NCBI GenBank assembly: GCA_965215375.1 | Contig: CBDCDO010000001.1 | Location: forward strand, 893,567 to 957,566 | Reading direction: 5' to 3' | From: Dehalococcoidia bacterium | Lineage (GTDB): Bacteria; Chloroflexota; Dehalococcoidia; Bin125 | DNA length: 64,000 nt | Shown: piece by piece, positions 1-64,000 of the stretch | Position numbering within the stretch: position 1 is the stretch's first letter | Layout of the letters: the number at the start of each line of letters is the position of its first letter | Made by a program: the position numbers and the translations under genes | The notes under the pieces: generated by a model | Seen by the model: the letters and a program-made list of their open reading frames with translations, nothing else | Databases searched by the model: none | What the model was told of the DNA's origin: nothing

Positions 1-519
1 CGACACGACGAAAGTCGAACCGCTGACAACGACTGAGAATCGTCGGCTTGAGCGCCTCAGGATCGGTCGTCGCGAGAATGAACACGACGTGTGGTGGCGG
101 TTCTTCGAGCGTCTTCAGCAGCGCATCCGCCGCTGCGCCCGTCAACTGATGCACCTCGTCGATCAGGTACACCTTGAACCTGGCAGAACCCGGTCGATAG
201 TTCGCACGTTCCCGGAGCTCGCGGATGTCATCGATTCCCCGATTCGACGCTGCGTCAATCTCGACCAGGTCGAATCCCAGATCATCGGCCTCGCCCAGCG
301 CAGTCGCGCCGCCCGAGGCGGTACGTCCATTGATCGCGCGCGCCAAGATTCGCGCCGTCGTCGTCTTGCCAGTCCCGCGCGGCCCGCAAAACAGATAAGC
401 ATGCGAGATCTTGTCCTGCGCGACCGCATTCTTCAGAGTGCGGACGACCGTCTCCTGTCCGACCACTTCGTCGAAGTCGCCAGGCCGCCACTTGCGATAA
501 AGAACCGTCCCGCTCACAA
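1..519 (-). CDS. dnaX: DNA polymerase III subunit gamma/tau, N-terminal part (continues beyond window start)
   Basis: Reverse-strand translation gives VSGTVLYRKWRPGDFDEVVGQETVV...CGPRGTGKTTTARILAR...KVYLIDEVHQLT...LKTLEEPPPHVVFILATTDP...ILSRCQRFDFRR, the classic clamp-loader AAA+ motifs. GTG start near 517-519. Not in the ORF track because it runs off the window. Confidence 0.8.
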
Positions 520-577
520 CGAACCTCCGCCTACATTCCGTCCGATGATGTGATGATAGAACATGTAAGCGAGTTTA

Positions 578-1090
578 TCAAGTCCTCGCGGCCGACGGCA
601 ACCCCGCCCGAGTCAGCGCAACCCGCTCGAGCGCTTTCATCTCGATCTCCTCCAACGGCTCCTCATGATCGAAACCGAGCAGATGCAGCGTGCCATGTAC
701 GGCGAGCAATGCGAGCTCCTCCGCCAAGGTCACGCCTCGCGACTTCGCCCCCCGCGAGGCGACCGGCAGCGCGATCACGATTTCACCCAGCTCGGCCCTG
801 CCGTCAGGACGACGCAGCCCATCGAAATCGGTGTTGAACGAGAGCACATCCGTCGCCGAGTCCTCCCCGCGATATCGCCCATTGAGCCGCCGGACCGTGC
901 GCGAGTCGGTCACGCGCAACGAGACGACACGTCCAATCCGTAGTTTGCGCGATTCGAGGGTCGCTTGCACGCAGCGCTCAAGAGCATCCACATCCACACG
1001 GTGGACAAAGGCGGAATCGACGTGGATTTCGACGAGGTGCGCGGCGCTCACATCAGGAGAATATGGCCGCGACGGCGGCCTCGGCGGCAT
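578..1090 (-). CDS. ybeY: rRNA maturation endoribonuclease YbeY
   Basis: HGTLHLLGFDHE zinc-binding motif and ~150-170 aa size. The ATG at 1088-1090 overlaps the nuoN stop by 38 nt in another frame; the true start may be internal. Confidence 0.75.
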   Translation of the reverse strand: MPPRPPSRPYSPDVSAAHLVEIHVDSAFVHRVDVDALERCVQATLESRKLRIGRVVSLRVTDSRTVRRLNGRYRGEDSATDVLSFNTDFDGLRRPDGRAELGEIVIALPVASRGAKSRGVTLAEELALLAVHGTLHLLGFDHEEPLEEIEMKALERVALTRAGLPSAART

Positions 1091-2525
1091 TGATCAACAG
1101 TCCAGGATGCAGACCGATCACGAGCACGCCGGCCGTCACAATACCCATCGTGGCGAGCACGCTGGTGGCTGGTCGCGGCATCGCGGCTGGTTCATCGTCG
1201 TCCTCGGCGGAGTCGATGAACATCGCCTTGACCGGTCGCAGATAGTACGCAGCCGAGATCAGGGTGTTCACTGTCCCAATGACCGCCAGCCACGCTAGGC
1301 CGCTCTGGACCGCGGTCTCAAACAGATAGATCTTGCCGAAGAACACAGCGGTCGGCGGCAACCCGATCAGCGAAATCAGCGCGAACGCCAACACCATCGC
1401 TAGCCACGGCGATCGCTTGCCCAAGCCGACGTACTTGCGAATGTCGTAGCTGCCGCCATGCTGATTGGCGACCAGGATGATCACTGTGAACGCAGCCAGG
1501 TTGGTCACGGTGTAGCCGGCGAGGTAGAACAGAATCCCGCTCGCGCCGAGCAGCTCGCTGCGGTCCGCGGAGATCGCCGCCAGACCAATCATCAGCGTGC
1601 CTGCCTGGGCAACCGATGAGTACGCCAGCATCCGCTTGATGTTGTCCTGCCGTAGTGCGAGGAAGTTGCCGACGAACATCGAGATCGTGGCAAGCACAGC
1701 GAAAATCGTCTTCCAGTGCTCGGCCAACAAGTCGTCGCCGAGCGCCTCAAAGAACACTCGGATCAAGATCGCAAACGCCGCAGCTTTGGACGCCACCGAG
1801 AGATATGCAGCAATCGGGGTCGGAGCGCCGGTGTAGGCGTCGGGCGCCCACATCTGGAAGGGCGCTACCGCGGCCTTGAACCCAAATCCAGCGATCAGGA
1901 ATGTTGCCGCGAGCAGCAGCGCCTCTTCCTTGCCGTCCCCTTGGAGCGCGATGTACGACGCAATCTCGGAAAGGTTCGTCGACCCGGTCAAGCCGAGCAG
2001 AATCGCCATCCCATAGAGCAGCACGGCCGACGCAACAGCGCCAGTCAACAGGTACTTGAGTCCGCCCTCGGAACCCCATCGGTCCTTGTGGAATCCAACG
2101 AGGATGTACTGCGAGATTGACGTCAGCTCCAGCGCAATGAAGACCATGATCAGGTCTCGCGATCCGGCCAGCAGTTGCAGTCCGGCGGTCGAGAACAGAA
2201 TCAGGGCGAGATACTCGCCTCGCCGCGACGGCGTGCGCTGCAGCGTCTCCGTCGACATTAGGACGGCGGCCATCGCCGCGCCGGCGAGCAAAATCTGGAA
2301 GAAGATCGCGAACTTGTCAACGACCAGGACTCCGCCAAAACCCTGCTCTCCCACATGACCCTCGGTCAGCAGCACGGCGGAGTAGAGGATCGAACCCAAC
2401 AGCGCCGCAACAGCAACGCCCATCAGCACGCGTCGATCCTTGAGGAAGAGATCGGCAATCAGCAGGAATCCGCCGATCACCAGGAGGACGAGCTCAGGCC
2501 CAAGCAGGTTGACGTCGCTTAGCAT
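1053..2525 (-). CDS. nuoN: NADH-quinone oxidoreductase subunit N
   Basis: 490-aa polytopic membrane protein with the NuoN/ND2 antiporter-like pattern. Last gene of the nuo cluster; 1-nt overlap with nuoM. Confidence 0.9.
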   Translation of the reverse strand: MLSDVNLLGPELVLLVIGGFLLIADLFLKDRRVLMGVAVAALLGSILYSAVLLTEGHVGEQGFGGVLVVDKFAIFFQILLAGAAMAAVLMSTETLQRTPSRRGEYLALILFSTAGLQLLAGSRDLIMVFIALELTSISQYILVGFHKDRWGSEGGLKYLLTGAVASAVLLYGMAILLGLTGSTNLSEIASYIALQGDGKEEALLLAATFLIAGFGFKAAVAPFQMWAPDAYTGAPTPIAAYLSVASKAAAFAILIRVFFEALGDDLLAEHWKTIFAVLATISMFVGNFLALRQDNIKRMLAYSSVAQAGTLMIGLAAISADRSELLGASGILFYLAGYTVTNLAAFTVIILVANQHGGSYDIRKYVGLGKRSPWLAMVLAFALISLIGLPPTAVFFGKIYLFETAVQSGLAWLAVIGTVNTLISAAYYLRPVKAMFIDSAEDDDEPAAMPRPATSVLATMGIVTAGVLVIGLHPGLLINAAEAAVAAIFS

Positions 2526-4090
2526 CAGCCGCCTCCTGCATTGGCCGAGACGACCGTCTCAATACTCTCGACGATCGGCTCGACGCCCATTTCCAACAGA
2601 TCCATGACAATCGCTGGGTACACGCCCAAGAGCACGATCAACGCCATCAACGAGCCAATGATCGTGAATTCACTCCAGTGGTTGGCATCCGGCAATTTCG
2701 ACCACTTCTCATCTTTCGGCCCGAAGAACGTCCGTTGGAGCGCCCAGAGAATGTAGGCCGCAGCCAAGAGGACACCCAACAGCGCGACCGATACCGGCGC
2801 AGTCTGCGAACCGAATGCTCCGAGGAAGATTGTGATCTCGGCGACGAAGCCAGCCAGCGCGGGCAAGCCGAGGCCCGCTAAACCGGCGAACACCATACCG
2901 ATTCCCAGCAACGGCACGTAGTGCGCGAGCCCTCGCATGTCCGCGATTTGTCGGGTGTGGGTGCGGTCGTAGACGAGGCCGACCATCACAAACAACATGC
3001 CCGTGATCAGCCCGTGCGTGACGAGCTGCATCGCGGCGCCGCTCATTCCAGTCACTCCGAGCGCGGACACACCTAACAGCACAAATCCCATATGTGACAC
3101 CGACGAATACGCGATCAGCCGCTTCAAGTCAGTCTGTCGAATCGTCACAATCGCGCCGTAGACAATTGAGACCGCGCCGATGATCGCCAGTGCCAAGTCC
3201 GCGTCCGCTCCGACTTCGGGCATCAGCGTGAATAGCAGTCGAAGAATCCCGTACCCACCCATCTTCAGCAGCACCCCAGCGAGGATCACCGAGACCGCGG
3301 TCGGCGCGTCGGTGTGCGCGTCGGGGAGCCAGGTATGCAGCGGGACGACGGGCAGCTTGATCGAGAACGCAATCAGGATGAAGGCGAAAATCACTGGCGC
3401 CGGGAGGAATGCAGCCGCGAGCGCGTCCTGGCGAATTTCGCGGATGTCAAACGTGTCCGCGGCGACCCCCATCGCCAGGAATCCAGCCAGCATGAACGCT
3501 GACCCGAAGATCGTATACAGCACAAACTTGAGCGCCGAGTAGTTCCGGTTGCCGCTCCCCCAGATGGAGATCAAGAGGAACATCGGGATCAGCTCGAGCT
3601 CCCAGAAGAGGAAGAAGAAGATCAAATCCAATGAAGTAAACACGCCGAGTACTGACGTCTCAAGCACGAGCAGCCAAGCGAAGTACTCTTTCGTCCGCAG
3701 GTCGACCCTCCACGAGACCAGCACCCCAACCACCGTCAAGAACGCCGTCAGGAAGACCAGCGGCATCGACAATCCGTCGACGCCGAAGGCATACGTGACA
3801 TTGAATCCGACCGCCTCGGCGGAAATCCAGTCGAACTCGTCGACGAACTGGAATCCCGACACCGAGCGGTCGAAGATGATGAACATCACCAGCGCGATGA
3901 CCAGCGTCCCGAGCGAAATTCCCAACGCGATCCACTTCGGGTAGTCGGATGCGCCGTGCTCGGAGTATCCCGGCGCGTTCTGCACGAGCCACTCAGTCCT
4001 CGTGTGCTTGCCGGGCAGGAGCGCGATCAGCAACACACCCAGGAGGGGCAGGAAGATCAGTAATGAAAGGACGGGGAATCCCGGGTCCAT
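2525..4090 (-). CDS. nuoM: NADH-quinone oxidoreductase subunit M
   Basis: 521 aa with NuoM/ND4 antiporter-like motifs (WLPDAHTDAPT, GYGILR). Confidence 0.9.
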   Translation of the reverse strand: MDPGFPVLSLLIFLPLLGVLLIALLPGKHTRTEWLVQNAPGYSEHGASDYPKWIALGISLGTLVIALVMFIIFDRSVSGFQFVDEFDWISAEAVGFNVTYAFGVDGLSMPLVFLTAFLTVVGVLVSWRVDLRTKEYFAWLLVLETSVLGVFTSLDLIFFFLFWELELIPMFLLISIWGSGNRNYSALKFVLYTIFGSAFMLAGFLAMGVAADTFDIREIRQDALAAAFLPAPVIFAFILIAFSIKLPVVPLHTWLPDAHTDAPTAVSVILAGVLLKMGGYGILRLLFTLMPEVGADADLALAIIGAVSIVYGAIVTIRQTDLKRLIAYSSVSHMGFVLLGVSALGVTGMSGAAMQLVTHGLITGMLFVMVGLVYDRTHTRQIADMRGLAHYVPLLGIGMVFAGLAGLGLPALAGFVAEITIFLGAFGSQTAPVSVALLGVLLAAAYILWALQRTFFGPKDEKWSKLPDANHWSEFTIIGSLMALIVLLGVYPAIVMDLLEMGVEPIVESIETVVSANAGGG

Positions 4091-4099
4091 CTACCGCTC

Positions 4100-6115
4100 C
4101 TAGAACAACACGACGGCGATCCAGATGATCATGCCGCCGAGTCCGATTGAAATCGTTCCCGCCTGCACCCAGCCGTTCTGCACGAACCGAGCAGCGTTCG
4201 AGACCGCGAGTCCCTCGCGCCAGGCGTGATTGACAATCCCGTCGACCACGGTCGCGTCGAACCAAGCCGACGAACGCGCGATCCAGCCATAGAAGACACG
4301 TCGCGCGAGAACATTCTCGGCCAGTGCGTCGAGATAGAACAGATTCGTGGCGAAGCCTTGCAGCTCCGGAATCGGCCAAATCTTACCGAATCCGCGCGCC
4401 CGAATCTGCTCGCGATGATGCATGAACACATACGCGGCGAAACCAGCACCAAGCGCGAGCGCTGTCGACCCAAGGAAGACGCCCCAGCTCCAGTGGAACT
4501 TGCCGTCGTGCGGCTCCGGCAGCGCTCCGTAGACCCAGGTCTGGAACTCGCCGCCGAACGTCAGGAATCCAGATACCACCGAAATCACCGCGAGAATCAC
4601 CAGCGGCGTTGTCATGCTGCGCGGAGACTCATGCGGATGCGACGGATCCTCGTTGCCATGCTCGCCCGGTGCGACCTGTTCGCCGCCTCGATACTCGCCG
4701 AAGAATGTCATGTAGACCGCACGCACCATGTACGCCGCGGTCATTCCCGCCGCCAGGAGTCCAAGGACAAACACGCCCTTGTTGTTGTCCCACGCCTCAA
4801 TCAGAATCTCATCCTTCGACCAGAATCCCGAGAGGGGAACGATTCCCGCGAGCGCCAACGTGCCGATCACAAATGTCACGAACGTAATCGGCATCGTGTG
4901 TCGCAGACCGCCCATCTTGCGCATGTCGAACGTGTTGGTCGAGTGATTCACCGACCCAGATCCAAGGAACAGCATCGCCTTGAAGAAGGCGTGCGTCATC
5001 AAATGGAACACGGCCGCTGCATATCCACCGACGCCGATCGCGAACATCATGTACGCCAACTGTGAGATCGTCGAATACGCCAGCACTCGTTTGATGTCGA
5101 CCTGGACCATCGCCAGGACCGCCGCCCCGAGCGCCGTGCCCGCGCCGATCCATGCAATCATGTCGGATGCCGTGGACGACGCATGAATCACCGGGAAGAA
5201 TCGCGCCAACAGGTAAACGCCCGCAGCGACCATCGTGGCCGAGTGCACCAGCGCTGAGACCGGCGTCGGGCCTTCCATCGCGTCGGGCAACCAAATGTGT
5301 AGTGGGAACTGCGCCGACTTGCCGACCGCGCCAGCGATCAGCCCCAGACCGAATAGCGTCAACGCGGTCTGGCTGATCATCAGTCCGTTCAGAGCGAACA
5401 TCCCCGCTTCGGCGCCATGGTCGGCGAGCGCATTGATCTCTGCGATGTCTAGCGTCCCTGTGCGGCTGTAGATCAGAATCATCGCCGCGAGCATGCCGAG
5501 GTCGCCGAGTCTGGTGACCAGGAACGCCTTCTTCGCCGCCGCGGCCGCCGCCGGACGGTGGAACCAGAATCCGATCAACAGATACGAGGTCAGACCGACC
5601 AGCTCCCAGAATGCGAAGAGCATTAGCAAGTTGTCGGCCAGAATCAAGCCGAGCATCGACGTCGTGAACAAGGCCATGAACGCGAAATAGCGCCGATACC
5701 CGTGATCGCCGTCCATGTACCCGGTCGAGTACACCTGTACCAGCAGCGACACCCCAGTGACCACAACCAGCATCACCGACGTGAGGCCGTCGATCCGCAC
5801 GCCGAGATTGACCACCAACTCGCCAGCAGTGAAGAGCTCGTGCGTGCCGATCTCTAGGGGCAGACCGCGTACACCAATGGTGTCGATCAGGTTGATCACG
5901 GCGAGCACAAACGCGACGGCCAGCGCGATGATCAGCGGCGTCGATGCCAATCGCGGGCCGCAGAATTGGTCGGCGATCGGCTTCCACGAGCGCGGGTACT
6001 TGGGGTCCCACTCAGGAATCTGACGCTGCAAATTCTGGTTGAGCGCCGAAATCCCAGCCAGCACGAATGCCGTCAGCGGCAGAAACAGAATCGTCCAGAA
6101 GATGGTCTCGGACAC
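4100..6115 (-). CDS. nuoL: NADH-quinone oxidoreductase subunit L
   Basis: NuoL/ND5 pattern (WLPDAMEGPTPVSALVHSATMVAAGVYL). The track ORF extends to 6220, but the first 35 codons are Arg-rich junk. GTG at 6113-6115 gives the native N-terminus VSETIFWTILFLPL. Confidence 0.9.
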   Translation of the reverse strand: MSETIFWTILFLPLTAFVLAGISALNQNLQRQIPEWDPKYPRSWKPIADQFCGPRLASTPLIIALAVAFVLAVINLIDTIGVRGLPLEIGTHELFTAGELVVNLGVRIDGLTSVMLVVVTGVSLLVQVYSTGYMDGDHGYRRYFAFMALFTTSMLGLILADNLLMLFAFWELVGLTSYLLIGFWFHRPAAAAAAKKAFLVTRLGDLGMLAAMILIYSRTGTLDIAEINALADHGAEAGMFALNGLMISQTALTLFGLGLIAGAVGKSAQFPLHIWLPDAMEGPTPVSALVHSATMVAAGVYLLARFFPVIHASSTASDMIAWIGAGTALGAAVLAMVQVDIKRVLAYSTISQLAYMMFAIGVGGYAAAVFHLMTHAFFKAMLFLGSGSVNHSTNTFDMRKMGGLRHTMPITFVTFVIGTLALAGIVPLSGFWSKDEILIEAWDNNKGVFVLGLLAAGMTAAYMVRAVYMTFFGEYRGGEQVAPGEHGNEDPSHPHESPRSMTTPLVILAVISVVSGFLTFGGEFQTWVYGALPEPHDGKFHWSWGVFLGSTALALGAGFAAYVFMHHREQIRARGFGKIWPIPELQGFATNLFYLDALAENVLARRVFYGWIARSSAWFDATVVDGIVNHAWREGLAVSNAARFVQNGWVQAGTISIGLGGMIIWIAVVLF

Positions 6116-6119
6116 GCCG

Positions 6120-6314
6120 TTACACCTTCCCCAGGATTTCCCGCGCGACGTGCGTCTTCGAGTCCGGCACGTACAGCATGACCGGCGCGAAGTCGCCTTC
6201 GTCCTTGCGATCGGGATCAATCACGAATCGCACGGAGACCCCTTCCGCGTAGAGCAGCTCGCGTAACGTCTCGGCGACGTAGCGGTTCGGTGCGGTCATC
6301 AGTGGTGCCCACAT
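6120..6314 (-). CDS. small conserved-looking protein (59-64 aa) inserted between nuoK and nuoL; possible DUF2007-like fold
   Basis: Tightly packed: the nuoK stop is at 6322-6324, this ORF spans 6314 to 6120, and the nuoL GTG sits 4 nt later. Sequence MTAPNRYVAETLRELLYAEGVSVRFVIDPDRKDEGDFAPVMLYVPDSKTHVAREILGKV is not a GC-skew artefact (balanced composition). Confidence 0.45.
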   Translation of the reverse strand: MWAPLMTAPNRYVAETLRELLYAEGVSVRFVIDPDRKDEGDFAPVMLYVPDSKTHVAREILGKV

Positions 6315-6321
6315 CCCGTCG

Positions 6322-6636
6322 TCAGCCCTTCAATAAGGTCGTGCGATCGACCGAGATCGTCTGTCGGTTGCGATACACCACCAACGCCAGCGCCAGACCG
6401 ACCGCCACTTCGGCGGCAGCAACGGCGATGATGAAGACAACAAACACCTGCGTCGAGAGCGCCACCTCAGCCGATCCGAACCTCGAGAAGGCGATCAGCG
6501 TCAGATTGACCGCATTGAGCATCAGCTCGACGCCGATCAACACCCCAACAGCGTTCTTTTTCGACAACGCGATGAAGAAGCCGATGCAGAACAGCAGCGC
6601 CCCAAGCGCGAGGTAGTGTTCGAGTCCGATCATCAT
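6322..6636 (-). CDS. nuoK: NADH-quinone oxidoreductase subunit K
   Basis: 104-aa three-helix NuoK/ND4L pattern (LGALLFCIGFFIAL...GVELMLNAVNL). Confidence 0.9.
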   Translation of the reverse strand: MMIGLEHYLALGALLFCIGFFIALSKKNAVGVLIGVELMLNAVNLTLIAFSRFGSAEVALSTQVFVVFIIAVAAAEVAVGLALALVVYRNRQTISVDRTTLLKG

Positions 6637-7250
6637 GAGGACGCCTCGGAATCTGAGGCGCTCGTGACGATCGGAGGATCGACCACGTCAACCGGATCTG
6701 TGCTTCCGTCGCCATCGAGTTCCATCTGAAGCGACGCAGCGTGGACGGCGACGTCTTCGTCGTCCTGTCGCGCAAGCGCGATCGCGCCCACGAGCGCCGC
6801 CGTGAGCAGCACCGCGCCGATCTCAAACGGGAGGATGTAATGCTTAATCAAACTCTCGCCGATCAGCCGTGCCTGATCGGTCAGCGCCGCCTCTCGGACT
6901 GCGCCCCAATCGGTATCCACCGCGACCCACATCGTCGCAATCAAGACCATTCCCGCAACGATCCCCGCCGGCACTGCCGCGCGCGTTTGCGAGTTATCCC
7001 GCTCCGCCCGCGGAGTCAGCATGATCGCGAACAGCATCAACACCGAGATCGCGCCGACGTAGATCAGGACTTGTACCACGGCGATGAAGTCGGCCGAGAG
7101 CGTCAGATACAGCCCGGCGATGCCGAGCATTGACAGCACCAACCAAACCACCGCATGGATCAGGTTGCGACTGATCATGATCATCGACGCGCCACCGATC
7201 GTCATCGCAGCGAGCGACCAGAAGGCGAGATGGAAGCCGAAATCACTCAT
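6633..7250 (-). CDS. nuoJ: NADH-quinone oxidoreductase subunit J (with acidic C-terminal tail)
   Basis: NuoJ/ND6-like membrane protein; 4-nt overlap with nuoK. Confidence 0.85.
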   Translation of the reverse strand: MSDFGFHLAFWSLAAMTIGGASMIMISRNLIHAVVWLVLSMLGIAGLYLTLSADFIAVVQVLIYVGAISVLMLFAIMLTPRAERDNSQTRAAVPAGIVAGMVLIATMWVAVDTDWGAVREAALTDQARLIGESLIKHYILPFEIGAVLLTAALVGAIALARQDDEDVAVHAASLQMELDGDGSTDPVDVVDPPIVTSASDSEASS

Positions 7251-7265
7251 GGATTCCTCCAGCCA

Positions 7266-8570
7266 TCAGTCACCGCCCACCTGAAACTGCGGCTCCTCAC
7301 GTCGCGAAGCGACCTCACGCGCGGCCCGCAACCCACCGATGTCAGAACCCGCCATCCGAATCCGCGCCGGACGTCGGAGCGACTCCGATCGCGACACGCG
7401 AGCAAAGAGCATAACCGCTCCAAGCGTCAACGCGATATTGATGACAGCCATAATCGGCAGCGCGATCGTCGTGTCCCAGCCTTCGGAGATCAGCAGCGTG
7501 CGTTCCACAAATGCCACAACCACGAACAGCAGCGTCGCCGGCACGAGCGCCTTCCAACAGAAGCTCATCAGCTGATCGACACGTAGTCGAGGCAGCGTCC
7601 CACGTGTCCAAATCAGGAGGAAGTACACCGCGCCCGTCTTTGCGAGCAAAATCATCCAACTCGGCACCCACTGGTCGAGTCCCCAGAGCCACCATCCGCC
7701 GAGGAAGAATGTCGCGATAAACGCCGACACCACCAGCGTGTTGCCCAACTCGACCGCATAAAACAGCCCAAATCGCATCCCCGAATACTCAGTGTGATAC
7801 CCCGCGACGATCTCGGACTCCGCCTCGGAGATGTCGGCCGGGGTGCGGTTCAACTCAGCCGACGAGGCGAAGAAGAACGCAATCGCCGACAGTGGGAAGA
7901 GCAGGATGAAAATCACATCTTCTTGCTGCTGCCACTCCACGATCCCGTTGATCGACATCGTGCCGGAGAACACAACCAGCGTGAGCAGTGCCAGCACCAT
8001 CGGTACCTCATACGAGATCGACATCGCCACCGCGCGCATCGCCCCGAACAGCGCGTACTTGTTGTTGGACGACCAGCCAGCCATGAAAATCACTAGCACG
8101 GCCGTCCCCGAGACCGCCAAGAGGAACAGCACGCCGACATTGAGATCAGCAACCGACATCCGCGGCCCAAACGGGAGCACGCCCCAGATCAGGATGCCAG
8201 GGATGAAGATCAGCACCGGCGGCAGGAAGAAAATCAACTTGTCGGCTGCGCGCGGCGCGAGCTGCTCCTTGAGAATCAGCTTCACAGCATCAGCGACCGG
8301 CTGCAGCAGCCCACGAGGACCGACGCGATTCGGGCCATAGCGCTGCTGGAATCGGGCGATCACCTTGCGCTCAACCCAGATCAGGATGAGCAGCGTCGGA
8401 CCAATCACGCCCAGTACGCCCAGCGCTCCGAGCAAGCCGGTCACGATCGACGCCAACCAGTCCGGGCCCCAGTCGGCAATCCACTCGGTGATCAGCCGCT
8501 GCAGATTGTTCAGGTCGCGGAAGTCGTACCACGCGCCCAACACGCTCGAGAGGCCAGCGAGGTCGCTCAT
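7266..8570 (-). CDS. nuoH: NADH-quinone oxidoreductase subunit H (with ~90-aa C-terminal extension)
   Basis: NuoH/ND1 motifs (ERKVIARFQQRYGPNRVGP, GWSSNNKYALFGAMRAVAMSISYEVP). 434 aa versus the usual ~330-350. Confidence 0.9.
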   Translation of the reverse strand: MSDLAGLSSVLGAWYDFRDLNNLQRLITEWIADWGPDWLASIVTGLLGALGVLGVIGPTLLILIWVERKVIARFQQRYGPNRVGPRGLLQPVADAVKLILKEQLAPRAADKLIFFLPPVLIFIPGILIWGVLPFGPRMSVADLNVGVLFLLAVSGTAVLVIFMAGWSSNNKYALFGAMRAVAMSISYEVPMVLALLTLVVFSGTMSINGIVEWQQQEDVIFILLFPLSAIAFFFASSAELNRTPADISEAESEIVAGYHTEYSGMRFGLFYAVELGNTLVVSAFIATFFLGGWWLWGLDQWVPSWMILLAKTGAVYFLLIWTRGTLPRLRVDQLMSFCWKALVPATLLFVVVAFVERTLLISEGWDTTIALPIMAVINIALTLGAVMLFARVSRSESLRRPARIRMAGSDIGGLRAAREVASRREEPQFQVGGD

Positions 8571-9748
8571 CGATCGATCTCCCCCACCACGATGTCAATC
8601 GATCCCAATGTCACGATCGCGTCAGCTAGGGTACCGCCAATCGACATGTCCTTCAGCGCCGTGAGATTAATCAACGAGGGCGGTCGGCAGTGGAACCGGT
8701 ACGGCGCCGGACCACCGTCCGACACGAGGTAGAAACCCAGCTCGCCGCGCGGAGATTCCACCCGCGCATACGACTCGCCCGGCTCAGGCCGAGCATGCAA
8801 CGGCACATCAGCGAGATATGGTCCGTCCGGCAGCGTGTCCACGACCTGCCGCAGAATCTTGAGGCTCTCTTTGACCTCAGCCATGCGGACCAGGAAGCGG
8901 TCAAAGCAGTCACCCTTCTCGCCGACCGGGACGTCAAATTCGTAGTCCTCATAGCCGCAGTAGGGATTGGCCTTGCGAAGGTCCCAGGGCACACCGGTCG
9001 AACGGAGCACCGGCCCGGAGAGCGAGGAGTTAACCGCCATCTCTGGCGAGATCACGCCGATCCCGCGAGCCCGCGCGTGCAGAATCTCGTTCTCGAGCAG
9101 CAACGCCTCGTAATTGGCGATGTTCTCTGGCATGTCCGCCAAGAACTGCTCCAAGGTCGGCAGGAGCTCATCAGGCAGATCGAACGCGACCCCGCCGATC
9201 CGCATGTAGTTCGTCGTCAGCCGCGCGCCACAGGTCATCTCGAACATGTCGAGCACCCGCTCGCGGTCACGGAACATATGGAAGAGCGGCGTATGCCACG
9301 CGCCGCAGTCGTTGATGAACGTGCCATTCGCCATCGCGTGCGAGGCCACGCGCTGCAGCTCCGCGAACATCACGCGGATCGCGTTCGCGCGAGGCGGGAC
9401 TTCGACGCCCAGCAATTCCTCGGCCGCCAGACAGTACGCGAGATTGTTCGACATCGCCGCCAGATAGTCGATCCGGTCGGTGAACGGAATGTTCTGCGTG
9501 TACGTGCGCTCTTCCGCCAGCTTCTCCATCGACCGATGCAGATAGCCGATCCGCATCTCCGCATCCTGCACGATCTCCCCATCGAGCGTCACCTTGAGTC
9601 GGAAGACGCCATGCGTCGACGGATGCTGCGGACCCAGGTTGACGACAACTGGCTCAGAGCCCTCGCCCGAGGCGAGCGCCTCGATCGTGCCCTGCAACGC
9701 CAAGCGCGAGTCGTCCATCATCGGGCGAGTGTCGTCTGCGGTGGTCAC
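8567..9748 (-). CDS. nuoD: NADH-quinone oxidoreductase subunit D (49 kDa)
   Basis: NuoD pattern (NLGPQHPSTHGVFRL...RIGYLHRSMEKLAE...ESPRGELGFYLVSDG). Confidence 0.9.
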   Translation of the reverse strand: MTTADDTRPMMDDSRLALQGTIEALASGEGSEPVVVNLGPQHPSTHGVFRLKVTLDGEIVQDAEMRIGYLHRSMEKLAEERTYTQNIPFTDRIDYLAAMSNNLAYCLAAEELLGVEVPPRANAIRVMFAELQRVASHAMANGTFINDCGAWHTPLFHMFRDRERVLDMFEMTCGARLTTNYMRIGGVAFDLPDELLPTLEQFLADMPENIANYEALLLENEILHARARGIGVISPEMAVNSSLSGPVLRSTGVPWDLRKANPYCGYEDYEFDVPVGEKGDCFDRFLVRMAEVKESLKILRQVVDTLPDGPYLADVPLHARPEPGESYARVESPRGELGFYLVSDGGPAPYRFHCRPPSLINLTALKDMSIGGTLADAIVTLGSIDIVVGEIDR

Positions 9749-10380
9749 GCTGAACCCTCGCTCTCATCAGCCACGACCAACTCACTGTCCGTCGCAGGAA
9801 AGTTGGGATGGACGGGTCGCTGCGGCACGCTACCCGGCACCGGCCAGGCGTTCTCTTCGCTCTCGTGTGGGAATCCAGGCAACCCCGCCCGCACTTGGCC
9901 AGGCATTTGCAGGAAATCCTTGCGCAACGGATACCCCGGGAAGCCCTCCCAAAGGAACATCCGACGCAAGTCAGGGTGACCCTCGAAGCGAATCCCAAAC
10001 AGATCAAACACCTCGCGCTCCTGCAGATGCGCGCCGTAATACAGCCCCGTCAACGACGGCAGCGACGGATCTTCGCGATCGGTCAGCCGCGCCTTGACCT
10101 GAATGATGTGGTTGTGGTCCAGCGATTGCAGGTGATAGACCACTTCGAAGTAGCGCTCCTGGTCGACAGCGGTCAAGTTGCAGAGGAACACCAGATCGCT
10201 CTCGTCCGAGTCACGCAGCGCGCGCATCGACTCGACCAGTCGCTCTGGCTCGAGGAAGAGCACGCCGTCGTCGACACACGCCGATTCACTCGCGCACGCG
10301 TTGGCGATCTCCATCGCTGCGGTCGGGTCGTATGCGGTCGTCACGTTAGCGCCACTCCAGCGCCTGTCGGCGCCATTCAT
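9745..10380 (-). CDS. nuoC: NADH-quinone oxidoreductase subunit C (30 kDa)
   Basis: NuoC pattern (DLFGIRFEGHPDLRRMFLWEGFPGYPLRKDF). The likely true start is an internal Met, because the ORF overlaps nuoA by 35 nt. There is no nuoB between A and C. Confidence 0.85.
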   Translation of the reverse strand: MNGADRRWSGANVTTAYDPTAAMEIANACASESACVDDGVLFLEPERLVESMRALRDSDESDLVFLCNLTAVDQERYFEVVYHLQSLDHNHIIQVKARLTDREDPSLPSLTGLYYGAHLQEREVFDLFGIRFEGHPDLRRMFLWEGFPGYPLRKDFLQMPGQVRAGLPGFPHESEENAWPVPGSVPQRPVHPNFPATDSELVVADESEGSA

Positions 10381-10726
10381 AGACCAGCCCGAGGAAGAGT
10401 ACGCCGATGAAAATCAGCGCCGCGACCAGACCGGTCACCACCACCGAGTCAAGCGCCACGGCGAGCGGGAACAGGAAAATCACCTCAACGTCAAACAGCA
10501 CAAAGATCAGCGCGACCAGGTAGTAGCGGAAGTTGAACTGCACCCACGTCGGACCCTCAGTCTCGACCCCACACTCGTACGTGTCCGACTTGACCGCGTT
10601 CGGCAGCCTCGGCCGTAGGCCGAACTTGAACATCGCCCACGACGCAATCAACGGGATCGACGGAAACACCGCCGCGAAGATCAGCAGGATGCCGAGATGG
10701 CTGTACTGCTCGAGGACATTGTCCAT
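10346..10726 (-). CDS. nuoA: NADH-quinone oxidoreductase subunit A
   Basis: 126-aa NuoA/ND3 pattern (YECGVE...FRYYLVALIFVLFDVEVIFLFPLA). Confidence 0.85.
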   Translation of the reverse strand: MDNVLEQYSHLGILLIFAAVFPSIPLIASWAMFKFGLRPRLPNAVKSDTYECGVETEGPTWVQFNFRYYLVALIFVLFDVEVIFLFPLAVALDSVVVTGLVAALIFIGVLFLGLVYEWRRQALEWR

Positions 10727-10784
10727 CTGACCCGACCTCGCTCCGAATCATCCACTCGCCGACTGTGGCGAGCGACTCTGTGGG

Positions 10785-10813
10785 AGTATATGCACCAGTG
10801 CCGACTCACTCAA
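10785..10813 (-). promoter_or_regulatory. candidate sigma-70-like promoter for the nuo cluster (TTGAGT-17 nt-TATACT on the minus strand)
   Basis: Minus strand reads cgaTTGAGTgagtcggcactggtgcaTATACTccc, ~60 nt upstream of the nuoA start. Confidence 0.35.
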
Positions 10814-10849
10814 TCGCCAACCCCCTCGCGCGCTCCCGAAGCCTCATAA

Positions 10850-10858
10850 GAACAGATG
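10850..10858 (+). promoter_or_regulatory. candidate extended -10 element TGGTACAAT for the PHP gene
   Basis: tggtacaat lies 64 nt upstream of the ATG at 10922, in the nuo/PHP divergent region. Confidence 0.3.
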
Positions 10859-10921
10859 GTACAATGAGCCGCGAGGGCTGACCGCCCCACTCACACGCCA
10901 GCGCACCAGTTAGATGACCGC

Positions 10922-11629
10922 ATGCTGATCGACCTTCACAATCACACGTGGCCGCGTTCACACGATTCCGTGCTCGACCCGCGAGACCTCGCCACACGAG
11001 CCAAGGCCGCCGGTCTGGACGCCATCTCCTTTACTGAGCATGACGCACTCTGGCCCCACGACGAAGTCCAGAAGATTGCCGAAGAGGTCGGAATCACGAT
11101 CATTCCCGGCTGCGAGGTCTCAACCGACCCAGGACACATCCTTGCCTGGGGCATGGAGAAGTACGTCTTCGGCATGCACCGCGTCGAGCGCCTTGCGAAG
11201 CACGTCTACGAGCGGGGTGGCGCACTCGTCTTCGCCCATCCCTACCGACGCCAGATCGCCTGGAAAGACAACCCCGAGGACTGGGAAGTGGCCGTCCAAC
11301 GCGCCGCCGCCAACAATGCGATGGACCACGTAATCGCGCTCGAAATCCTCAACGGTCGAGGCAAAGAACGCGAGAACCGGTTCTCCGCCGACCTCGCCGC
11401 CGAGTCCGGCATGAACGGCACCGCCGGCACCGATTCCCACGCCGTGCACGACATCGGCAAGGTCGCCACGTGGTTCGAGACCGATTCCATCGAAACCTGG
11501 CAAGACCTCGTGCGGGAGCTCAAAGCCGGCAACTTCTGCGCGGTCGATATGGCCACCGGCGAAGAATTCGCCATCCCCTCACGACCGCCCAAATTCCGCA
11601 TCGCGGGAGTCAGCGTCGCCGGCAGCTAG
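10922..11629 (+). CDS. PHP-domain metal-dependent phosphoesterase
   Basis: MLIDLHNHT...ISFTEHD...GCEVS...AHP...GTDSH pattern of His/Asp metal ligands typical of the PHP family. Confidence 0.75.
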   Translation: MLIDLHNHTWPRSHDSVLDPRDLATRAKAAGLDAISFTEHDALWPHDEVQKIAEEVGITIIPGCEVSTDPGHILAWGMEKYVFGMHRVERLAKHVYERGGALVFAHPYRRQIAWKDNPEDWEVAVQRAAANNAMDHVIALEILNGRGKERENRFSADLAAESGMNGTAGTDSHAVHDIGKVATWFETDSIETWQDLVRELKAGNFCAVDMATGEEFAIPSRPPKFRIAGVSVAGS

Positions 11630-11716
11630 ACTGCAACTCGCAGTCGTCCCATAGACTGCTACGCGACGGTATCCACCTACCAAACAACACCGCTCAGCAA
11701 GCAAGGGAGGAGCCAT

Positions 11717-12235
11717 ATGGCAGATCAAGAGTTTGAGTCGGCCATCACCGACGAGATGCGCGCCCTGATCGGCGTCAAAGGCCCAGAGACGGTCAGCGAA
11801 CTAACGACCACCAGCGTGCGCATGTTCGCCCGCTCGGTCGGTTATGTCGACCCGGCCTTCTACGACGAAGCAGTTGCGCAAGAGCGCGGCTTCCGCAGCC
11901 TGCCGGCGCCTCCAGGCTATCTCGGCACCCCGATCTACAACCCAGCCGACTCCGACCCCACCTTCGGTGGTCGACGCGGCGGCGGCGGGTTCCGTTCGCC
12001 GTATCCGTTGGTCCTCAACGGCGGTACAGACATCGAATACACCGGCGAGCAAATCTGCGCCGGCGACACGCTCACCTCAGCGACCGCGCTCGCGTCGTTG
12101 AACGAGCGCTGGAGCGGCGCCCTCGGCGTGCCAATGCTGATTCAGGTGTCGGAAACCACCTACACCAACCAGGACGGCAGAGTCGTCGCGATCTCACGCG
12201 GAACGGGCATCTCATACCCCCGACCGGGCGACTAA
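11717..12235 (+). CDS. MaoC-like / FAS1-type hot-dog dehydratase, non-catalytic N-type subunit (HadA-like)
   Basis: 172 aa with hot-dog fold hallmarks and no hydratase-2 motif; immediately upstream of a catalytic MaoC-like partner. Confidence 0.65.
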   Translation: MADQEFESAITDEMRALIGVKGPETVSELTTTSVRMFARSVGYVDPAFYDEAVAQERGFRSLPAPPGYLGTPIYNPADSDPTFGGRRGGGGFRSPYPLVLNGGTDIEYTGEQICAGDTLTSATALASLNERWSGALGVPMLIQVSETTYTNQDGRVVAISRGTGISYPRPGD

Positions 12236-12303
12236 CCGAGAACATCAGACCACGAAGCCGACACATCGGCTAGACTGCGCACAGATCGACGAAGGAGAAT
12301 TAC

Positions 12304-12771
12304 ATGTCAGACGCAGTGCCAGACCAGATCTACTTCGAAGACATCGAAGTTGGCGACAGCATCCCAGAACTCGAGAAGAGCCCGACCAGTCAGCAGCTCG
12401 TCCAGTGGGCCGCCGGCTCTGGCGACTTCTACCAGATCCATTACGACACAAGCTACGCGCAGGACACGGGCCTCGACGACATCATCGTCCACGGCGCCCT
12501 CAAGCACGCCTTCCTCGGCGAGCTCCTCTGGCGCTTCGCTGGTCCCGAGGGCCAGGTCAAGCGTGTGCAGTGCTCGTACCGCGGCATGGACCCTGCCGCC
12601 CAAGGCCGCGAGTCGGCGGAGGAGAAGAAGTTCACCCTACGTGGCAGCGTGACCCGCAAGTACACCGAGGGCGAGCGAAACTTCGTCGAGCTCCAGATCG
12701 AAGGCGTCCGCGCCGACGATTCCGTGAGCACCCCAGGCACCGGCGTCGTCATCCTCCCGAGCCGCGGCTAG
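12304..12771 (+). CDS. MaoC-like (R)-specific enoyl-CoA hydratase / hydroxyacyl dehydratase catalytic subunit (HadB-like)
   Basis: Hydratase-2-like motif AAGSGDFYQIHYD and IIVHGALKHAFLGE; 155 aa. Confidence 0.75.
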   Translation: MSDAVPDQIYFEDIEVGDSIPELEKSPTSQQLVQWAAGSGDFYQIHYDTSYAQDTGLDDIIVHGALKHAFLGELLWRFAGPEGQVKRVQCSYRGMDPAAQGRESAEEKKFTLRGSVTRKYTEGERNFVELQIEGVRADDSVSTPGTGVVILPSRG

Positions 12772-12802
12772 CCGCTCGCTCAACCCAGACGTCGCAGCCA
12801 GC

Positions 12803-12838
12803 AAACACCGCGTCTACGGACGCGGTGTTTGTCGTGTC
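12803..12838 (+). terminator. intrinsic terminator hairpin shared by convergent hot-dog and GNAT genes
   Basis: Perfect stem aaacaccgcgtc / gacgcggtgttt with a tacg loop, followed by gtcgtgtctc. It lies between the gene ends at 12771 (+) and 12855 (-). Confidence 0.5.
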
Positions 12839-12854
12839 TCCCGATTCTGACGAT

Positions 12855-13427
12855 CTACCGATTCCCCGCGCCGCGGCGCTGATAGTCACGGTCCCAAAAC
12901 CACTCCCGCAGGACATGCATCTGGTGGAAACGGTCCGGACCGCGGCGCACCCGACCGCAATCGCGAAATCCCGCCGCCGAGAACGCACGCTGAGCCCGAA
13001 CGTTCCAGTCCAGCGTGTGCAGATACACACGCGTCAGCGACGTGTGCGCGAAAATGTGATCGATCAGCAGCGCGACCGCTTCTCGGCCATATCCGCCGTT
13101 CCAAGTCGTTCGGTCGCCGAGCAGAATCCCAAGCTCAGTCTCCCGACGTTGGAAGTCCGTGTTGTAGTACATCACGTTGCCAATGTGGCGCGGTTCCTCG
13201 ACCGTCTCGACGGCGAACGTCGAGCGATACACCGGCGTCGATCGAAGCTGCCAGGCGTACTGGTTGCGGTACTGCTCGAACGTCAACTGCGTGATCGGCG
13301 CGGCGTCCAGCTCGGCCAACTCGACATCGGTTCGCCAAATCCAGTCCAGCTTCGCATCGTCGAGCCGCTTGCGTCGCAACAACACCATCTCGCCCGCCGC
13401 GACAACATCAGCCGGACTCGTTACCAC
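12855..13427 (-). CDS. GNAT family N-acetyltransferase (RimL/RimJ-like)
   Basis: Pattern NVMYYNTDFQRRETELGILLGDRTTWNGGYGREAVALLIDHIF...RVYLHTLDWNVRAQRAFSAAGF. Confidence 0.75.
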   Translation of the reverse strand: MVTSPADVVAAGEMVLLRRKRLDDAKLDWIWRTDVELAELDAAPITQLTFEQYRNQYAWQLRSTPVYRSTFAVETVEEPRHIGNVMYYNTDFQRRETELGILLGDRTTWNGGYGREAVALLIDHIFAHTSLTRVYLHTLDWNVRAQRAFSAAGFRDCGRVRRGPDRFHQMHVLREWFWDRDYQRRGAGNR

Positions 13428-13483
13428 AGCGTGACTCCCAATTCAGTCAGATCGCGAATCGATCCGGGCGGCTTCGACCCCGC

Positions 13484-14020
13484 TCAGCTCGACGGAATCC
13501 CGACGCGACGATCAAGCAGCGCCGCGGCATCCTCCAGCAGCGACGCCGTATTGCGATAACTCACCATCCGCATCGCCTCGCCCATTCGGACCCAGCGCAC
13601 GTCGATGTGCTCGTCGTCGTGATTCTCAAACGAGCCGCCGGTCGGTTGCATCAGCCAGAAGTGCACAGCCTTCTCGATGCGCGCCTCCTCGCCGGTGAAT
13701 GAGTACCGCATCACGCCGATCTTCTCATCCAACGCCACCGATAACCCCGTCTCCTCCGACACCTCACGCAGCGCGGCCTCATCAAGTTTCTCGCCGTTTT
13801 CCGGCGTGCCCTTGGGCAGCGACCAGCGTCGCGCGGGGGTCTGCACGAGCACGATCTCAACATCGCCGCGCTGCCGTCGTTCGCGCCAGACAACCCCGCC
13901 GGCGCTCACGGCGATCCCTTTGCGAATCGATTTCGATGACTTGGTGGTTCGCCGCATTCCGTCTCTCCGCTGGCGCTCGTTGCTACGACGCACGCCAGAT
14001 CTCCACATCAGATTCCACAA
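13484..14020 (-). CDS. NUDIX hydrolase
   Basis: Nudix box LPKGTPENGEKLDEAALREVSEETG. The start is probably the internal Met near 13957. Confidence 0.7.
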   Translation of the reverse strand: MWNLMWRSGVRRSNERQRRDGMRRTTKSSKSIRKGIAVSAGGVVWRERRQRGDVEIVLVQTPARRWSLPKGTPENGEKLDEAALREVSEETGLSVALDEKIGVMRYSFTGEEARIEKAVHFWLMQPTGGSFENHDDEHIDVRWVRMGEAMRMVSYRNTASLLEDAAALLDRRVGIPSS

Positions 14021-14115
14021 CCCAAACGATGAAACTCAATCTATCAGAGGCCCCAACGAACCCTCGCCGCCGACTCGGCCGTTTCCTAGAACAAACACCT
14101 CACCAAACACGCAGA

Positions 14116-15144
14116 TCACTCGTCGCGCCAGCCCTCGGGCAAGCCAGCTCCAGCCAGATCACCGAAGTCGTCGAGGTCCTCAAACGAGTCCAGCATCGTC
14201 GCCTCCTCGATCGCTGACTGCACCACCGACCTCACCGTTGGGTCAGGGTGTGTCCGTAGCTGCTGCAGTTCCTCGACGGCCTCCTCGCCGCCGATCTCAC
14301 CCAGAGCCGCCACCGCCGCCTGAAGCTGCGCCTCCGACGCCGACGCGTCATCAAACAACTCCAGCAGCATCGGCGTGCCATCTTCCGAGCCAATCTCGCC
14401 GATCGCCTGAATCGCCGCGAGCCGCTCATCCTCGTCCTCGGCGACCAAGAGACCCTCAAGAACTGTTAACCACGACACATCCGCGCTCCGGCCCATCGCC
14501 TGCACCGCGCCGAGATGCAGCGCCGCATCATCGCTCTGGAACGCGTCTTCGATCAGTTCTCGAACCCACGCTGCCTCAAACACACCGACCCCAGAAACCG
14601 CCACCGCCCGAATCTGCTCGTCCTCGAGCGGATCCTCCGCGAGCGTACGGAGCTCATCGATGACGCCATCAGCGCCCTCGCCCGACGCCCAGCCCAGTTC
14701 CACCCGCATCGCCACGTCGCCCAGAGCGATCACCGCTTCACGCCGAACTTCTGTCGTCTCTTCCTCGGACTTGGCCACCGACACCAGTGTCTCCGTCGCC
14801 TTGGCCGTCTCGCACATCGCCAGGCCGTTCACCGCGAGCGATCGGACCGCGTCATCCTCGTCCGACGCCATCGTGGCCAGAATTGTCGTGAAGTCATAGC
14901 CACCAGATTCGGAACCGATCTGCACAAATCGCTCCAGCAAGGCAAACCGACCCGCCGAATCCAACGCCGCGAGCAACTCACGGACGACCGGTTCCGCGTC
15001 GGCCGACAGCCGCGAGACCGCATGCACATCCTCGGGATCCAGGTCGAACTGCCCCGAGGAAATCACCGTGACGACGCGCCGAAGCCCGTCAATGGGATCG
15101 GACACATCCTGATGCCCCGCCGACTGTCCAGGTGAATCGCTCAT
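14116..15144 (-). CDS. HEAT / PBS-lyase repeat protein
   Basis: Acidic 342-aa protein with repeated A-x-x-A-L-G-x-I-G HEAT-like units (AVIALGDV, AVQAMGR, AIQAIGEIG, AVAALGEIG). Stop/start overlap with gpsA. Confidence 0.65.
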   Translation of the reverse strand: MSDSPGQSAGHQDVSDPIDGLRRVVTVISSGQFDLDPEDVHAVSRLSADAEPVVRELLAALDSAGRFALLERFVQIGSESGGYDFTTILATMASDEDDAVRSLAVNGLAMCETAKATETLVSVAKSEEETTEVRREAVIALGDVAMRVELGWASGEGADGVIDELRTLAEDPLEDEQIRAVAVSGVGVFEAAWVRELIEDAFQSDDAALHLGAVQAMGRSADVSWLTVLEGLLVAEDEDERLAAIQAIGEIGSEDGTPMLLELFDDASASEAQLQAAVAALGEIGGEEAVEELQQLRTHPDPTVRSVVQSAIEEATMLDSFEDLDDFGDLAGAGLPEGWRDE

Positions 15145-16142
15145 CAGCCCTCCACCGTCGGAGCGCGTTCCATCAGCACGCGGATCGCATCGCTCGGATT
15201 CAGACCTTCGAACAGCACTTGCGCGACCGCCTCGGCGATCGGCATATCGACGCCCAGATTCTCCGCAACCTCAAGCACGACGCGCGTCGTCTCGACACCC
15301 TCAACGACGTGCGGATTTCCCGCCATCGCCTCTTCGAGCGACAACCCACTGCCGATCCGCTCACCCAGCGTTCGATTTCGAGAACGCGGACTACTCGCCG
15401 TCGCCAGCAGATCGCCCAGCCCCGCCAAGCCGGCGAACGTCGACGGCGACGCCCCCAGCGCCACACCCAATCGAGCCATCTCGGACAATCCCCGAGTGAT
15501 CAGCGCGGCCCGTGCGTTGTCGCCGACGTTCAGACCGACCGCCGTTCCCACCGCGATCGCAATCACATTCTTCAACGAGCCGCCCAGTTCGACGCCCACG
15601 AGGTCGCTGTTGGTGTACACGCGAAACGTCGACGAGTTCAACGCCTGCTGCAATCGCTCGGAATCGCGCTCCGAGCTCGACGCCACCACCGTCGTCGCCG
15701 GCAGTCCGTCGGCGATCTCCCGAGCAATATTCGGGCCAGAGATGGATCCCACCCGCGGCTCCCGACCGCTGAGCACCAGTTCTTGATCGAGAACCTCCGA
15801 CATTCGCAAGTGCGAACCTTGCTCAAGTCCCTTCGCCGCCGACGCATGGACCGTGTCGCCCGGAGTCAGACGGGGAAGCACGGCCCGCAAGTTCTCCCGC
15901 AAACGCTGCGACGGTGTCGCCCAGATCACCACTGCAGGCGGAGCACCGCTCGGGTCGGAAGTGAATGTCAGGGCCTCTGGCAAAGCAACGCCGGGAAGCA
16001 ATCGGCGATGCTCGCGCGTGGCCGAGAGCTCTGTGGCCTCCGACTCAGTCCGACAGAGCACCACAGACTCGTTCCCCGCCCGATCAACGCACGACGCCAG
16101 CGTGCATCCCCACGACGTCGCCCCAACCACCATCACCCTCAT
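15144..16142 (-). CDS. gpsA: NAD(P)H-dependent glycerol-3-phosphate dehydrogenase
   Basis: MRVMVVGATSWG Rossmann N-terminus plus the NVIAIAVGTAVGLNVGDNARAALITRGLSEM GpsA core. The track ORF starts 30 codons earlier and overlaps plsY. Confidence 0.85.
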   Translation of the reverse strand: MRVMVVGATSWGCTLASCVDRAGNESVVLCRTESEATELSATREHRRLLPGVALPEALTFTSDPSGAPPAVVIWATPSQRLRENLRAVLPRLTPGDTVHASAAKGLEQGSHLRMSEVLDQELVLSGREPRVGSISGPNIAREIADGLPATTVVASSSERDSERLQQALNSSTFRVYTNSDLVGVELGGSLKNVIAIAVGTAVGLNVGDNARAALITRGLSEMARLGVALGASPSTFAGLAGLGDLLATASSPRSRNRTLGERIGSGLSLEEAMAGNPHVVEGVETTRVVLEVAENLGVDMPIAEAVAQVLFEGLNPSDAIRVLMERAPTVEG

Positions 16143-16771
16143 GCGTTCGACCTCCCCATCGAGAGCACACGCTCGGTGCCTGCCGCAATCCGCCCAATGT
16201 TGTCGCGATGCCCCACGACCACCAGCGTCCACGTCCCGACCGCGTACGCGATGTACGCATCAGGCGCATGGCCAGCGACCGCCAGCAGGGAAATCCCAAT
16301 CGCCGCCGATGTCGCTCCCATCAGCGTCGCCAGCGACATCACCCGAATCCGCCAGAGAATCGGAATCGCCGTTCCCAACGCGAAGAGTGCGCCCATCGGC
16401 ATGATCGCGATCATCCCGCCGAGAGCCGTTGCCGCACCCCGTCCACCACGAAATCCGGCATACAACGGAAACTGATGTCCCACGACCGCAGCGAGTCCAC
16501 CGACCACCTCACCTGTCGGACTGTCCCAGACCGCCATCACAATCAAGATCGGCAGCGCCCCTTTGACCGCGTCGAGCACCAATACCGTGACTGACCAGCG
16601 CAGACCCAACGCGCGGAATGTGTTCGTCGCGCCAGTCCGACCGCTCCCCGACGCGCGGATATCCTCGCCGCCGCGCCACTGGCCGATCCAAAGCCCCGTC
16701 GGAACGGATCCCAGCAGGTACCCAATCGCCCCACCGACAATCCAAGCCTCAACCACGACGCTGGCCTCCAC
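16139..16771 (-). CDS. plsY: glycerol-3-phosphate acyltransferase PlsY
   Basis: PlsY motifs (GSGRTGATNTFRALG...GHQFPLYAGFRGGRGAAT). Confidence 0.85.
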   Translation of the reverse strand: MEASVVVEAWIVGGAIGYLLGSVPTGLWIGQWRGGEDIRASGSGRTGATNTFRALGLRWSVTVLVLDAVKGALPILIVMAVWDSPTGEVVGGLAAVVGHQFPLYAGFRGGRGAATALGGMIAIMPMGALFALGTAIPILWRIRVMSLATLMGATSAAIGISLLAVAGHAPDAYIAYAVGTWTLVVVGHRDNIGRIAAGTERVLSMGRSNA

Positions 16772-18170
16772 CGTCCGACTCCTGGGGCTCGCGACCGCGC
16801 AGAATGCAGCGCAACGGCGTGCCCTCGTATCCGAACGCCCGCCGAATTCGACCCATCAGATATCGCTCGTACGAGAAATGCACCGCCTCGGGATAGTTGA
16901 CAAAAAACGTAAACGCCGGCGGAGCCGCATCAGTTTGGACCCCGTAGTAGAAGCGGATGCGCTTGCCCCGATGCGTCGCCGGTGGTCGCTCGACCTGCGC
17001 CTGGCGCAACAACGCATTCAGCCGAGGCGTGGGAATCTGCTGCCGACGCGCCGTCGCGACATGCAGCGCCGCCGCGACCACGCTGTCCACCGCGTCGCCG
17101 TTCAGCGCCGATATCCACACGATCGGCGCCCAGTTGACGAACCGCGCCCGACCCGCAAGCTGTCGCTCTCGACTGTTCCGCAATCCATCTTCCGCATCCA
17201 CGAGATCGGACTTGTTCATCACAATCACGATTCCCGCCCCGTCATCCAACGCCATTCCGAGCACATGCAAATCCTGCGAGGTCACACCCTCATGTGCATC
17301 GATCACTACCGCCGAGACATCGGCCCGTCGGACCGCCGCTCCCGCCCGTCTCACCGACGCCCGCTCAATCCCCGGCTCCACACGTCCACGACGACGGATG
17401 CCCGCTGTATCGACCAACGAGACCCGTTTGCCGTCAAAACTAAGCAGCGTGTCCACCGCGTCACGCGTTGTGCCAGGCACCTCCGACACAATCATCCGCT
17501 CGTCCCGCAGAATCGCGTTTACCAACGACGACTTCCCAACGTTCGGCCGCCCCACGATCGCGAGTCGGCAGGCCACCTCGTCCGTCTCCATCGGTTCCGC
17601 GACGGCCAAGTTTTCAGTCACACGATCCAGCAGATCATCGATCCACCGACCATGATGCGCCGAAATCGCCACCGGCTCGCCAAGCCCAAGCCCGAAGAAC
17701 TGCGACGCCTCCGCCGCCAAGACATCGTTGTCCGCCTTGTTCGCGCAGACGGTCACGGGCTGCGACGCTTCTCTCAGCAGCGCGGCGACATCCTCGTCGG
17801 CCGGCAACGGACCGACCTGCACATCGACCACCAGCACGATCGCGTCCGCCTCAGACAGCGCCTGCTCAACCTGTTCCGCGACCGAGTCAGCGAACGGACC
17901 ACTGAGCTGCTCGCCCAGCAGACCACCTGTATCAATCACGGAGAAATGTTGTCCACGCCACTCGGTCGTGGCGTAGTTTCTGTCGCGCGTCGTCCCTGGC
18001 TCGCCCCGCACGATCGCCTGCCTGCGTCGCACCAACCGATTGAACAGCGTGGACTTGCCCACGTTCGGTCGGCCCACGATCGCCACCGTGGGCAACACAT
18101 TGGCAGGAATTGCCCGCACATCCACCTGTGGCATTTCTGTCTGGATCGTCCCCTCGTCACTCACGCGCAT
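16749..18170 (-). CDS. der: ribosome-associated GTPase Der (EngA)
   Basis: Two G-domains (AIVGRPNVGKSTLFNRL and IAIVGRPNVGKSSLVNAIL) plus a KH-like C-terminus. ATG at 18168-18170 with GAGGAGG upstream; an alternative GTG lies 6 nt further in. Confidence 0.85.
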   Translation of the reverse strand: MRVSDEGTIQTEMPQVDVRAIPANVLPTVAIVGRPNVGKSTLFNRLVRRRQAIVRGEPGTTRDRNYATTEWRGQHFSVIDTGGLLGEQLSGPFADSVAEQVEQALSEADAIVLVVDVQVGPLPADEDVAALLREASQPVTVCANKADNDVLAAEASQFFGLGLGEPVAISAHHGRWIDDLLDRVTENLAVAEPMETDEVACRLAIVGRPNVGKSSLVNAILRDERMIVSEVPGTTRDAVDTLLSFDGKRVSLVDTAGIRRRGRVEPGIERASVRRAGAAVRRADVSAVVIDAHEGVTSQDLHVLGMALDDGAGIVIVMNKSDLVDAEDGLRNSRERQLAGRARFVNWAPIVWISALNGDAVDSVVAAALHVATARRQQIPTPRLNALLRQAQVERPPATHRGKRIRFYYGVQTDAAPPAFTFFVNYPEAVHFSYERYLMGRIRRAFGYEGTPLRCILRGREPQESDGGGQRRG

Positions 18171-19455
18171 CCTCCTCAGGTGCCGACGGTTCGTCGGAAG
18201 CCTCACCACTCTCAATTTCAGGAATGTCCTCGTCGACCGATTCAGGCTCAACCACATTCGTCAAGGTGACGATGAACGTGTCCGGCAACAGCGAGACCAG
18301 GTTGATGCCCGCCGGTGGCGTCCAGTTCAGCTCGATTCGGTGTTGACCGGACGCGTATCCGTTCAGGTTGACACGGATCGGGCTCAATGGCCCTTCCAAT
18401 TCTGACACTACCGCAACTGGACCGTGCAACGTCGCGCGAACCGTCAGCGGCGACGCAAACACAAGCTCCAGCCCAGGACGCAGCGCGAACGCCTCAACCC
18501 GGATCGGAAGCGTGACCGAGGTCATCACAGGCTCGATCGCAACCAGCACCGTCGTCGTGACATCAGCGTCGCCAGCCGGAGCCGCGCCATCGGCGAACAC
18601 GAGCTCCACTCGACTCAAGATGTCCGTCACACGACCACCCACGTCGATCGGCTCGGTCGACACCTCCATCTCAGCATCCAGATCATCAACCGCGACCAAC
18701 ACATCAACCGTCGCCGGCGATGCTTGGATCACACGAACGCGATACCCGTCAGATGGCACGCCGACCACGTTCGGCAAAATCGACGCCGTGCGCCTGAACA
18801 GCTCTTGCTCAATCGGAACCCGCACCTGTGCGAATCGCGGATTGACCAGCACTTGCGTCACCGCCCCGCCTGCCGCGGTCCGAGCCTCTAGTGTCACCTC
18901 ACGCTCGATCGTGGCCGTCGCGCCGCCCAAGTCCAAGCGAGCCACCACCGTCTCCACCGCCTCGACCTCGGCCGCAATGCCCGAGACGGTTGCCACGTCG
19001 GGCAGCGCCTCGGCCGATCCGATCTGAAATCCCAATGGCGGCAAGTTGAATGGCTCGACCACGACCGGCACCTGTCGCTCGACCGATTCCTGCAACAGGA
19101 CAACCGCGGTCTCAGGCAGGACCGCGCGGACACGGACATTGCCCTCGAGCGTTTCCACGCGCACCGGCAGACTGTGCCGACCCGCCACGCGATTGCGCAA
19201 CGACACGGTCGCGTGGAAATGGTCGGGTCGCGCCGACTCTACATCCGCCTCGCGTCCCACCACCGTCACGGTCACCGGCAACGGATCCCCAGCTACGACC
19301 AAGTCTGACCCCAACTCTTCCACTTCCACATTCAAACTGAATCCCAGGCGCGCCTCGATCTCCTGATTCTCCGTATCCGCAATCACAAACCAGACGATGA
19401 ACGCCAACACCGCCACGGTCAGCAGCAGCGTCGCCTCTTGGACCACTCGTCGCAC
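18157..19455 (-). CDS. YbbR-like domain protein (CdaR, regulator of diadenylate cyclase)
   Basis: N-terminal TM helix followed by repeated beta-rich YbbR-like modules; immediately downstream of cdaA, as in cdaA-cdaR operons. Confidence 0.65.
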   Translation of the reverse strand: MRRVVQEATLLLTVAVLAFIVWFVIADTENQEIEARLGFSLNVEVEELGSDLVVAGDPLPVTVTVVGREADVESARPDHFHATVSLRNRVAGRHSLPVRVETLEGNVRVRAVLPETAVVLLQESVERQVPVVVEPFNLPPLGFQIGSAEALPDVATVSGIAAEVEAVETVVARLDLGGATATIEREVTLEARTAAGGAVTQVLVNPRFAQVRVPIEQELFRRTASILPNVVGVPSDGYRVRVIQASPATVDVLVAVDDLDAEMEVSTEPIDVGGRVTDILSRVELVFADGAAPAGDADVTTTVLVAIEPVMTSVTLPIRVEAFALRPGLELVFASPLTVRATLHGPVAVVSELEGPLSPIRVNLNGYASGQHRIELNWTPPAGINLVSLLPDTFIVTLTNVVEPESVDEDIPEIESGEASDEPSAPEEDARE

Positions 19456-20397
19456 TTACGGTCCTGTCGCGTCTCCGCCGGCGGTCGACGGAGCTCGGCC
19501 ATGCCGACCTAACGAGCGGTCCAGCAGCGGTACGTTTAGCCGGTCGCCCCAACGTCGCGTGTTCAACAGCCTGGTCAACTCTCTCTCCAGCTCGGTCCTC
19601 GAAAGCGGCGACGTCAACATCCCTCCTGCTGCCACGGTGATATGACCCGTCTCCTCCGACACCACCACAGCGATCGCATCCGTTTCTTCAGAAACGGTCA
19701 GCGCGGCCCGGTGTCGAGTACCGAGATGCACTCCTGACCTTCCGCTGCCAGAACCGCGAACACCGAACTCGGCAGCCGGCGTGGGAATGAACACCCCCGC
19801 CGCGACGACCTCCGACGGTCGAAGCAGCACCGCGCCGTCGTGCAGCGGCGACCCGCGCCAGAAGATGCTCTCCAACAGCTCAAACGTTGGTTCCGCACCG
19901 AGCCGAACGCCCGAGTCCGCGAGCTCCTCCAGGCCCGTATTGCGCTCGAAGACAAACAATCCACCTACGCGCTTCTCCGACATCTGGCCCGCGGTCAACG
20001 CCATTAGCGGAATCAGCATCTGATACGGCTGTCGCAGACTGCCCCAATTCCGCATTCCACCAGCGCGACCAACATGCTCGAACGCCCGTCGGAACTCGGG
20101 CTGAAACACCAACAACACCACAATCAACAACACCGCGAGCGCATTCTCAACGATCCAATCCAGGACAATCGAGTCAATCAAGCGGCCGATAATCAGAATC
20201 GCCAACACGACTAGGACCATGCCGCGAATCACCGACATCGCCGTCGTCCCACGCAACAGACGCAGACCCGCATAGAAGACCACCGTGATCACGGTCACCT
20301 CAAGTGCGTTCATCCAACTGAAATCACCAAACGTGATCTCAATGTCGGTGATCAGATCGCCCACGCCGACAGCCTCAGTTCCGCGAGCCCCAAACAA
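19456..20397 (-). CDS. cdaA: diadenylate cyclase CdaA (c-di-AMP synthase), with C-terminal extension
   Basis: Three N-terminal TM helices plus a DisA_N domain (GAVLLRPSE...HLGTRHRAALTVSEETDAIAVVVSEETGHITV). Confidence 0.8.
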   Translation of the reverse strand: MFGARGTEAVGVGDLITDIEITFGDFSWMNALEVTVITVVFYAGLRLLRGTTAMSVIRGMVLVVLAILIIGRLIDSIVLDWIVENALAVLLIVVLLVFQPEFRRAFEHVGRAGGMRNWGSLRQPYQMLIPLMALTAGQMSEKRVGGLFVFERNTGLEELADSGVRLGAEPTFELLESIFWRGSPLHDGAVLLRPSEVVAAGVFIPTPAAEFGVRGSGSGRSGVHLGTRHRAALTVSEETDAIAVVVSEETGHITVAAGGMLTSPLSRTELERELTRLLNTRRWGDRLNVPLLDRSLGRHGRAPSTAGGDATGP

Positions 20398-20459
20398 CCA
20401 TCATGCGAACCATCGTGCCAACATCGGCGCCCACCGGCGCCCACCGGCGGCGAGCATTA

Positions 20460-20486
20460 GGTAAACGTCACCGAAAGTGACACAGG
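20460..20486 (-). terminator. possible terminator hairpin after argF
   Basis: Minus strand forms a GUGUCAC-UUUCG-GUGACGU hairpin followed by UUUACC, between the argF stop (20518) and the cdaA start. Confidence 0.3.
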
Positions 20487-20517
20487 GCAATGTTAAGCGA
20501 AAGGCCGCCTACTCACC

Positions 20518-21432
20518 TTACGCGTCGAACATCCACCCCAACAGCGCCTGCTGCGCGTGCAGCCGATTCTCCGCCTGATCCAACACCACTGACTGCGGAC
20601 CGTCGAGCACATCATCGGTGATTTCCTCGCCCCGATGCGCAGGCAAGCAGTGCATCACCAGCGCATCTGGGGACGCGCTCGCGAGCAGACTCGCGTTCAC
20701 CTGATAGTCAGCGAACGCCTCCAGTCGGACGCGCGCCTCTGCTTCCTGTCCCATCGACGTCCAGGTGTCCGTGTACACCACATCCGCGCCGCTCACCGCT
20801 TCCGCTGGATCGTTCGAGGTCCGCACCGAACCACCAGCCATATCGCCACGCTTGGTCGCTTCAACCAGACTCCCAGAATCGAGCTCATACCCCTCAGGCG
20901 CTGCAACTCGGACGTGCATGCCTTCACCTGCCGCCGCGATGATCAACGACCGAGCCACATTGTTGCCGTCGCCGACATACGCAAGCGTCCGACCGCTCGT
21001 GCCGCCGTGCTCGCGGATCGTCAGCATGTCCGCAAGCGCCTGACATGGATGCTCCCAGTCGCTCAGCGCATTCACAATCGGCACACCCGCCGCCGCCGCC
21101 AGACGGTCAAGATTGTCCTGGTCAAACGTCCGACAAACAATCAGGTCGCAGTACCGACCGGCGACACCACCCACGTCCTCGGGCGACTCGCGCTCACCAA
21201 GCCCCACTTCAGGCGGCGACAGATACAGCGGCCGACCTCCAAGATTCGAGACCGCCAGCTCAAACGACACCCGAGTCCGCAGCGACGGCTTCTGGAAAAT
21301 CAGCAGCGCCACCTTCCCCGCAAGCTCCGTACCACCAGGACGACCCCGCCGCTGTGCCACCTGCGCACGGTCAAGCACCGTCGCAATCTCATCAACCGCC
21401 AGATCACCAATCGTCAACACAGAACGGGTCAT
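20518..21432 (-). CDS. argF: ornithine carbamoyltransferase
   Basis: Motifs SLRTR (carbamoyl-phosphate), HPCQALAD and [10 protein letters not shown]. Confidence 0.85.
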
Positions 21433-21585
21433 AAGTCGTCACCTCTCCACCCCACTCTATTCCGTCCCACCCCACCCGAACCCAAACACCCATCACTCCA
21501 GCCTCATCTCCCACAGTCACTCCCGCCCCGACACCGCCGTCATTCTCGACGCCCAAAATCCGTCATACCCGCGCTCCGCCGGAGA

Positions 21586-21768
21586 CCATTGAATTACCCC
21601 TCAACCGCCCCCGCCTCTGACCGGGGGCCTGCTCCTTCCCTGCCCTTTTGCCGGCGGCCATGTTTGTCGCCGGTATCTGGTCAACCGGGACCTATCCGAG
21701 CAGCCTGGGCTTTGCCAAAGCGGGTCCCCGCTCGGGGGCGGGGACGGGAAACTGAGTTACTCAAAGGC
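21586..21768. mobile_element. MITE-like 183-bp element, copy A, with ~12-bp terminal inverted repeats and an internal GTCCCCGC...GCGGGGAC hairpin
   Basis: About 90% identical to the reverse complement of 41353-41533. Ends are CCATTGAATTAC... and ...GTTACTCAAAGG. Confidence 0.6.
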
Positions 21769-21866
21769 CTCCGCAGGCGGGAATCCATCCATGACAGCGT
21801 CACTGCGCCAACCAAAGTCTCGTCACGACCTACTCACAGCCATAGACACGAGACCAGAGGCACTCC

Positions 21867-22355
21867 ATGCCTCCAAACACCACAGCCGATACGTTTGACA
21901 CACCCACCCCACTCACCCCATCCAGACCCATGCCCATCAGCCTCGAAATCCGCCCGCCCCGACCACCAACCAGTGTCGCATCCGACCGTCGGCACTCGCT
22001 CACCCGACTCCGACACGCCTCCGGCTGGCTCCCCGCTGGCGCATCAATCATCCTCGCCCTGACCGCGATGCTCGTGCTCATCGAGCAACACTCCGCCTCC
22101 GCGCCGTCCCCGACCGTTCGCCAGTCAGCCCCGCCGACAGAGGCCCGCGACACCCGCATCGATATCAACACCGCGACCGCCACAGAGCTCCAGACCCTGC
22201 CAGGAATTGGCACATCGCGAGCCCAAGCGATCATCCGTCTCCGAGCCCAACAACCCTTCCGCTCGCTCGCCGAGCTCACCGACCGCGGAGTCCTCACGGC
22301 CACGGAAGTCCGCAGAATCTCCGAACTTGCAACGGCTTATGTCACCCTCGATTAG
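21867..22355 (+). CDS. comEA: competence protein ComEA (helix-hairpin-helix DNA-binding)
   Basis: TM helix plus C-terminal DINTATATELQTLPGIGTSRAQAIIRLR HhH motif. Confidence 0.8.
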   Translation: MPPNTTADTFDTPTPLTPSRPMPISLEIRPPRPPTSVASDRRHSLTRLRHASGWLPAGASIILALTAMLVLIEQHSASAPSPTVRQSAPPTEARDTRIDINTATATELQTLPGIGTSRAQAIIRLRAQQPFRSLAELTDRGVLTATEVRRISELATAYVTLD

Positions 22356-24903
22356 CCCAACGAGGCTCCTGCATCACGCCCGCAGATGGCCCAACCTGCC
22401 TCGACCGTCCTACCACGCACCACTCCTCCACTGGTCACTTGCATTGACCATCGGAGCCGCACTCTCACTCACCGACTCCCAACCATGGATCGTGGCCGCA
22501 GCATGCGCCGTGGTCACCCTATTCGCCGTCACCTCCGCAGCAGGCATGAGCGCACGCACGTCGCTGCGCCGACTCAACCTCACACTCATCCTGCTCACTC
22601 CCATCATGATCGGCATCGGCTTCTGGCGAGCGGAAGCCACACAGCTCGAACCAGAGCGCCTCGGCTGGACCGAACTCAGCGGACAAACCGTCCACCTGAC
22701 CGGCGTCGTCATCGCCGATCCCGAGCTCCGCAGCACCGGCCTCCGCTTGCTCCTCGACGCAGAGTCAATCACGCTCGGCGACGAACACATCAAGATCGAC
22801 GACCAGATCCTGCTCAATATCCCCGAGCCGCTCGCAGTCGAATACGGCGATCGCGTCTCTGTGGAAACCCAGCTCACTCCGACCCTGCCCGCCACCGACG
22901 ACTACCTGCAGTGGCTCGCCGATCAGCGCATCGCCGCAAGTGGACTCGCCCGCTCCGGCAGCCTGGACATCATCGACCAGGCGGACATCCCATGGTGGCA
23001 ATCACTCGCCGCTAATGCCCGCCGAGAACTCAACCACAGCCTCAGAAGCGCGCTGCCGCCGCCACTCTCGGGCATCGCCCAAGGAATGATCACCGGCCGC
23101 CGAGACGCCATCGATCCCGAGCTCCGACAGGATCTCAACGACACCTCCCTCTCGCACCTCATCGTCATCTCTGGCAGCAATCTCACCCTGATCACGACGC
23201 TCGTCATGGCTGCGTCAGCCTGGCTGATCGGCCGACGCCCAGCCGCAATCCTGGCCATCCTCGCCGCGCTCTCCTACGGAACCCTGATCGGTCCCGACCC
23301 GCCAGTCCAGCGCGCCATGTGGATGGCGATCGTCTTCGCCACCGCGCATCTCTTGGGCCGAGGCGCATCCGCCCTCTACGCCATCGTCGCCACGATCGCG
23401 CTCATGGTCGCGATTGAGCCGCACATCATGCTCGACCTCTCGTTCCAGCTCACCGTGGCCGGCACGCTCGGCATCATCCTGCTCATGCCATCGCTCTACC
23501 AAGACTTCCTCAGCGGACAGAGCGGCATCATCGGCTCCCTCAAAGAGGTCGCCGTGGTCACGCTCGTCGCCACGATCGCCACGATGCCACTGATCATCCT
23601 CCATTTCGGACGCTCCGCCCTGATCGGCATCCCCGCCAACGTCCTCGTCGCGCCCCTCTTCCCCTGGATGCTGCTTGGCTCGGCCGCAACCGCGGTGCTC
23701 GGCATAATCTCGGAAAGCCTCGCCTCTGCACTCGGATGGTTCCTTTCCTGGCTCCCACTCCGATGGCTCTACCTCATTGCCGTGGAAGGAGCACAACTGC
23801 CAGGAGCCGGCGACCCCGTCCGAGGATTCGGACACCTCCACCTCCTGCTGATCTACGCAGCAATGCTGCTCGCCTCATGGCGACCGTATCGCGAGCGAAT
23901 AGCCCGCTGGACCCGAGCCCATCCCGTCACCGACCAATCCGCTTCGCAGCGATTCCCACACCTCAGAAACCCACTAAACCAAGTCGGACTCGACTTCATC
24001 CCCAATCTCCGTGCCCACCTCAGCCCGATGCTCCTCAGCGGCATCGGAGCCGCCGTCGCTGGCGCCCTCTGGCTGTCGGCGTGCAGTCCATCTTCTCCGA
24101 CCCTCAGCGTCCACTTCATCGATGTCGGACAAGGCGACGCCGCCCTCATCGTCACACCCGACGATCACACCATCCTGATCGACACCGGTGAGCGCTCCGC
24201 CGACATCCTCGCCGCGCTCCGAACTCACTTGCCAGACAACACCCGCAAGATCGACTTCGTCGTGATCACACATCCACAGTCCGATCACGGAGAAGCCCTC
24301 TGGGCAATCCTCGACGACTACGACATCGACCAAGTGCTGCTCAGTGCGTACGTCGAGACCACACCCTTCGGCCAGCGACTCGTCGAACACCTCAACCACC
24401 AAAAGATCGACACAATCGAAGCGCAACCAGGTCAACAGATCGTGTTCGACGGCGAGACCCCGCTCACCCTCGACATCCTCTGGCCACCAACCGATCGCCT
24501 CACTCCCGAGCAGCTCGCAGACCCAAACGCCGCCTCAATCGTGCTTCGCGCTCGATACGGCGATGCGGCCTTCCTCTTCACCGGCGACATCAACGTTGAG
24601 CAAGAGCTCGAACTCGTGCGCGCGCCCTGTCCCGGCTCCTCGGAACCGTGCGAGCTCCGTGCCGACGTCCTCAAGGTCGCGCATCAAGGCAGCCGATACT
24701 CCTCCGCCATGCGCTTCCTCGAATCCGTCCGACCCTCCCTCGCAATCCTCAGTGCCAGCGCCGGCAATCCATACGGTCACCCGCACGTAGAAGTCCTTCA
24801 ATCGCTCCGTCACGTCGGATCAAGGCCGCTCCTGACCGCGGAGCACGGCGACATCACGGCTACGACCGACGGCAACACCATCGCGCTCACGACTGACCGA
24901 TGA
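22339..24903 (+). CDS. comEC: DNA internalization competence protein ComEC/Rec2 with C-terminal metallo-beta-lactamase domain
   Basis: Polytopic competence domain, then HFIDVGQGDA...ITHPQSDHGEA...HQGSRYSS...HPH MBL motifs. The track ORF starts earlier (22207), overlapping comEA. Confidence 0.85.
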   Translation: MSPSISPTRLLHHARRWPNLPRPSYHAPLLHWSLALTIGAALSLTDSQPWIVAAACAVVTLFAVTSAAGMSARTSLRRLNLTLILLTPIMIGIGFWRAEATQLEPERLGWTELSGQTVHLTGVVIADPELRSTGLRLLLDAESITLGDEHIKIDDQILLNIPEPLAVEYGDRVSVETQLTPTLPATDDYLQWLADQRIAASGLARSGSLDIIDQADIPWWQSLAANARRELNHSLRSALPPPLSGIAQGMITGRRDAIDPELRQDLNDTSLSHLIVISGSNLTLITTLVMAASAWLIGRRPAAILAILAALSYGTLIGPDPPVQRAMWMAIVFATAHLLGRGASALYAIVATIALMVAIEPHIMLDLSFQLTVAGTLGIILLMPSLYQDFLSGQSGIIGSLKEVAVVTLVATIATMPLIILHFGRSALIGIPANVLVAPLFPWMLLGSAATAVLGIISESLASALGWFLSWLPLRWLYLIAVEGAQLPGAGDPVRGFGHLHLLLIYAAMLLASWRPYRERIARWTRAHPVTDQSASQRFPHLRNPLNQVGLDFIPNLRAHLSPMLLSGIGAAVAGALWLSACSPSSPTLSVHFIDVGQGDAALIVTPDDHTILIDTGERSADILAALRTHLPDNTRKIDFVVITHPQSDHGEALWAILDDYDIDQVLLSAYVETTPFGQRLVEHLNHQKIDTIEAQPGQQIVFDGETPLTLDILWPPTDRLTPEQLADPNAASIVLRARYGDAAFLFTGDINVEQELELVRAPCPGSSEPCELRADVLKVAHQGSRYSSAMRFLESVRPSLAILSASAGNPYGHPHVEVLQSLRHVGSRPLLTAEHGDITATTDGNTIALTTDR

Positions 24904-24936
24904 TCTGTCCGATATCGTTGACATAGAGATCACTGA

Positions 24937-25022
24937 GCCGGGATGGCGGAATTGGCAGACGCGGCGGACTTAAAATCCGCTGGCCTTAGGCCGTGTGGGT
25001 TCGAGCCCCTCTCCCGGTACCA
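24937..25022 (+). tRNA. tRNA-Leu (anticodon TAA), type II with long variable arm, CCA encoded
   Basis: GCCGGGA acceptor, anticodon loop CTTAAAA, long extra arm TGGCCTTAGGCCGTG, GGTTCGAGCCC T-arm, 3' TCCCGGT-A-CCA. Confidence 0.85.
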
Positions 25023-25121
25023 AATCACCTGCTGCACAAAGCACTCGGAACGTCCTAGACTGCGCAACGTAACGGCGCGCCTACGCCAATGTCATGCGCT
25101 GTGCCCAGAAAGGATGCCCCG

Positions 25122-26207
25122 ATGAAAGCTGCAGTCTTCCACGGACCAAACCAAGACCTCACGATCGAAGACGTCGACGTTTCCAAACCCGGCCCGCGAG
25201 AGGTGCTCGTCAAGACCGCCGCTTCGGGCGTCTGCCACTCCGACCTCCACTTCGTCGAGGGACTCTACCCATTCCAGGCGCCTGGCATCCTCGGACACGA
25301 AGCCGCAGGCGTCGTCGAGGAAGTCGGCGATCTCGTTCAGCAGTTCAAAGCTGGCGACCACGTGATCATGTGCCTCTCCGTCTTCTGCGGCAACTGCTCC
25401 TACTGCCTCAGCGGCCGACCCGCCCTCTGCCGAAGCCCAGAGACCCAGCGCCGCCCCGACGAAGACCCGCGCCTCTCCTGGAACGGCAACCCAGTCGCCC
25501 AGTTCGCCAACCTCTCGACCTACGCCGAGTACACACTCGTCCACGAGAACGCGCTCGTCTACGTTGACGACGAAATGCCGCTCGAGCAAGCAGCCCTAAT
25601 CGGTTGCGGCGTGATGACCGGCGCCGGCGCCGCGCTCAACACCGCCAAGGTCCACCACGGCAGCACCGTCGCCGTCTTCGGAGCCGGTGGCGTCGGACTC
25701 TCCGCGATCCAAGGTGCCCGAATCGCTGGCGCAAAGCAGATCATCGCCGTCGACCTCCACGAGCACAAGCTCGCCCTCGCCCGCGAGCTCGGCGCCACTC
25801 ACTCGGTCGACGCCTCCACAGGAGACCCCGTCGCCCAAATCCGCGACATGACCGAGGGTGAAGGCGTCGACTTCTCCTTCGAGGCGATCGGCCTCAAGAC
25901 CGTCGCCGAGCAGTGCTTCGCCGCAATCAAGCGCGGCGGCGTCGCCACAATCATCGGCATGGTCCCGCTCGGACAGAAACTCGAAATCCCCGCTCACGAA
26001 CTCCTTTCCGAAAAGGTGCTCCAGGGCTCCAGCATGGGCAGCAACCGCTTCCGCACCGACATGCCCAACCTGGTCGAGTACTACCGACAGGGCCGTCTCA
26101 TGCTCGACGAAATGGTCACCATCACCGCACCGCTCGAGGACATCAACGAAGCCTTCCGAGCCATGAAAGCCGGAGAAGTCGCCCGAACCGTCCTCACCAG
26201 CTTCTAA
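25122..26207 (+). CDS. zinc-dependent alcohol dehydrogenase (MDR family)
   Basis: MKAAVFHGPNQDL...GVCHSDLH...GHEAAGVVEEVG...CGNCSYCLSGRPALC...VFGAGGVGLSA. Confidence 0.85.
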   Translation: MKAAVFHGPNQDLTIEDVDVSKPGPREVLVKTAASGVCHSDLHFVEGLYPFQAPGILGHEAAGVVEEVGDLVQQFKAGDHVIMCLSVFCGNCSYCLSGRPALCRSPETQRRPDEDPRLSWNGNPVAQFANLSTYAEYTLVHENALVYVDDEMPLEQAALIGCGVMTGAGAALNTAKVHHGSTVAVFGAGGVGLSAIQGARIAGAKQIIAVDLHEHKLALARELGATHSVDASTGDPVAQIRDMTEGEGVDFSFEAIGLKTVAEQCFAAIKRGGVATIIGMVPLGQKLEIPAHELLSEKVLQGSSMGSNRFRTDMPNLVEYYRQGRLMLDEMVTITAPLEDINEAFRAMKAGEVARTVLTSF

Positions 26208-26250
26208 ACCCTCTCGTCCCAGCGAGCAAGCCAAGTCAAAACACCTCAAA

Positions 26251-26270
26251 GCCCCCGCAAAAGCGGGGGC
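26251..26270 (+). terminator. possible terminator stem-loop after the alcohol dehydrogenase gene (no U-tract)
   Basis: gcccccgc-aaaa-gcgggggc perfect 8-bp GC stem. Confidence 0.25.
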
Positions 26271-26465
26271 CCGCTCGCCGAAACGATCCCGCGCCCAAAC
26301 CACAAGCCAAACCCGCGCCTTCCGCGGGTACCTCGCCGATCCCAGCACCATCAGTCGACACGACCGCCAAGAACCAGATCAACGAAAATCGAGCGACCTC
26401 CAACACCCCCAACAAACGATCCCCAAGTTGGAGCCGAGCAAGATGTTCGCTACGCTAAAGCCAAC

Positions 26466-26555
26466 GGAGGGGTGGCCGAGCGGACGAAGGCGGCGGTCTT
26501 GAAAACCGTTAGGCGTGCAAGCGTCTCGGGGGTTCGAATCCCTCCCCCTCCGCCA
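26466..26555 (+). tRNA. tRNA-Ser (anticodon TGA), type II, CCA encoded
   Basis: GGAGGGG acceptor, anticodon loop CTTGAAA, long variable arm, GGTTCGAATCC T-arm, 3' CCCCTCC-G-CCA. Confidence 0.85.
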
Positions 26556-26558
26556 GAC

Positions 26559-27191
26559 CTACGAACCCGTCGTCAGCTCACGAGCCACCGACAGCAACGC
26601 TTCCAGCGCCGTCGGATTCGGCAACGCCGCACCGTACTGATGCACCGCCACCCGCATCCATTTGCCCTGCGGCACAATCTCAAACTGACCGCTCGACCCT
26701 TCTCGCAACAGACCGAGCACCCGCCGATTGACCCGATCATTCCGATCCAGCCGACGCGCCGCCTCAACCGCTGCGCTGTCCGTAGCGTCTGACGCCTGCC
26801 ACTCAAACGTCCGCACCGGACCGAGCTCCTGCTCCGACCGCGACGGCATCGCTCGGAGCGCCGCTCCCCAATCGGCCGACCAGTCCTCGCCCAGCTTCTC
26901 CCGCTCCAACAGCAAATGAGCGCCCACCGCCCGCAACCGACCGCTGTGCGCGGCTCCCTGACCCTCAATCCGACTCAGCAGCGCATATTCAATTTCAGCA
27001 TCCGATACATCCACGGCGGCGACCAGCCGCGCCCCGCCCACAACCACACCCGAGCGCGACAACTCCCGAAACGTCTCCTCCGACGCCGCAGTCGCCGGCA
27101 CCGAATACCGACCCAGCGAGTCAATCAGCGACTCCGTCGCCGCACGATCCGCCCCTCGTCGCAGTCTTCGCCTCAAGCGTCGCAATATCAT
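26559..27191 (-). CDS. hypothetical protein (210 aa)
   Basis: ORF with non-skewed composition; no motif recognised. Ends 4 nt after tRNA-Ser. Confidence 0.45.
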   Translation of the reverse strand: MILRRLRRRLRRGADRAATESLIDSLGRYSVPATAASEETFRELSRSGVVVGGARLVAAVDVSDAEIEYALLSRIEGQGAAHSGRLRAVGAHLLLEREKLGEDWSADWGAALRAMPSRSEQELGPVRTFEWQASDATDSAAVEAARRLDRNDRVNRRVLGLLREGSSGQFEIVPQGKWMRVAVHQYGAALPNPTALEALLSVARELTTGS

Positions 27192-27223
27192 GCAGCAAAT
27201 CTACACCGTCTCAGGAGGCGAAC

Positions 27224-27625
27224 ATGCTCGTCGTCATGCGCAGATTCTGGATCCAAAAGGACTCGTTCGACGAGTTCGAACGACTCAGCAGAGAGGAAAT
27301 CTGGCCGCCGATCGAAGCCGCCGGTGCCCGCATACTCGGCATGTTCCGTGCCGACGAACCTCATCCCAACGACGAGGTGACCGAGCCCTGTGACATGGTC
27401 GTCCTGCTCACCCAATACGTCGACCGTGACCACTGGCACGCCACCCGAGCTCGCCAAGACACCTGGCGAGGACCAGAAGACGTCCGCCAGAAGCTCGCCA
27501 CCGGCGGACGAGCCCGTCACCAACTCGTCCTAACCACACATCCCACCTTCACCGAACCCGTCCACGTCAAGGTCGGAGGCCCCTTCTTCACCTGGAAAGA
27601 AGAACCCATGGGAACCGTCGAATAA
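27224..27625 (+). CDS. NIPSNAP / Dabb-like alpha+beta barrel protein
   Basis: 133 aa with EFERLSREEIWPPIEAAGARILGMF..., the pattern of the ferredoxin-like NIPSNAP family. Weak call. Confidence 0.45.
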   Translation: MLVVMRRFWIQKDSFDEFERLSREEIWPPIEAAGARILGMFRADEPHPNDEVTEPCDMVVLLTQYVDRDHWHATRARQDTWRGPEDVRQKLATGGRARHQLVLTTHPTFTEPVHVKVGGPFFTWKEEPMGTVE

Positions 27626-27673
27626 CCGCCACCCACACTGCCTCCCCAGTTCCGTAACTCCCGCGCCGCGCGC

Positions 27674-27795
27674 GTGAATCTCGATCCACCCAAGACGCCG
27701 TCACCTCACCCATTCACTTCGACGCGCTGCGCCAGTGAATCTCGACCCGTCCGCGACGTTCGTTATGTCACCCAATCACTTCGACGCCCGCAGCG
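27674..27795. repeat. imperfect ~58-bp tandem duplication (GTGAATCTCGAyCC...TCACCCAwTCACTTCGACGC), x2
   Basis: Two adjacent units at 27674-27731 and 27735-27795. The second overlaps the 3' end of the methyltransferase gene. Confidence 0.5.
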
Positions 27796-28621
27796 AGAAC
27801 ATCAGCGGCAATCGACGATCCGCCAACCCCAACACCTCAGGCATCCTCCACACTCCCGACTCCGTCTCCACTAGCCACGGCAATGCCGGATACACCGTCC
27901 AATCCTGCTCGTGCAGGAACTCAATCGTCAGACCAGCATCAATCAACGCGCTGACAATCTCGCCCAAACTGTGATTCCACTCATACGTCACCTGATGCTC
28001 GAAGGTCGCCGACGAGTCCGCGTAGTCCTCGTCGCCACTCCACCGCAGCGGCTCGACCGTCTCAAAGTACGGATAGCGCAGGCGCAACTCACCCGGCGAC
28101 GCTTCATCGTCCAACGTGAACGCGATCGGATGCACATCGCGCACGTACAACACGCCGCCGTCCTTGAGGAATCCAGCGCAAACCTCGGCCCAACCCGCGA
28201 TATCAGGAAGCCAACACAGAGCCCCCAAGTTCACATAGACCACATCAAACGTCGCCAGCCGCTCCGCCAGCACCCCCGGCGACGCATACAACTCTGACTC
28301 CACAAACTCCGCGCGCCCCGCAGACAGTCCCAGTTCCTCCGCGATACGCCGCGCCGTCGCAATCGCTGACGGTGCAAAATCGACACCCACGACACGCGCG
28401 CCCGACCGAGCCCACGACAGTGTGTCGAGCCCGAAGTGACACTGCAGATGCAGCAGCGACTTCCCCGACACCTCGCCGACCTCATCCAGGTCGAGCTGGA
28501 GCAGCGTCGACTCGCCCGCCAGAAAGCGGTCGACCCCATAGAACTCGGACGACGCGTGCACCGAGACCGACTCGTCCCAGCGCCGTCGATTCGCCTCCAG
28601 ATACTCGTCAAGCGATGACAC
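27776..28621 (-). CDS. class I SAM-dependent methyltransferase
   Basis: Motif I VVGVDFAPSAIATARRIAEELG and motif II/post-I DVVYVNLGALCWL. Confidence 0.7.
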   Translation of the reverse strand: MSSLDEYLEANRRRWDESVSVHASSEFYGVDRFLAGESTLLQLDLDEVGEVSGKSLLHLQCHFGLDTLSWARSGARVVGVDFAPSAIATARRIAEELGLSAGRAEFVESELYASPGVLAERLATFDVVYVNLGALCWLPDIAGWAEVCAGFLKDGGVLYVRDVHPIAFTLDDEASPGELRLRYPYFETVEPLRWSGDEDYADSSATFEHQVTYEWNHSLGEIVSALIDAGLTIEFLHEQDWTVYPALPWLVETESGVWRMPEVLGLADRRLPLMFSLRASK

Positions 28622-29870
28622 GAGAGCCCATTCGCGATGCCAGCGCCTCAGGCAAGATCACCGACCCGTCCGCTTGCTGTCCGTTCTCCAGCAACGCCGC
28701 AATCGTGCGCGGCAATGCCAACCCCGACCCGTTCAGCGTGTGGACGAACTGCGTACCCTTCCGCTCAGCCGGTCGATAGCGGACATTCGCCCGTCGAGCC
28801 TGGAAATCGGTGCAGTTCGACACACTCGAGACCTCAAGCCACTCCTGAGCGCCAGGCGCCCAAATCTCGAGGTCATAGCTCACCGACGCGTTGAACCCAA
28901 TGTCACCGCTACAGATCTGCAGCACCCGATACTCCAGCTCCAACCCCTGCAACAACGCCTCCGCCGAGGCCAACATCTCACCCAACGCCGACTCAGAAGT
29001 CTCCGGCGTGGTGAACTGATACATCTCCACTTTCTCAAACTGATGTACCCGCTTGATTCCGCGCACATCCCGACCAGCGCTCGTCTTCTCCCGACGGAAA
29101 CACGGCGTATGCGCCGCATAGCGGATCGGCAGGTCGGCCTCATCCAGGATTTCGTCCGCATGCATGTTGGTCAGCGGCACCTCAGCCGTTGGGACGAAGT
29201 AGTAGTCCTCCTCCTCATCCCGATACAGATTGTCGCGGAACTTGGGCAACTGCCCCGAGGCGCGCATCGCGTCCTCACGGACCATCGCCGGGACATAGCA
29301 CTCCTCGTACCCCGACGCCCCGTGCGCATCGAGAAACCAGCCGATCAACGCTCGCTGCAGCCGTGCACCAGCCCCTCGAAGCGCATACATCCTCGATCCC
29401 GACATCGCCGCCGCGCGCTCAATGTCGATAATCCCCAGCCGCTCACCGATCTCCCAATGCGGCATCGGCTCGAAGTCAAACACCCGACGCTCACCCCAGC
29501 TCCGCACGACGACGTTGTCTTCTTCATCCACGCCGTCGGGCGTGATCTCGCCAACGACATTCGGAATCTCCTGCAACAACCCATCCAGCGACGCCTCAAG
29601 CTCCCGCAATCGCTCCTCAAGCGCATCAATCCGCGACGCCGACGCACGCTGCTCAGCGATCAGCCGCTGGCGCTCCTCATTGTCCTTCGCCTTGCCGATC
29701 GCACGCCCAGCCGAGTTCCGCGCCGCGCGAAGCTCTTCCAGTTCGACCAGCACCGAGCGCCGCTCCTCATCGACCCCAATCGCCTCATCCAACGGTGCCA
29801 CAGCACCGCGACGAGCGAGCGAGCGTCGGATCACCTCTGGCCGCTCACGAATCATCTGCGCAGATATCAC
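28608..29870 (-). CDS. serS: serine--tRNA ligase
   Basis: N-terminal coiled-coil arm plus class II core (RREKTSAGRD...FEKVEMYQF...GSGLALPRTIAALLEN). Confidence 0.9.
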   Translation of the reverse strand: MISAQMIRERPEVIRRSLARRGAVAPLDEAIGVDEERRSVLVELEELRAARNSAGRAIGKAKDNEERQRLIAEQRASASRIDALEERLRELEASLDGLLQEIPNVVGEITPDGVDEEDNVVVRSWGERRVFDFEPMPHWEIGERLGIIDIERAAAMSGSRMYALRGAGARLQRALIGWFLDAHGASGYEECYVPAMVREDAMRASGQLPKFRDNLYRDEEEDYYFVPTAEVPLTNMHADEILDEADLPIRYAAHTPCFRREKTSAGRDVRGIKRVHQFEKVEMYQFTTPETSESALGEMLASAEALLQGLELEYRVLQICSGDIGFNASVSYDLEIWAPGAQEWLEVSSVSNCTDFQARRANVRYRPAERKGTQFVHTLNGSGLALPRTIAALLENGQQADGSVILPEALASRMGSRVIA

Positions 29871-29875
29871 GCTGT

Positions 29876-30415
29876 CTACTCCTCACACCGCGCGACATGG
29901 TCAATCGCTGCAATTCCCAAAATCCGGACATCCTCCGACACCGGCGCCGAGACACCAGCAAACTCCATCGACACATTCTCCGACAGCTCACGCCGAGTCA
30001 CCCAACGCCACGACTCACCGGGCGCCGGCGGCCGACCTTCTGCGCTCGGACGGGAAAAATAGATCATATCGATGTGATGATGAGCGTCCTCGCCGCCGAA
30101 CGAGCGAATCGGCTCAACCATGATCGTCGCCGGCGCGACCAACTGCGGTGGATCACGATAATCAAACCGCTCCGAAGTCGGCAAAATCTCAACCACGATG
30201 CCCGTTTCCTCCAACGCCTCACGGATCGCCGCCTGCGGCGGATCCTCATTAGGCTCAATATGACCGCCCGGAGGAAGCCACAGACCGACTTTACGATGCC
30301 AATGCAACAGTGTCGCACCATCCGTTGCGACAAATGTCGATACTGTGAAGTGTCGGATATCGTCCACGGGGTTTACCGTATCGCACATGGAACTCATCTC
30401 TGCCCATAACGGCAT
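29876..30415 (-). CDS. NUDIX hydrolase
   Basis: Nudix box GGHIEPNEDPPQAAIREALEETG. The track ORF extends to 30463; an internal Met start avoids overlap with the divergent gene. Confidence 0.65.
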   Translation of the reverse strand: MPLWAEMSSMCDTVNPVDDIRHFTVSTFVATDGATLLHWHRKVGLWLPPGGHIEPNEDPPQAAIREALEETGIVVEILPTSERFDYRDPPQLVAPATIMVEPIRSFGGEDAHHHIDMIYFSRPSAEGRPPAPGESWRWVTRRELSENVSMEFAGVSAPVSEDVRILGIAAIDHVARCEE

Positions 30416-31139
30416 GTCCCCAACATGGTCGCCCGACGGCCAGTCAATCGCATTCCTCAGCAATCGCGCAGAAGGCTGGGACCTCTACACCATGCCCGTC
30501 GACGGCGGCGAGGCAACCCGCCTCACCCGAGGCGCCACCGCCGACGACCCAGCCTGGTCGCCCGACGGCAACTGGATTGCTGTCGGGCGCAATCATGGGA
30601 TCGATTTGATCTCGCCCGACGCCAGCGAACACACAATTGTGATCGAAGATGCGAGCGATCCCACTTGGTCACCAATCGGAGACCTCGCATTCACCCGCAA
30701 CCAAGATCTCTACACGCTCGACTTCGAAGGCGAACCAGAACTCCAATTGCCAGACGCGCAGCAACCGCATTGGTCCCCTGACGGCAAGTCCATCGCCTTC
30801 GTCCGACACGGAATCTGGGTGCTCGACCTCGAGGTCGGTCGGGCATTTCAGCGAACCGAAAATCCAGCCGACGAGTCACCCTGCATCTGCGCCGATGGCG
30901 ACATTCTGTTCATCCGCAATGCGCAACTGATGATCCTCCACGAAGATGGATCAATGAGCGACCTTTCACACCTGCCCTCGCCAGCCGGCGCGCCAGCGGT
31001 GCATCCACATGACCTCGACACGGTCGCCTACCACCTGCACGACGGCGGCAACTGGGATATCGTCACCGCCTCCCTCGAGCGTGGCGACGCCAAAAGGCTC
31101 ACCCGCGCAACTTGGACCTCCTGGAACGCTCGCCTGTAA
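30387..31139 (+). CDS. TolB-like PD40/WD40 beta-propeller repeat protein
   Basis: Repeated WSPDG units (SPTWSPDGQSIAF, DPAWSPDGNWIAV, DPTWSPIGDLAF, QPHWSPDGKSIAF). Confidence 0.65.
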   Translation: MELISAHNGMSPTWSPDGQSIAFLSNRAEGWDLYTMPVDGGEATRLTRGATADDPAWSPDGNWIAVGRNHGIDLISPDASEHTIVIEDASDPTWSPIGDLAFTRNQDLYTLDFEGEPELQLPDAQQPHWSPDGKSIAFVRHGIWVLDLEVGRAFQRTENPADESPCICADGDILFIRNAQLMILHEDGSMSDLSHLPSPAGAPAVHPHDLDTVAYHLHDGGNWDIVTASLERGDAKRLTRATWTSWNARL

Positions 31140-31173
31140 CCGACTGTCAACTGCGATTCAGTATCGTGATCCC

Positions 31174-31647
31174 ATGTCGCATTTCCTCCTCCGCCAAGCC
31201 GCCAAGGTGATCGCCGGCTCCGCCGGACCCCAGATCGCCTCACAAATCGCCCAACGACTGACCACACCCGCAACCCGCGACGAAGATCGTCGGAAATTCC
31301 TCATCTGGCTCGCCGGACCATTCAAGCAATCGAACCCGCAGGCATACGATCAACTCTGGCCACGCCTCCACAACAACGACGAAGTGATCAACGCCCTCAC
31401 CGGCGTGTTCCTCGAGCTCCAGTCCGCAGGCCCAAGTGCGACGACCAACTGGTTCAGCCAACTCGCGGAATCCGATCAACAACACTTCGACGAGCTCATC
31501 CTCGCAATCCAGCCAAAACAACCCGACACCCAGCGGCTCATGAAGCAAGCCTCCAAAGAGGCGGAATCAACCTTCCGAGGCGCCGCACGATTCCTCGGTC
31601 GCACCTATCGCAAAACGAGTCGTGAAGCACGCAACAGAAAGCGCTGA
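31174..31647 (+). CDS. hypothetical protein (157 aa)
   Basis: Internal Met start MSHFLLRQAAK...; no recognised motif. Confidence 0.4.
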   Translation: MSHFLLRQAAKVIAGSAGPQIASQIAQRLTTPATRDEDRRKFLIWLAGPFKQSNPQAYDQLWPRLHNNDEVINALTGVFLELQSAGPSATTNWFSQLAESDQQHFDELILAIQPKQPDTQRLMKQASKEAESTFRGAARFLGRTYRKTSREARNRKR

Positions 31648-31651
31648 CCAG

Positions 31652-32146
31652 ATGCCTATGATCGACCACATCACCGACGAGCAGACCGACCTGATCAACG
31701 GCGCGAAAGTCTTCTTCGTCGCCTCCGCCGACCCCACCATGGGCGACGGACCAGACGGCCAAGGCGCCGTCAACCTCTCCCCCAAAGGCGCCGCCGACCT
31801 CCAAATCATCGACCGCCACACCCTCGCCTACTTCGACTATCGAGGCAGCGGAAACGAAACCGCCCGACACACCGCCGCCGGCGGACCGATCACGGTGATG
31901 GTCACCTCATTCGACGAAGACGCCGCCATCGTCCGCCTCTACGGTCACGCCGTTGCCAAGCCGCTCGAAGAATCCGTCCTCGCCGAGCAAGCAGAAAAGC
32001 TCCGCGCCGTCGAAATGCCCACACCCGAGCGCCAAGTCATCGAAATCAGCGTCGAGAAAACCCAAACCTCCTGCGGCTACGGAGTACCCGTCTACAAGTA
32101 CCAAGGAGACCGGTCCCAAAAGCAAAGAGGCCGCCGCTACAAGTAA
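31652..32146 (+). CDS. pyridoxamine 5'-phosphate oxidase-family FMN/F420-binding protein
   Basis: KVFFVASADPTMGDGPDGQGAVNLSPKG...IVRLYGHA split-barrel pattern. Confidence 0.6.
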   Translation: MPMIDHITDEQTDLINGAKVFFVASADPTMGDGPDGQGAVNLSPKGAADLQIIDRHTLAYFDYRGSGNETARHTAAGGPITVMVTSFDEDAAIVRLYGHAVAKPLEESVLAEQAEKLRAVEMPTPERQVIEISVEKTQTSCGYGVPVYKYQGDRSQKQRGRRYK

Positions 32147-32149
32147 CCC

Positions 32150-32390
32150 AAGCCCCCTCCCTCCTCTGATCCCCACTCCCAGGGAGTAGGCTACCAACTC
32201 CCATTCTGATCCCCTCTCCCTCTGGGAGGGGGTTAGGGTGAGGCTCCCCCTTCCCCAAGGAAGAGCAACACCACCTCCACCCCACTCCCAAAGAGAGGAG
32301 CACCACCAGTGATCCCACTCTCCGAGGAAGGGGAACACCGTTTCCGATCCCCTCTCCCAGAGGGAGAGGGGTAGGCCCCCTACCCAATCA
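32150..32390. repeat. cluster of REP-like palindromic units (CCCCTCTCCC...GGGAGAGGGG family) in a convergent intergenic region
   Basis: Units at ~32196-32245 (CATTCTGATCCCCTCTCCCTCTGGGAGGGGGTTAGGGTGAGG) and ~32340-32385. The first unit is near-identical to 53235-53285. Confidence 0.55.
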
Positions 32391-33216
32391 ACCCAGCCAA
32401 CCGATCCAGCTCCGGAACCACCTCATCCGCCCCAGCATGAGGCAGACGGAAGATGCACCGATCCACACCCATCCGCTCATACTCCGCGATCCCATCCTCG
32501 ACCGCGCCGAACACATTGATCGAGATCTCGTCAAAGTCCCGACCAGCCTCGTGCGCCCGCGACTGGATGTCCTGAATCCCCCGCTCGACGAACCCAGGCG
32601 CCGTGATGTTCGGCAGCCAACCGTCCGCCCAGTCAACCACTCGCTGACGAGCCCACTTGCTACCCGCGCCGATCAACACCGGCGGATGCGGCGTCTGCGT
32701 CGGCTTGGGAATCACCTCGGTCAACGGAATGTCCACGAACTCCGAGTGGAACTCGGACTCCTCCGTTGTCCACATCTCCTTCATCGCCGCAATCCGCTCC
32801 GTCGTGACCTTCCAGCGATCCTGGTAATTCACACCGAGCGGCTCCATCTCTTCGGCCAGCCAGCCCGCACCGATCCCAAAATCGAACCGACCTCCGGAAA
32901 TCATGTCCAGCGACGCAATCTGCTTGGCCAACGCGATCGGCTCATGCTCGGTCACCAGACAAATCCCAGTGCCCAGCCGAATCTCCGAGGTCGCACCCGC
33001 CGCCGCAGCCAGCGCCACAAACGGATCATGAATCCGCCGATACTCAATCGGCAATGAACCGTCCTCGCTGCGCGGGAACCGTGTCTCCCGATTGACCGGC
33101 ATGTGGACATGCTCGGGCACAAAGAGCGACTCGAACCCGCGCTCTTCCGCCGCGACCGCAAGCTCCACAGGGTCCATGGCCATGTCCGTCGCGAAAATAA
33201 ACACACCAAACTTCAT
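32380..33216 (-). CDS. LLM-class (luciferase-like) F420/flavin-dependent oxidoreductase
   Basis: MKFGVFIFATDMAMDPVELAVAAEERGFESLFVPEHVHMP...GIGAGW pattern typical of the TIM-barrel LLM family. Confidence 0.8.
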   Translation of the reverse strand: MKFGVFIFATDMAMDPVELAVAAEERGFESLFVPEHVHMPVNRETRFPRSEDGSLPIEYRRIHDPFVALAAAAGATSEIRLGTGICLVTEHEPIALAKQIASLDMISGGRFDFGIGAGWLAEEMEPLGVNYQDRWKVTTERIAAMKEMWTTEESEFHSEFVDIPLTEVIPKPTQTPHPPVLIGAGSKWARQRVVDWADGWLPNITAPGFVERGIQDIQSRAHEAGRDFDEISINVFGAVEDGIAEYERMGVDRCIFRLPHAGADEVVPELDRLAGLIG

Positions 33217-33285
33217 CGTCAGAACCTTTCTGTCTGTTCAGATACCCACAGCCTACGACCTCCTGCCGACGTCTACCCTGCCAGA

Positions 33286-34230
33286 ATGCAACATCACACG
33301 CTCAACCCGCCGACGCCGCCAAATCGCGTCCCGATGGTGCTCGACACCGACACCGCCAATGAAATCGACGACCAGTTCGCCGTCGTCCACGCGCTCCTGT
33401 CCCAAGACCGACTCCAACTCGAAGCAATCTACGCCGTCCCCTTCGCCCGACTCAGCGCTCACCAGGGCCATTCCCCCGCCGCCGGCGTCGCCGAGTCCGA
33501 AGCGGAAATCCACCGACTGCTCGATCGCCTCAATGTCGGCGACCGCAGCCGCGTCTTCCGCGGTGCCGACCAGTTCCTCTCCGACGACAAGCACGCGGTC
33601 CAGAACGCCGCCTCAGACGACCTCATCCGACGAGCCCTCGAGCCTCGCGATGAACCGCTCTGGGTCGCCGCAATCGGTGCCCTCACGAACGTCGCTTCAG
33701 CGCTCCACGAAGCACCGGAAATCGCCGCGCGAATCCGCATCGTCTGGCTCGGCGGACAAGCCCAACACGCGGTCGACGCCCGAGAGTTCAACCTCTACCA
33801 AGACCCCATCGCCGCCCGCATCGTCTTCGATAGCGGCGCCCCACTCGTGCACATCCCCTGCTACGGAGCCGCGTCGCACCTGCTCACCACCACCGCCGAG
33901 CTCGATGCCTACGTTCGCCCCCAAGGCGACATCGGCGAGTACCTGGCGGACATCTTCCGCGATCACAACGACCAGCACCCCGGCCGCTCGAAAGAGATCT
34001 GGGACCTCTCCGCCACGGGTTACCTGATCGACGACAACTGGGTCCCCAAGCGCAGCCTCGAGCGCCCCTCACTTTCTCAGGATATGCGCTGGATCCGCCA
34101 ACCCGACGACACTCCGTCAGCACCCTTCGCCGAAGCCCACTACATCCGCCGAGACCCCATTTTCCAAGACCTCTTCGCCAAACTCGGCGAGTTTCAATCC
34201 GGGAACCGCAACGCAGGATTCGCAACCTAA
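33286..34230 (+). CDS. nucleoside hydrolase (inosine-uridine preferring family)
   Basis: N-terminal VLDTDTANEIDDQFAV (DxDxxxDD Ca-binding motif). The track ORF starts earlier (33103) and overlaps the LLM gene on the other strand. Confidence 0.75.
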   Translation: MQHHTLNPPTPPNRVPMVLDTDTANEIDDQFAVVHALLSQDRLQLEAIYAVPFARLSAHQGHSPAAGVAESEAEIHRLLDRLNVGDRSRVFRGADQFLSDDKHAVQNAASDDLIRRALEPRDEPLWVAAIGALTNVASALHEAPEIAARIRIVWLGGQAQHAVDAREFNLYQDPIAARIVFDSGAPLVHIPCYGAASHLLTTTAELDAYVRPQGDIGEYLADIFRDHNDQHPGRSKEIWDLSATGYLIDDNWVPKRSLERPSLSQDMRWIRQPDDTPSAPFAEAHYIRRDPIFQDLFAKLGEFQSGNRNAGFAT

Positions 34231-34236
34231 CGCCGC

Positions 34237-35295
34237 TCAGAGCCCCACCGTCACCGGACGCGTCATCCCGCCGAATGTCGGCATCCAGCACGAATGCTTG
34301 CCCGGCCCTCCAGCGACGATGATGTGAATCTCCTCAGGCCGATCCGAGATCGGCAGCCACTCATCCGAGCTATGCGTCGGCAACACGCCGCCCGCCATAC
34401 GGATGTTCACCGACTCCAGAAATTCCTCGCTCAGCTTGCTCGCCGGATACCGAGCGTTCTCCCACAGATACTCCTGCACCGACTCTCGCGTCCAACCCTC
34501 CGACGCGACCGTCTCTGCGTGTTCTGGACCAAACGCCAGCACAGGTTCGCCCTTGCCCAGAATGTTGTTCGATCCTGCCTGACCCATCGCCCCAGCGACC
34601 GTCTGCAGGATCCCCGCCGCCGTGTTACTGCCGTGATCCTGAATGTTGTGCGGACCCTCGCACGCCCAGGTCGTCACACAGCTGTCCTCTGCATTGAGCC
34701 CGCGCGTCGTCTGGAACGGCGGCCACGGCGACGCATCCTCACGCTCGGTTGCGCAAAATGCGAACTTGGCCGGCGTGCCCTGCGTCGCGCGATCGCCCCG
34801 ACCAGGTGTCGCTCCGGCGACATTCAGTTGCACCAGTCGCACCGCTCGCCCGATCGTCGCGTTGGACGGAAATGTCGGCCCGAAACAGCCCGATCCGCCG
34901 TGAATGCCAGCCGCTCGCGCCGCCGGACCCGACGCCAGGACAAACACCGCGCACGGATGCGTCGTCGCATTGATTCCGTCGAGATTGAACGGCGGCTGCG
35001 CAATCGCTTCGACCGCCGCCAGCACGATCGGGAACTGCTGCGGCCGACAACCCGCCATCACCGCGTTAATCGCGACCGCCTGCACCGTCGCCTCGCCTTG
35101 ACGAGGCGACAACACACCCAACACCTCCATCGGATCGCGACCCGCAGCCTCGACCATCGCCGCAACGCGCTCCGCCGTCGGCGGAATCAGCGGCAGGCCG
35201 TCGGACCACCCACGACGTTGGCACTCCTGCGAGAACTCGAACGCGTCGGCCGGCAGCGAGAATCGCTCGGCCTCTCGACCTCGAGCCGCCGTCAC
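34237..35295 (-). CDS. conserved hypothetical protein (352 aa), translationally coupled to the upstream selenoprotein gene
   Basis: GTG start overlaps the TGA stop of the upstream gene (GTGA at 35292-35295). Balanced composition; contains GWSDGLPLIPPT...AINAVMAGCRPQQFPIVLAAVEAIA. No family recognised. Confidence 0.55.
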   Translation of the reverse strand: MTAARGREAERFSLPADAFEFSQECQRRGWSDGLPLIPPTAERVAAMVEAAGRDPMEVLGVLSPRQGEATVQAVAINAVMAGCRPQQFPIVLAAVEAIAQPPFNLDGINATTHPCAVFVLASGPAARAAGIHGGSGCFGPTFPSNATIGRAVRLVQLNVAGATPGRGDRATQGTPAKFAFCATEREDASPWPPFQTTRGLNAEDSCVTTWACEGPHNIQDHGSNTAAGILQTVAGAMGQAGSNNILGKGEPVLAFGPEHAETVASEGWTRESVQEYLWENARYPASKLSEEFLESVNIRMAGGVLPTHSSDEWLPISDRPEEIHIIVAGGPGKHSCWMPTFGGMTRPVTVGL

Positions 35296-35837
35296 GATGT
35301 CCCCGCCTCACCAAGCAGCGCCGCCTCAAGACGATCAACTACACCATCATCGACCCGTCCGCGCACGCGCTCAGGTCGCAGCCCACCAAGCGGATGCGGC
35401 ACAATCAAGCGGTCCAACTCGGGCAACCCGCGCTGCTCCGCTTCGAGTTGCAGCAAATCCGTAAACGCCGACGTCCCAACCGTCACCGTCGGAATTCCCA
35501 TCTCTTCAAACAGCACTGAGGCGTGGACACTCCACGTCGTGCAGCTTCCTCAATCGCAGCTCCCAATGAGCAGGAAATCGGCCCCGTTCCGCAGCGCGTC
35601 AATCGTCGAGTCTGACGGCGGCCCACCAACCGGCTTGCTGCCAACGACCACGTCGCCCAACCGATGCCGTTCGCCCAACCGCTCGACCATCGTTTCCATC
35701 AGCAAACGGGCATTCGCCTTCCGATTCTCCAGAATCCCAGGTCGAAGCCCGTCCAACGACGTCGGTCGAGGCGCCGCCGTCGCCTCATGAATCGCCACAT
35801 GAGCCAACGGACTCAAAATCTCAATCGTCTCCGGCAT
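35292..35837 (-). CDS. UGSC-type selenoprotein with in-frame TGA (Sec) at 35550-35552
   Basis: Track ORFs 35550..35885 and 35292..35516 are in the same frame (offset 258 nt) and separated only by TGA. Read-through gives ...ADFLLIGSCD-U-GSCTTWSVHASVLFEEMGIPTV... A GC-rich hairpin sits 11 nt after the UGA. Best RBS is GGAGG-6 nt-ATG at 35837. Confidence 0.6.
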
Positions 35838-35872
35838 CGCAATCCTCCAGTCACCTGCCATCTCCAAACAGC

Positions 35873-37537
35873 CTAAGGCTTCCAATCCTCCGGCTCGACG
35901 ACGATGATCTCGATGTACCCCAACACACGACGTTCCTCCAGGGTGGCGCCCGGGTCACCTTGGGTACCGGCTGGGCATCGTGTCGTCACCTCAACTAGCA
36001 CCCGTCCAAGCTGGGTAGGAGTGCCCCGCAACAGCATCTCGGCTCCGATGATGCCGCCATCATCGTCGTATGTCGTGATACTCGTAGGCGCAATCAACCC
36101 ATTCCAAGCTTCAACGAGTTGATCTTCATTCGACAGATTACCACTGAAGTAGTGACCCTGTTGCTGGTAAGATTCGTCCGGGCTCGGCCGCCCTTGGATC
36201 CAACAAAAGGCATCCGAAAACTCTTGTGTTGATGTCAACACTACCCGATCGTACCAGTGGTACGGACGACCAAGTTCCACGAACACCGTACGGATCAGGT
36301 CATCCGGCCCCACAGTTGTCCTGTCTGACGGATCCGACGGTAAATTGGCAAACAGTTGCTTTTGTATCTGGACTGTGCGCTCCGAAGGTGGTTCGAACGA
36401 TATTGGATTCCCGGCATAGACGAAGCGAAAGTTGGCATTCCGACGCGCTTCAGCGGACCGAAAGTGAGGAATGTAGCGTTCCCAAACCGCCAACATCGTC
36501 GCGACAAACTCCGGACCGAAAAACTCATCAGGATCGGTGATAGCCCGTACGTAGTCTACCAGTAAATCAGCAAATGTGTCTGATTGATCAGCTTCGATAA
36601 CTCGACCCTCTACCGGAATCATCGCTCGCGACTCAACGCCATTGATGAACACTGGAACGTCCGATGCTCGATCTCCAAACAGGTCAACGTTGATCAAGTC
36701 GAACAACCGATTGATCTGATACCAATACGTCCCCCAATCAGGGCGCCAAGTCGATTCCACATCGACGACGTAGTCGGGCAGGAAGTAGTCATTGACATGC
36801 CTGGCCCAGTCCACAGCGTCGCCAAAGTGGTGACCATCAACGCCAGTTAGAGGCCCTGAAGTAATGGACAGCCCCAGCCGAGGTTTGTAGTATATTACCG
36901 ACGAGTTCCAAATGCCGTGTCCTGTGGTTTCTAGGAATAGCACGGTACGAGGTGTATCATCACCTCTATTTCCCGTGCCGTCGTAGCCAGTGTGATACCA
37001 GCCTTGTTCACCATGGATGATCACTTTTCGGTCAAGAGCGTAGATGATAAAATCAGGATCAGTGACCCGCAGGTCTGTTGCGAAAAGCTCTGCTCTTGAT
37101 AGGCACCCTGGTGTTCCAGATGAAATACCAAGCGCATCGAGCTCAATCTGAAACTCCGCAGAGCAGTCGGCGAGGAAGCTCATGCGATCTTGATACACGT
37201 CGATGGTGAGGAATGACCACTGATTTGGTCGACCTTGCCAGAGCAGTGTCACCTCTCCAAGATCGAGCAATGCACCATGCTCGAAACGTTGACCTGGGAT
37301 GGCGAAGCCTTCACCGCGCTCCGCGGCGTCGGCGAAACAGTCCGTAATCGCATCTCGTGATGCGCTGCCAGGGATTTCTTCGGCATACTTCAGCCATTGT
37401 GTTCCGTTATAGCACCATGCTGGGAGGTCGGCGCGATTTGCCTCAACTGTGGCGTTCCAAGCGAAGAGGCTTGCGCTGATCGCGAACGCGAGGATGGCGA
37501 ATCCAACCCAAGGTCGATGTGCGCGCCTACGTCTCAT
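35873..37537 (-). CDS. secreted / membrane-anchored hypothetical protein (~555 aa), lower GC than its neighbours
   Basis: N-terminal MRRRRAHRPWVGFAILAFAISASLFAWNA signal/anchor, many Trp/Tyr, no recognised catalytic motif. Local GC is ~52% versus ~65% in the flanks. The track ORF extends to 37579. Confidence 0.55.
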   Translation of the reverse strand: MRRRRAHRPWVGFAILAFAISASLFAWNATVEANRADLPAWCYNGTQWLKYAEEIPGSASRDAITDCFADAAERGEGFAIPGQRFEHGALLDLGEVTLLWQGRPNQWSFLTIDVYQDRMSFLADCSAEFQIELDALGISSGTPGCLSRAELFATDLRVTDPDFIIYALDRKVIIHGEQGWYHTGYDGTGNRGDDTPRTVLFLETTGHGIWNSSVIYYKPRLGLSITSGPLTGVDGHHFGDAVDWARHVNDYFLPDYVVDVESTWRPDWGTYWYQINRLFDLINVDLFGDRASDVPVFINGVESRAMIPVEGRVIEADQSDTFADLLVDYVRAITDPDEFFGPEFVATMLAVWERYIPHFRSAEARRNANFRFVYAGNPISFEPPSERTVQIQKQLFANLPSDPSDRTTVGPDDLIRTVFVELGRPYHWYDRVVLTSTQEFSDAFCWIQGRPSPDESYQQQGHYFSGNLSNEDQLVEAWNGLIAPTSITTYDDDGGIIGAEMLLRGTPTQLGRVLVEVTTRCPAGTQGDPGATLEERRVLGYIEIIVVEPEDWKP

Positions 37538-37562
37538 ATAGTGCACAAGTGGACAAGCATCC

Positions 37563-37814
37563 TTACTCCAGATACCCATAGACGAGCTCCCGTAACTCGT
37601 CCATGTCCGGGAACCGACCCATCGCCGCCTTGCTAAACACGAGTTCGCCGTTCACCGACCACTCGAACAGGCCCTTCGTGTCCGGCACCAACCGCACGTC
37701 GCTGACGAGATGCTGGATGTCCGCCATCAGCTCGCCAAGCATCCACGACGTGCGCGGCCAGTACCCACAGTCGGCGCAGTAGACCACCTCTATCGCGATT
37801 TGCGCTTCTGACAT
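37563..37814 (-). CDS. Rdx-family (SelW/SelT/SelH-like) thioredoxin-fold protein, Cys form (CxxC)
   Basis: IAIEVVYCADCGYWPRTSWMLGELM matches the I-x-YC-x-x-C-x-W-x-R-x-x-W pattern of the Rdx family, where selenoprotein homologues carry CxxU. 83 aa. Confidence 0.65.
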   Translation of the reverse strand: MSEAQIAIEVVYCADCGYWPRTSWMLGELMADIQHLVSDVRLVPDTKGLFEWSVNGELVFSKAAMGRFPDMDELRELVYGYLE

Positions 37815-37823
37815 CGTGCGCCC

Positions 37824-38834
37824 CTATCCCCCCAGATACTGTTCCAGCCGCCTGCCGACCTCCGACGGCGTGCCCGACGGTAGTGGAATCATCTGCAAGT
37901 CAGCACCAGCGTCCGACCGAGACTGCAACTGCTCCGAGACCGTTTCAATCGGCCCGATCACCTGAATCTCCCGAACCATGTGCTCCGAGAACGCCATTAG
38001 CGCGGCCTCAGAGTCTCGGTCGGCCCAGGCTGTGCGCGATTCCTTGATCTCAGACTCAAAGCCCGACCGCGAAAGCATCTGCCAGTAGAACGAACCCATC
38101 CGGTTCGTGTAATGAAACAGTGGCTGTCGAGCATTGCGCCACGTCTGCTCGTCATCTCCTTCGCCGGTCACGTACACATTCGTGAACGGCGCCACCGTGA
38201 CTGAGTCCTCGGGCCGACCAGCATCGCGCGACGCCCCCGCAAGCTGTCGCTTCAGCGACTCAAACGACCGCTTCGGCCAGTGAATCGGATAGATCCCGTC
38301 CGCGATCTCACCAGTCTGCTGAATTGACCGAGGCGTAATCGCCGCAATCCAGACCGGAATGTCTTCCCGCACCGGCTCATATCCAAGCAGACGGAAACCC
38401 CGCTGGAGCGTGTAAATCTCGCCCTCATACATCAGCCGTTGTCCACTGAGGAGCATCTTGATGATCTCCGTGTACTCACGGATGCGTCGCAGCGGTCGAT
38501 CGAAACCGACCCCGTGGAATCCCTCAATTACCAAGTTCCCCGATGATCCCAGCCCGCAGACCATGCGCCCGCCCGAGATCGTCTCGAGCGTTGCAAACTC
38601 CTGCGCGATCACCGCCGGTGTCCGCGAGAACGTGTTGAGAATCCCTGTCCCAATCTGGATCTTCTCCGTGTTCGCAGCAATCACCGTCAGCCACGGCAAC
38701 ACCGAGTGCCCCCAGGCCTCGCCCGTCGACACCATCTCGTAACCGAGGTCCTCAGCGATTTTCACCTTCTCCAAGGTGTCTCGCCAGTTCGTGTCGAATC
38801 CTGCCAAAATGCCCAGTCGCATTGTCGTGCTCAT
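37824..38834 (-). CDS. LLM-class F420/flavin-dependent oxidoreductase
   Basis: RLGILAGFDTNWRDTLEKVKIAEDLGYEMVSTGEAWGHSVLPWLTV...GLGSSG TIM-barrel LLM pattern. Confidence 0.8.
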   Translation of the reverse strand: MSTTMRLGILAGFDTNWRDTLEKVKIAEDLGYEMVSTGEAWGHSVLPWLTVIAANTEKIQIGTGILNTFSRTPAVIAQEFATLETISGGRMVCGLGSSGNLVIEGFHGVGFDRPLRRIREYTEIIKMLLSGQRLMYEGEIYTLQRGFRLLGYEPVREDIPVWIAAITPRSIQQTGEIADGIYPIHWPKRSFESLKRQLAGASRDAGRPEDSVTVAPFTNVYVTGEGDDEQTWRNARQPLFHYTNRMGSFYWQMLSRSGFESEIKESRTAWADRDSEAALMAFSEHMVREIQVIGPIETVSEQLQSRSDAGADLQMIPLPSGTPSEVGRRLEQYLGG

Positions 38835-38844
38835 CGGTTCGCTC

Positions 38845-39306
38845 CTATTCGATTTCGACGATCATTTCGATTTCCACAGCCATGCCCACCGGCAACGACT
38901 GCATGCCGACCGCGGAACGCGCGTGACGGCCACTCTCGCCAAACAGCTCGACCAACAAGTCGGACGCGCCATTGGCGACGCCAGGGTGGTTACCAAACTC
39001 CGGCGTGCAGTTGACCATGCAGAGCAACTTCACAATCCGCGAGACGCGGTCCAGCGAGCCGATCTCGGCCCGCAGCGAGCCCAGCAATTGCACCATCACC
39101 GCCCGAGCAGCATCGTAGCCCGCGTCGACATCCATGTCGGCGCCCAGCTTGCCTCGAATCAACTCGCCGTCCTTGAACGGACCGTGTCCCGAGAGAAACA
39201 CGAGATTACCCGTCCGCACCGCAGGCACATAGTTGGCCAGCGGCGGATTCGTCGAAAGATCGAGCCCCATCTCCAACGCCTTCGCGTCGGCGTTATGTGC
39301 AGACAT
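38845..39306 (-). CDS. RidA/YjgF/RutC family protein
   Basis: VRTGNLVFLSGHGP...NCTPEFGNHPGVANGASDLLVELFGESGRHARSAVGMQSLPVGMAVEIEMIVE. Confidence 0.8.
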   Translation of the reverse strand: MSAHNADAKALEMGLDLSTNPPLANYVPAVRTGNLVFLSGHGPFKDGELIRGKLGADMDVDAGYDAARAVMVQLLGSLRAEIGSLDRVSRIVKLLCMVNCTPEFGNHPGVANGASDLLVELFGESGRHARSAVGMQSLPVGMAVEIEMIVEIE

Positions 39307-39367
39307 CGAGAGCTCCTTCCGCTTCGTGCGCTCGTCGCGAACCCGTTCCGTCCACGAGTTCCGAGAG

Positions 39368-39763
39368 TCAGCCTACCGCAGACCGATACGCCCGCAGTTC
39401 AATCTCATTGCCATCCGGATCGGCGATGTACAACCCATCGGCCATCCCGCGAGCACCGAACAGCTCGAAATCAGGATCACGCACAATCCTAAACCGTCCC
39501 GACGTGCGAACCTCATCCATGCTCTCCGCGCTCACAACCATGCAGAAGTGGTCAAGATTCCGACGCACCTGGTCCACCTCACCCTCGATCAGATCGATGA
39601 TCGTCCCCTCAGAAATCCGCACCGACGGAAACGGACACTCCTCAGCCTGCCATTCTTCGACCCGCACGGGCTCAAGTCCCAACTCGTTCGCATACCAGTC
39701 CAACGACCGTTTCACATCGGAAACCCGCAGGACGATATGGTCCATCGCCACAACTCGAACCAT
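39368..39763 (-). CDS. VOC family (glyoxalase/bleomycin-resistance/dioxygenase fold) protein
   Basis: MDHIVLRVSDVKRSLDWYANELGLEP...YIADPDGNEIEL. Confidence 0.7.
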   Translation of the reverse strand: MVRVVAMDHIVLRVSDVKRSLDWYANELGLEPVRVEEWQAEECPFPSVRISEGTIIDLIEGEVDQVRRNLDHFCMVVSAESMDEVRTSGRFRIVRDPDFELFGARGMADGLYIADPDGNEIELRAYRSAVG

Positions 39764-39849
39764 CGTGCATGTCCCTTCAGTCCGACTCGCGGCCACCCGC
39801 GGAAGTGCGGTAAACCGTCCGACACAACGAGCATAACATCAAACACTCG

Positions 39850-39858
39850 TGCTATGAT
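39850..39858 (+). promoter_or_regulatory. candidate extended -10 (TGCTATGAT) for the MoaD-like/BNR gene
   Basis: tgctatgat lies 25 nt upstream of the ATG at 39883, in a divergent intergenic region. Confidence 0.3.
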
Positions 39859-39882
39859 AGCGGGGCGCGAAGGAAAAGCAAG

Positions 39883-41271
39883 ATGAGCGTCGAAATTCGT
39901 ATGGCCCGCGGACTCCGAGTCCACCTCGAAGTGCCCGAGCGCGCCCATGTCGACGGCGCGACCGCCCGCGAGGCGATCGACGCCCTGATCGCGCTCCATC
40001 CCGGGCTCCGCCAATTCGTCCTCGACGACGCCCGCCGACTGCGCCAGCACGTCAATCTCTACATCAACGACGAGCTCATCCGCGATCGCCAGGAGCTCTC
40101 CGACCCCGTCTCAGACGGCGACACAATCTATATCCTCCCCGCCGTCTCTGGTGGCGCCGACACCACTCGCAACCCTGAGGAGAACAGCATGAGCGAATCA
40201 CAGTCAGAAGTCGGCCTCCTGGTCAGCACCCGCAAAGGCCTACTCATCGGACGCAGCTCCAACGGACGCCAACAGTGGGAATGGTCCGACCTCCAGCGCT
40301 CCGGCTGGATCGTCGACTACACAACGTTGGACGCCAGAACCAACAAGATCTGGTGCTCCGCGAGCCACTGGCAGTGGGGACCGCGACTGCACTACTCGAC
40401 CGATTTCGGCGGAACATGGGTCGAGGCTGGCACGCCCGCATTCGACGACGGCGAACGCTCGGTCGAGGCGATCTGGATGATCGAGCCCGGCGGCCACGAG
40501 GGTCGACTGTTCGCCGGGATCATGCCAGCCGCGCTGTTCCGCTCCGACGACGACGGCGCCTCGTGGCGCGAGGTCACCTCGCTGACCGAGCATCCGTACA
40601 GCAAGTACTGGGAGCCCGGCGCCGCCGGCTTGGTCATCCATCACATCTCCGTCGATCCGCAAGACGCTGACCGAATCGTCGTCGGAGGCTCCGCCACCGG
40701 AGTCTTCGTCTCCTACGACGGCGGCGATACCTGGATGGCACGCAATCGTGGCATCCGCTCCGATCACATGCCGCCCGACCTGCAGGAGCTCGCGCCGTGC
40801 GTGCACTCGCTCTTCGCTCACCCGTCGGAGCCCGGCCGACTTTGGCAACAGAATCACTTCGGACAGTACCGCTCCGACGACGATGGCGAGTCCTGGATCC
40901 AAGTCGGCGAGAACCTGCCTGGCCTGTTCGGATTTCCAACCGCCATCGACCCACGCAATCCCGATGCCTGCTACTTCGTCCCGCACGACTCCGACCAAGC
41001 GCGTATGCCATACAACGGCTCTCTCGCCGTGTTCCGCACTCGCGACGCCGGCCAAACATGGGATCGTCTCGATAACGGACTGCCACAGGTCGACTTCTTC
41101 CACACCGTCTATCGACACGCCCTCGGACAAGACGCCTGTGATCCGCTCGGCCTCTACTTCGGTTCCAGCGGAGGCGAACTCTACGGCTCCATCGACGGCG
41201 GAGACAGCTGGGCCCTCCTCCGAGAGCACCTCGCCCCAATCACTGCCGTCCGAGCCTGGCAAATGGAGTAA
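39883..41271 (+). CDS. MoaD/ThiS-like beta-grasp sulfur-carrier-type domain (ends VSGG at residues 90-93) fused in frame to a BNR/Asp-box beta-propeller protein
   Basis: N-terminus MSVEIRMARGLRVHLEV...HVNLYINDELI...SDGDTIYILPAVSGG. The ORF then continues without a stop through a linker into STDFGGTW / SDDDGASW / SYDGGDTW / SDDDGESW / TRDAGQTW / SIDGGDSW Asp-box repeats. An internal GAGGAG-6 nt-ATG (MSESQ, ~40189) could also start the propeller alone. Confidence 0.7.
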   Translation: MSVEIRMARGLRVHLEVPERAHVDGATAREAIDALIALHPGLRQFVLDDARRLRQHVNLYINDELIRDRQELSDPVSDGDTIYILPAVSGGADTTRNPEENSMSESQSEVGLLVSTRKGLLIGRSSNGRQQWEWSDLQRSGWIVDYTTLDARTNKIWCSASHWQWGPRLHYSTDFGGTWVEAGTPAFDDGERSVEAIWMIEPGGHEGRLFAGIMPAALFRSDDDGASWREVTSLTEHPYSKYWEPGAAGLVIHHISVDPQDADRIVVGGSATGVFVSYDGGDTWMARNRGIRSDHMPPDLQELAPCVHSLFAHPSEPGRLWQQNHFGQYRSDDDGESWIQVGENLPGLFGFPTAIDPRNPDACYFVPHDSDQARMPYNGSLAVFRTRDAGQTWDRLDNGLPQVDFFHTVYRHALGQDACDPLGLYFGSSGGELYGSIDGGDSWALLREHLAPITAVRAWQME

Positions 41272-41352
41272 GCCAAGCTCCGCACCGAAGCACTCGTCAA
41301 ACCCGCATGGCACGCTCGACCTACAGACCGGCACACCCGCGCTTGACGGAGA

Positions 41353-41533
41353 CCTTTGAATAACTCAATTTCCCGTCCCCGCTCCCGAGCGGGGACCCGC
41401 TTTGTCAAAGCCCAGGCTGCTCGGATAGGTCCCGGTTGAGCAGATACCGGCGACATACATGGCGGCCGGTAAGAAGCCAGGGAAGGAGCAGGCCCCCGCT
41501 CGGAGGCGGGGGCGGTTGAGGGGTGATTCAAAG
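41353..41533. mobile_element. MITE-like 181-bp element, copy B (inverted relative to copy A)
   Basis: The reverse complement aligns at ~90% identity with 21586-21768. Ends are CCTTTGAATAAC... and ...GGTGATTCAAAGG. Confidence 0.6.
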
Positions 41534-41626
41534 GTCTTCGCTTGACGCGGGTATCTCGCCCCACGCTGCACCCTCCGAAACGGACCACCAATGCTCAAGA
41601 CCGCCCTCACAGTTAGGGTGAGAGGC

Positions 41627-42571
41627 ATGGCAGCGAGGCCAACTGAAGAAACCGTTCCAGCACAAGCAGCGGTCACGCTGGACGGCCGCCGACCGCTCTC
41701 GCTCCGCGGCGGCGCCTTCGCGATGCTCCTCGTCCTCCTCTGGGGCGGACAGCCATCAGCGATCAAAGCAGGCCTCGACGAAGGCGCTGGCCCGTTCGCA
41801 CTGAGCGCCGTCCGCATGGCCCTCGGCGGTGTCGTCGTGATCGGCTACGCGATCGTCACGCGGACACCGCTCTGGCCGTCACGCAACGAGTATCGCGCGT
41901 TGGTCGGCCTGGGCATCCTCTTCGTCGTCCAGACAATGCTGATGTACGTCGGCGCCGACAACACCAGCTCCGGCCACGCGTCCGTCCTGATCTTCTCGTT
42001 CCCGCTCTGGACCGCCGTGCTCGGACACTTCTTCGTGCCCGGCGACCGAATGTCCGCGCGACGCACCCTAGGCCTGCTCGTCGCCTATGCCGGAGTGATC
42101 ACTGTCTTCGTCGGAGGCTTCAGCGCTCCCGGCGCGACAATCTGGGGCGACCTCATGACCGTTACCTCCGCCCTGTTGCTCGCCGCCCGACAGGTCTACC
42201 TCTCGCACTTCTCGCAGAGCATCCATCCCGCCCGACTCCTCATGACCCAATCGGTCGCAGCCGTCCTCATCTTCGGTGCGGCGAGCCTCCTGTTCGAGTC
42301 CGGCGGGCTCACCTGGACCACTGAGTTCGTCATCGCTCTGCTCTACCAAGGCGTCGTGATCGGCGGATTCGGATTCATCGGCAACACCTTCCTCGTCCAG
42401 AGATTCTTCCCATCACAGGTCGCCGCGACCATGCTCTTCGCACCGATCTTCGGCGTCATCTTCAGCTGGCTGATCCTCGGAGAATCGCTCGGCTACGAAG
42501 TGCTCGTCGGCGTCGTGCTGCTGGTCATCGGCAGTTCAGTCGTCCAACTCCGACGACAACCGACCACCTAG
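41627..42571 (+). CDS. DMT superfamily (EamA-like) transporter
   Basis: Ten predicted TM helices in two EamA repeats. The track ORF starts at 41591. Confidence 0.75.
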   Translation: MAARPTEETVPAQAAVTLDGRRPLSLRGGAFAMLLVLLWGGQPSAIKAGLDEGAGPFALSAVRMALGGVVVIGYAIVTRTPLWPSRNEYRALVGLGILFVVQTMLMYVGADNTSSGHASVLIFSFPLWTAVLGHFFVPGDRMSARRTLGLLVAYAGVITVFVGGFSAPGATIWGDLMTVTSALLLAARQVYLSHFSQSIHPARLLMTQSVAAVLIFGAASLLFESGGLTWTTEFVIALLYQGVVIGGFGFIGNTFLVQRFFPSQVAATMLFAPIFGVIFSWLILGESLGYEVLVGVVLLVIGSSVVQLRRQPTT

Positions 42572-43437
42572 TCCCAGTCGTCCATCCCCAGCAACCGACG
42601 ACCCAGCGGCGTCAGCTCAGCAGGCGCCGACTCAGCCTCTTTGCGTCTTGGATCGCCAGGAAACGCTCGAGCATTCTGGAAAGTCGGATGCGCGCGGTCG
42701 CGCCACGACGCAATCCGAGCCTCACGCAACTCCTCATTCGACGGCTCAGCGGGGAACATACGGACATACTGCGCCAGACGAGGCTTATCCGAGAAGTTGC
42801 GACTGTTCCCGTGCGGAAGCGCCGAGTGCCAGATGATGAAGTCGCCTGCATCTGCCTCAACCTCGATCGGCGGACCCATCCGCTCAGGAAATCGCTTATG
42901 AAGCTGTTGGTGTCGCAGATCATCGTCACTGATCCCCGCCGAGATCTCAGCCGCCCGACGATGCGCGCCCGGCACGCACTGGAATCCGCCCTCGCCCGCT
43001 CGCGTATCGACCAGATACAACACACCCTGCACCAGAAACGGCGTCGGCGTCTCACGGACATCCATGTCCCAGTGCACCATGCCATGGTGATCGTATTCCG
43101 GATACGCATCATTCGGCGGAGGCTTCAGATTGGCGCGGTCGATAAAGACCCACAAGTCGTCGCGACCAAACAGCTCCCGAAACAGCTCATACACCCGAGG
43201 ATTCTGCCGAACGTCCCACAGCGCCTGGTGGTGATACATCTCGACCATGCCATTGACGCGATGCGGCTCCCGATACCAGTCCGACGGATCATTACAGTCA
43301 AACTCGAGAAAGTCCCAAATCGCATCCACGACCGCCGTCACCTGCTCCCGAGGGATCAGCTGACGCACCACGAGGTAGCCCTGCTGGTCAAAGAACGCGC
43401 GATCCGCATCCGTGAGCATCGCAGCCTCCATGATCAA
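42568..43437 (-). CDS. phytanoyl-CoA dioxygenase (PhyH) family Fe(II)/2OG oxygenase
   Basis: HWDMD...HSALPHGNSRN His/Asp...His facial-triad spacing typical of PhyH. Confidence 0.7.
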   Translation of the reverse strand: MIMEAAMLTDADRAFFDQQGYLVVRQLIPREQVTAVVDAIWDFLEFDCNDPSDWYREPHRVNGMVEMYHHQALWDVRQNPRVYELFRELFGRDDLWVFIDRANLKPPPNDAYPEYDHHGMVHWDMDVRETPTPFLVQGVLYLVDTRAGEGGFQCVPGAHRRAAEISAGISDDDLRHQQLHKRFPERMGPPIEVEADAGDFIIWHSALPHGNSRNFSDKPRLAQYVRMFPAEPSNEELREARIASWRDRAHPTFQNARAFPGDPRRKEAESAPAELTPLGRRLLGMDDWD

Positions 43438-44033
43438 TCCGCGAACGGAGCATCAATACCCGGCGGCATCGCCACGTTGAATGTGTTCAGACCGATCGAC
43501 ACCAACGCGTAGTAACCCATCACCGAGGCGACCTCAAAGACGCCGCTCTCGCCCAAAATGTCATTGAGCGCGCTATACGTCTCATCCGACACACGCTGGT
43601 TCTCAATCAGTTCGCGACCAAACTGATAGACCGCCTGCTGCCGCTCATCGCCGAAGTACGGTTGCTCACCATCGCGGATCGCGTCGATCGCACCCTCCGA
43701 CACACCAGCGTTAACCGCCATCCTCGCGTGCGCCCAAAACTCGAAGTTCGCGCGCCAGTGACCGCCCATCGTGCAAATCGCGACCTCCAACAAGTCACTC
43801 GGAAGCGACGTCTGATAGCGAATTGCGGCACCCAGCTTCTGGATCGCATCGCCGAGTTCAGGCGACAGGAACAGCGCGTTGAACGGACCGATCAGCGCGC
43901 CATCGGCACCAGCCAATCCACCATGCTCGCGCTCAGGGTTTCCTCGCGGGCCGGTCGTGATGTTCTCCCAGAGCACTCGCTGATCATCGTTCAGCGAATC
44001 AAATGTTTGTGGTCCAAGTCGCGGCATGGTCAT
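43434..44033 (-). CDS. carboxymuconolactone decarboxylase (CMD/AhpD-like) family protein
   Basis: All-alpha 199-aa protein with the AICTMGGHWRANFEFWAH pattern. Confidence 0.65.
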   Translation of the reverse strand: MTMPRLGPQTFDSLNDDQRVLWENITTGPRGNPEREHGGLAGADGALIGPFNALFLSPELGDAIQKLGAAIRYQTSLPSDLLEVAICTMGGHWRANFEFWAHARMAVNAGVSEGAIDAIRDGEQPYFGDERQQAVYQFGRELIENQRVSDETYSALNDILGESGVFEVASVMGYYALVSIGLNTFNVAMPPGIDAPFAD

Positions 44034-46648
44034 TCCTCCTGTGTTCGAGCGGCTACTGTCCGACCGTGCAGATGCCTCGGCAGCAGGTGCTCTGGATAGG
44101 CAGTGCCGACCAGGCCCTTCGCCACCAGCTCCGCCAGCTCAGCCTCCGAATAGCCGAGCAGGTCGCGATAGATCTCCTCATTATGTTCACCCAGCTTGGC
44201 CGGCGGCGTCCGCAGCTGGTTCGGCGTCCGACCCATCGAGAAACTCAGTCCCGGATATCGATGCGTGCCGACATCGTCCATCGTCAGCGGCTCAAAGAAC
44301 CCGACCTCTCGCAAATGCCGATCCGACAATGCGTCAAACGGATCATTGAGCGGCGCCGCGCAAATCCCGGCCGCCTGCAACTTGTGGAACAGATCCTCCT
44401 TGTTCCACACCCGCGTCTCTTGAGCAATCAACTCGTCAAGCACGACCGCATTCTGCCTCCGAGACTCCGCGTGCGAGAACCGCGTGTCGAGCGGCGCATG
44501 CGCTAACTCCGACTGCACCGATGCCTCACCAGGACCCGCCGCTAGCGCGTCGCACAACGTCACAAACTCAGCGTCAGAGCTGATATCGATTGCAATCCAC
44601 TGGTCCTCACCCCGACACGGATACACACCATACGGTGCGTGATACTTGTGACTGTTCCCCTGCGACGGCGGATTCACACCATTCATCGAGTACTCAAACA
44701 AGTACTCAGCGAGCGTCGGGATGAACCCCTCGTTCAGTGGCATTTCGATCAGCTGACCCTCACCCGTCCGCTCGCGATGACGCAATGCCATCATCACCGC
44801 TACCGCTCCTTGCACTCCCGACATACCATCGCTCGCGAGCGTCTCGCCAATCCCTTCAGGACTGCGATCAGGATATCCACGCAAATGCGTATGGCCGACC
44901 ATCGCCTCGACATGCAAGCCAAACGCCCGATACGACGAGTACGGACCTTCAAGCCCAAACGCCGGCATCCGTAACATAATCAATCGCGGATTCACCGCTC
45001 GTAACTCATCCCAACCGATGCCCGCCTTGTCGATCGTCGTCGGAACATTGTTCTCGACCAGGACATCGCACTGTTCAATCAAGCGGAAGAACGCCGCTTT
45101 CCCCTCCGGCGACATGATGTCGCAAGTCATCGATCGCTTATTCCGCGCATGAGAGTTAAACGACGCAGACCGATTCCACGGATCATCACCCAGCTCCGAG
45201 TCGGGATACTGCGGCTGCACTCCAATCGCCGCGCCGCGATCCATCGTCTCCTTGCTCTGAGCGTTCTCAACCCCCCGTGTATACGGCTGAATCCGATTGA
45301 CCGGCTCCACATTGACCACATCAGCGCCCCACTCGCCCAAGAGCTGCGCCACATGCGGACCCGCCCAGACCACCGTCACCGCCGCGACTCGAAGGCCCTC
45401 AAGTGGCAAATGCAGCGCACTCATCGGACCGTCAGGCAGCGGATGACGCAGATCCTCTATCGGATCAGGCGGCGTGAAGTCAAGCACGACGCGTGAATGC
45501 TCACCCAGTCGAGGCGAACGCTTCGGTCGCGGCGGCTGCGACTCACTCATTCGGAACGGGAACCCCGGATACGGCAGAGCCGTCCCATGCCAATGCGCAA
45601 TCTGATGCCACCAGTCGCGAGCCGCGAGCTGCGGATCATCCAGCACATCAGCGACTGTCATCACGGCGCCCGCAAGCAACCGGTTCGACTGAGCCTCCGC
45701 CACCGCGTCGATTTTGTTCATCCCCGACAGGTACGACTCCACGGCCTCATCGACGCGAGCGCCAAACCCCGATCCCGGCCGCGGACCTCGCAGAAAATCC
45801 TCATCCTCGAGCAGATCCTCCCGACCGATCCAGCGCATCATCCGCGGCATCCGCGATCCGGTGCCGACAATGTTCACAAACCCATCGGCGCAGGGATACA
45901 TCCCAAATCCAACCTGCCGACGTCGCGGCTGCGCCCGCCCCGGCGCAATCCCGCTGTACTCAGCCGCGACGAGCTGAATCGTCCGTCGATCCCGACACGC
46001 CACTTGGCATCGATAGATCGAGATGTCAATCCAATCCCCAGCCTGCGCATCGCTCTCTACCCGCTTCAGCGCCAGCAGGATCGCAAACGCCGCCGTCGCT
46101 CCCGCGTGATAGCTCGCATAGTGCCCAGCCAACTTGATCGGCTCACGATCCGCCGCGCCCGTCGCATGCAACGGACCACCGATCGCCTGCATCGTCAACT
46201 CCGAGCCGCGGTAATCCCGATACGGCCCGCTCTGTCCATACGCCGTAATCGAGCACATGATCAGCTTGGCATTGATCGAATGAAGCACACTCCAGCCCCA
46301 GCCTGCCTCCTGCGCCTCGCCCGGCCTCAGATCCTCAATCACTACATCCACCATCTGAGCCAGCCGACGCACCGTCGCCGCGCCATCGTCCGTCTGCGGG
46401 TCGAGCACGATCGACTGCTTGTTCGTGTTCAGGTGCATGAACAGCCCTGACGCCTCAGGATTCTGCTCTCCACCAGGAAACGGACCAAACGTTCGCGACG
46501 GGTCGCCCCCCCGAGGTTCCGCCTTGATCACCCGCGCGCCATAGTCGGCGAGCAGCTTCGTCGCATAGGGACCCGCGACCACGGTGGTCAAGTCCAGAAC
46601 CGTGATGCCTTCCAGCGGACCAGCCATGTGCGCTCCCGTTGCCGTCAA
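44030..46648 (-). CDS. tandem-fused family III CoA-transferase (two CaiB/BaiF-like modules, 872 aa)
   Basis: Both halves start with the family signature: GITVLDLTTVVAGPYATKLLADYGARVIKAEP, and again LRVAAVTVVWAGPHVAQLLGEWGADVVNVEP. Confidence 0.8.
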   Translation of the reverse strand: MTATGAHMAGPLEGITVLDLTTVVAGPYATKLLADYGARVIKAEPRGGDPSRTFGPFPGGEQNPEASGLFMHLNTNKQSIVLDPQTDDGAATVRRLAQMVDVVIEDLRPGEAQEAGWGWSVLHSINAKLIMCSITAYGQSGPYRDYRGSELTMQAIGGPLHATGAADREPIKLAGHYASYHAGATAAFAILLALKRVESDAQAGDWIDISIYRCQVACRDRRTIQLVAAEYSGIAPGRAQPRRRQVGFGMYPCADGFVNIVGTGSRMPRMMRWIGREDLLEDEDFLRGPRPGSGFGARVDEAVESYLSGMNKIDAVAEAQSNRLLAGAVMTVADVLDDPQLAARDWWHQIAHWHGTALPYPGFPFRMSESQPPRPKRSPRLGEHSRVVLDFTPPDPIEDLRHPLPDGPMSALHLPLEGLRVAAVTVVWAGPHVAQLLGEWGADVVNVEPVNRIQPYTRGVENAQSKETMDRGAAIGVQPQYPDSELGDDPWNRSASFNSHARNKRSMTCDIMSPEGKAAFFRLIEQCDVLVENNVPTTIDKAGIGWDELRAVNPRLIMLRMPAFGLEGPYSSYRAFGLHVEAMVGHTHLRGYPDRSPEGIGETLASDGMSGVQGAVAVMMALRHRERTGEGQLIEMPLNEGFIPTLAEYLFEYSMNGVNPPSQGNSHKYHAPYGVYPCRGEDQWIAIDISSDAEFVTLCDALAAGPGEASVQSELAHAPLDTRFSHAESRRQNAVVLDELIAQETRVWNKEDLFHKLQAAGICAAPLNDPFDALSDRHLREVGFFEPLTMDDVGTHRYPGLSFSMGRTPNQLRTPPAKLGEHNEEIYRDLLGYSEAELAELVAKGLVGTAYPEHLLPRHLHGRTVAARTQEE

Positions 46649-47497
46649 GTCACCCGTAGGCTAACGGCCCTCGCCGATCTCCCCAAATCCGCACCAAATC
46701 AGCAATCGAGATCGGGCTCAGGGTCTCCTGCGCCACAGTTTCGGTCACAGCCGCCAGAATCCCTTCAAGCCCAATATCGCCGCCCTACAGTGAACGAACG
46801 AAGAGCCACCAAGAGAGAAAGCAACAGTCAAGCCCCCACAAATCGTCCGAGACCAGTTGGAACAAGGAGAGCCACGATGAGACTCACGCCAACGCTTCCA
46901 CACCGACCCGGCTCGCGACGATTGCGGTGAACATTCTTCTAGGCGCCGCCGCCGCCACGTTCCTCGTTGACAAGGCCGAGGCAATCCCACACCTCCCTTC
47001 CGCGGAGGCCACATCGCACTCCTGTGAAGGGTTGCCCAGCATCAACCTCACAACACTTGGGACGGTCGCGCAAGTTTCAATGTCTGGAGTTTGTTGCAAC
47101 CTGCACGTAGCGACCAGAATTGCTCTCGACACCGACAGGGTCAGACGAGCCTTGTCTTTAGTCCCATCAGAAGCAGCTCGGCTTACAGCGGCGACAGGTA
47201 CATCAATAGCGCGTGCTCGGCTCGGCGTCTACGAATCACGCTCGGCGGGCAGATCACATCCGACGTGCGAGGCGTGTGGAGGCACACTGAAGAGTCAGTC
47301 AGCCTGTCAACTATCACCTACCCAACGGTGAGCACGGTGGGATGGCTCACCGCGGGTTCGCCTGTGCGCTCCACAACCTATGGTGTCGCGCCATCGATAG
47401 AAGCCAGCAACTACATTCCGTGGTTAGACAGCTTTGGAGACGAGAGGCTAAACACTAGGTCGCTCGGTGATGTCAACATCAGAGGAGAGTGTTTTCT

Positions 47498-47863
47498 ATG
47501 GGTTGGAACAAACCGACCGACGGAATCATTCGAGGAACGGGAATCACGATGATGAACCGAATCACCGCAATACTGCGCCGCATCGGCCCACGTGACACCT
47601 ACCACCTCGGCACCGGCTTAATCTTGCTCGGTCTGGCGGCGATCACGTTGTCAGGAATGAATCCCTACTTTGCGATCGGCTATTGGCAGTTGCAATTGCA
47701 AGTCGTCTGTGCCGGCGGTCTGCTGATTTTGGCTGGCGCATACACCCTTCCGGCCACGAGTCGCAAATGGCAAGCGGCCAAGCTCCTAATCGCCGCTGCC
47801 GCGATCCATTGGATGTTCATCCTCCCTATTGTCCGATACTGGGACCGCTGGGACAACTTCTAA
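47498..47863 (+). CDS. small 3-TM membrane protein (121 aa), low-GC islet
   Basis: AGGAGAG-8 nt-ATG, then MGWNKPTDG...three hydrophobic helices...YWDRWDNF. Confidence 0.45.
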   Translation: MGWNKPTDGIIRGTGITMMNRITAILRRIGPRDTYHLGTGLILLGLAAITLSGMNPYFAIGYWQLQLQVVCAGGLLILAGAYTLPATSRKWQAAKLLIAAAAIHWMFILPIVRYWDRWDNF

Positions 47864-47889
47864 GCAGCGTATCCAGAAAAGTCTGAACA

Positions 47890-48211
47890 ATGTCAATGCA
47901 GAAATGGATCAGCAATAACATCAGATTCCTGATCGGCGCGTCCGTGACAGGTTTTGGCGCGATCGCCTGGTACAACACCATGTGGTACAAGCTGTCGCCA
48001 GGCTCGGACATTTTACGGAGTGCGGTTTCAAGCATTACTCTGGTTGTGGCCCATGTGCATCGTCGTCATCCTCCTCGGACTCGTCACATTGCCACCTGGC
48101 CGTGGACGAACCACTGCATGGACCTGCTTCGTCGTCTTAGCAATCGGCACCGCAGCACACGCCTGGTTCAATGGCTACAGCTTCGACGACCGACTCCTAT
48201 GGAATTGGTAG
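47890..48211 (+). pseudogene. paralogue of the 47498 membrane protein, apparently frameshifted (frame 1 then frame 2 near 48005-48020)
   Basis: Frame 1 gives MSMQKWISNNIRFLIGASVTGFGAIAWYNTMWYKLSPGSDILRS. Frame 2 continues as FQALLWLWPMCIVVILLGLVTLPP...AHAWFNGYSFDDRLLWNW. The helix pattern mirrors the upstream paralogue; a tttt run sits at the junction. Confidence 0.35.
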
Positions 48212-48236
48212 TCTCCCGGAATCGACCACTGCCACC

Positions 48237-49397
48237 TCACCGCCGAGCACGTGTCTCCATCCCCAATAGCGGTCGGACGCCAGCATCGAAGTTCCACTCC
48301 AGCGCCGCCCCATGCTGCCGCGCGGTCTGCAGATCCCGCCACCGACGCTCCAGTGTCCAGCTACGCCGCGCCGCATTCGTTCCACCAGCGCGAAACAGTC
48401 GTTCAACCGCGTCGACACAGGCATGCACCGCGTGGACATTCGCCAACCGACATCGCCCCAACAGCTTGAGATCGGGCTCGCCCGACTCCACCGATGGCCA
48501 CGCCCTCGTCCATGCCTCCTGGACGAACGCCCGCGCGGACGAAACCTCAGCCTGCGCTCGAGCAAACGCCAACCGAAACGGCTCTCGATCCCGCAGCGCC
48601 GCCGAATCGCCCGTCGTCGACTCCGATGCCGCCCGCGCTAAGTCATCGAGCGCCCCTTGCGCCGTCCCAATCGCGTGCCCGGCATTGGCAATCCAAGCAA
48701 CCAACGAGCGGTCAGGAATCCGCCACTGCGGACCCTCGGCGTAAATCGGACCCAACGCCGCCCACGTATGCGCGTCCTGGACGAACGCACCGTTCAGCTC
48801 CCAATCGTGGCTGCCCGTGCCCCGCAAACCCATCGCGTCCCACGTTGGAATCACCTTCCCCGCACGCTGAGGCAACAGAGCGAAACGGACCTGATGCTCA
48901 AAGTCAACAAACGTCGCCACGACATGCGTCGCATGCTCGACACCGCTGACAAAGTTCAACCGACCCGACAGCCGATACCCCGAGATGTCCGGCTCCGCAG
49001 TCGTCATCACCCGCGACGATCCCACAATCCGACAGCTCGGACCACCCGGCTCCTCGCCACCGATCATCTGGCTCAACACCGAATTCGGCAGATACGCCGC
49101 CAGCAGCGATACCTCCGTCGATATCATCACCACCCACGCCGTCGACGCATCCGCATGAGCCAACGCCTCAATCGCATGAAACACCACCAACGGATGCGCC
49201 TGCTCGCCGTAGCTCCGAGCAGGAATGTTCATCCGAAACAGCCCTCGCTGGGTAATCGCGCGAATCAACTCAGCAGGGACGCTGCCCGATTCTTCAATCT
49301 CCGACGCGCAGGCCCGAATCTCCGATTGCAGCTCACGCGCCGCCGCGACGAGCGGATGCTCCTCATACTCATCAAATGGGTGGCGAGCGGTCGACAT
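48237..49397 (-). CDS. acyl-CoA dehydrogenase-family protein (type 2 / flavin-dependent monooxygenase-like)
   Basis: 386 aa with an ACAD-like three-domain pattern; there is no catalytic-Glu consensus at the C-terminus, so it may be the DszC/SfnB-like group. Confidence 0.65.
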   Translation of the reverse strand: MSTARHPFDEYEEHPLVAAARELQSEIRACASEIEESGSVPAELIRAITQRGLFRMNIPARSYGEQAHPLVVFHAIEALAHADASTAWVVMISTEVSLLAAYLPNSVLSQMIGGEEPGGPSCRIVGSSRVMTTAEPDISGYRLSGRLNFVSGVEHATHVVATFVDFEHQVRFALLPQRAGKVIPTWDAMGLRGTGSHDWELNGAFVQDAHTWAALGPIYAEGPQWRIPDRSLVAWIANAGHAIGTAQGALDDLARAASESTTGDSAALRDREPFRLAFARAQAEVSSARAFVQEAWTRAWPSVESGEPDLKLLGRCRLANVHAVHACVDAVERLFRAGGTNAARRSWTLERRWRDLQTARQHGAALEWNFDAGVRPLLGMETRARR

Positions 49398-49483
49398 GCC
49401 ACAAGGGTAGAGGTGCGGCGTGCACCTCTAGACTGCATCGCAGGACAATCTCCCAGACGGGTTCCACGCGATTGAGGGACAGC

Positions 49484-50737
49484 ATGAACGCCGAACGACC
49501 ACGATCCGCAGACGCCGCCTTGCGCGAACGCGCCCGGCAAGTAATCCCCAACGGCATGTATGGACACCAAAACGCCTCGTACCTGCCCGAGAACTTCCCC
49601 CAGTTCTTCGAACGCGGCGAAGGCGCCCACCTCTGGGACGTCGATGGCAACAGGTACATCGACTACATGTGCGCCTACGGACCAATTCTGCTCGGCTACC
49701 AGCATCCCGCCGTCGATCAGGCCGTCGCCGAGGCACAGGACGCCGGAGACTGCTTCAACGGTCCCTCCGCCAAGATGGTCGAGCTCGCCGAGCTACTCGT
49801 CGAAATCACGCCATGGGCCGACTGGGCCTGGATGGCCAAGAACGGCACCGACGCAACCGTCTTCGCCGCCTCCATCTCACAAACCGCCACCGGCCGACAG
49901 ACCATCCTCCGCGCACACGGCGCCTATCACGGCGCCTCGCCGACCTGGATCACCGCTGGCGACATGGCGCGCCCGGCTGATGGCACGCTCGAGTACGAGT
50001 TCAACGACCTCGCCTCCGTCCAATCAGCAATCGACGCGGCCGACGGCGACGCAGCCGCAATCATCGTCTCCGCCTTCCGCCACGACGTCGGCTACGACCA
50101 AGAGCTGCCCACTCCCGAGTTCGCGCGCGGCCTGCGAGAACTCTGCGATGCCCACGGCATCGTCCTGATCCTCGACGACGTGCGCGGCGGATTCCGCATT
50201 GACATGGCCGGCAGCTGGGCGCCGCTAGGCGTCGATCCCGACCTCAGCGCCTACTGCAAGGCGATCGGCAACGGTCACCCCATCTCAGCCCTCATGGGTC
50301 GAGACAGCCTCAACGAAGCCGTCGCCAAAACCATGGCCACAGGCTCCTACTGGTTCACCAGCGCCCCGATGGCAGCCGCGCAAGCCACGATTGAGACGAT
50401 GTTGGAAACGGACGGTGTTTCCCATCTCGAACGGATCGGCAGCGCCCTCCGAGCCGGCTGGCAGAAAGCCGCCGATGCCCACGACGTCGGCATCCGCCAA
50501 ACCGGTCCCGTTTCAATCCCACTGATGACGTTCGACGGCGACGATATGTCAACTCGCACCGTCCCTCGCGCCTACAAGTTCGCCGCCGAGCTCGCGGAAC
50601 GAGGCGTCTACCTGCACCCAATCCACAACGGATTCCTCTCAACCGCCCTCAGCGACGAAGACATCGCCCACACCCTCGAGGCATCAGAAGAAGCCTTCGC
50701 CGTCATCGCCGCCGAATTCGGAGACCAAACCAGCTAA
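49484..50737 (+). CDS. class III aminotransferase (glutamate-1-semialdehyde aminomutase-like)
   Basis: MNAERPRSADAALRERARQVIPNGMYGH...HLWDVDGNRYIDYMCAYGPILLGYQHP...ILILDDVRGGFR. Confidence 0.8.
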   Translation: MNAERPRSADAALRERARQVIPNGMYGHQNASYLPENFPQFFERGEGAHLWDVDGNRYIDYMCAYGPILLGYQHPAVDQAVAEAQDAGDCFNGPSAKMVELAELLVEITPWADWAWMAKNGTDATVFAASISQTATGRQTILRAHGAYHGASPTWITAGDMARPADGTLEYEFNDLASVQSAIDAADGDAAAIIVSAFRHDVGYDQELPTPEFARGLRELCDAHGIVLILDDVRGGFRIDMAGSWAPLGVDPDLSAYCKAIGNGHPISALMGRDSLNEAVAKTMATGSYWFTSAPMAAAQATIETMLETDGVSHLERIGSALRAGWQKAADAHDVGIRQTGPVSIPLMTFDGDDMSTRTVPRAYKFAAELAERGVYLHPIHNGFLSTALSDEDIAHTLEASEEAFAVIAAEFGDQTS

Positions 50738-50807
50738 CCAACCTCAGCTCCCGAACCATCAAAAGCAATATCGCAAAGACCGCCGCCAGAGTCCCAATCG
50801 GGAAGAG

Positions 50808-50842
50808 CTCCCCCTCTGGGGGAGCTGTCGCGAAGAGACTGA
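50808..50842. repeat. REP-like palindromic unit CTCCCCCTCTGGGGGAGCTGTCGCGAAGAGACTGA
   Basis: Second copy at 63146-63182 (CTCCCCCTCGCAGGGGGAGCTGTCGCGGAGCGACTGA). Confidence 0.5.
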
Positions 50843-51070
50843 AGGGGCCCGCCGGAGCTGCGACCAAAACGACCCCGCCAGAAACACTCCCTCCCGAACC
50901 GCCTACAGCCAGCGGCGAGGGCCTCTCAATCCCACTCCTACCGGTCTCGCACCCGAGCAGGTCCAAGCACGATCCACCAACCCCGTCACTCCCGCACTCC
51001 GCAGCGGGAATGACGGATCATTCAAGACCACCGGACGCAGGGGACTTGAATCTGGTCAAACCGAACATGG

Positions 51071-52567
51071 CTAACTCCCTTGCGAATCCGTCGGACCGCT
51101 TGGCTCTGCGTCCAGCCCGGATTCAGCACCAACCTCAGACAAGGTGTCGTCACGCACCAAAATGAAGCTGGTGAATTGATCCGTCCCAGCACAAACCATC
51201 TGCTCCTCGTCCGACGCCACAGACGGCAACACCCGCCAGCTCAGCTCCGACCGATCCCAGACCGCGATCCGGGACAAGCCATCATCCGACCGACGTCGAT
51301 CAGGCAAGCAAATCACAAACTCCTCGGACAACCGCGCGCGTCGCCCAAGCGCCTCCACCGTGTTCAGATCAGACTCAACCCGCCGCCTGATCAACCACAC
51401 AGAGATATCGATGATGCGCTGAGACCGGACCACCTCATAACGTTGCTCCTCATCACCGACCACAACGTACAAATCACTCGACGCACCGCCGCGGAATCGA
51501 CTGCGATAATCATCAATCGAATGCAACTGCGTCGTAATGTAAACACCACGCTGCAACCGCAACTGATCATCGTCCAACGCATCCCCAAGACCCGACAGAT
51601 CCAACATTCCCGAACCAGAGCAAGGTCTCAGGCTAGGTACTTCCGATCCATGCGTCGGAAACGCCTGCCCAACCGGCTCGAGGACATCCTGCACAGTTCC
51701 CCGACAAAAGCCCGGCGGATCCTGATACACATACGATGTACGCCTCGTCGGCGTCGGCGCTGGACTCGGATTTGTTCCGCCGCTGTCATCCTCGTCATCG
51801 TCATCTTCGTCAGGTTCGCTGCCATCGGTGATCGTAAAGTTGGAACCACTCGTCATACCGTCATACCCACCGCCCGATGCAGCAGTCGTTACTCTCACCG
51901 TCTGGCCGACTAACGCCGCGTCATCCGCCGCCAACAACGTCACCGACTGGAATTGGTTCCAAAGATTGCTGCCGCTTGGATTGAATGTCACACTCGTCGG
52001 CTGCGCTGTGACACCTTCATTGTCCACAGTGACCGACACCGTCACAGTACCGGTCGGCTTCGACACCAGCTTGAAGGAGTGCGTAGCACTGTCACCCACA
52101 ACGATGTTTCCCGATGGCCGCCTGAAATCCATAGCCTTGATTTCATTATCCTCGATGTTCAGCTGATATTGATCATCATCGCCGACAGTGTAACCAGTAC
52201 CTGCGCTCAAGCTGAGGAGTACCGTTTCCCGAAAGTCCTCGAGTACGGGATCGTCAACCAACGTTACCGAGATCGACGCACTCGTAGCGTTCGCCCCGAC
52301 ACTCACCGTGCCACTATTGCTTGTCACTCCGCTAATGGAATAGTCAGTATCCCGAGTCGCCGTCCCCGACAGCGTATAGCCAACGCTCATGGTCCCCGTC
52401 GGCGCCGGGCTCACGTTCAGCGCGATACTGACGCTGCCCAGATCCTCGTAGGCATTCATTGACGACGACGCAAAGGACACCACCGGCGTCGAAGACTGAC
52501 CCTCGGCCACGCGCAGCGGCATCGCCAACAGCACCGCCCCAACAACGAGGCTCGACAAGGCCAACAT
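51071..52567 (-). CDS. secreted protein with two Calx-beta-like domains and a ~250-aa C-terminal domain of unknown function
   Basis: Signal peptide MLALSSLVVGAVLLAMPL, Calx-beta-like segments (VSVGYTLSGTATRDTDYS...VLLSLSAG), an acidic PDEDDDDEDDSGG linker, then an uncharacterised C-terminal domain. The track ORF extends to 52735. Confidence 0.55.
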   Translation of the reverse strand: MLALSSLVVGAVLLAMPLRVAEGQSSTPVVSFASSSMNAYEDLGSVSIALNVSPAPTGTMSVGYTLSGTATRDTDYSISGVTSNSGTVSVGANATSASISVTLVDDPVLEDFRETVLLSLSAGTGYTVGDDDQYQLNIEDNEIKAMDFRRPSGNIVVGDSATHSFKLVSKPTGTVTVSVTVDNEGVTAQPTSVTFNPSGSNLWNQFQSVTLLAADDAALVGQTVRVTTAASGGGYDGMTSGSNFTITDGSEPDEDDDDEDDSGGTNPSPAPTPTRRTSYVYQDPPGFCRGTVQDVLEPVGQAFPTHGSEVPSLRPCSGSGMLDLSGLGDALDDDQLRLQRGVYITTQLHSIDDYRSRFRGGASSDLYVVVGDEEQRYEVVRSQRIIDISVWLIRRRVESDLNTVEALGRRARLSEEFVICLPDRRRSDDGLSRIAVWDRSELSWRVLPSVASDEEQMVCAGTDQFTSFILVRDDTLSEVGAESGLDAEPSGPTDSQGS

Positions 52568-52848
52568 CGCACGCAATCGGCGCGGTCCGCCGCCACCGAC
52601 CCTCGTGCCACTATGGCCCAACGTCGTTCCCGTCCCATGCTCGGGACTCCGCACCCGCCGCGCTGTTATGTCACGCCACCGTGAGCCAATCCGCCTGCCG
52701 ATACCCGCTGCGGAGTGATGCCGCCAAATGTCCATATCACCGTCCTCACGCGTGTGAACTCATGTCGGTTGGATCGCAGTCGCCACTGCGTCGAAACATG
52801 TATAACCACAAGTGCAGCTAAGCGCTAACGAGAACAGGGGGTGATCTC

Positions 52849-52868
52849 GATAGCAAACGATTGCTATC
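52849..52868. promoter_or_regulatory. perfect 8-4-8 palindrome GATAGCAA-ACGA-TTGCTATC in an A-rich low-GC intergenic region (candidate operator)
   Basis: Lies ~115-280 nt upstream of the Calx-beta gene start candidates on the minus strand. Confidence 0.3.
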
Positions 52869-53119
52869 AAAAACGCCAAAAGTGCGCTACAAAGAACGTG
52901 CGCAACAGTACAACACCAACCATTCGAGAAAGGGAACAGAGATTCTCGACCACCAAGACCCAAAATCCACCCAAATCCCCCAACCCACCCAGCCGAGACG
53001 CCAAAGAAACTCAACCCCAGAGTGCACCCAGCCCTCGCCAAAACACGAGAAAAATACCCACTGAGACTGTCTCAAAAGTCCCGTGGGTCTTCAGATGTTC
53101 CTCAAGCACGGCCAGGCAA

Positions 53120-53290
53120 TGCTCAAGGACCGTCATTCCCGCCCTCATGATCCCCGTCCCCGCCCCTGAGCGGGGACCCGCTCGGGCCCCAAACACAACA
53201 AGAGGCGGGGTCGAGAGACCCCGCCTCTGTTGTCCTCTTGGGGCTTCTCCCCCTCCCCATTCTGATCCCCTCTCCCCGAGGGAGAGGGTT
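53120..53290. repeat. composite REP-like repeat block (GTCATTCCCGC unit, CCGTCCCCGC...GCGGGGACCCGCT hairpin, CATTCTGATCCCCTCTCCC...GGGAGAGGG unit)
   Basis: Each sub-unit recurs elsewhere in the window (21722-21745, 41375-41400, 32196-32245, 62071-62098). Confidence 0.55.
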
Positions 53291-53322
53291 AGGGTGAGGG
53301 CCCTCCGGAGATGACAGTCCAA

Positions 53323-53952
53323 CTACGTCCGACTGCGCACCCGACGAACACCAATCCCAGCGATCGCCGCTGCACCAAGAGCAATCAGCAGACCAACCAG
53401 GCCCGCCGACACGCCACTGTCGCTAGCAAGACCACCAGAACCCGTCGCCGGATACCCATTGTCAGCCATCGAGTCATCCATGTGGCCGTCGTCCATCGAG
53501 TCCTCGTCCATCATGGAGTCATCGTCCGACATCTCGCCGTCCTCCTCCATCATGGTTTCGTCGTCTTCGGACATCTCACCGTCATCGCCCTCGTCCATCA
53601 TGGAGTCGTCCTCCATGGCCTTGGGCGTAACCGTGACGGCCGACTGTCCGCCACCTGTTGACGAGACCTCAGAGTCGGCGACGGCACCGTTGATTGAGAA
53701 CACAACGTCCTCAGCCTCATCGCGGTCAACGTCGATGTACCACGAACCATCATTAGCAACCATCGCAGATGCGATGAGCGTCAGCTCATCATCATTCATG
53801 TGGACACCAATAGTGTCACCGGCAGTAGCACCATGTCCGTAGAACCTATGCGGAGGCTCTTGCTGCGCGCTGGCAAGACTCAACGTTGCAATCGCAACAG
53901 CAAGCCCGAGTACCAACGCTCCAACCCTCGACATCAGTCTGTGCTGTTTCAT
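53323..53952 (-). CDS. secreted acidic Met/Asp/Glu-rich protein with C-terminal hydrophobic anchor and basic tail
   Basis: Signal peptide, then the DDSMMDEGDDGEMSEDDETMMEEDGEMSDDDSMMDEDSMDDGHMDDSMADNG low-complexity block, then YPATGSGG followed by a TM helix and RRVRSRT. Confidence 0.6.
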   Translation of the reverse strand: MKQHRLMSRVGALVLGLAVAIATLSLASAQQEPPHRFYGHGATAGDTIGVHMNDDELTLIASAMVANDGSWYIDVDRDEAEDVVFSINGAVADSEVSSTGGGQSAVTVTPKAMEDDSMMDEGDDGEMSEDDETMMEEDGEMSDDDSMMDEDSMDDGHMDDSMADNGYPATGSGGLASDSGVSAGLVGLLIALGAAAIAGIGVRRVRSRT

Positions 53953-54046
53953 CTCAGCATCCTTTCGTTCCCAGTCCCCGACTTGATCGGGGACCCGCTT
54001 GGGGTCGCCGCTCCCCTCGTCTGTCGAGGGGAGCGGACGCTAGTCC

Positions 54047-56155
54047 CTAGTTGCTGATGTAGAGGATGTCGTCCTCGTTGACCGTAAAGTCACTCGAGCC
54101 CGGCACCGTCGTACCATCGACGACCGAGTAGCGTACCCACGACATGGAGATCGTGCTCCACAGGTGAATCGCCGTCGCGCCTTCAGGCTGGACCAGTGCA
54201 AAGACCTCAGAGGCCATAGCCTCAACACCACAAGTCCAGGTAGCAAAGCCACCACGGTCATTGATGCAGTGATTGCCGACCATCTCCGGCTCAGGCATCG
54301 CTTCCTCTTCGGCACCAATGGTCAAAGAGACCTTGTCCGGCTCGGCATCAGTATCGCGGGTAGTCACCAGAATGGATGTCACACCGGATCCTCGCGATAC
54401 GTAGAACAACGCCTTGGCCACACCGTCTTTGGTCTTGGCATCGGTTGCCGTCGAGTTCGAGTCGGAAATGGCGTTCACTGCTACGACGGTGGCCGTCCCA
54501 GCAGCGGTGAACCGCACAACGACGTCGTCTGCAACCGGGTTCCCGTCGGCATCAGTAACTTCTGCCTCTACCTCTACGAAGTCACCGACCATCGGGGTCG
54601 TGTTGTCAGATGACGCAACGATCGTGGCGGCTTTGCCAGAGACAGTTACAGAGGCGGATACCTTCGAGTTCGCAACGCTCGGCAGCGAGACGTCAACGGT
54701 GTAAGTGCCCGGCGCCGGAGCCGATGCGCCACTGCCAGCTGTGACCAATACTGCTACCGCATTCGGGTTGTCGTCAGCCGTTGTTTCGGTACTTGCGCCG
54801 ACAGTGCTCTTCTCCGCCTTCAGCGTTGAGGATGAAACACCCTTGCCTTCCGAGTCCATCACGACGATCGACAACTGCGAAATCTCAGCGGCGTTGCCAC
54901 CTGCGTCCATTGCCTTGACCGAGAACTCGGTCTTGCCTCCGGAGGCAAGAGCCTTCGGCTCACCCAGTTCAAGCGAGGAGCTAGGACCGCTGAAGATCAA
55001 GGTCCGTTCCTCTGATCGCGGCGCGCCGTCGGCACCAATCACGAGGGTGTAAACGGTGACCTGACCGGGCTTGGAATCGGTCTTTTCGACCTTGAGGAAC
55101 ATCGTCGCGGCCGCAGACTTGCCTTCTGCCAAGGTGGCACTGTTTTGGGCATTTCCAGCACTGATGAGAACTGGCGCGTTGCCTTCACCTAGAGGCATAC
55201 CGGCATAGTCAACGACCTTGCCGCCTGCAGCTGGAGCAGCTGTGTAGAGGTTGAACTTCCCGCCTGCTCCGATGACCGTGACGCCGTTCACCTTGTTGGA
55301 CGCGCCACCAAGGGAATTCTTGGCCTCGATCTTGAGCCAGATTTCGCCACCACGGGCAGGTGCAGTACCAGACTCAGTCTTTTGCTCGTTAGCTGAACTG
55401 AGGGGGCTGTCCTCTCTCTCATTGCCGAGTGTTAGCGAGACAGATGCCAGATCCGTGCCAGCGTCTCCAACAGTGATCTCACGGCTAGCCGTGAGGGCAA
55501 TCGTGGCCGTTGCCTCATCGCCGGAATCGTCGTCGTGGTCAAACTTCTCAGTCGCGGCGGAAATGGTGTATGTTCCAGCTGGAGTACCGGCGGGAATTGG
55601 CACACTCACCATTTCAGTAAGCTGCTTACAGGTATCTGTGTTATCACATTCACCTGTGCTCGCGTCCACCCCACCGGTAAAGCTGTGCAGTGACGTTGCG
55701 CCCTGGACATACAATGATGCCAATTTGGGAGCTTCGACGTTCGTGAACCCGTTGCGGTACGCCAGAGAGATGTTGAGCGCTGAACCAGCTTTGAAGATGC
55801 CGTCTGAGTCGCCGACACTCGCAATGACGAGAGCTGGTTGAAGTCCTTCAATCAGCGGGGTCACAGTTCCGTTCGGTGTCACTTTGACCGCTTGACCATC
55901 CCTAATGGCGGTACCTGCACCACATGCCGCAATGTTGGCTTTGGTTGGACCGGTATCTCCAACCTTGGCAACAGTGGTCACCATGATCGGATTTTCACCG
56001 GCGTCGTTGATCGTAGCGGTGGCACAAACACCCGAAGTGGCAGTGACGTCCCCAACTGCGTCCCCCGGAGCCGCACTTGCCGACCCCATGGCTACGAACA
56101 TCGCGCCCAGCAGCGCGACGATCGTCGCCACCGCCGCCAAGTGAGACAGTCTCAT
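54047..56155 (-). CDS. large secreted Ig-like (Big-type) repeat surface protein
   Basis: Signal peptide, then ~700 aa of beta-rich T/S/A/G/V repeats with Big-like segments. Lower GC. Confidence 0.6.
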   Translation of the reverse strand: MRLSHLAAVATIVALLGAMFVAMGSASAAPGDAVGDVTATSGVCATATINDAGENPIMVTTVAKVGDTGPTKANIAACGAGTAIRDGQAVKVTPNGTVTPLIEGLQPALVIASVGDSDGIFKAGSALNISLAYRNGFTNVEAPKLASLYVQGATSLHSFTGGVDASTGECDNTDTCKQLTEMVSVPIPAGTPAGTYTISAATEKFDHDDDSGDEATATIALTASREITVGDAGTDLASVSLTLGNEREDSPLSSANEQKTESGTAPARGGEIWLKIEAKNSLGGASNKVNGVTVIGAGGKFNLYTAAPAAGGKVVDYAGMPLGEGNAPVLISAGNAQNSATLAEGKSAAATMFLKVEKTDSKPGQVTVYTLVIGADGAPRSEERTLIFSGPSSSLELGEPKALASGGKTEFSVKAMDAGGNAAEISQLSIVVMDSEGKGVSSSTLKAEKSTVGASTETTADDNPNAVAVLVTAGSGASAPAPGTYTVDVSLPSVANSKVSASVTVSGKAATIVASSDNTTPMVGDFVEVEAEVTDADGNPVADDVVVRFTAAGTATVVAVNAISDSNSTATDAKTKDGVAKALFYVSRGSGVTSILVTTRDTDAEPDKVSLTIGAEEEAMPEPEMVGNHCINDRGGFATWTCGVEAMASEVFALVQPEGATAIHLWSTISMSWVRYSVVDGTTVPGSSDFTVNEDDILYISN

Positions 56156-56339
56156 AGGGCGCGCTTGAGGCCAATTTCACCCGTCGAGAGCCCCGAGCAG
56201 CCCCCCGATCAAGTCGGGGGATAGAGAAAGGAAGGCCAAGCAGACCCCCGCGTGACGCGGTGGATGGGGAAGCGCCAACCGTTCCTCCGTCTCAGGACGG
56301 GACCGAGAGCGACCCCGTCGTATCCTGAGGCAGCCCACT

Positions 56340-57737
56340 ATGCCCAACCAACCCGACTCCCACGAGCGATTCGACCTGCCCCCGCATCGCCCGTTGGCCG
56401 CCCGGCTGTTGCCAGCTCGCTTCTATTACGGATGGGCCATCGTCTTTGCCTGCGCCGCGCTGCTCTTCGTCTCCGTCGGCGTTGGCTACTACGGCATCGC
56501 TGTATACCTCGGCCCGCTCCGCGACCTCCACGGCTGGTCCAACAGCGACGTTTCGCTTGCGACCGGCATGTACTTCGTCTTCTCGGGCATCACGTCGGCG
56601 CTCGTCGGCCCGCTGATCGACCGACACGGCGCCCGTCGCTGGATGACTCCAGGCCTGCTCCTCCTGATTGTGGCCGCGGCCGGCATCGGACACGTCCGCG
56701 AGCTCTGGCAGCTTTACCTCGCGTACATCGTGATGGCACTCGGCTCAGGGATGAGCGCCGGCGTCGCCGTCAACGCCACCCTGGCCAGGTGGTTCCTCCA
56801 CCGACGTGCCTGGGCAATGGCGATTTCGTCCACCGGCGTCTCGTTAGGCGGCGTGGTGTTGTCGCCCGTGAACGGCATCCTAATCGAGCAGTTCGGACTC
56901 GGGGTCGCCACGCCCGTCATGGCCGGATTGATCTGCATCATCGGACTCCCGATCGTGCTGTTCGTCCTCGTCTGGGACCCGCGCCAGATGGGACTGCCAC
57001 AAGACGGCCTCGAGCCCATGGTGCCGCAACGGACCAACCTCGCGCGGTCCGCTGCGAATCAGACGCGCCGGTGGTCGATCAAACGCGCGACGCGGACGAT
57101 GCCCTTCTGGGCGATCATGATCAGCTTCGTCATCGTCCTGCTCGCCCAGACGGGATTCATTCTCCACCAAACCGCGTTCCTCCAGGAACGGGTCGGTTCG
57201 CTCACCGCGGCGACCTCCAGCCTCTCAATCATCGCCTTCGGAAGCATCGTCGCACGACTGATTGTGGGCCGCTTCTTCGCCGACCGGGTCGATCTCCGCG
57301 TGCTCACGGTGATCATGTTCCTCGTCCAAGGCACCGCGGCGATCGTCGTGATCCAGGTCGACCACATCGCGGTGACATACGTCGCCATTCTGATATTCGG
57401 ATTCACGATCGGCAACGTGTACATGCTCCAGTCGCTACTCACGTCGGACGTGTTTGGTTACGTCAGTTTTGGAGCGGTCTACGGCCTGATCGCGATGGCG
57501 ACGCAGATCGCCAGCGGCTTCGGTCCGTGGATGATCGGCTGGCTGGAGGATGTGACTGGGTCGTATCAGGTTCCATTGACGGTGGTCGCGATCCTGACCT
57601 ACGCGGCGCTCATCCCGATCTACTTCGCCAAACCGCCGAAGGTCGTACTCGGGAGAGCCATCAGCCCAATGCTCACTCGCCCCGCCCCACAACGGTCCGC
57701 AGGCGGTGATATCCTAAATCAGCGGGAAAACGCGTAG
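56340..57737 (+). CDS. MFS transporter (OFA-like)
   Basis: Twelve TM helices with MFS loop motifs (GPLIDRHGARRW). Confidence 0.8.
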   Translation: MPNQPDSHERFDLPPHRPLAARLLPARFYYGWAIVFACAALLFVSVGVGYYGIAVYLGPLRDLHGWSNSDVSLATGMYFVFSGITSALVGPLIDRHGARRWMTPGLLLLIVAAAGIGHVRELWQLYLAYIVMALGSGMSAGVAVNATLARWFLHRRAWAMAISSTGVSLGGVVLSPVNGILIEQFGLGVATPVMAGLICIIGLPIVLFVLVWDPRQMGLPQDGLEPMVPQRTNLARSAANQTRRWSIKRATRTMPFWAIMISFVIVLLAQTGFILHQTAFLQERVGSLTAATSSLSIIAFGSIVARLIVGRFFADRVDLRVLTVIMFLVQGTAAIVVIQVDHIAVTYVAILIFGFTIGNVYMLQSLLTSDVFGYVSFGAVYGLIAMATQIASGFGPWMIGWLEDVTGSYQVPLTVVAILTYAALIPIYFAKPPKVVLGRAISPMLTRPAPQRSAGGDILNQRENA

Positions 57738-57878
57738 GGAGCAGACAATGAGTGCTGCACAAGAGTCACACTCAGCCAACACCAACGAGCCTAAGTCGCC
57801 ATCGGCCGAACCTCAACCGACTCGAAAGCCAACACCTCCTCCACCCGGTAGTCCTCTTCGTGTTACGAAGAGAAGCGT

Positions 57879-58421
57879 CTAGTTACAGCAAGAGGAAAGC
57901 GTCAGCGTTCCGATCAGCGCGACAAACTCGAACGCCAAACCCGTCGACGCCACCTGAAACGCACGGGTGCGCTTCTGTAAGACGGACGCGTTGAGTGAGG
58001 CTCCATGGATGAGGGCAGCCAAGCTTTGGGCCTTGAGCGTCTTGGTTTCTGGTACCTCCCATTTCACATACCAATCCCAATTCGATCCTGCTGCCCAGTC
58101 TCTCGGCCATAATGCATAGATTCCGGCAGCTACTACAGTGAGCGCTCCGACGATGACGAGGATGGCTGAAATGCCCCTCGCCGAAAGATCGATGTCGAGA
58201 CTTCCAGCAACGAGCAACGTGCCGACTCCGACTATGGCCCACCCCACGGTCGCAACAACTCTCGAGTCGAGCGCCGAAAAACTCTGCTGGTCGGAGGCTA
58301 GATCTCGCTGTGCCTCGCTGAGGAGGTAATCCAGTTCGCGCTCACCGAGTGAATCGGTCCACTCCGTGAGTTTGGTAGGTAAGGAAAGGCCATTCACAAG
58401 ACAAACTCGATCTTCGACCAC
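57879..58421 (-). CDS. hypothetical 2-TM membrane protein, low GC
   Basis: ~45-aa cytoplasmic N-terminus, two adjacent TM helices, C-terminal coil ending SSCCN. Overlaps the ATP-grasp gene end by 28 nt. Confidence 0.4.
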   Translation of the reverse strand: MVEDRVCLVNGLSLPTKLTEWTDSLGERELDYLLSEAQRDLASDQQSFSALDSRVVATVGWAIVGVGTLLVAGSLDIDLSARGISAILVIVGALTVVAAGIYALWPRDWAAGSNWDWYVKWEVPETKTLKAQSLAALIHGASLNASVLQKRTRAFQVASTGLAFEFVALIGTLTLSSCCN

Positions 58422-59623
58422 GCCTCCCTCAATGCTGACTCCACCTCTGCTGGATCGTCGCCCCTCGCGAAGATGAAGCCGGGATAATCAGCCCCCTCAG
58501 GCAGCGGAATCAGCATGTCGCCGACCCGTGCCTCCATCTCGATGTCCTCGACGAGCGGTACCGCCGCCGCCGCATCCAGACCGAGGATCGCCCGAATCCT
58601 CCCCCGACCGACGATCGGCATCATCATCACACCAGCCGCCTGCGACTCCCGATTCAGCGTCTCCAGCGGCGCATTGATCGCGTGTCGCAGAACGATCTCC
58701 TCCAACGACATCCCAGCTCCGAACCGCAGCGTCCGAGCACACAGCCCGCCGATCGTGCGAGCCGCGACGTCCACCGGCCACGCGCCTTGATCGTTCAGTC
58801 GCAGTTCGGCGTGCAGCGGACCGTCGCGCAGCCCCAGCGCCTCGGCCGATCGACGAGTCGTCTCCACCACTTCCGACAGCTGCTCGTCCGACAGCCTTGA
58901 CGGCGTCACGTAGATCGTCTCCTCGAAGTAAGGGCCGTCCAGCGGATCGGGCTTGTCGAACACGGCTAATGTGTGAAGCTCACCGTCTCGGAGCAGACCC
59001 TCCAACGCCACCTCGACGCCAGGAATGAAGCCTTCAACCAGGTAGCAGTCTGCCAGCTCGCCGCACTCTTCCCGCGCCGATTTCGAGCTCAGCAGCCGCC
59101 TCAGACGCGCCACAACCTGGTCGAATGACCGTGGATTGTTCGCACGCATCACGCCTCGCGAGCCGTTCAATCCCAACGGCTTCACAACCACCGGATACTC
59201 CAACTCGGGCGCAGGCGACGGATCATCGAACCGATACACCTGCCAAGGCGGCGATAGCACGTCATGCGCGTCCAACGCGTGTCTCAGTGCGGATTTGTCT
59301 CTCGTGCCGGTTACCGATTCCGGCGTGTTACCGGTGAGCTGGAGCTCCGCACTCGCATACGCGGCGAGCATCGTGCCCGGATCGTCCACCGCCACGACCG
59401 CGTCGAGCGGAAACCGATCCGCGTACCGTGCGACCGCTTGCGCACCGCGCTCGATGTCGTGGTACGGCAACGTCAGCCAGCGACCCGGATACATGTCCGC
59501 CAACGGCTGGTCGACATCGGACGCGACTACCACGTCGAGCCCCAGCTTGTCCGCCGCCGACATGAAGTCAGGCGCGCGATATGACGCAGTCGGAATCAGA
59601 AGCATCACGCGAGACATGGCCAC
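58394..59623 (-). CDS. ATP-grasp domain protein (carboxylate-amine ligase-like)
   Basis: Pre-ATP-grasp N-domain then ATP-grasp core (YPVVVKPLGLNGSRGV...CYLVEGFIPGVEVALEGL...LAVFDK...HAELRL). Confidence 0.7.
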   Translation of the reverse strand: MAMSRVMLLIPTASYRAPDFMSAADKLGLDVVVASDVDQPLADMYPGRWLTLPYHDIERGAQAVARYADRFPLDAVVAVDDPGTMLAAYASAELQLTGNTPESVTGTRDKSALRHALDAHDVLSPPWQVYRFDDPSPAPELEYPVVVKPLGLNGSRGVMRANNPRSFDQVVARLRRLLSSKSAREECGELADCYLVEGFIPGVEVALEGLLRDGELHTLAVFDKPDPLDGPYFEETIYVTPSRLSDEQLSEVVETTRRSAEALGLRDGPLHAELRLNDQGAWPVDVAARTIGGLCARTLRFGAGMSLEEIVLRHAINAPLETLNRESQAAGVMMMPIVGRGRIRAILGLDAAAAVPLVEDIEMEARVGDMLIPLPEGADYPGFIFARGDDPAEVESALREAWSKIEFVL

Positions 59624-59661
59624 AGCCTACTCGCACTCGTACCGACACATATGCTGTATCC

Positions 59662-61941
59662 ATGACCGCAGCGACCGCACATCGGTCCGACACCGAAACT
59701 CAGACCCTCCGCATCGATGGCATGCACTGTGCGGCCTGCGTGCGTCGAGTCGAGCGCGCACTCGTCAAAATCGACGGCGTCGCAGAAGCTTCTGCCGACT
59801 TTATCGCCGGCCGAGCGATCATCCAAACCGATCGCCCCGTCGAGGCACCCACGCTGAGCGCCGCAATCAGCCGCGTCGGCTACGAACTCGTTGAATCTCC
59901 GGATGCGGAGATCGACGACGGCTCAAGTGCCATCCGACCGTCCCTGAACAGAGCCGTCCCGACACTCCTGCTGGGCTGGGGCATCTTCTTCGCAATGCAG
60001 GCGAACCGCTGGGGCGAGCTCGGCTGGGACACCGACCTCTTCTTTCCCATCCTCTTCGCCATCTCCACGCCGATGCTCGCCTGGAGCCTCTGGCCAATGC
60101 TCCGCCGAGCGGCGCTCGCCGCATCCCGACGCACCACCGACATGGACACGCTGATCGTCCTCGGCGTGACCGCTGCCTGGTCATACAGCACCGTCAGCGC
60201 GCTTTTCCCTGGAGCGCTGGAAAGCGCCGACGCTTCGCGCGATGTCTTTTTCGACACCGCGCTGATCATCGTCGGATTCGTCAGTCTCGGCCGAGCGCTC
60301 GAGGCGCGAGTCAAGCTCAGGGCGACCGCTGCACTGGCTAACCTGCTGGAACTCACTCCGCAGACTGCCCGAGTCATGAGAGACGGTCTCCCGCAAGACA
60401 TTCCCGCGTCCGAAGTCCGCGTCGGCGACACCCTACAAGTGCGCCCAGGCGAGCAAATTCCCGTCGATGGAACCATCAATGCCGGATCAAGCTCAATCGA
60501 CGAATCCATGCTCACCGGCGAGAGCATGCCGGTCTCAAAGGCCCCAGGCGAGCAGGTGTTCGCCGGCACAATTAACATCGACGGCGCGTTCAGCTATCAG
60601 GCCACCCAGGTCGGCGCCGAGACGGCGCTCGCTCGCATCACCTCTGCGGTCGAGCGAGCCCAGTCAAGCAAGGCCCCAGTCCAGCGCCTCGCCGACACCA
60701 TCGCCAGCGTCTTCGTGCCCACCGTCACCGCAATCGCCGTACTCACGTTCATCGTCTGGGCAGTCGTCGGCGACGACGGCAACTGGACCTCTGCCGTCCT
60801 GAGCGCAGTCGCCGTGCTCGTGGTCGCCTGTCCCTGCGCTCTAGGACTTGCCACACCGGCAGCGATCGCCGCTGGATCAGGACGCGCCGCGCGACTCGGA
60901 GTGCTCTACCGCGACGCCGAAGCGCTCGAGACCGCGGGCCAAATCGAGACCGTCGTCTGGGACAAAACTGGCACCCTCACCACTGGCCGCCACAAAGTAA
61001 GCAACATCAACGCGTTCGATCGCACGCCGGAGGAGCTCGTCCGACTCGCCGCTGCAGTCGAGCAACACTCCGAGCACCCGTTGGGCGTTGCCATCGTCGC
61101 CTGCGCCGAAGACCTCGGGATCAACCCCACCACCGACGCCGGTGAAGTCCAGAACTTCCGCGCAATTCCAGGAGCAGGAGCCGTCGCGACGGTCGGAACA
61201 ACAGAGATCGCCGTCGGCAACGCTGCGCTGATGTCCGACGTCGGAGCCACCCATTCCACGGAGCAAGTCGCCACAGACGCCGATACCCCCGTCTACGTCG
61301 CGGCCGACGGCGAACTCATCGGCGTGCTCCTCCTCGCCGACACGATCAAACCCGGTGCCCACGAGGCGATTGAGCTACTCAAACGACACCGCGTCGACTC
61401 CGTGCTCCTCAGCGGAGACACCGAGCCCGTGGTTCGCTCCGTCGCCGAAACGGTCGGTATCGCGACGGTACACGCGCGGACGCTCCCTTCCGAGAAGGCG
61501 GGTGTCATTGCAGACATCCAATCGACGAATCGCCGCGTCGCCATGGTCGGCGACGGCATCAACGACGCACCAGCACTTGCGCAAGCAAACCTCGGATTGG
61601 CAATGCGCACCGGCTCCGACATCGCGCTCGAGGCGGCACAGGTCGGACTAATGCAGCCAAGCCCGCTGCGCGCATCAGAAGCCATCCTGCTCGCTCGATC
61701 AACTCGCAAGGTCATCAGGCAGAATCTCACGTTCGCATTCGCCTACAACGTCCTCCTGATCCCACTCGCCGGCGGCCTCGCGGTGCCGATATTCGACGCC
61801 GTCGGGGGAGTCCCCGGCGGCCTGGAGTGGCTCTTCGGAGAACGAGGACAGTTCGAACCAATCGCCGCCGGTCTGGCGATGGTCGCCAGCTCCCTCACCG
61901 TGCTCACCAACGCCCTACGCCTCAACCGCTGGAGAGTCTAA
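59662..61941 (+). CDS. copA: copper-translocating P-type ATPase
   Basis: N-terminal HMA domain with GMHCAACV, CPC motif (VVACPCALGLATP), DKTGTLT phosphorylation site, GDGINDAPAL hinge. Confidence 0.9.
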   Translation: MTAATAHRSDTETQTLRIDGMHCAACVRRVERALVKIDGVAEASADFIAGRAIIQTDRPVEAPTLSAAISRVGYELVESPDAEIDDGSSAIRPSLNRAVPTLLLGWGIFFAMQANRWGELGWDTDLFFPILFAISTPMLAWSLWPMLRRAALAASRRTTDMDTLIVLGVTAAWSYSTVSALFPGALESADASRDVFFDTALIIVGFVSLGRALEARVKLRATAALANLLELTPQTARVMRDGLPQDIPASEVRVGDTLQVRPGEQIPVDGTINAGSSSIDESMLTGESMPVSKAPGEQVFAGTINIDGAFSYQATQVGAETALARITSAVERAQSSKAPVQRLADTIASVFVPTVTAIAVLTFIVWAVVGDDGNWTSAVLSAVAVLVVACPCALGLATPAAIAAGSGRAARLGVLYRDAEALETAGQIETVVWDKTGTLTTGRHKVSNINAFDRTPEELVRLAAAVEQHSEHPLGVAIVACAEDLGINPTTDAGEVQNFRAIPGAGAVATVGTTEIAVGNAALMSDVGATHSTEQVATDADTPVYVAADGELIGVLLLADTIKPGAHEAIELLKRHRVDSVLLSGDTEPVVRSVAETVGIATVHARTLPSEKAGVIADIQSTNRRVAMVGDGINDAPALAQANLGLAMRTGSDIALEAAQVGLMQPSPLRASEAILLARSTRKVIRQNLTFAFAYNVLLIPLAGGLAVPIFDAVGGVPGGLEWLFGERGQFEPIAAGLAMVASSLTVLTNALRLNRWRV

Positions 61942-62070
61942 CCAACCCACCACGTCAACCCCCAAACCCCAACCACGCCCACACCCAACCCGACTCCAGC
62001 CCCCAATCCGTCACTCCCACTCCCCTCCCGTTACTCCAACGCCCCACCTGTCGTTCCCGCCCCCTTCCCG

Positions 62071-62104
62071 TCATTCCCGCGCAGGCGGGAATCCATCCAG
62101 TGAG
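62071..62104. repeat. REP-like hairpin GTCATTCCCGC-GCAGG-CGGGAATCCATCCA
   Basis: The CGCAGGCGGGAATCCATCCA part recurs at 21774-21797; GTCATTCCCGC recurs at 53127-53137 and, inverted, near 51005-51030. Confidence 0.5.
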
Positions 62105-62193
62105 AAAGTCACAAGGGTCAAGCAGCTCACAAATCACCGTCCAACCAACCAGCGAGACCGACCGCACAGCCATGATGCAACGCCCAACCTAGG

Positions 62194-63075
62194 GAGTCAC
62201 TCTAGTCGGGGCTTGTGTCAGAGTTAGGGAACGGTCTGGCGGCCGGGCCAATGGGAATATGCAACTCAGCGATGCACAGTGGGCGCGGATCGCGCCGCTC
62301 ATGCCGACACCGCGCGGAAACTGCAAGCTGCCCACACGGCAGGTGCTGGAGGGTTGGCTGTTCGTGACCAAGGAGGGGTGTCGCTGGCGTGCCTTGCCCG
62401 AGCGGTTCGGTCCCTGGCACACGGTCTACTTGCGCGGACGCCGCTGGATAGACAAAGGCGTGCTGGAGCGCGTCTTCGCCGAGCTGCAGCGGGTCGAACT
62501 GGAGACGCAGCTCGAGCAACGTGAGCCAGACCGACCGCTGCGAATGTCGATCGACAGCACGAGCGTGAAGGTCCATCAGGACGGGACGGGGGCACCACCA
62601 AAAGGGGCGCCAGGCGATCGGACGCTCGCGTAGCCTGTCCCCGGCTTGACCGGGGAGAGGTCTGACGACGAAGCTGCACGCCATCGTGCTGGAAGACCGC
62701 CTCCCGTTGATCATGACCCTGACGCCGGGCCACTGGAGCGACGCGCCCTGGGGACGCTGGCTGCTGGAGCGGCTCGGCCCCGTATCTGGTCAGCCGCAAC
62801 TGCTCGCCGACCGCGCCTACGAGGGCGACGCGATGCGCGCGCTGACCGCCGAACTCGGCTGGGAGTTAGTCACGCCGCCAAAGTCGAATCGCCGCAAGCC
62901 CTGGCCACTGAAGCGTGCGGCCTACCGCGCGCGTAATGGAATCGAACGTTACTTTGGCCGCATCAAGCGATTCCGCGGCATCGCCGATCGCTATCACAAA
63001 CTCGCCCATGTCTACTTCAACCAAATCCTCCTCGCCTGTATCCACTTCATCACGAAATAGAGTGAACAGGCACTA
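62194..63075 (+). mobile_element. IS5-family (IS427-group) insertion sequence, ~880 bp, two-ORF transposase
   Basis: orfA 62259-62633 is a DUF4096-type HTH protein (LSDAQWARIAPLMP). orfB 62686-63060 is DDE_Tnp_1 (TTKLHAIVLEDRLPLIM...ADRAYEGDAMR...RNGIERYFGRIKRFRGIA), in the +1 frame with an AAAAGGGG run in the overlap. Imperfect terminal repeats GAGTCACTCTAG / TAGAGTGAAC. Confidence 0.7.
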
Positions 63076-63198
63076 GAACAACTCGTCAGGCCCGCGCCCA
63101 ACAATTCGTCATACCCGCGATTGCCGGAGGCCTTGGATTCATTTGCTCCCCCTCGCAGGGGGAGCTGTCGCGGAGCGACTGAGCAACTGTCTTGGAAG

Positions 63199-64000
<802 letters not shown>

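Follow-up and report, generated by a model that had tools for sequence, protein, structure and literature searches.

The UGSC-containing protein has been known since 2007 and was first reported from Hyphomonas neptunium, from an Olavius symbiont metagenome and from the GOS marine metagenomes (PMC1976440, PMC2398784). It belongs to the most abundant selenoprotein families of aquatic environments and carries selenocysteine (Sec) at a known column (PMC2398784, PMC13188914), while its function is termed unknown in reviews (PMC13188914, PMC1976440). A thioredoxin-like fold was guessed for it in the GOS paper (PMC2398784). A UxxC Sec motif is also carried by the selenoprotein B subunits (PMC9312934).

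The window analysed here, a stretch of DNA of 64 kb, contains a new member of this already described family. Two minus-strand ORFs, 35550..35885 and 35292..35516, share one frame, and no stop other than the TGA at 35550-35552 separates them. The initial annotation had taken them for a single gene split by this TGA alone, and the sequence, the ORFs and the translation all agree with that. Reading through the TGA gives ...NGADFLLIGSCD-U-GSCTTWSVHASVLFEEMGIPTVTVGTSAF..., the product as written there, with the U-G-S-C redox motif (codons TGA GGA AGC TGC, 35541..35552, minus strand) located exactly at the TGA. The ORF edge at 35516 is merely the first GTG past the TGA, and coding is uninterrupted from the TGA onward. 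The coding sequence runs over 35292..35837 (minus strand) and has 181 codons, including the proposed Sec codon for residue 96, with a terminal TGA stop at 35292-35294. The ATG at 35837 had been put forward as the start of a protein of ~181 aa. This choice is borne out by the sequence, where a Shine-Dalgarno-like GGAGG (35844..35848, minus strand) is found 6 nt 5' of the ATG (35835-35837), and by the orthologues, which have Met1 as their common start and are colinear from there to the stop. We are confident that 35292..35837 is one gene encoding a 181-residue UGSC selenoprotein, with selenocysteine inserted at the UGA (35550-35552).

Assignment to the UGSC family was confirmed with Pfam PF24696 (UGSC; cut-off 25 bits), against which the read-through product, with U replaced by C, scored 140.1 bits and aligned over residues 6-165 with profile positions 1-162 of 172. 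The NCBIfam equivalog NF041046 gave 106.3 bits with C at the Sec position and 98.7 bits with X, and its curated cut-off of 125 was not reached. Close relatives scored 116-123 bits and members named as UGSC by NCBI 129-157 bits. The Chloroflexota clade thus falls just under the cut-off and would not receive the NCBI name automatically. The C/U-G-S-C columns of the motif showed no variation across 117 aligned family members. In comparison with the known UGSC family the domain is the same, Sec is the first residue of U-G-S-C, there are Cys homologues with CGSC and the length is within the range of ~175-215 aa. The Dehalococcoidia/Chloroflexota clade differs in its 106-123 bits to NF041046 and in that it combines a SECIS core almost free of variation with an Rdx gene upstream, both of which are missing from the distant UGSC members sampled. 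One protein of 3,325 aa with 25 matched stretches (P0251) was discarded as a false positive since an unrelated repeat, present in 25 identical copies, accounts for them.

The TGA might have arisen from a Cys codon by nonsense mutation, or might reflect a base-calling error at such a codon, in which case the full-length protein would have been lost. It is a single base away from TGC and TGT, which are the codons used at this position by the Cys homologues, and gene callers take it as a stop. However, the same TGA is present at the Sec column in 23 of 23 independent codon-aligned orthologues, down to ~52% protein identity, as well as in further fragments; it also occupies that column in the loci L046 and L049. 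The orthologues with TGA come from different genomes and metagenomes and from many projects. Conservation of the protein across the TGA, a point raised initially, was present in all of them. The dN/dS ratio for the closest pair was ~0.03 before the TGA and ~0.055 after it; the downstream half remains in frame and is under the same strong purifying selection as the sequence before the TGA. Of the best 150 cluster representatives hit by the N-terminal fragment, 116 are short stubs (at most 135 aa) that break off exactly in front of the motif, a pattern that random error would not produce, and only 9 are full-length Cys forms with D-C-G-S/T-C. Given also that the hairpin past the TGA is conserved at synonymous sites, an inactivated or misread gene is effectively refuted and retains next to no probability.

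A split gene without Sec would consist of a 95-residue N-terminal chain and a separately initiated C-terminal chain of ~74-85 residues, starting for example at the GTG at 35516. Both halves are indeed conserved, each of them matches PF24696 and this GTG is in frame 11 codons past the TGA. However, there is no ribosome-binding site before the GTG, and the 11 codons from TGA to GTG, which include G-S-C, are in frame and invariant or highly conserved. Such a break would interrupt one compact domain midway, at the b3/a3 junction, and would cause the invariant first residue of the motif to vanish, whereas the full-length homologues have Cys at the TGA column. This Cys is found within D-C-G-S-C, and CGSC is what the initial annotation gave for the non-selenoprotein homologues. 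Nor would two separate chains account for the synonymous constraint on the hairpin, and they are therefore considered extremely improbable compared with a single chain containing Sec96.

The mRNA hairpin just past the UGA probably acts as a bacterial SECIS, which would recruit SelB with Sec-tRNA(Sec) to the ribosome; we infer this recoding step from comparative evidence. The minimum-free-energy structure, with lower stems, internal loops and an upper hairpin, covers 35508..35547 (minus strand). Its core at 35522..35536 is a 6-bp upper stem, CGUGGA/UCCACG, closed by the apical loop GUG (35528-35530), and the sequence CGUGGA-GUG-UCCACG occurs once in the window. A hairpin 11 nt downstream of the UGA had been reported. 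The hairpin itself is there, but the distance was not correct: the outer stem GCAC starts at +11 when the U of UGA is taken as +1, so 7 nt separate the UGA and the stem. The apical loop begins 19 nt past the UGA, in keeping with the bacterial SECIS position claimed for it. The criteria used for the geometry of bacterial SECIS elements were a loop of 3-9 nt with a G in its first two positions, an upper stem of 4-16 bp and a UGA-to-loop distance of 16-37 nt (PMC13188914, Fig. 2 legend); for stability, a minimum free energy no weaker than -7.5 kcal/mol was required. All of the 25 distinct Sec-type sequences scored had this geometry, with a GUG loop, a 6-bp stem and 19-nt spacing; in L022 the stem is 5 bp rather than 6.

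Across 24 distinct Sec-type sequences the core shows little or no variation. Of the gene's eight invariant degenerate codons, seven lie in a single run spanning the hairpin with its flanks, and 0 of 100,000 shuffles matched this. Since the hairpin encodes the conserved peptide TTWSVH, part of its conservation is at the protein level. The hairpin is missing from most of the Cys-type homologues, with an equally good hairpin in the same place in one Cys form (L027). The fold energy of the window sequence was -17 kcal/mol over 66 nt and -16.2 kcal/mol over 48 nt. The 6-bp core alone gave -6.5 kcal/mol, which is weaker than the -7.5 kcal/mol criterion, and that value was attained only with the lower stem, which is not conserved in the orthologues. 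The stability by which the initial annotation had proposed to judge the hairpin did not support it, as the energy was no better than that of dinucleotide shuffles (z = -0.33) and is ordinary for GC-rich sequence. Nor did the fold energy separate Sec from Cys forms (means of -13.4 and -14.9 kcal/mol, respectively). On both counts stability was dropped as evidence. There were 0 covarying pairs, 5 of 9 pairs never vary and a single change from G-C to G-U was observed, so with no compensatory changes no claim of covariation is made. Rfam, searched at its gathering threshold and with E values up to 10, returned neither a SECIS nor any other family; for bacterial SECIS this outcome is uninformative. 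The conservation pattern is more than would be expected by chance and the fold energy of the hairpin is not.

Read-through of the UGA without selenium could occur by near-cognate insertion of Trp or Cys, by Cys carried on tRNA(Sec) or by local or global reassignment of UGA. Pfam on large ORFs, tRNA scans and SelD/SelB motif scans, which together covered the 64-kb window plus 445 kb of fetched loci, gave no selA, selB, selD or tRNA-Sec, and PrdB U151C folds and assembles, so that Cys is tolerated structurally at such a site (PMC11229817). The missing machinery is expected because the sample is so small. Global reassignment is contradicted by the use of TGA as the commonest ordinary stop in the window, where 13 of the 26 supported genes end with it and none contains it in frame. 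A GC3-filtered scan of the window found no other convincing gene with an in-frame TGA, though this filter missed the UGSC gene too. The codon is at the family's known Sec column (PMC2398784, PMC13188914) and a conserved hairpin of SECIS geometry comes after it; a one-base change to TGC would give Cys, as in the Cys clades. Furthermore, the adjacent SelW-like (Rdx) gene has a second TGA in relatives, placed at the known Sec site (CxxU) and accompanied by its own hairpin, at five related loci (L014, L015, L016, L031 and L039). Together with the published use of Sec in Chloroflexi (PMC1794560 Table 2; PMC13582414) this gives indirect support for Sec decoding in the lineage. Read-through without selenium is thus highly improbable, and on comparison of the sequences the UGA at 35550-35552 is very probably decoded as selenocysteine.

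The Rdx/SelW-like gene of the window (37563..37814, minus strand) encodes 83 aa and matches Pfam PF10262 with 64 bits. It is the Cys form, Y-C-A-D-C-G (CxxC), whereas the Rdx at those five related loci is itself a selenoprotein. Rdx was found upstream of UGSC, either directly or across one inserted gene, at 36 of the 50 loci with room for it, and the gene order in this clade is Rdx-UGSC-partner. The SelW-like/Rdx protein resembles UGSC in being a small redox protein with a Sec/Cys switch encoded in the same operon-like gene run, and differs from it in that Sec is the second of the pair (CxxU) while in UGSC it is the first (UxxC). Rdx is a separate family with a thioredoxin-like fold, unlike the fold predicted for UGSC. 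A search for promoters and terminators over 34.0-40.2 kb gave nothing above shuffle expectation.

The third gene of this order encodes a conserved partner of 352 aa (34237..35295, minus strand), the GTG start of which overlaps the UGSC stop as GTGA, suggesting translational coupling. The partner adjoins UGSC at 46 of the 47 loci with enough sequence, including a haloarchaeon, and is fused to UGSC in P0112, P0091 and L046; one of the UGSC-partner fusions contains Sec. The 352-aa protein is thus the obligate neighbour of UGSC across bacteria and a haloarchaeon. Its family has more than 7,500 members, and Cys83 and Cys181 are invariant. No Pfam model matched the partner and ten diverse homologues, and NCBIfam recognised only the UGSC domain of the fusions. 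AlphaFold2 gave a model of pLDDT 91 for which there was no convincing relative in the PDB. The partner did not match GrdE or PrdA, and a Toblerone-fold hydrolase was kept as a weak lead (Foldseek E about 0.01, TM 0.21). The GOS study described UGSC as fused to or associated with an uncharacterised domain, 'Unknown_1', which, judging by its description, is probably the 352-aa partner domain found here.

The fold of UGSC was modelled with AlphaFold2 on a Cys homologue (P0001, 51% identical), giving a pLDDT of 95.5 and five beta-alpha units with the motif where strand b3 ends and helix a3 begins. The UGSC product is accordingly predicted to be a flavodoxin/Rossmann-type domain of five beta/alpha units, and the thioredoxin fold was rejected. 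Such a junction, with U96-G-S-C99 predicted to lie where strand 3 ends and helix 3 starts, is a typical site for a redox-active pair.

Selenoprotein B models (TIGR01917, TIGR01918, NF040794, NF040795 and TIGR04483) were compared with 116 UGSC members. The GrdB model TIGR01917 matched 67 of them with a best E of 4.5e-7, and matches were also found with TIGR01918 (29), GrdF (22), GrdH (11) and PrdB (10). The matches always lay over the UGSC motif region, corresponding to positions ~331-406 of 431 in the GrdB model, and Sec151 of PrdB falls within the matched model stretch 133-171. Sec-type orthologues reached E = 1e-4 and 1e-3; the UGSC protein of the window itself gave 10.6 bits (E = 0.19) against TIGR01917, which is not significant. 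The link is visible solely with the NCBIfam/TIGRFAM models, Pfam GRDB showing no similarity at E up to 1. These matches make UGSC a distant relative of the C-terminal region that bears Sec in GrdB, GrdF, GrdH and PrdB. Given that its scores of 10-30 bits compare with cut-offs of 65 bits (TIGR01918) and 300-800 bits (the equivalogs), UGSC is not a member of selenoprotein B.

UGSC shares with the selenoprotein B subunits of the glycine (GrdB), sarcosine (GrdF), betaine (GrdH) and D-proline (PrdB) reductases the UxxC Sec motif and a companion protein encoded next door; each of the B subunits works with a second subunit that binds the substrate, PrdA in the case of PrdB (PMC11229817). It differs in being less than half the size of GrdB, in having a partner without similarity to the pyruvoyl proproteins GrdE and PrdA and in occurring in organisms other than the clostridial type of anaerobe that ferments amino acids. 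No genes for GrdA, PrdC or PrdH were found near UGSC at the loci examined. We tentatively suggest that UGSC and the 352-aa partner, with Rdx upstream in this clade, might constitute an unrecognised two-subunit reductase dependent on selenol or thiol, which would share an ancestor with the Sec domain of GrdB/PrdB and would have been recruited to another substrate. A mechanism can be proposed with lower confidence. UGSC and the partner would form the two-subunit reductase, the selenolate would attack the substrate held by the partner, Cys99 would resolve the adduct into a selenenyl-sulfide and a thiol or selenol donor, plausibly Rdx, would re-reduce it. If true, such a reductase system would exist in heterotrophs from marine, sponge and soil habitats as well as in haloarchaea, and the recurring neighbour genes point loosely to catabolism of organic acids or acyl-CoA.

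The prediction in the initial annotation that gene finders would split the gene holds for a near-identical 3.33-Mb ENA contig (ctg125725_170x_c), where gene calling had divided the locus into ORFs of 95 and 69 aa that each match PF24696. The splitting of UGSC genes by standard gene callers is a systematic annotation problem. Given these split calls and the position of the clade under the NF041046 cut-off, the genes are likely to stay split or 'hypothetical' in MAG annotations. The search for the function of UGSC is narrowed by the obligate or fused partner, the flavodoxin-like fold, the similarity to the Sec region of GrdB/PrdB and the Rdx-UGSC-partner gene order. Sphingobium (S. baderi LL03), Conexibacter (strain CPCC 206217) and Natrinema (N. 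caseinilyticum) are culturable hosts of the Cys form in which this function could be tested.

The two minus-strand ORFs at 35550..35885 and 35292..35516 were found to lie in one frame with the TGA at 35550-35552 as the sole intervening stop, and the ORF listing and the translation agree with the initial annotation, which had joined them into a single selenoprotein gene. Reading through the TGA reproduces the sequence written there, ...LLIGSCD-U-GSCTTWSVHAS..., with U-G-S-C at the TGA. The start proposed for a product of about 181 residues is also present, a Shine-Dalgarno-like GGAGG (35844-35848, minus strand) standing 6 bases before the ATG at 35835-35837 (minus strand), and orthologues begin at the same residue. 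The product has 181 residues and its terminal stop, the TGA at 35292-35294, overlaps the GTG start of the partner gene (34237..35295, minus strand, 352 aa) as GTGA. The stretch 35292..35837 is one gene of the UGSC family with a conserved in-frame TGA.

This TGA might also have reflected a pseudogene, a sequencing error or an altered genetic code. The closest relatives belong to Dehalococcoidia/Chloroflexota MAGs, several of them sponge-associated bins. TGA was present at the motif column in all 23 codon-aligned orthologues and in the fetched loci L046 and L049, down to ∼52% protein identity, and it occupied the same column in 11/11 genome loci and in every Sec-type metagenome locus. Purifying selection acts alike on the two halves of the gene, dN/dS for the closest pair being ∼0.03 before the TGA and ∼0.055 after it. 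At the Sec column, Cys-type homologues carry TGC or TGT. The Cys described for non-seleno homologues was found where expected, and the proposed check for conservation across the TGA came out in favour of read-through. Within the window, TGA ends 13 of the 26 domain-supported genes and is in frame in none of them, indicating that UGA is not reassigned in this genome. Taken jointly, the conserved TGA, the selection downstream of it, the Cys codons of the homologues and the normal use of TGA as a stop exclude all three alternatives.

The initial annotation had also described a SECIS-like hairpin 11 nt downstream of the UGA. The hairpin is present, its core CGUGGA-GUG-UCCACG (35522-35536, minus strand) occurring once in the window, but the distance was misstated: the outer stem starts at +11 (U of UGA = +1), which leaves 7 nt between the UGA and the stem. 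The apical loop starts 19 nt after the UGA. Criteria for a bSECIS are a loop of 3-9 nt, an upper stem of 4-16 bp, a G within the first two loop positions, 16-37 nt from UGA to loop and a minimum free energy of -7.5 kcal/mol or lower (PMC13188914, Fig. 2 legend). The geometry fits, with the GUG loop, the 6-bp stem and the 19-nt spacing. The core alone gave -6.5 kcal/mol, and the energy criterion was reached only when the lower stems, which orthologues do not conserve, were counted (-16 to -17 kcal/mol). Fold stability was not significant against shuffles (z = -0.33) and did not distinguish Sec forms from Cys forms, covariation analysis showed 0 compensatory pair changes and a single G-C to G-U substitution, and an Rfam scan gave no match.

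The informative test of the hairpin is synonymous-site conservation. Across 11 orthologues only 8 of 143 degenerate codons with a conserved amino acid never vary, and 7 of these 8 are consecutive, spanning the core and its flanks (TGC ACG ACG [TGG] AGT GTC CAC GCC); such a run was seen in 0 of 100,000 shuffles. The core was found in 24/24 distinct Sec-type sequences, and most Cys forms use other codons for a similar peptide and have no such hairpin. These codon patterns argue for a constrained RNA element at the SECIS position. A strong hairpin, CCGCCUGGA-CGG-UCCGGGCGG (-15.7 kcal/mol), occurs at the same 19-nt spacing in the Cys-type (TGC) locus L027, and also in L029. Such a hairpin may be left over from a SECIS that was lost, or may be pre-adapted for one, the two readings given to hairpins beside Cys codons in a paper on [NiFeSe] hydrogenase (PMC13582414).

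No tRNA-Sec, selA, selB or selD was found within the 64-kb window or 445 kb of fetched loci; the window is a normal stretch of chromosome carrying genes for complex I, Der, CdaA, ComEC, SerRS and others. Upstream of the UGSC gene, in the same gene run, lies a Rdx/SelW-like gene (37563..37814, minus strand; PF10262, 64 bits) with the motif Y-C-A-D-C-G, the CxxC form. In five related loci (L014, L015, L016, L031 and L039) the second Cys is a TGA, giving CxxU, the known Sec position of this family, and this TGA has its own hairpin, CCACC-UGGAU-GGUGG, 21 nt downstream; Cys-form Rdx genes lack it. Given the TGA at this site and its hairpin, the related organisms would read UGA as Sec in two genes that are neighbours but unrelated, so that Rdx and UGSC in these five loci are predicted to be adjacent selenoprotein genes. 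The Rdx gene supports Sec decoding indirectly, as does the published use of Sec in Chloroflexi (PMC1794560 Table 2; PMC13582414). On the selenoprotein reading as a whole, the initial annotation was right in both observation and interpretation.

Between Rdx and UGSC there is a 568-aa ORF (35873..37579, minus strand) with no Pfam match, a GC content of 0.55 against ∼0.63 around it and an N-terminus resembling a hydrophobic signal or anchor. The genes inserted here in L005, L008, L009 and L012 are only ∼30% identical, and the insertion is missing from L002, L003, L004, L007 and L013. The ORF appears to be a rapidly evolving gene that occupies a fixed insertion site.

With Sec replaced by Cys, the protein matched the whole domain of Pfam PF24696 ("UGSC family") at 140 bits against a cut-off of 25, and C/U96, G97, S98 and C99 are invariant columns in a 117-member alignment, which upholds the family assignment first made from the motif. 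Against the NCBIfam equivalog NF041046 ("UGSC family (seleno)protein") it scored 106 bits, under the curated cut-off of 125. Close relatives scored 116-123 bits and members named UGSC by NCBI 129-157, placing the Dehalococcoidia/Chloroflexota UGSC clade (106-123) just under the naming threshold. UGSC has been a selenoprotein without known function since its description in 2007 (PMC1976440). GOS metagenomes gave 255 Sec forms and 21 Cys forms (PMC2398784), sequenced bacteria 33 genes across 26 genomes (PMC5029168), and UGSC is included in reviews of 2022 and 2026 (PMC9312934, PMC13188914). The present gene is a further member of an already known selenoprotein family.

As had been anticipated, gene finders split the locus: on a near-identical 3.33-Mb contig two ORFs of 95 and 69 aa are called. 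When the N-terminal fragment was searched against 1.84 billion cluster representatives, 116 of the best 150 matches were ≤135 aa and ended ...D directly before the motif, and only 9 of these 150 were full-length with D-C-G-S/T-C. Split calling of UGSC genes holds across public catalogues, and the gene is both mis-called by gene finders and just short of an NCBI name. The high score of one database protein, P0251 (3,325 aa), was spurious; it contains ∼25 exact copies of an unrelated 121-residue unit and probably represents either an artefact of assembly or a highly repetitive protein.

UGSC is obligately paired with the 352-aa gene, a homologue of which adjoins it in 46 of the 47 loci with enough sequence, among them those of Natrinema (an archaeon), Sphingobium and Conexibacter (two tandem pairs). 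The two are fused in the proteins P0112 and P0091 and in locus L046, where one reading frame of ∼535 codons includes the TGA together with the same hairpin. Such fusions are probably the "UGSC/Unknown_1" fusion noted in the GOS study (PMC2398784). Rdx precedes UGSC in 36 of 50 Chloroflexota-clade loci with room, in the conserved order Rdx-UGSC-partner. Elsewhere, the genes that recur nearby encode acyl-CoA dehydrogenases, thiolases, CoA ligases, CoA transferases, enoyl-CoA hydratase and luciferase-like monooxygenases, and hint loosely at metabolism of organic acids or acyl-CoA.

The 565-aa fusion P0112 has N-L-G-S-C in place of the family D-(U/C)-G-S-C, with Leu at the Sec/Cys column; this variant may be inactive or divergent, or may stem from an error in the sequence. 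In L052 (Conexibacter sp., 4269..7619) the tandem pairs have opposite internal order (partner-UGSC, then UGSC-partner); after them come an ADP-forming acyl-CoA synthetase, a thiolase-like gene, a DUF35-type gene and an AMP-binding ligase. Six CoA-transferase family III genes surround the Sec-containing fusion of L046 (1..8306). In the window itself, a double CoA_transf_3 gene (44030..46648) and a gene for an acyl-CoA dehydrogenase (48237..49397) lie within ∼13 kb.

The structure model of the Cys homologue P0001 (51% identical to the window protein), made with a 116-sequence alignment, had a pLDDT of 95.5 and a pTM of 0.89. An NCBIfam scan of 116 UGSC family members gave matches to TIGR01917 (GrdB) in 67 (best E = 4.5e-7), to TIGR01918, the general glycine/betaine/sarcosine/D-proline reductase selenoprotein B model, in 29, and to GrdF, GrdH and PrdB in 22, 11 and 10. 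Every match placed UGSC residues ∼80-160 on model positions ∼331-406 of 431, or 133-171 of 238 for PrdB. Sec-type orthologues gave E = 1e-4 and 1e-3, and the window protein alone E = 0.19 over the same region. A UxxC motif is common to GrdB, GrdF, GrdH, PrdB and UGSC (PMC9312934), and the Sec of PrdB, residue 151 (PMC11229817), falls inside the matched stretch. D-proline is held on the pyruvoyl group of PrdA, the partner subunit, where the PrdB selenol attacks it, and PrdB carrying U151C is inactive (PMC11229817). UGSC resembles selenoprotein B in the UxxC motif and in recurrent weak similarity over the motif region but scores far under the selenoprotein B family cut-offs. On this sequence evidence the relation is treated as remote homology and mechanistic analogy, not membership, with a putative correspondence of the Sec columns.

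SelB-dependent insertion of Sec at the UGA (35550-35552) would provide a selenolate at a helix N-terminus, which may act on a substrate held by the partner; Cys99 would resolve the adduct to a selenenyl-sulfide, and a thiol donor such as Rdx might re-reduce it. Leads to the function of this abundant uncharacterised family come from its partner, its fold, its link to selenoprotein B and the Rdx-UGSC-partner module.

Elsewhere in the window, three large ORFs were without Pfam matches up to E = 1e-5: 15132..16475 (plus strand, 447 aa), 51071..52735 (minus strand, 554 aa) and 54047..56155 (minus strand, 702 aa). The 54-56 kb region has a lower GC content of 0.58. Plus-strand GC skew was strongly negative over 14000..34000 (-0.19 to -0.27 per 2-kb window), weaker outside it and near zero at ∼54-58 kb and 62-64 kb.

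Follow-up and report, generated by a model that had tools for sequence, protein, structure and literature searches.

A conserved Rdx-UGSC-P352 gene module in Dehalococcoidia as a candidate two-subunit selenol-dependent reductase

In silico analysis of a 64-kb stretch of Dehalococcoidia DNA (hereafter the window) indicates that a selenoprotein of the UGSC family and the 352-aa product encoded next to it, here designated P352, probably form a two-subunit thiol/selenol-dependent reductase which would be fed in this organism by an Rdx protein, the genes Rdx-UGSC-P352 constituting a module that is conserved in bacteria and archaea. The VOC, RidA and LLM genes found upstream are a lineage-specific block around this module. 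The module gives a starting point for experiments on UGSC, which is among the commonest of the uncharacterised selenoproteins in aquatic microbes.

Gene layout and conserved core in Dehalococcoidia

The region consists of seven tightly spaced, co-directional ORFs of the minus strand, located at the coordinates given in an earlier note on this DNA; the family assignments proposed there (VOC, RidA, LLM, Rdx and UGSC) agree with our Pfam and NCBIfam searches. The first encodes a VOC/glyoxalase-fold protein (39368..39796; PF00903, E=1.6e-9); the gene itself stands, but its annotated start is probably to be moved to an ATG further downstream, given the length of 127-129 aa in relatives. It is followed after 61 nt by a gene for a RidA/YjgF-family protein (38845..39306; PF14588 and PF01042) and, 10 nt further, by that of an LLM-class oxidoreductase (37824..38834; PF00296, E=5e-68), probably F420-dependent, whose best NCBIfam matches all are F420-type LLM subfamilies (TIGR04024 and TIGR03559, under their cut-offs). 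Rdx (SelW/SelT/SelH-like; 37563..37814) begins 9 nt downstream and overlaps by 17 nt an ORF of 568 aa (35873..37579), or is separated from it by 25 nt if the second ATG of the latter is used. After another 35 nt comes the UGSC gene (35292..35837), with a GGAGG located 6 nt 5' of its ATG at 35837, and its stop overlaps the start of P352 (34237..35295) in a GTGA at 35295-35292. Convincing promoter-like or terminator-like sites were not found between the seven genes, their counts being no higher than in shuffled sequence. Neither the 568-aa nor the 352-aa protein had any match in Pfam or NCBIfam. The former had been called secreted; a membrane-anchored or secreted product is predicted only from a basic and hydrophobic N-terminal segment of its sequence.

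The locus was compared with 82 related Dehalococcoidia loci, those with a P352 identity of at least 78% being referred to as close and 35 with 62-76% as distant. The order VOC-RidA-LLM-Rdx-UGSC-P352 is retained in about 45 close relatives, RidA is limited to this close clade, and LLM adjoins Rdx solely in loci at or above the 78% threshold. All three upstream genes are missing from the 35 distant loci, across which no gene family besides Rdx-UGSC-P352 holds a fixed position. Even among close relatives, inserted genes part VOC, RidA and LLM from the module in some cases. In L002 an oppositely oriented SBP_bac_5 gene occurs between RidA and LLM, and equal spacing suggests the same insertion in L037 and L043. 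The position of VOC relative to RidA shifts in L014, L031, L039-L041 and L044, and VOC is missing from L045 and L046.

The 568-aa gene has a GC content of 0.52-0.55 versus 0.60-0.67 in its surroundings and homologues in just two clusters among 5.8 billion proteins. In close relatives, the corresponding slot is empty in 19 of 46 loci, filled by unrelated DNA in 10 and by an ORF with 26-33% identity in 16, while a single one carries an ORF with 88% identity. This gene is thus a strain-variable insert of low GC, which occupies a hot spot between Rdx and UGSC and stands outside the conserved module.

Rdx scores above the cut-offs of its family in Pfam and NCBIfam (PF10262, 64 bits; TIGR02174, 57.6 bits for a cut-off of 34.2) and displays the N-terminal CxxC of that family as CADC. 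It adjoins UGSC in all close and 30 of the 35 distant loci and lies 4-70 nt 5' of it wherever no insert is present. No partner has been assigned to bacterial SelW-like proteins, whereas Rdx of Dehalococcoidia is fixed directly 5' of UGSC-P352. In three related loci, a TGA replaces the codon of the second Cys, giving CxxU, so that Sec/Cys interchange is seen at this motif as well as at that of UGSC. Since no TrxR or TrxA gene was found in the 64-kb window, Rdx is proposed as the putative electron carrier to UGSC by its position and fold only.

The UGSC selenoprotein and its P352 partner

The UGSC product (181 aa including Sec) matches PF24696 with 140 bits (E=1e-40) and NF041046 with 106 bits, under the cut-off of 125 of the latter when U is entered as C. 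As read in the earlier note, it is a Sec form: an in-frame TGA (35550..35552, minus strand) reads D-U-G-S-C and is followed by a hairpin, so that motif, Sec codon and downstream hairpin are all those of the family. The Sec codon is TGA in 83/83 homologous loci (window counted), and Cys-form homologues carry DCGSC at this position. The SECIS-like hairpin (35513..35542, minus strand) starts its upper stem 14 nt 3' of the UGA (35536-35522, CGUGGA / loop GUG / UCCACG), with a lower stem GCAC/GUGC, and is predicted in both the minimum-free-energy and the centroid folds, the z-score of the 71-nt stretch being non-significant. Among 71 distinct sequences, codons +4 to +10 past the UGA have almost no synonymous variation while Gly, Ser and Pro codons on either side vary without such restraint, and stem substitutions are limited to C-to-U changes that retain a G·U pair.

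P352 belongs to an unnamed family of 5,296 clusters (50% identity) in bacteria and archaea. In line with the earlier note, in which it was placed in no family, there is no Pfam or NCBIfam model, no Pfam match at E up to 10 (PF09338 included) and no fold match in the PDB. Conserved residues are D32, C83, N145, R150, R153, K177, C181, E184 and W191, the Asp, Arg, Lys and Glu set being invariant and the two cysteines near-invariant. A UGSC match occurs 5' of P352 on the same strand in 82/82 related Dehalococcoidia loci and is adjacent in 81, the exception (L006) being cut by a contig end; in annotated plasmid loci, too, the two are neighbours or fused in 12 cases out of 13. Among 150 P352 family representatives (50% identity), full UGSC-P352 fusions account for 17, while 21 have at their N-terminus only the part of UGSC that follows the UGA (its post-UGA half) and 4 are fused in reverse order, with P352 first. 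The GTGA coupling pointed out previously thus reflects a real partnership. In one case the fusion partner of P352 is a thioredoxin-disulfide reductase (TIGR01292, 331 bits, CAVC motif).

A fusion of UGSC to a domain named 'Unknown_1' was reported by Zhang & Gladyshev in 2008 (PMC2398784), and the window shares with that description a conserved, sometimes fused partner domain; 'Unknown_1' may correspond to P352. The earlier note, in which this gene combination was not recognised as a described pathway, therefore has to be qualified, the fusion having been reported in 2008; selenoprotein reviews still list UGSC as uncharacterised. The partner had never been named, modelled or sized, and is here a family with TrxR, Trx and Rdx neighbours. 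In the AF2 model of a natural UGSC-P352 fusion (P0148; pLDDT 93, pTM 0.93), disorder is confined to the linker and the two domains are confidently predicted to pack together. The literature calls the fold of UGSC 'likely Trx-like', whereas in this model a thioredoxin-like fold is not recovered and the UGSC domain appears flavodoxin/Rossmann-like, with U/C at a helix N-terminus.

Neighbourhoods in cultured bacteria and haloarchaea

Genes for thioredoxin components recur next to UGSC and P352 in other hosts, as trxB-trxA-P352-UGSC in Arthrobacter, LysR-P352-UGSC-trxB in Roseovarius, trxB-TTT binding protein-SDR-P352-UGSC in Variovorax SRS16, UGSC-P352-TrxR-like flavoprotein in Haloterrigena and TrxR-like flavoprotein-TTT binding protein-fusion in V. 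boronicumulans. Overall, a TrxR-type gene was found in the examined flanks of 7/16 plasmid loci and of 6 Dehalococcoidia loci, and Rdx of Dehalococcoidia takes the position held by trxA in Arthrobacter. Other neighbours are substrate transporters (TRAP, TTT, MFS, AzlCD), organic-acid transporters among them, LysR/IclR regulators, CoA-transferases and the amidohydrolase-like DUF6282, often on catabolic megaplasmids. Some loci carry both CoA-transferase and CoA ester lyase genes; the proximity of CoA-transferase or LLM genes is weak evidence because these genomes contain very many paralogues of both.

Proposed function and alternative explanations

UGSC and P352 would be two subunits of one enzyme, which exists as a single polypeptide in many lineages. 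P352, the large subunit, would probably bind the substrate and carry out catalysis, and the flavodoxin-like domain of UGSC would present the Sec-x-x-Cys pair at a helix N-terminus. The selenol may attack the substrate, or a disulfide or adduct of P352; the neighbouring Cys would then resolve the intermediate to a selenenyl-sulfide, to be re-reduced by a thioredoxin-fold CxxC protein (Rdx here, TrxA in Arthrobacter) whose ultimate reductant would be an NAD(P)H-dependent thioredoxin reductase. Such a logic would parallel that of the glycine and D-proline reductases, which are fed by thioredoxin, and the weak alignment of the Sec segment of UGSC with GrdB/PrdB-like selenoproteins (see below) agrees with it. 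Judging from the neighbouring genes, the substrate may be an organic or imino acid that is taken up by the cell. In 5 of 19 full-length fusion sequences, no Cys takes the place of Sec in the UGSC domain while C83 and C181 of P352 are retained, so the Sec/Cys relay is not obligatory family-wide.

The earlier note had proposed the seven genes as a candidate operon and suggested a thiol/selenol redox or detoxification module; on this reading, one pathway would be encoded, with VOC, RidA, LLM and the secreted 568-aa protein each contributing a step. Their common direction, their gaps of 9-61 nt or overlaps, the lack of detectable terminators between them and the synteny in close relatives agree with this, as do LLM-class and DUF6282 genes that recur in haloarchaeal UGSC-P352 clusters and a RidA gene near the V. 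boronicumulans fusion. However, VOC, RidA and LLM are absent from every distant locus and have no orthologues at the plasmid loci, the haloarchaeal LLM is just 24% identical to that of the window (over 127 residues), an opposite-strand gene splits RidA from LLM in L002, and most relatives either lack the 568-aa gene or have something else in its place. A single seven-gene pathway is thus highly improbable; the thiol/selenol module stands for Rdx, UGSC(Sec) and P352, and nothing specific favours a role in detoxification, the contexts elsewhere looking catabolic. A general antioxidant or repair system (peroxidase, protein-disulfide or sulfoxide reductase), with P352 as target or scaffold, is likewise improbable. 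Rdx/SelW-like proteins are generally regarded as antioxidant, and a universal stress protein gene occurs 3' of P352 in Halalkalicoccus. Prokaryotic UxxC/CxxU selenoproteins are moreover mostly thiol oxidoreductases (PMC2398784, PMC13188914). Against this stand the transporters, regulators, CoA-transferases and DUF6282 that dominate the neighbourhoods, the Asp, Arg, Lys and Glu residues that are invariant in P352, a set typical of small-molecule active sites, and the finding of paralogous copies inside one locus.

A sharper version of the two-subunit enzyme, rather unlikely as it stands, would make UGSC-P352 a true functional analogue of the 'protein B' of D-proline or glycine reductase, with P352 as a pyruvoyl subunit of PrdA/GrdE type, cleaving itself and binding an amino or imino acid, while reductive cleavage of a C-N bond would fall to the Sec of UGSC and the part of GrdA or Trx to Rdx. 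As in UGSC, UxxC of GrdB and PrdB directly follows a beta-strand and precedes a helix and an E..G-I-P-T-V strand. Alignment of a UGSC profile with GrdB/PrdB-like selenoprotein reads (hhalign; probability just 61%, E=8e-5, 60 columns) places Sec on Sec and Cys on Cys and matches the following E..GIPTV strand, a likeness that is marginal at the sequence level. Both systems encode a second, larger subunit alongside (GrdE or PrdA there, P352 here) and a small CxxC/CxxU carrier, Rdx resembling the CxxU protein GrdA. In some hosts trxB and trxA are part of the same cluster, directly 5' of P352 in Arthrobacter, as in grd operons. Genes of proline/hydroxyproline metabolism occur nearby in three unrelated hosts: Vibrio and Sporomusa have aconitase X together with DUF126, and V. 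boronicumulans has members of the ornithine cyclodeaminase and DHDPS families. In addition, AzlCD amino-acid-type transporter genes adjoin the Vibrio fusion. On the other hand, no resemblance of P352 to PrdA or GrdE could be detected, and its lack of PF09338 or any fold match goes with no evidence of a cleavage site or pyruvoyl group. UGSC, of about 180 aa, is devoid of the N-terminal PF07355 region of GrdB/PrdB, GrdC/GrdD-like genes do not occur at UGSC-P352 loci, the hosts, haloarchaea among them, are for the most part heterotrophs of aerobic or halophilic habit rather than Stickland fermenters, and loci with CoA-transferase plus CoA ester lyase point to CoA-ester chemistry.

Finally, the two-subunit reductase proposed for UGSC and P352 may be compared with Trx-dependent reductases (arsenate reductase ArsC, methionine sulfoxide reductases, PAPS reductase), which combine a catalytic Cys/Sec with a resolving Cys and are regenerated by Trx and TrxR, like the proposed UGSC cycle. 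These enzymes have no sequence or fold relationship to UGSC-P352, in which, moreover, one protein or domain carries the redox pair and another the putative substrate site.

Organization of the gene cluster and its conserved core

The seven ORFs of the cluster lie on the minus strand at 34237-39796, at the coordinates claimed in the earlier note, in the order VOC, RidA, LLM oxidoreductase, Rdx, a 568-aa ORF, UGSC (35292..35837) and a 352-aa protein referred to here as P352 (34237..35295). VOC and RidA are separated by 61 nt, RidA and LLM by 10 nt and LLM and Rdx by 9 nt; Rdx and the 568-aa ORF overlap by 17 nt, and the best start of UGSC, an ATG at 35837 preceded by GGAGG, is found 35 nt from the 568-aa ORF. 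The UGSC stop overlaps the P352 start in a GTGA, as had been proposed for the window. Such translational coupling is not universal, since in eight close relatives (L001, at 9352-10016 of that locus, L002, L021, L037, L039-L041 and L043) an insertion of 0.6-0.9 kb separates the UGSC stop from the start of P352. A consensus scan of the cluster detected promoter-like and terminator-like sites in numbers no higher than in shuffled sequence. Together with the close packing of the genes, the lack of consensus terminators is indirect evidence for a single transcript.

The family assignments previously made for VOC, RidA, LLM, Rdx and UGSC were confirmed by Pfam and NCBIfam. VOC matches PF00903, the RidA/YjgF product matches PF14588 and PF01042, and LLM matches PF00296 with 230 bits; its top NCBIfam matches all correspond to F420-type subfamilies, at scores under the cut-off (TIGR04024, 208 for a cut-off of 345; TIGR03559, 202 for a cut-off of 335). 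Rdx displays an N-terminal CADC motif and passes the cut-offs of PF10262 (64.1 bits; cut-off 22.6) and TIGR02174 (57.6 bits; cut-off 34.2), and is a member of the Rdx / SelW-SelT-SelH family. UGSC matches PF24696 with 140.1 bits (gathering score 25), while its 106.3 bits against NF041046 fall under the equivalog cut-off of 125, so that this equivalog name is not earned. Neither the 568-aa protein nor P352 has a match in Pfam or NCBIfam.

The UGSC reading frame contains ...IGSCD-TGA-GSCTTWSV..., with the TGA located at 35552-35550, and all 83 loci compared (82 related loci and the window) have TGA as the Sec codon. A hairpin, CGUGGA-GUG-UCCACG, extended by a lower stem, occurs 14 nt downstream of the UGA. 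By free energy of folding the hairpin does not reach significance (z = 0.14), and the case for a SECIS element is built on conservation. Among 71 distinct sequences, synonymous change is essentially absent from codons +4 to +10 (ACG ACG/GCG TGG AGT GTC CAC GCC), three to five codons are used for each of the flanking Gly, Ser and Pro residues, and the stem substitutions are C to U only, with a G·U pair retained. Such constraint is the hallmark of a bacterial SECIS. The U/C-G-S-C motif, the in-frame UGA Sec codon and the downstream SECIS by which the UGSC family is recognized are all found in this gene. In the window, no tRNA-Sec, selA, selB or selD was seen. In three of the related loci L001-L082, the second Cys of Rdx is encoded by TGA (CVS*, CVP* and CAT*), and these genes are Sec-form (CxxU) Rdx within the same module.

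The seven window proteins were mapped onto 82 related Dehalococcoidia loci, in which P352 identity ranges from 62 to 94%, and all ORFs were clustered. UGSC is found immediately upstream of P352 in essentially all 82 loci and Rdx 4-70 nt upstream of UGSC in every locus devoid of an insert, including 30 of the 35 distant loci (62-76% P352 identity), Tepidiformaceae among them. VOC, RidA and LLM are confined to the close clade (at least 78% P352 identity), in some loci of which VOC is displaced or missing; in one close-clade locus, L002, a reverse-strand SBP gene is located between RidA and LLM. In the distant loci, ORF clustering revealed no other gene family that keeps a constant place. Of the gene order read in the earlier note as consistent with one transcript, Rdx-UGSC-P352 is conserved whereas VOC, RidA and LLM belong to the close clade only and the 568-aa gene is variable: the seven-gene operon is a lineage-specific arrangement around a Rdx-UGSC-P352 core. 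Around UGSC homologues that are more distant, metagenomic contigs again show Rdx-UGSC-P352 or the fusion.

The 568-aa gene is outside the conserved module. Its GC content is 0.52-0.55 compared to 0.60-0.67 around it, and among 5.8 billion proteins its product has no more than two clusters of homologues. The spacer between Rdx and UGSC is empty in 19 of 46 close-clade loci; it measures ca. 1.7 kb and encodes a 26-33% identical homologue in 16 (4.3 kb in L046), encodes an 88% identical homologue in one and, in 10 loci, is taken up by unrelated DNA of 0.9-2.4 kb. This slot, at 35873-37579 on the minus strand of the window and at the same place in L004-L047, is a hot spot for insertions among the close-clade loci. 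The membrane-anchored protein encoded there is only 26-33% identical between genomes whose flanking genes are ca. 90% identical; a surface protein within this redox cluster would be either diversifying rapidly or being replaced time and again. PADLOC and PHROGs gave no match for the 568-aa protein or for P352, and a defence or phage origin of the 568-aa insert is thus unsupported.

The P352 family and its association with UGSC

UGSC is a known selenoprotein family to which the searchable literature, up to a 2026 review, assigns no function. A UGSC/"Unknown_1" fusion was noted in 2008 (PMC2398784); the N-terminal motifs of P352, a candidate for "Unknown_1", were not found in the searched part of the dataset of that paper. 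P352 itself has more than 7,585 homologues, for which the only name ever given is "hypothetical protein"; the closest occur in Dehalococcoidia MAGs with record names that often suggest sponge-derived bins.

An exhaustive HMMER search (E up to 1e-3) resulted in 5,296 P352 representatives at 50% identity. The best 150 of these include 17 full UGSC-P352 fusions with CGSC-type motifs; in another 21, UGSC is represented at the N-terminus by its post-UGA half alone, as expected when the gene caller starts after the in-frame UGA of a Sec-form fusion. Also among the best 150 are four proteins in which P352 precedes a UGSC that is cut at the UGA, two tandem P352-P352 proteins, and one, P0144, in which P352 is fused to a thioredoxin-disulfide reductase (TIGR01292, 331 bits; motif CAVC). 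P352 and UGSC probably form one enzyme, with UGSC representing half of it and P352 the obligate partner. Gene callers split or truncate UGSC-P352 genes at the UGA, which has generated many artefactual database fragments of 100 aa and of 410-450 aa, and the annotation of these genes needs correcting.

Across 145 P352 domains, D32, G33, P35, P39, N145, G149, R150, E184 and W191 are conserved in at least 95%, and C83 (93%), C181 (90%), K177, R153, D168 and H259 in 85-95%. Five of 19 full-length fusion rows lack a Cys at the UGSC Sec position but keep the P352 cysteines, and the idea that both are lost together was dropped for this reason. Natural fusions in which the Sec/Cys position is taken by Leu, Ile, Ser or Gly (e.g. 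TANLGSC, DIGAA) include P0098 (L089, 8001-9698), P0160, P0182, P0211, P0217 and P0280, with C83 and C181 of P352 retained; in these, the UGSC domain may be structural, or the subfamilies may use another thiol. In haloarchaea, two P352 paralogues that are 40% identical to the P352 of the window flank UGSC (L104, 3319-5981; L099, 4279-6978), and in the tandem metagenomic proteins P0158 and P0230 the motifs are partly degenerate. Paralogue pairs and tandem fusions suggest hetero-oligomeric P352 assemblies.

An AlphaFold2 model of a natural fusion (P0148; 55 sequences) reached a pLDDT of 93 and a pTM of 0.93, with disorder in the linker only (residues 187-198), so that the UGSC and P352 domains are predicted to pack confidently; P352 modelled alone gave 88 and 0.89, respectively. 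In the fusion model the UGSC domain appears flavodoxin/Rossmann-like, and the thioredoxin-like fold suggested in the literature is not what is predicted. The UGSC profile matched only FtsZ in the PDB, non-significantly. For P352, no PDB neighbour was detected by Foldseek (E up to 1e-3; TM-scores of ca. 0.2), sequence or profile search, and the weak Foldseek matches at that level, to class I fumarate hydratase and "Toblerone-fold" cyclic amide hydrolases, were not used. P352 is a very large unnamed family without a solved structural relative.

Gene contexts in cultured organisms

A tblastn search of PLSDB located homologues of P352 on 24 plasmids or megaplasmids, from hosts that include haloarchaea, Paracoccus, Roseovarius, Neorhizobium, Variovorax, Acidovorax, Arthrobacter, Embleya, Vibrio and Sporomusa, annotated as "hypothetical protein" wherever a feature underlies the match. 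Gene orders were taken from the annotated neighbourhoods and checked with Pfam. UGSC is adjacent or fused to P352 in 12 of 13 annotated plasmid loci, and a TrxR-type gene occurs inside the fetched flanks of 7 of 16. The order is trxB-trxA-P352-UGSC in Arthrobacter, LysR-P352-UGSC-trxB in Roseovarius (next to CaiB-type CoA-transferase and TRAP transporter genes), trxB-TTT binding protein-SDR-P352-UGSC in Variovorax SRS16, TrxR-like-TTT binding protein-fusion in V. boronicumulans and UGSC-P352-TrxR-like in Haloterrigena. Six Dehalococcoidia loci have a TrxR-type gene as well, at a distance of 4.6-6 kb downstream. Natrinema has UGSC-P352-DUF6282-NAD(P)-binding protein-MFS and Halorientalis DUF6282-LLM-CoA transferase-CoA ester lyase-P352'-UGSC-P352-TAXI TRAP, an order shared by Haladaptatus but with one P352 and UGSC not annotated. 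Of 107 loci, 30 have an amidohydrolase-like DUF6282 gene close to P352, in both domains; no TrxR, TrxA or DUF6282 gene was found in the 64-kb window. LLM was considered as a conserved cross-domain partner, and orthology was rejected at 24% identity to the LLM of the haloarchaeal cluster.

In Vibrio europaeus and Sporomusa termitida the fusion adjoins aconitase X and DUF126 genes, and in Variovorax boronicumulans it is adjoined by ornithine cyclodeaminase- and DHDPS-family genes (L096, 3001-4710; L095, 1869-3574; L103, 1-1278, for the three hosts). In bacteria, the aconitase X-DUF126 pair is a cis-3-hydroxy-L-proline dehydratase, and these neighbours point to imino acids as possible substrates. 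Two tandem family-III (CaiB/BaiF-type) CoA-transferase paralogues occur in the window at 44108-46615 (minus strand), ca. 4 kb upstream of the cluster; in haloarchaea, Roseovarius and other Dehalococcoidia, UGSC-P352 again has genes of this family in its vicinity, but the family is highly paralogous in these genomes. On plasmid pFER4 of Paracoccus ferrooxidans, a Sec-split UGSC-P352 pair is located ca. 4 kb from selB, encoding the Sec-specific elongation factor (L098, 10428-12203). Finally, the 271-aa UGSC of Arthrobacter (L097, 7009-7824) is extended at its C-terminus by a segment whose NifU-like match is borderline (27.2 bits; cut-off 27).

Possible kinship with glycine and D-proline reductases and a proposed role

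No match to PF07355 (GRDB) was obtained at E up to 10. This model stops just short of the Sec residue, and PrdB/GrdB-like selenoprotein reads of the GOS supplement match it just up to Sec. These reads and UGSC are alike locally, with a hydrophobic strand, UxxC, a helix and E..G-I-P-T-V; hhalign aligned the UGSC profile (A2) to them (A6) with Sec on Sec and Cys on Cys, at a marginal probability of 60.7% (E=8.2e-5, 60 columns, 32% identity). A distant homology of UGSC and GrdB/PrdB is possible, as a lead short of proof. P352 displays no similarity to PrdA/GrdE (pyruvoyl proprotein, PF09338) and no Pfam match at E up to 10. TrxR and Trx genes beside those of the reductase are a trait of the Grd/Prd system. 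Among relatives, Arthrobacter has both trxB and trxA in the P352-UGSC cluster, and Roseovarius, Variovorax, Haloterrigena and V. boronicumulans have a TrxR-type gene; the window has Rdx only.

We infer that UGSC and P352 form a two-subunit reductase. P352 would bind the substrate and the Sec-x-x-Cys of UGSC would perform a redox or nucleophilic step, ending as a selenenyl-sulfide that Rdx would re-reduce in the window and TrxA with TrxB elsewhere; electrons are likely supplied by thioredoxin reductase and thioredoxin, or by Rdx. The fusions that keep the P352 cysteines and have no Cys at the Sec position indicate that such a relay is not universal. As to the substrate, the neighbours hint either at imino or amino acids (AzlCD, aconitase X and genes of the ornithine cyclodeaminase and DHDPS families) or at CoA-activated organic acids. 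More speculatively, and we consider this rather unlikely as a whole, P352-UGSC could be an unrecognised class of thioredoxin/Rdx-dependent (seleno)reductase, with a fold lacking a solved relative, that occurs widely among aerobic bacteria and archaea, be they marine, sponge-associated, soil or halophilic, and that reductively cleaves or reduces an imported organic or imino acid; it would be the equivalent, in aerobes, of the Stickland selenoenzymes. If true, this would account for the place of UGSC among the most abundant selenoproteins of aquatic metagenomes.

New here are a description of how large the partner family is and how it is built, the corrected UGSC fold and the conserved partnership with Rdx, which gives bacterial SelW-like proteins a first concrete partner, together with the TrxR/Trx neighbourhoods, the TrxR fusion, the possible GrdB/PrdB kinship and a list of tractable hosts. 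The question is testable in Cys-form operons of cultivable, genetically tractable Arthrobacter, Roseovarius, Variovorax, Paracoccus and haloarchaea.

Elsewhere in the window, a 462-aa ORF divergent from VOC and upstream of it (39883-41271, plus strand) carries a ThiS/MoaD-like domain, whose last residues are ...SGG, joined in frame to a BNR/sortilin-like propeller. A single tblastn match covers both parts in six relatives (L015, L031 and L039-L042), as in the window, and the parts occur as two genes of 86-103 aa and 356-370 aa in L001 and L002. Between 30000 and 44000, the GC skew of the plus strand is negative in 27 of 28 windows of 500 nt (to -0.30) and the AT skew is mostly positive, both irrespective of gene strand.

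Follow-up and report, generated by a model that had tools for sequence, protein, structure and literature searches.

Introduction

In the Dehalococcoidia genome analysed here, a gene for a protein of 352 aa begins within the stop codon of a gene encoding a selenoprotein of the UGSC family, which raises the question of what this protein is and what it does for its neighbour. Since 2007–2008, UGSC has ranked with the prokaryotic selenoprotein families that are most abundant in environmental metagenomes, and a 2026 review lists it among the selenoproteins with largely uncharacterized biological functions. A companion domain has been described before: the study of Zhang & Gladyshev (2008; PMC2398784) reports a 'UGSC/Unknown_1' fusion, with a conserved Cys and a domain of unknown function, in ocean (GOS) metagenome reads, and adds that the 'Unknown_1' domain also occurs alone in a few aquatic organisms.

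Organization of the locus

The window is the whole stretch of DNA that was analysed (64,000 nt; GCA_965215375.1, CBDCDO010000001.1:893567-957566). The features on which the argument rests lie on its minus strand:

34237..35295 (-): partner gene, 352 aa, GTG start; an ORF belonging to an unannotated family
35292..35295 (-): GTGA overlap of 4 nt that contains both the TGA stop of UGSC and the GTG start of the partner, read from the sequence as a translational-coupling junction
35292..35837 (-): UGSC selenoprotein gene, 181 aa including Sec, with its ATG at 35835-35837 (MPETIEIL...), from translation and Pfam PF24696
35508..35547 (-): hairpin 9 nt 3' of the UGSC UGA, a candidate SECIS, MFE -17 kcal/mol
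35550..35552 (-): in-frame TGA for Sec in the D-U-G-S-C motif (LIGSCD-U-GSC-TTW)
35873-37579 (-): ORF of 568 aa with an N-terminal hydrophobic segment and no Pfam or NCBIfam match
37563..37814 (-): gene for an Rdx/SelW-like CxxC protein of 83 aa (CADC, the Cys form), Pfam PF10262, E 1.4e-17

The sequence-only reading had described a 352-aa ORF whose GTG start overlaps the TGA stop of UGSC as GTGA at 35292-35295, and the sequence confirms it: the minus-strand junction reads GGG ACA TCG TGA in the UGSC frame and GTG ACG GCG GCT in the partner frame. The motifs quoted in that reading are present in the protein, and its Cys residues number eight. The GTG start appears sound, as no alternative ATG, GTG or TTG occurs between it and the conserved DGLPxxPPT core (residues 32–40), and the N-terminus is common to the homologues. 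From the overlap and from the fusions described below, it is reasonable to expect that UGSC and its partner are co-expressed stoichiometrically. Given translational coupling, ribosomes must pass the UGA before they reach the GTGA overlap, so that synthesis of the partner would depend on successful Sec insertion upstream. The fusions would impose the same dependence.

The upstream gene carries the U-G-S-C motif, in which an in-frame UGA stands for Sec and a Cys follows at the third residue. With U replaced by C, its product scores 140.1 bits against Pfam PF24696 (cut-off 25, E 1e-40, profile positions 1-162 of 172) and 106.3 bits (E 1.4e-30) against NCBIfam NF041046, below the equivalog cut-off of 125; these scores mark it as a clear relative that nevertheless falls under the NCBI naming threshold. 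On the 3.3-Mb metagenome contig that contains the window, gene callers split it into pieces of 95 aa and 69 aa, both of which match PF24696. Among the 74 UGSC-bearing genome loci, the Sec position is occupied by TGA in approximately 66, by Cys in 6 (e.g. Natrialba) and by TAG in 1. The last of these, from Blastococcus sp. CT_GayMR19 (NZ_SPQL01000008.1; L027 5741-5743, VGD-TAG-GSC), fits the UAG-decoding tRNA-Sec(CUA) known from Geodermatophilaceae, in which UAG-containing UGSC genes have already been reported (PMC5330540). The hairpin that follows the UGSC UGA is no more stable than its shuffles (z = -0.33) and is indistinguishable from shuffled sequence.

The partner belongs to a large unannotated family

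Homologues of the partner number at least 7,585 in a word-indexed search (best E 1e-221), and an exhaustive search delimits a family of 7,079 clusters (50% identity), among which 1,993 have E values lower than 1e-30. The named close homologues are from Dehalococcoidia, while genome matches are spread over Dehalococcoidia and other Chloroflexota, Methylomirabilota/Rokubacteria, Alpha-, Beta- and Gammaproteobacteria, Actinomycetota, Acidobacteriota, Binatia, haloarchaea and Nitrosocosmicus. Members carried on RefSeq plasmids of cultured hosts are without exception annotated as 'hypothetical protein'.

The sequence-only reading could not place the protein in a known family, and searches of Pfam, NCBIfam and the PDB bear this out. 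Pfam-A and NCBIfam profiles run against the window partner and three diverse homologues returned no family at E<=0.01 or at E<=10, and precomputed Pfam assignments are empty for all partner-only matches. Comparison with all PDB sequences, by phmmer and by profile hmmsearch, yielded no homologue and only noise; matches to timeless, isovaleryl-CoA dehydrogenase and thioredoxin reductase (E 0.2-1) were rejected as such. The partner is confidently predicted by AlphaFold (AF2) from an alignment of 42 sequences (pLDDT 90.0, pTM 0.90). A Foldseek search with the predicted structure, a check that the same reading had proposed, gave weak matches only. Class I fumarate hydratase ranked first with its alpha subunit (E 3e-4, but a TM of only 0.22), and the next were Toblerone-fold cyclic amide hydrolases. 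Such resemblances in a predicted model are hints of local alpha+beta architecture only, and neither Foldseek nor the PDB searches found a solved fold relative.

Partner and UGSC genes are linked in both directions

The linkage of the two genes was surveyed from the partner side in the 80 best genome loci, which span more than 10 phyla including archaea. A UGSC gene on the same strand is present at 74 of the 80 (74 of the 77 with usable flanks), and in 73 of them it lies within 600 nt; at the 74th locus, L036, an ORF of the DUF6282 cluster stands between partner and UGSC. Three of the six misses lack an upstream flank and three are real (L057, L073 and L078), and an HMM built from the UGSC matches did not rescue these three. 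UGSC is located upstream of the partner in approximately 61 genome loci and downstream in only 13. By gene count, 78 of 82 UGSC genes in the genome loci touch a partner gene. Distant partner paralogues adjoin a different UGSC subtype (GuGSCTPA), which indicates that the pairing predates the split into subfamilies.

The reverse search was blind to the partner: metagenome contigs were scanned for the DNA pattern of D-U-G-S-C-T-x-W, which selects one UGSC subtype. It returned 120 metagenome loci, 113 of which contain real UGSC genes. The partner is adjacent and on the same strand in 84 of the 86 informative loci (79 downstream, 5 upstream), and at 2 loci it is adjacent on the opposite strand; at 27 loci, the flank to one side or to both is shorter than 500 nt. 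The single well-flanked UGSC locus without a partner is L111.

The proposal that the protein is a functional partner of UGSC is therefore supported by adjacency in both directions as well as by the conserved overlap of stop and start and by the fusions in either order, both described below. It had been recognized that a family common without UGSC neighbours would speak against such a role; the counts of 74/80 and 84/86, together with fusion in 39% of representatives, do not refute it. Comparative genomics can hardly make the case for partnership stronger than it now is, and the two proteins would be expected to form a physical complex.

Gene fusions and an annotation artefact

The domain composition of the family was surveyed in the 148 best cluster representatives, and 57 of them (39%) are fusions of UGSC and partner in either order:

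Partner alone: 84/148
UGSC-partner: 53/148, of which 18 have a whole UGSC domain and 35 start past the Sec position
Partner-UGSC: 4/148, all of which break off at position 96 of the UGSC profile, immediately before Sec
Tandem partner-partner(-partner): 4/148
Partner with another domain: 3/148, one of which (P0126) is a thioredoxin reductase fusion

The 35 UGSC-partner entries that start past the Sec position agree with the expectation for gene callers that resume downstream of the TGA. Many database entries of 400-460 aa likewise start just past the UGSC Sec codon or end at the preceding residue. Judged from these boundaries, a systematic gene-calling artefact is hiding UGSC-partner fusion selenoproteins. 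P0122-P0125, P0127, P0128, P0193 and P0238, together with approximately 30 other representatives, are truncated selenoprotein fusions of this type. A search with the fusion protein P0098 yielded no further full-length fusions. At residue ~101, P0098 itself has Leu (TAN-L-GSC) where relatives of 85% identity carry a Sec codon, and this Leu reflects an error of sequencing or assembly, or else marks an inactive variant.

At the DNA level, 133 junctions in which UGSC is followed by the partner include 43 in-frame fusions and at least 37 four-nucleotide ATGA/GTGA overlaps, together at least 80 of the 133. On this survey, the overlap of stop and start in the window is the norm of the family and no local accident. 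The 'Unknown_1' domain of Zhang & Gladyshev is probably the partner domain, an identification that fits the fusions found here. The near-universal unfused pairing, the link to thioredoxin reductase, the size and phyletic breadth of the family and the missing fold match are not reported in PMC2398784, and no report of them was found elsewhere.

In approximately 10 loci a second, divergent partner paralogue lies directly downstream of the first (the order U-P-P'; L011, L023, L025, L030, L034, L047, L050, L061 and L063 are such loci), and tandem P-P(-P) fusions are found in the proteins P0141, P0209 and P0214. Adjacent paralogues and tandem fusions suggest that hetero-oligomers may form in some lineages. 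In Halalkalicoccus the order is P-U-P (L203 5279-6304).

Conserved residues of the partner

Conservation was scored across 231 diverse members of the partner family, as follows:

R150, E184, G82, G123, G149 and G329: 100% of members
D32, G33, P35 and P39 (DGLPxxPPT motif): at least 97%
C83 and D168: 94%
K177: 92%
H259: 88%
C181: 87%
H334: 78%
C137: 37%

The polar set formed by D32, R150, D168, K177, E184 and H259 looks like an enzyme active site. Family-wide conservation among the eight Cys of the partner is limited to C83 (94%) and C181 (87%), which occur together in 192 of the 231 members (83%); one of them is absent in the rest, including UGSC-fused members such as P0129. The partner copies without UGSC (L057, L073 and L078) keep both C83 and C181, and the comparison of Cys loss did not discriminate. 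The window protein and its close relatives share three conserved Cys. A reading of the partner as an Fe-S hydro-lyase was rejected, as C137 is conserved in just 37% of the 231 members and the fold scores are weak; the three conserved Cys ligands for a [4Fe-4S] cluster by which class I fumarate hydratase is recognized are not found in the partner.

In its model, UGSC is predicted to be flavodoxin/Rossmann-like rather than to have a thioredoxin fold. In a model of the natural fusion P0098, built from a block alignment, the UGSC domain is well predicted, the linker is disordered and the pTM is only 0.60, too low to place Sec against the pocket of the partner.

Thioredoxin reductase and other neighbours

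No universal third gene accompanies the pair among the 80 genome loci. The neighbours per 80 loci include TctC/Bug binding proteins (18), SDR (15), acyl-CoA dehydrogenase (13), enoyl-CoA hydratase (12), CoA-transferase III (9), DUF6282 (6) and AMP-binding ligase (6). A low-Mr thioredoxin reductase (TrxR) is adjacent in approximately 10 of the 80 genome loci, in 4 of 7 annotated plasmid loci and in one metagenome locus, and compact operons illustrate its placement:

Arthrobacter sp. ERGS1:01: trxB-trxA-partner-UGSC
Roseovarius sp. THAF8: partner-UGSC-trxB
Variovorax sp. SRS16: trxB-TctC-SDR-partner-UGSC
V. boronicumulans: TrxR-like oxidoreductase-TctC-fusion protein

The TrxR-like ORFs abut the pair, nearly always on the same strand. 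All of them have CAxC and an N-terminal FAD-type GxGxxG/A, and most have an NADPH-type GGGxxA/G; the partner-TrxR fusion P0126 reads GSGPAG...CAVC...GGGDSA. A thioredoxin gene accompanies TrxR in Arthrobacter only and is absent from 14 of the 15 TrxR-containing loci. No thioredoxin reductase is encoded in the 64-kb window, and none is adjacent at most loci. The suspected redox link of the pair has been strengthened by these adjacent and fused reductases.

In the closest relatives of the window (L001-L004), the Rdx gene lies directly upstream of UGSC (L001 5181-5441; L003 5024-5401; L004 to 5379), which suggests that Rdx may serve as the local thioredoxin-like electron donor in this clade. The 568-aa ORF separates Rdx from UGSC only in the window and L002, and for this reason it looks like a lineage-specific insertion. 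The pair in the window is also flanked by two F420-type luciferase-like oxidoreductases and a YjgF/RidA-family protein (32380-33216, 37824-38834 and 38845-39306, all on the minus strand); being conserved only in L001 and L002, these genes probably lie outside the module.

Other neighbourhoods are confined to particular subfamilies. A distant UGSC-partner fusion of approximately 570 aa is encoded beside aconitase X and a DUF126 small subunit in Sporomusa termitida (L201 2869-4574) and Vibrio europaeus (L202 4001-5710), and the recurrence of this neighbourhood in two unrelated hosts may hint at what this subfamily uses as substrate. The DUF6282 gene stands beside the pair in L003, L004, L011, L026, L036 and L048. 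In Natrinema caseinilyticum (L211 5349-8760), DUF6282 overlaps the stop of the partner, and genes for an NAD(P)-binding protein and an MFS transporter come next. DUF6282 is a candidate accessory enzyme of one subfamily.

Proposed mechanism and alternative explanations

The reading that we favour is that partner and UGSC together constitute a two-domain thiol/selenol-dependent reductase in which the partner is obligate; on the comparative evidence, we give it a probability of roughly 0.55. The enzyme would be encoded either as two translationally coupled genes, as in the window, or as one fused chain. NAD(P)H would be the source of electrons, which a low-Mr thioredoxin reductase would relay to the U-x-x-C centre in UGSC, and in some lineages thioredoxin or the Rdx/SelW-like CxxC protein may stand between TrxR and UGSC. 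The substrate pocket would belong to the partner and contain the invariant R150 and E184 together with the near-invariant D32, D168, K177 and H259, in most members along with C83 and C181. Two electrons would come from the Sec/Cys pair of UGSC, which would end as a selenenylsulfide, to be recycled by the reductase. The direction of electron flow and the assignment of substrate binding to one of the two subunits are those that we infer. The substrate, which may vary by subfamily, would be a small organic acid or an acyl-CoA derivative; this is a guess, as the genomic contexts are heterogeneous and point only loosely to small carboxylates and acyl-CoA metabolism. Since the window is without TrxR and most loci have none adjacent, the link to this enzyme could also reflect general upkeep of the thiol/selenol rather than turnover. 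The fuller proposal, that UGSC, partner and TrxR form an unrecognised three-component selenoenzyme with a catalytic subunit of new fold, which reduces small organic acids or acyl-CoA derivatives in aerobes, is advanced tentatively.

The roles of the two proteins may be reversed, with UGSC as a specialised thioredoxin-like carrier that is reduced by TrxR while the partner performs the chemistry through C83 and C181 as a catalytic and a resolving Cys, much as Msr, ArsC or peroxiredoxin do. UGSC could take the place of thioredoxin at the 14 of 15 loci where TrxR comes without a thioredoxin gene, its U-x-x-C mimics the CxxC of redox carriers, and the two Cys co-occur in 83% of partner members. On the other hand, one Cys is missing in the remaining 17%, including the UGSC-fused P0129, and strict invariance is found at R150 and E184 rather than at either Cys. 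Moreover, the fold predicted for UGSC is not that of thioredoxin, and Sec normally sits at the residue that attacks the substrate. This division of labour is considered unlikely.

The pair may also be a non-redox enzyme that acts on an organic acid, e.g. as an isomerase, racemase, hydratase or lyase, in which Sec/Cys of UGSC and residues of the partner serve as acid-base or nucleophilic catalysts and TrxR merely keeps the selenol/thiol reduced in aerobes. The invariant residues of acid-base type (D, E, H, K, R), the weak Foldseek matches to class I fumarate hydratase and Toblerone-fold cyclic amide hydrolases, and neighbours that are often hydratases, CoA-transferases, aconitase X or, for some members, enolase and RidA genes are consistent with such chemistry. 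We regard it as more doubtful than the carrier arrangement.

The suggestion of the sequence-only reading that the protein is a partner or maturation factor of UGSC has thus divided, with the first part upheld by linkage and fusions and the second disfavoured. A maturation, insertion or chaperone factor, or a variant in which the pair traffics sulfur or selenium as a persulfide/selenide carrier and its transferase, would account for the tight genetic coupling, and the DsrE/TusD carriers, too, contain Rossmann-like domains in which a Cys stands at the N-terminus of a helix; this is nevertheless the least likely alternative and a very improbable one, as the pair is equally conserved with Cys-type UGSC (e.g. 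in haloarchaea), for which no selenium-specific maturation is needed, the two proteins are often one permanent polypeptide, and the conserved polar set of the partner resembles an active site.

Relation to known systems

The two-domain reductase favoured here has its closest analogues in glycine reductase (GrdA/GrdB/GrdE, trxB-trxA) and D-proline reductase (PrdA/PrdB/PrdC) of Stickland clostridia, in which, as proposed for the UGSC pair, a small Sec/Cys protein acts with a separate substrate-binding subunit. Catalysis by them begins with attack of Sec on the substrate; a Cys close by then resolves the selenoether to a selenenylsulfide, whose recycling falls to the thioredoxin system or to PrdC, with genes in the same operon (PMC3091704). 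In Arthrobacter, the order trxB-trxA-partner-UGSC parallels this layout; an operon linking a Sec/Cys protein, a second subunit and thioredoxin-system genes is found in a subset of loci and is absent from the window. Profiles for GrdE/PrdA (PF09338) and GrdB/PrdB (PF07355) matched neither partner nor UGSC at E<=10, with UGSC matching PF24696 only, and no relationship in sequence or fold of either protein to GrdA/B/E or PrdA/B was detected. As membership of these reductases is not borne out, the pair is best said to work like one of them, not to be one. It also differs from them in that its hosts are mostly aerobes (Dehalococcoidia, Proteobacteria, Actinomycetota and haloarchaea) and that fusion of the subunits is common, and nothing points to a pyruvoyl-forming proprotein.

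The proposed route from NADPH through TrxR and a CxxC/UxxC carrier to a reductase with a conserved Cys also recalls MsrA/B, ArsC, peroxiredoxins and PAPS reductase, and Sec forms of such thioredoxin-dependent two-Cys reductases are common in the same environments as UGSC. However, the fold predicted for the partner is unrelated to theirs and without a PDB match, its Cys pair is not universal, and the UGSC carrier is flavodoxin-like in its model.

Concluding remarks

UGSC is practically never alone: it comes with a partner of approximately 350 residues from an unannotated family of approximately 7,000 clusters, which merits a Pfam or NCBIfam model of its own. This finding is real and well-founded, while partly anticipated in the literature, and the mechanism built upon it is deduced. 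It also exposes an annotation error, in that many 'partner' entries of 400-460 aa are selenoprotein fusions cut at the Sec codon.

Together with a recurrent TrxR of its own, this pairing turns the question of UGSC function into a testable three-component model, and compact operons are available in the cultured Arthrobacter sp. ERGS1:01, Roseovarius sp. THAF8, Variovorax sp. SRS16 and Halalkalicoccus jeotgali. If the three-component selenoenzyme proves true, it would be present in thousands of bacterial and archaeal lineages of oceans, freshwater, groundwater and soil, would represent an aerobic counterpart of the Stickland glycine and proline reductases, and would explain the abundance of UGSC among environmental selenoproteins.

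Follow-up and report, generated by a model that had tools for sequence, protein, structure and literature searches.

The gene X568, found in a 64,000-nucleotide stretch of Dehalococcoidia DNA (the window), most likely fills, at present, a cassette slot for one gene that lies between Rdx and UGSC, with alleles exchanged by recombination and a diversity that would be selected at the cell surface; we give this reading a probability of about 0.55. The host clade is probably one of uncultured, sponge-associated Dehalococcoidia. The slot lies in the following string of genes:

34237 to 39306, minus strand: gene string RidA, LLM (F420), Rdx, X568, UGSC and p352, defined from open reading frames and Pfam/NCBIfam matches
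37563 to 37814, minus strand: Rdx gene (SelW/T/H-like, CxxC form; Pfam Rdx, E = 1.4e-17)
35873 to 37579, minus strand: X568 coding sequence, the low-GC3 cassette gene (intact open reading frame, ATG start, 568 aa)
35292 to 35837, minus strand: UGSC selenoprotein gene (Pfam UGSC matches in both halves)

The intergenic gaps from RidA to p352 are 10, 9, -17, 35 and -4 nt. The last 17 nt of Rdx overlap the start of X568, and 35 nt separate the end of X568 from the UGSC start (35837), which was set from a comparison with lineage L007 and the gene calls of lineage L001. This spacing and the Pfam matches on both sides confirm the position between an Rdx-like gene and a selenoprotein gene that had been given in the preliminary description. 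The UGSC gene has an in-frame TGA at 35552-35550 (reading ...IGSCD-TGA-GSC...), and for a candidate SECIS hairpin after this codon, folding showed no advantage over shuffled sequence (z = -0.75). Rfam gave no match in the X568 region. Terminator-like sites were not found between the operon genes, and a promoter and terminator scan did not rise above shuffled sequence. X568 is presumably co-transcribed with the RidA-p352 string. The Rdx, UGSC and LLM products have no export signal, and X568 has a predicted one.

In composition, X568 stands out both by GC3 and by GC3 skew, which are independent measures. In a sliding window, GC content falls to 0.51-0.54 across positions 36000-37400, compared with 0.60-0.68 on both sides, and the gene as a whole is at 0.538, where the window averages 0.620. 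The 568-aa, low-GC reading frame described earlier is thus real, and the contrast of 52% with about 65% reported for it was right in kind and slightly overstated. The drop is seen at third codon positions. The 43 other window genes of at least 150 aa average a GC3 of 0.748 (sd 0.055), whereas X568 has 0.555 (z = -3.5), the lowest value of the 44; its GC1 (z = -1.2) and GC2 (z = -0.6) are unremarkable. The plus-strand GC3 skew of the host genes is about -0.3 to -0.6 in either orientation, and about -0.4 to -0.6 in the adjoining genes, compared with +0.04 in X568. A Karlin-type codon-bias distance did not separate X568 (0.400, compared with a mean of 0.411-0.430 for other genes); this distance is uninformative here because strand-dependent G3/C3 usage of the host inflates the distance of every gene from the pooled reference. 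The deviation in GC3 and GC3 skew recurs in every genome compared, where GC3 of the X gene lies 0.15-0.25 under its flanks, and its GC3 skew is close to 0 in hosts with skew of +0.5 to +0.7, about 0, or -0.3 to -0.5.

Such composition had earlier been read as a horizontally acquired insertion into an existing operon. If a donor of lower GC had recently contributed a foreign gene, in a single event, to an Rdx-UGSC operon that already existed, this would account for the GC3 and skew outliers, for the close relationship of the window allele to that of L001, which far exceeds that of their flanks, and for an empty junction in L007, in which 12 nt separate the Rdx stop from the UGSC ATG with no gene between. 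However, this explanation is distinctly unlikely given the distribution of the family. The X568 family comprises 32 clusters among 1.84 billion representatives, with 25-47% identity between members, and is essentially confined to this clade and slot. All members with readable context lie directly downstream of Rdx, and the slot falls between Rdx and UGSC in all readable contexts except L085 and L086, where UGSC is not downstream. The L006 slot holds five copies of a 107-bp repeat in an array, together with an unrelated small open reading frame. Apart from L006 and L007, all related lineages examined have homologues in the same slot, the basal L008 and L092 among them; since nearly all related lineages share it, X568 is not a one-off insertion, and as such the idea is largely refuted. 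Moreover, in a tree of the flanking genes L006 and L007 are nested among X-bearing lineages, so that absence of the gene implies its loss. What stands of the insertion proposal is the atypical composition, the empty junction in L007 and the exchange with L001 described below.

No integrase, transposase, tRNA target or att-like repeat was found at the X568 junctions, and the only tRNA genes in the window lie at 24.9 and 26.5 kb. Searches of phage, plasmid and IMG/VR collections recovered no relatives of the family, which leaves a mobile-element origin unsupported and counts further against a single insertion. Diversification by a diversity-generating retroelement (DGR) was also rejected, as the 64-kb window holds no repeat longer than 39 nt matching the gene and divergence is spread gene-wide; identity between alleles is even over all domains (34-36%).

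The allele pattern points to recombination in the slot. Among L001, L003 and L088, the LLM and p352 proteins together are 98-99% identical, whereas the X proteins are 30-46% identical. Between L001 and L003 the flanks have a dS of 0.1-0.3, compared with saturation and a dN of 0.47 in X. The rise in divergence between these two lineages begins in the 3' half of Rdx (dS 0.99, compared with 0.18 in LLM) and reaches into the first half of the UGSC gene. The window itself carries the opposite pattern, with a conserved allele between diverged flanks:

35780 to 37360, minus strand: recently exchanged tract, with 93-99% nucleotide identity to L001, compared with 75-87% in the flanks (sliding identity)

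Over X codons 75-568, dS between the window and L001 is 0.174 (0.17-0.20 for the allele overall), compared with 0.86-1.55 for the flanking RidA, LLM, Rdx and p352 genes and 0.58 for UGSC. An allele dS so far below that of the flanks requires recent horizontal exchange. Furthermore, the first ~40 codons of the window gene, upstream of the tract, are nearer to the L088 allele than to that of L001; with an L088-like N-terminus and an L001-like body, X568 is a mosaic. A similar excess of identity in X is seen within the pairs L001/L002 and L003/L004, in which flank dS is 0.06-0.22 and X dS is 0.002-0.005, values that could in principle be lowered by consensus collapse during assembly.

These comparisons also bear on the possibility that the gene is a vertically inherited resident evolving rapidly in place, where relaxed or weak selection and low expression would allow a drift of third positions to lower GC with no exchange. 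The slot is conserved across the clade, and dN/dS of X (0.18-0.29) is several-fold above that of its neighbours (0.02-0.10), both as expected of such a resident. Nevertheless, we consider this highly improbable. Evolution in place predicts that dS of X should equal or exceed that of the flanks, which is contradicted both by the window and L001 and by the two pairs above. A raised rate alone cannot produce proteins of 30-46% identity beside flanks of 98-99%, and a gene drifting in place should take up the strand skew of its host, yet skew in X stays near 0 in strongly skewed hosts.

All comparison genomes are metagenome assemblies, with L001 and L002 derived from one sample and L003, L004, L088 and L089 from another. 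Chimeric contigs or collapsed strain variants arising in assembly or binning could therefore be suspected behind the pattern. Such an artefact is extremely improbable, as independent samples show the same slot structure, and so do chromosome-scale assemblies (OZ253471.1, OY730488.1; contigs of 2.4-4.9 Mb), with intact frames and, in every copy, junctions at sensible gene boundaries. The window is in addition an independent sequence, whose protein is absent from the collection searched.

All X copies examined are intact open reading frames, except for the frameshifted P0014. For X, dN/dS within allele classes is 0.18 and that between them 0.18-0.20; it nowhere exceeds 1, and the divergence between alleles is too saturated for a test of positive selection. 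As judged from these sequences, each allele is under purifying selection and still functional.

The X568 product appears to be an exported protein of the cell envelope, either membrane-anchored or secreted, with the following predicted parts:

37445 to 37513, minus strand: residues 23-45, signal peptide or signal-anchor helix with an Arg-rich n-region in front
36845 to 37420, minus strand: residues 54-245, N-terminal beta-rich ectodomain (AlphaFold2 strands, pLDDT mostly 80-95)
36305 to 36844, minus strand: residues 246-425, helical zincin-like (SprT/Wss1-like) domain
36506 to 36559, minus strand: residues 341-358, degenerate active-site motif VDYVRAITDPDEFFGPEF, aligned to the HExxH-x(7-8)-H-G-x-x-F of relatives
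35897 to 36298, minus strand: residues 428-561, Ig/cadherin-like C-terminal beta-sandwich with conserved Cys459 and Cys535

Residues 23-45 are the sole segment with a Kyte-Doolittle score above 1.6 (19-residue window) and follow the sequence RRRRAHR; AlphaFold2 places a helix at residues 24-43. A charged n-region followed by a single hydrophobic h-region is the layout of a Sec signal or type II signal-anchor, and the N-terminal signal or anchor noted earlier is upheld. By eye, the hydrophobic segment is present in 12 of the 13 full-length listed relatives (it is missing from P0016), and several full-length relatives have AxA-like sites after it. In X568, ISA before a serine may be such a site. 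Export is predicted from the one hydrophobic segment and the conserved cysteines. The protein is indeed rich in Trp (3.2%) and Tyr (3.9%), as had been observed.

The AlphaFold2 model of the whole protein has a pLDDT of 79 and a pTM of 0.69. Six cysteines and several motifs are kept in full-length members of the family. Four of these cysteines (56, 81, 139 and 159) fall in the beta-rich domain, together with the motif GWYH (193-196). This motif is nearly invariant across the family; the remainder of the stretch that had been singled out earlier as the most conserved-looking is not. The beta-rich ectodomain gave no convincing structural match, and structure comparison of the C-terminal domain gave Ig/cadherin-like matches to S-layer and adhesin domains. 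One such Ig-like module is predicted in X568 and two in P0004. The X568 sequence had no match in Pfam, NCBIfam, PHROGs, PADLOC or PDB sequences. PDB profile searches with the family alignment and with the domain alignment returned chance-level matches only, and a Foldseek search of the full model against the PDB had no match at E <= 1e-3.

The zincin-like domain suggests that X568 is a pseudo-protease built on a dead SprT/Wss1-like fold. At the aligned position, L008, P0006, P0014, P0015, P0019, P0020 and P0022 have HE(L/F/I)(A/G)H...(G/S/A)H, and HExxH...H is also intact in distant LysM-bearing relatives. In the window copy, VDYVRA aligns with LHE(L/F/I)(A/G)H and lacks the HExxH motif, and DEFFGPEF stands in place of EGHGGRF in L008 and HGHDGRF in P0006, with no third-ligand His; in the HExxH-bearing relatives this His falls 1-2 columns before the column of Gly355 of the window. 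All three zinc ligands are missing from the window copy, P0001 and P0002; of the 23 family members examined, 16 have lost active-site ligands. Despite this loss, W-x-R-Y-x-P-x-F and the conserved cysteines persist. The earlier statement that no catalytic motif is recognisable thus holds for the window copy, and its relatives do have HExxH at the homologous position. The window protein does not match Pfam PF10263 at E <= 0.1. Its relatives score 12.8-16.5 bits against this profile, with matches recurring at profile positions 62-92, and no member reaches the gathering threshold of 25.6 bits.

In its HExxH, followed 7-8 residues on by (G/S/A)H-G-x-x-F, the motif of the relatives has the spacing typical of the SprT/Wss1 (WLM)/Spartan group (PF10263). 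The window copy differs in having none of the three ligands. Known SprT and Wss1 proteins are intracellular proteases of DNA-protein crosslinks, whereas the X family has export signals and beta-rich and Ig-like domains, and its distant relatives carry LysM. A second comparison is with pseudoenzymes derived from secreted peptidases, in which dead homologues are kept for binding. The X family resembles these in losing ligands in most members while keeping fold-defining positions and purifying selection. It departs from the usual case in that apparently intact and apparently dead versions share one slot in sister lineages, the inactivity of the dead ones being read from sequence.

An alternative in which X568 is secreted as a working enzyme (a metalloprotease with non-canonical ligands, or a redox-linked enzyme) and acts jointly with the Rdx, UGSC and LLM products is very unlikely. 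It would fit the tight packing of the operon with its 17-nt Rdx overlap, the six conserved cysteines, the zincin-like fold and the retention of HExxH by some members, but all three ligands are replaced in the window allele and the operon works without the gene in L006 and L007. The supposed partners also lack export signals, whereas X568 has a predicted one, and an enzyme acting on one fixed substrate would not be expected to diverge so extremely between alleles.

The fast turnover of the gene, its presence in some genomes and absence from others, and its unusual composition could also mark a gene for anti-phage defence or one of the polymorphic toxin type, with turnover and allelic diversity as in defence islands. 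A domain derived from a protease is compatible with such a role, and in L085 the X homologue adjoins a Hypoth_Ymh protein, a family often found in defence or abortive-infection contexts. Even so, a defence or toxin function is clearly improbable. PADLOC-DB v2 yielded no family at E <= 1 for the window allele, P0002 or p352, so that two alleles lack a match. The export signal and conserved cysteines indicate an extracytoplasmic location, and most alleles are without catalytic ligands. No immunity-like small open reading frame adjoins X568, which is a single gene in a housekeeping-type operon and not part of an island.

The favoured explanation is therefore that of a cassette slot with circulating alleles. 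The slot would hold many deeply divergent alleles, each under purifying selection, which would move between strains and species-level lineages by homologous recombination. The conserved flanking genes, Rdx upstream and UGSC downstream, would serve as recombination anchors, and some breakpoints appear to fall inside the X gene. Low GC3 and absent strand skew would then be the signature of a circulating allele pool, in which composition stays atypical because no allele resides in one chromosome long enough to equilibrate. The most likely reason for the maintenance of this diversity would be negative frequency-dependent selection on a surface-exposed protein. The protein might serve phages as a receptor or site of adsorption, or might be what the host or neighbouring cells recognise. 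A counterpoint to a surface protein is that X568 sits inside, and translationally overlaps, a cytoplasmic redox operon.

The bacterial surface modules to which the C-terminal domain was compared are dystroglycan-type cadherin-like domains, Sap S-layer domains and SraP adhesin modules. In contrast to these, X568 has no family match at the sequence level and has one module (two in P0004) in place of a long repeat array. X568 also lacks any visible anchoring motif, whether SLH, cell-wall sorting or other.

Hypervariable metagenomic islands and surface loci offer the closest precedent. These are attributed to phage-driven negative frequency-dependent selection, as in the constant-diversity model, with examples in the O-antigen/glycosylation and surface-protein islands of Prochlorococcus, SAR11 and Haloquadratum. 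Like them, the X slot differs radically among close strains, encodes a putatively exported or surface product, has atypical GC content, appears to recombine through conserved flanks, and is represented by many coexisting alleles in one sample. Unlike such islands, it consists of one gene of ~1.7 kb in a tight cytoplasmic redox operon and not of a multi-gene cluster, and its alleles are all homologous (25-47% identity), where islands exchange non-homologous gene sets. Surface exposure and a role for phage, as carried over from the islands, would be suppositions for X.

A wider reading, which we hold tentatively and think rather doubtful, takes the X family as an undescribed and mostly dead derivative of a secreted SprT-like zincin that is under trans-specific balanced polymorphism. 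Its alleles would confer strain identity at the surface, whether by serving phages as receptors or decoys or by tagging the cell for host recognition, and would spread by gene-specific sweeps across species. Functional coupling with Rdx and UGSC would also be part of this reading; the redox state would, for example, be linked through translational coupling to expression or to disulfide folding, with three disulfides involved.

For annotation, the X slot is a caution that a low-GC gene in an operon may mark a resident slot with a circulating allele pool and not a foreign insertion. X568 defines an unannotated family, in which apparently active and apparently dead versions of a metalloprotease alternate at the same locus. 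In uncultured symbionts, the slot would also provide a compact example of hypervariation between strains combined with alleles shared across lineages. Because a single gene and a single slot are involved, and the anchors on either side are sharply conserved, metagenomes would allow a direct measurement of selection on a surface determinant, through allele frequencies followed in time, between hosts or in relation to phage load.

The 568-aa product claimed for 35873-37579 (-) is encoded by an intact reading frame (X568), and the local GC dip described for it was recovered in 400-nt windows, with 0.51-0.54 inside the gene against 0.60-0.68 on either side (0.538 for the gene and 0.620 for the 64-kb window). 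Among 44 window genes of at least 150 aa, filtered by amino-acid composition so that selection was independent of GC3, X568 has the lowest GC3 (0.555; mean 0.748, sd 0.055; z = -3.5). Its GC1 and GC2 are unremarkable within this set, thus the deviation sits at synonymous positions and not in amino-acid content. In host genes of either coding strand, third positions are strongly skewed (plus-strand GC3 skew about -0.3 to -0.6), indicating that the bias tracks the strand of replication and not the way a gene is oriented. The skew of X568 is +0.04, and that of the adjoining genes -0.37 to -0.57, a second anomaly independent of GC3 level. In every genome compared, the GC3 of X (X568 and its homologues) lies 0.15-0.25 under its flanks, and its skew is near 0 in hosts with strongly positive, absent or negative skew.

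Across the window, third-position skew ranges from -0.3 to -0.69 on the plus strand, with equal sign for genes of both strands (e.g., 22207-24903, 25089-26207, 31622-32146 and 33103-34230), and is tied to the chromosome strand, not to transcription direction. Related genomes contrast sharply in this respect: host skew is near 0 (L001, L003 and L088), +0.5 to +0.7 in the coding sense (L008), or -0.3 to -0.5 (L090). Low GC3 (0.62-0.64) recurs in three other window genes, 54047-56155 (-), 57879-58421 (-) and 53323-53952 (-). Of these, the first two are without the host strand skew, and the third retains it in much reduced form (plus-strand -0.11). Signal-peptide-like sequences open the first and the third (MRLSHLAAVATIVALLGAMFVAMGS and MKQHRLMSRVGALVLGLAVAIATLS), and all three are further candidates for flexible or exchanged envelope genes.

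X568 lies, as first described, between an Rdx gene and a selenoprotein gene: the upstream CxxC-form Rdx gene overlaps it by 17 nt, and the downstream UGSC gene starts 35 nt past it and has an in-frame TGA at 35552-35550. UGSC (35292-35837 (-)) reads ...LLIGSCD-UGA-GSCTTW..., the Sec-containing form, next to a Cys-form Rdx (YCADCGYW). A CGUGGA-GUG-UCCACG hairpin begins 17 nt past the UGA, with stability not above shuffled sequence (z -0.75). The following gene, p352 (34237-35295 (-)), encodes 352 aa with no Pfam or NCBIfam match; the UGSC-p352 pair is conserved in many phyla and groups (loci L009-L084; Chloroflexota, Rokubacteria, Binatia, Betaproteobacteria, Acidimicrobiia, haloarchaea and methanogens), frequently in two or three tandem copies (e.g., L031, L063, L068).

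All comparison sequences are metagenome assemblies, and the hosts of the X family are uncultured Dehalococcoidia; one relative was recovered from sample SB0665, in which the remaining bins are sponge-associated Poribacteria. Every family member with readable context is directly downstream of Rdx, and, except in L085 and L086, X has Rdx on one side and UGSC on the other, within one syntenic and presumably co-transcribed block, RidA-LLM-Rdx-X-UGSC-p352. On two metagenome contigs from JGI, L085 (4938-6557) and L086 (4887-6527), an X homologue remains the next gene after Rdx, LLM is truncated, and other genes, including one for a Hypoth_Ymh (PF09509) protein, stand in place of UGSC and p352; the Rdx-X linkage thus outlasts rearrangement of the remaining operon.

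The slot contains strongly divergent versions of X between nearly identical flanks. In L001, L003 and L088, the LLM and p352 proteins are 98-99% identical and the X proteins 30-46% identical; between L001 and L003, flank dS is 0.1-0.3 and X is saturated (dN 0.47). The reverse is seen between the window and L001, where dS is 0.86-1.55 for RidA, LLM, Rdx and p352 and 0.58 for UGSC, and only 0.174 for the X body (codons 75-568; 93-99% nucleotide identity). Similarly, the pairs L001/L002 and L003/L004 have flank dS of 0.06-0.22 and X dS of 0.002-0.005. Rapid evolution in place does not account for these data: it would give X a dS at least equal to that of the flanks and would imprint the strand skew of the host on it, and neither is seen. 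The raised L001-L003 divergence sets in within the 3' half of Rdx and declines again over the first half of UGSC. Furthermore, the first ~40 codons of the window X are nearer to the L088 allele than to the L001 allele, which places breakpoints inside the gene too. A dN/dS of 0.18 among members of one allele class indicates purifying selection and not decay. Positive selection is not demonstrated, dN/dS being below 1 throughout and inter-class comparisons saturated. A diversity-generating (DGR) mechanism is excluded, as there is no template repeat in the window and divergence is evenly spread over the gene.

Elsewhere in the block, a 210-aa protein without domain hit (26559-27191 (-); orthologue at L001 20154-20789) is a second fast-diverging or replaced gene. 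When the window is compared with L001/L003, its identity is only 34-36% and that of its neighbours 70-91%; L001 and L003 share 91.5% for this protein.

Two genomes have the cytoplasmic Rdx/UGSC operon without X, which is therefore dispensable for the operon's own function. In L007, Rdx and UGSC are separated by 12 nt and the slot is empty; in L006 (OZ253471.1; 6138-6683 and 6753-7109) a 107-bp unit repeated five times in tandem and an unrelated, acidic ORF of 118 aa without significant family match take up the slot, and there is no X homologue. In the flanking-protein tree, both loci are nested among lineages with X, and the two basal lineages, L008 and L092, carry X versions with an intact HExxH motif.

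The preliminary description had proposed a horizontally acquired insertion into an existing operon. Horizontal exchange is upheld by the dS pattern; a one-off foreign insertion cannot account for a slot filled across the clade, nor for the absence of relatives elsewhere. No X relatives were found in phage, plasmid or IMG/VR collections, and the X568 locus lacks an integrase, a tRNA target and flanking repeats. Within this Dehalococcoidia clade, the slot is a long-established, resident feature. Its content behaves like a pool of deeply divergent alleles passed around by homologous recombination, with the conserved genes on either side as the points of exchange.

The X family is new and very small. 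X568 matched no curated family or solved structure by sequence; a word-indexed search of 5.8 billion clusters gave two relatives only (90% and 46% identity), and an exhaustive HMM search of 1.84 billion representatives gave 32 clusters, ~17 of them full length, with mutual identity of 25-47%. The N-terminal signal/anchor and the Trp/Tyr richness originally noted both hold, with one hydrophobic segment (residues 23-45) preceded by RRRRAHR, and 3.2% Trp and 3.9% Tyr. Modelling with AlphaFold2 on the family alignment (pLDDT 79, pTM 0.69) gave the following regions.

Regions of the X568 protein in the AlphaFold2 model
Residues 24-43, N-terminal helix
Residues 54-245, beta-rich domain
Residues about 252-411, helical domain
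Residues 428-561, C-terminal beta-sandwich

Of 23 family members, 7 have HExxH and a downstream His intact and the others lack them; in a third allele, from genome contig L008, HELAHIVAGENEGHGGRF aligns with the window's VDYVRAITDPDEFFGPEF. Both the members with HExxH and more distant, LysM-carrying relatives repeatedly hit one stretch of the Pfam SprT-like profile, always below threshold (12.8-16.5 bits, where the cut-off is 25.6). From three weak lines that converge, namely the motif in relatives, these profile hits and the ranking of structural fold matches (of modest significance), we read the helical domain of the window allele as a SprT/Wss1-type zincin that has lost its metal ligands. 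By the HExxH motif, the third zinc ligand and the Pfam gathering score, the protein is outside PF10263. In structure it is likened to zincin-derived pseudoenzymes, with a putative Ig-like module in addition, and it would be catalytically inactive. Cysteines 56, 81, 139, 159, 459 and 535 are invariant across full-length members and, with the signal/anchor, point to a probable extracytoplasmic location.

Two family proteins differ at their ends. P0014 (557 aa, HExxH intact) loses similarity past about residue 448, and its Arg/Pro/Ser-rich tail resembles a frameshifted Ig-like domain, so that it may represent either a pseudogene or a misassembly. P0004 (712 aa; L088/L089 5001-7139) has a second Ig-like module at its C-terminus; its signal region and C-terminal tail (EPDDWKP) resemble those of the window allele, the bodies being only about 34% identical, which suggests mosaic gene ends.

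Hypervariable surface loci of marine bacteria, or 'metagenomic islands', behave in a similar way; however, the X locus consists of one family of homologous genes at one position in a housekeeping-type operon. The maintenance of many old alleles, each recently spread, is what negative frequency-dependent selection acting on an exposed protein would be expected to produce. Given this pattern, the putative export signal and the putative adhesin/S-layer-like module, X is most likely a cell-surface determinant that would be seen by phages, the host or neighbouring cells, the possible selective agents.
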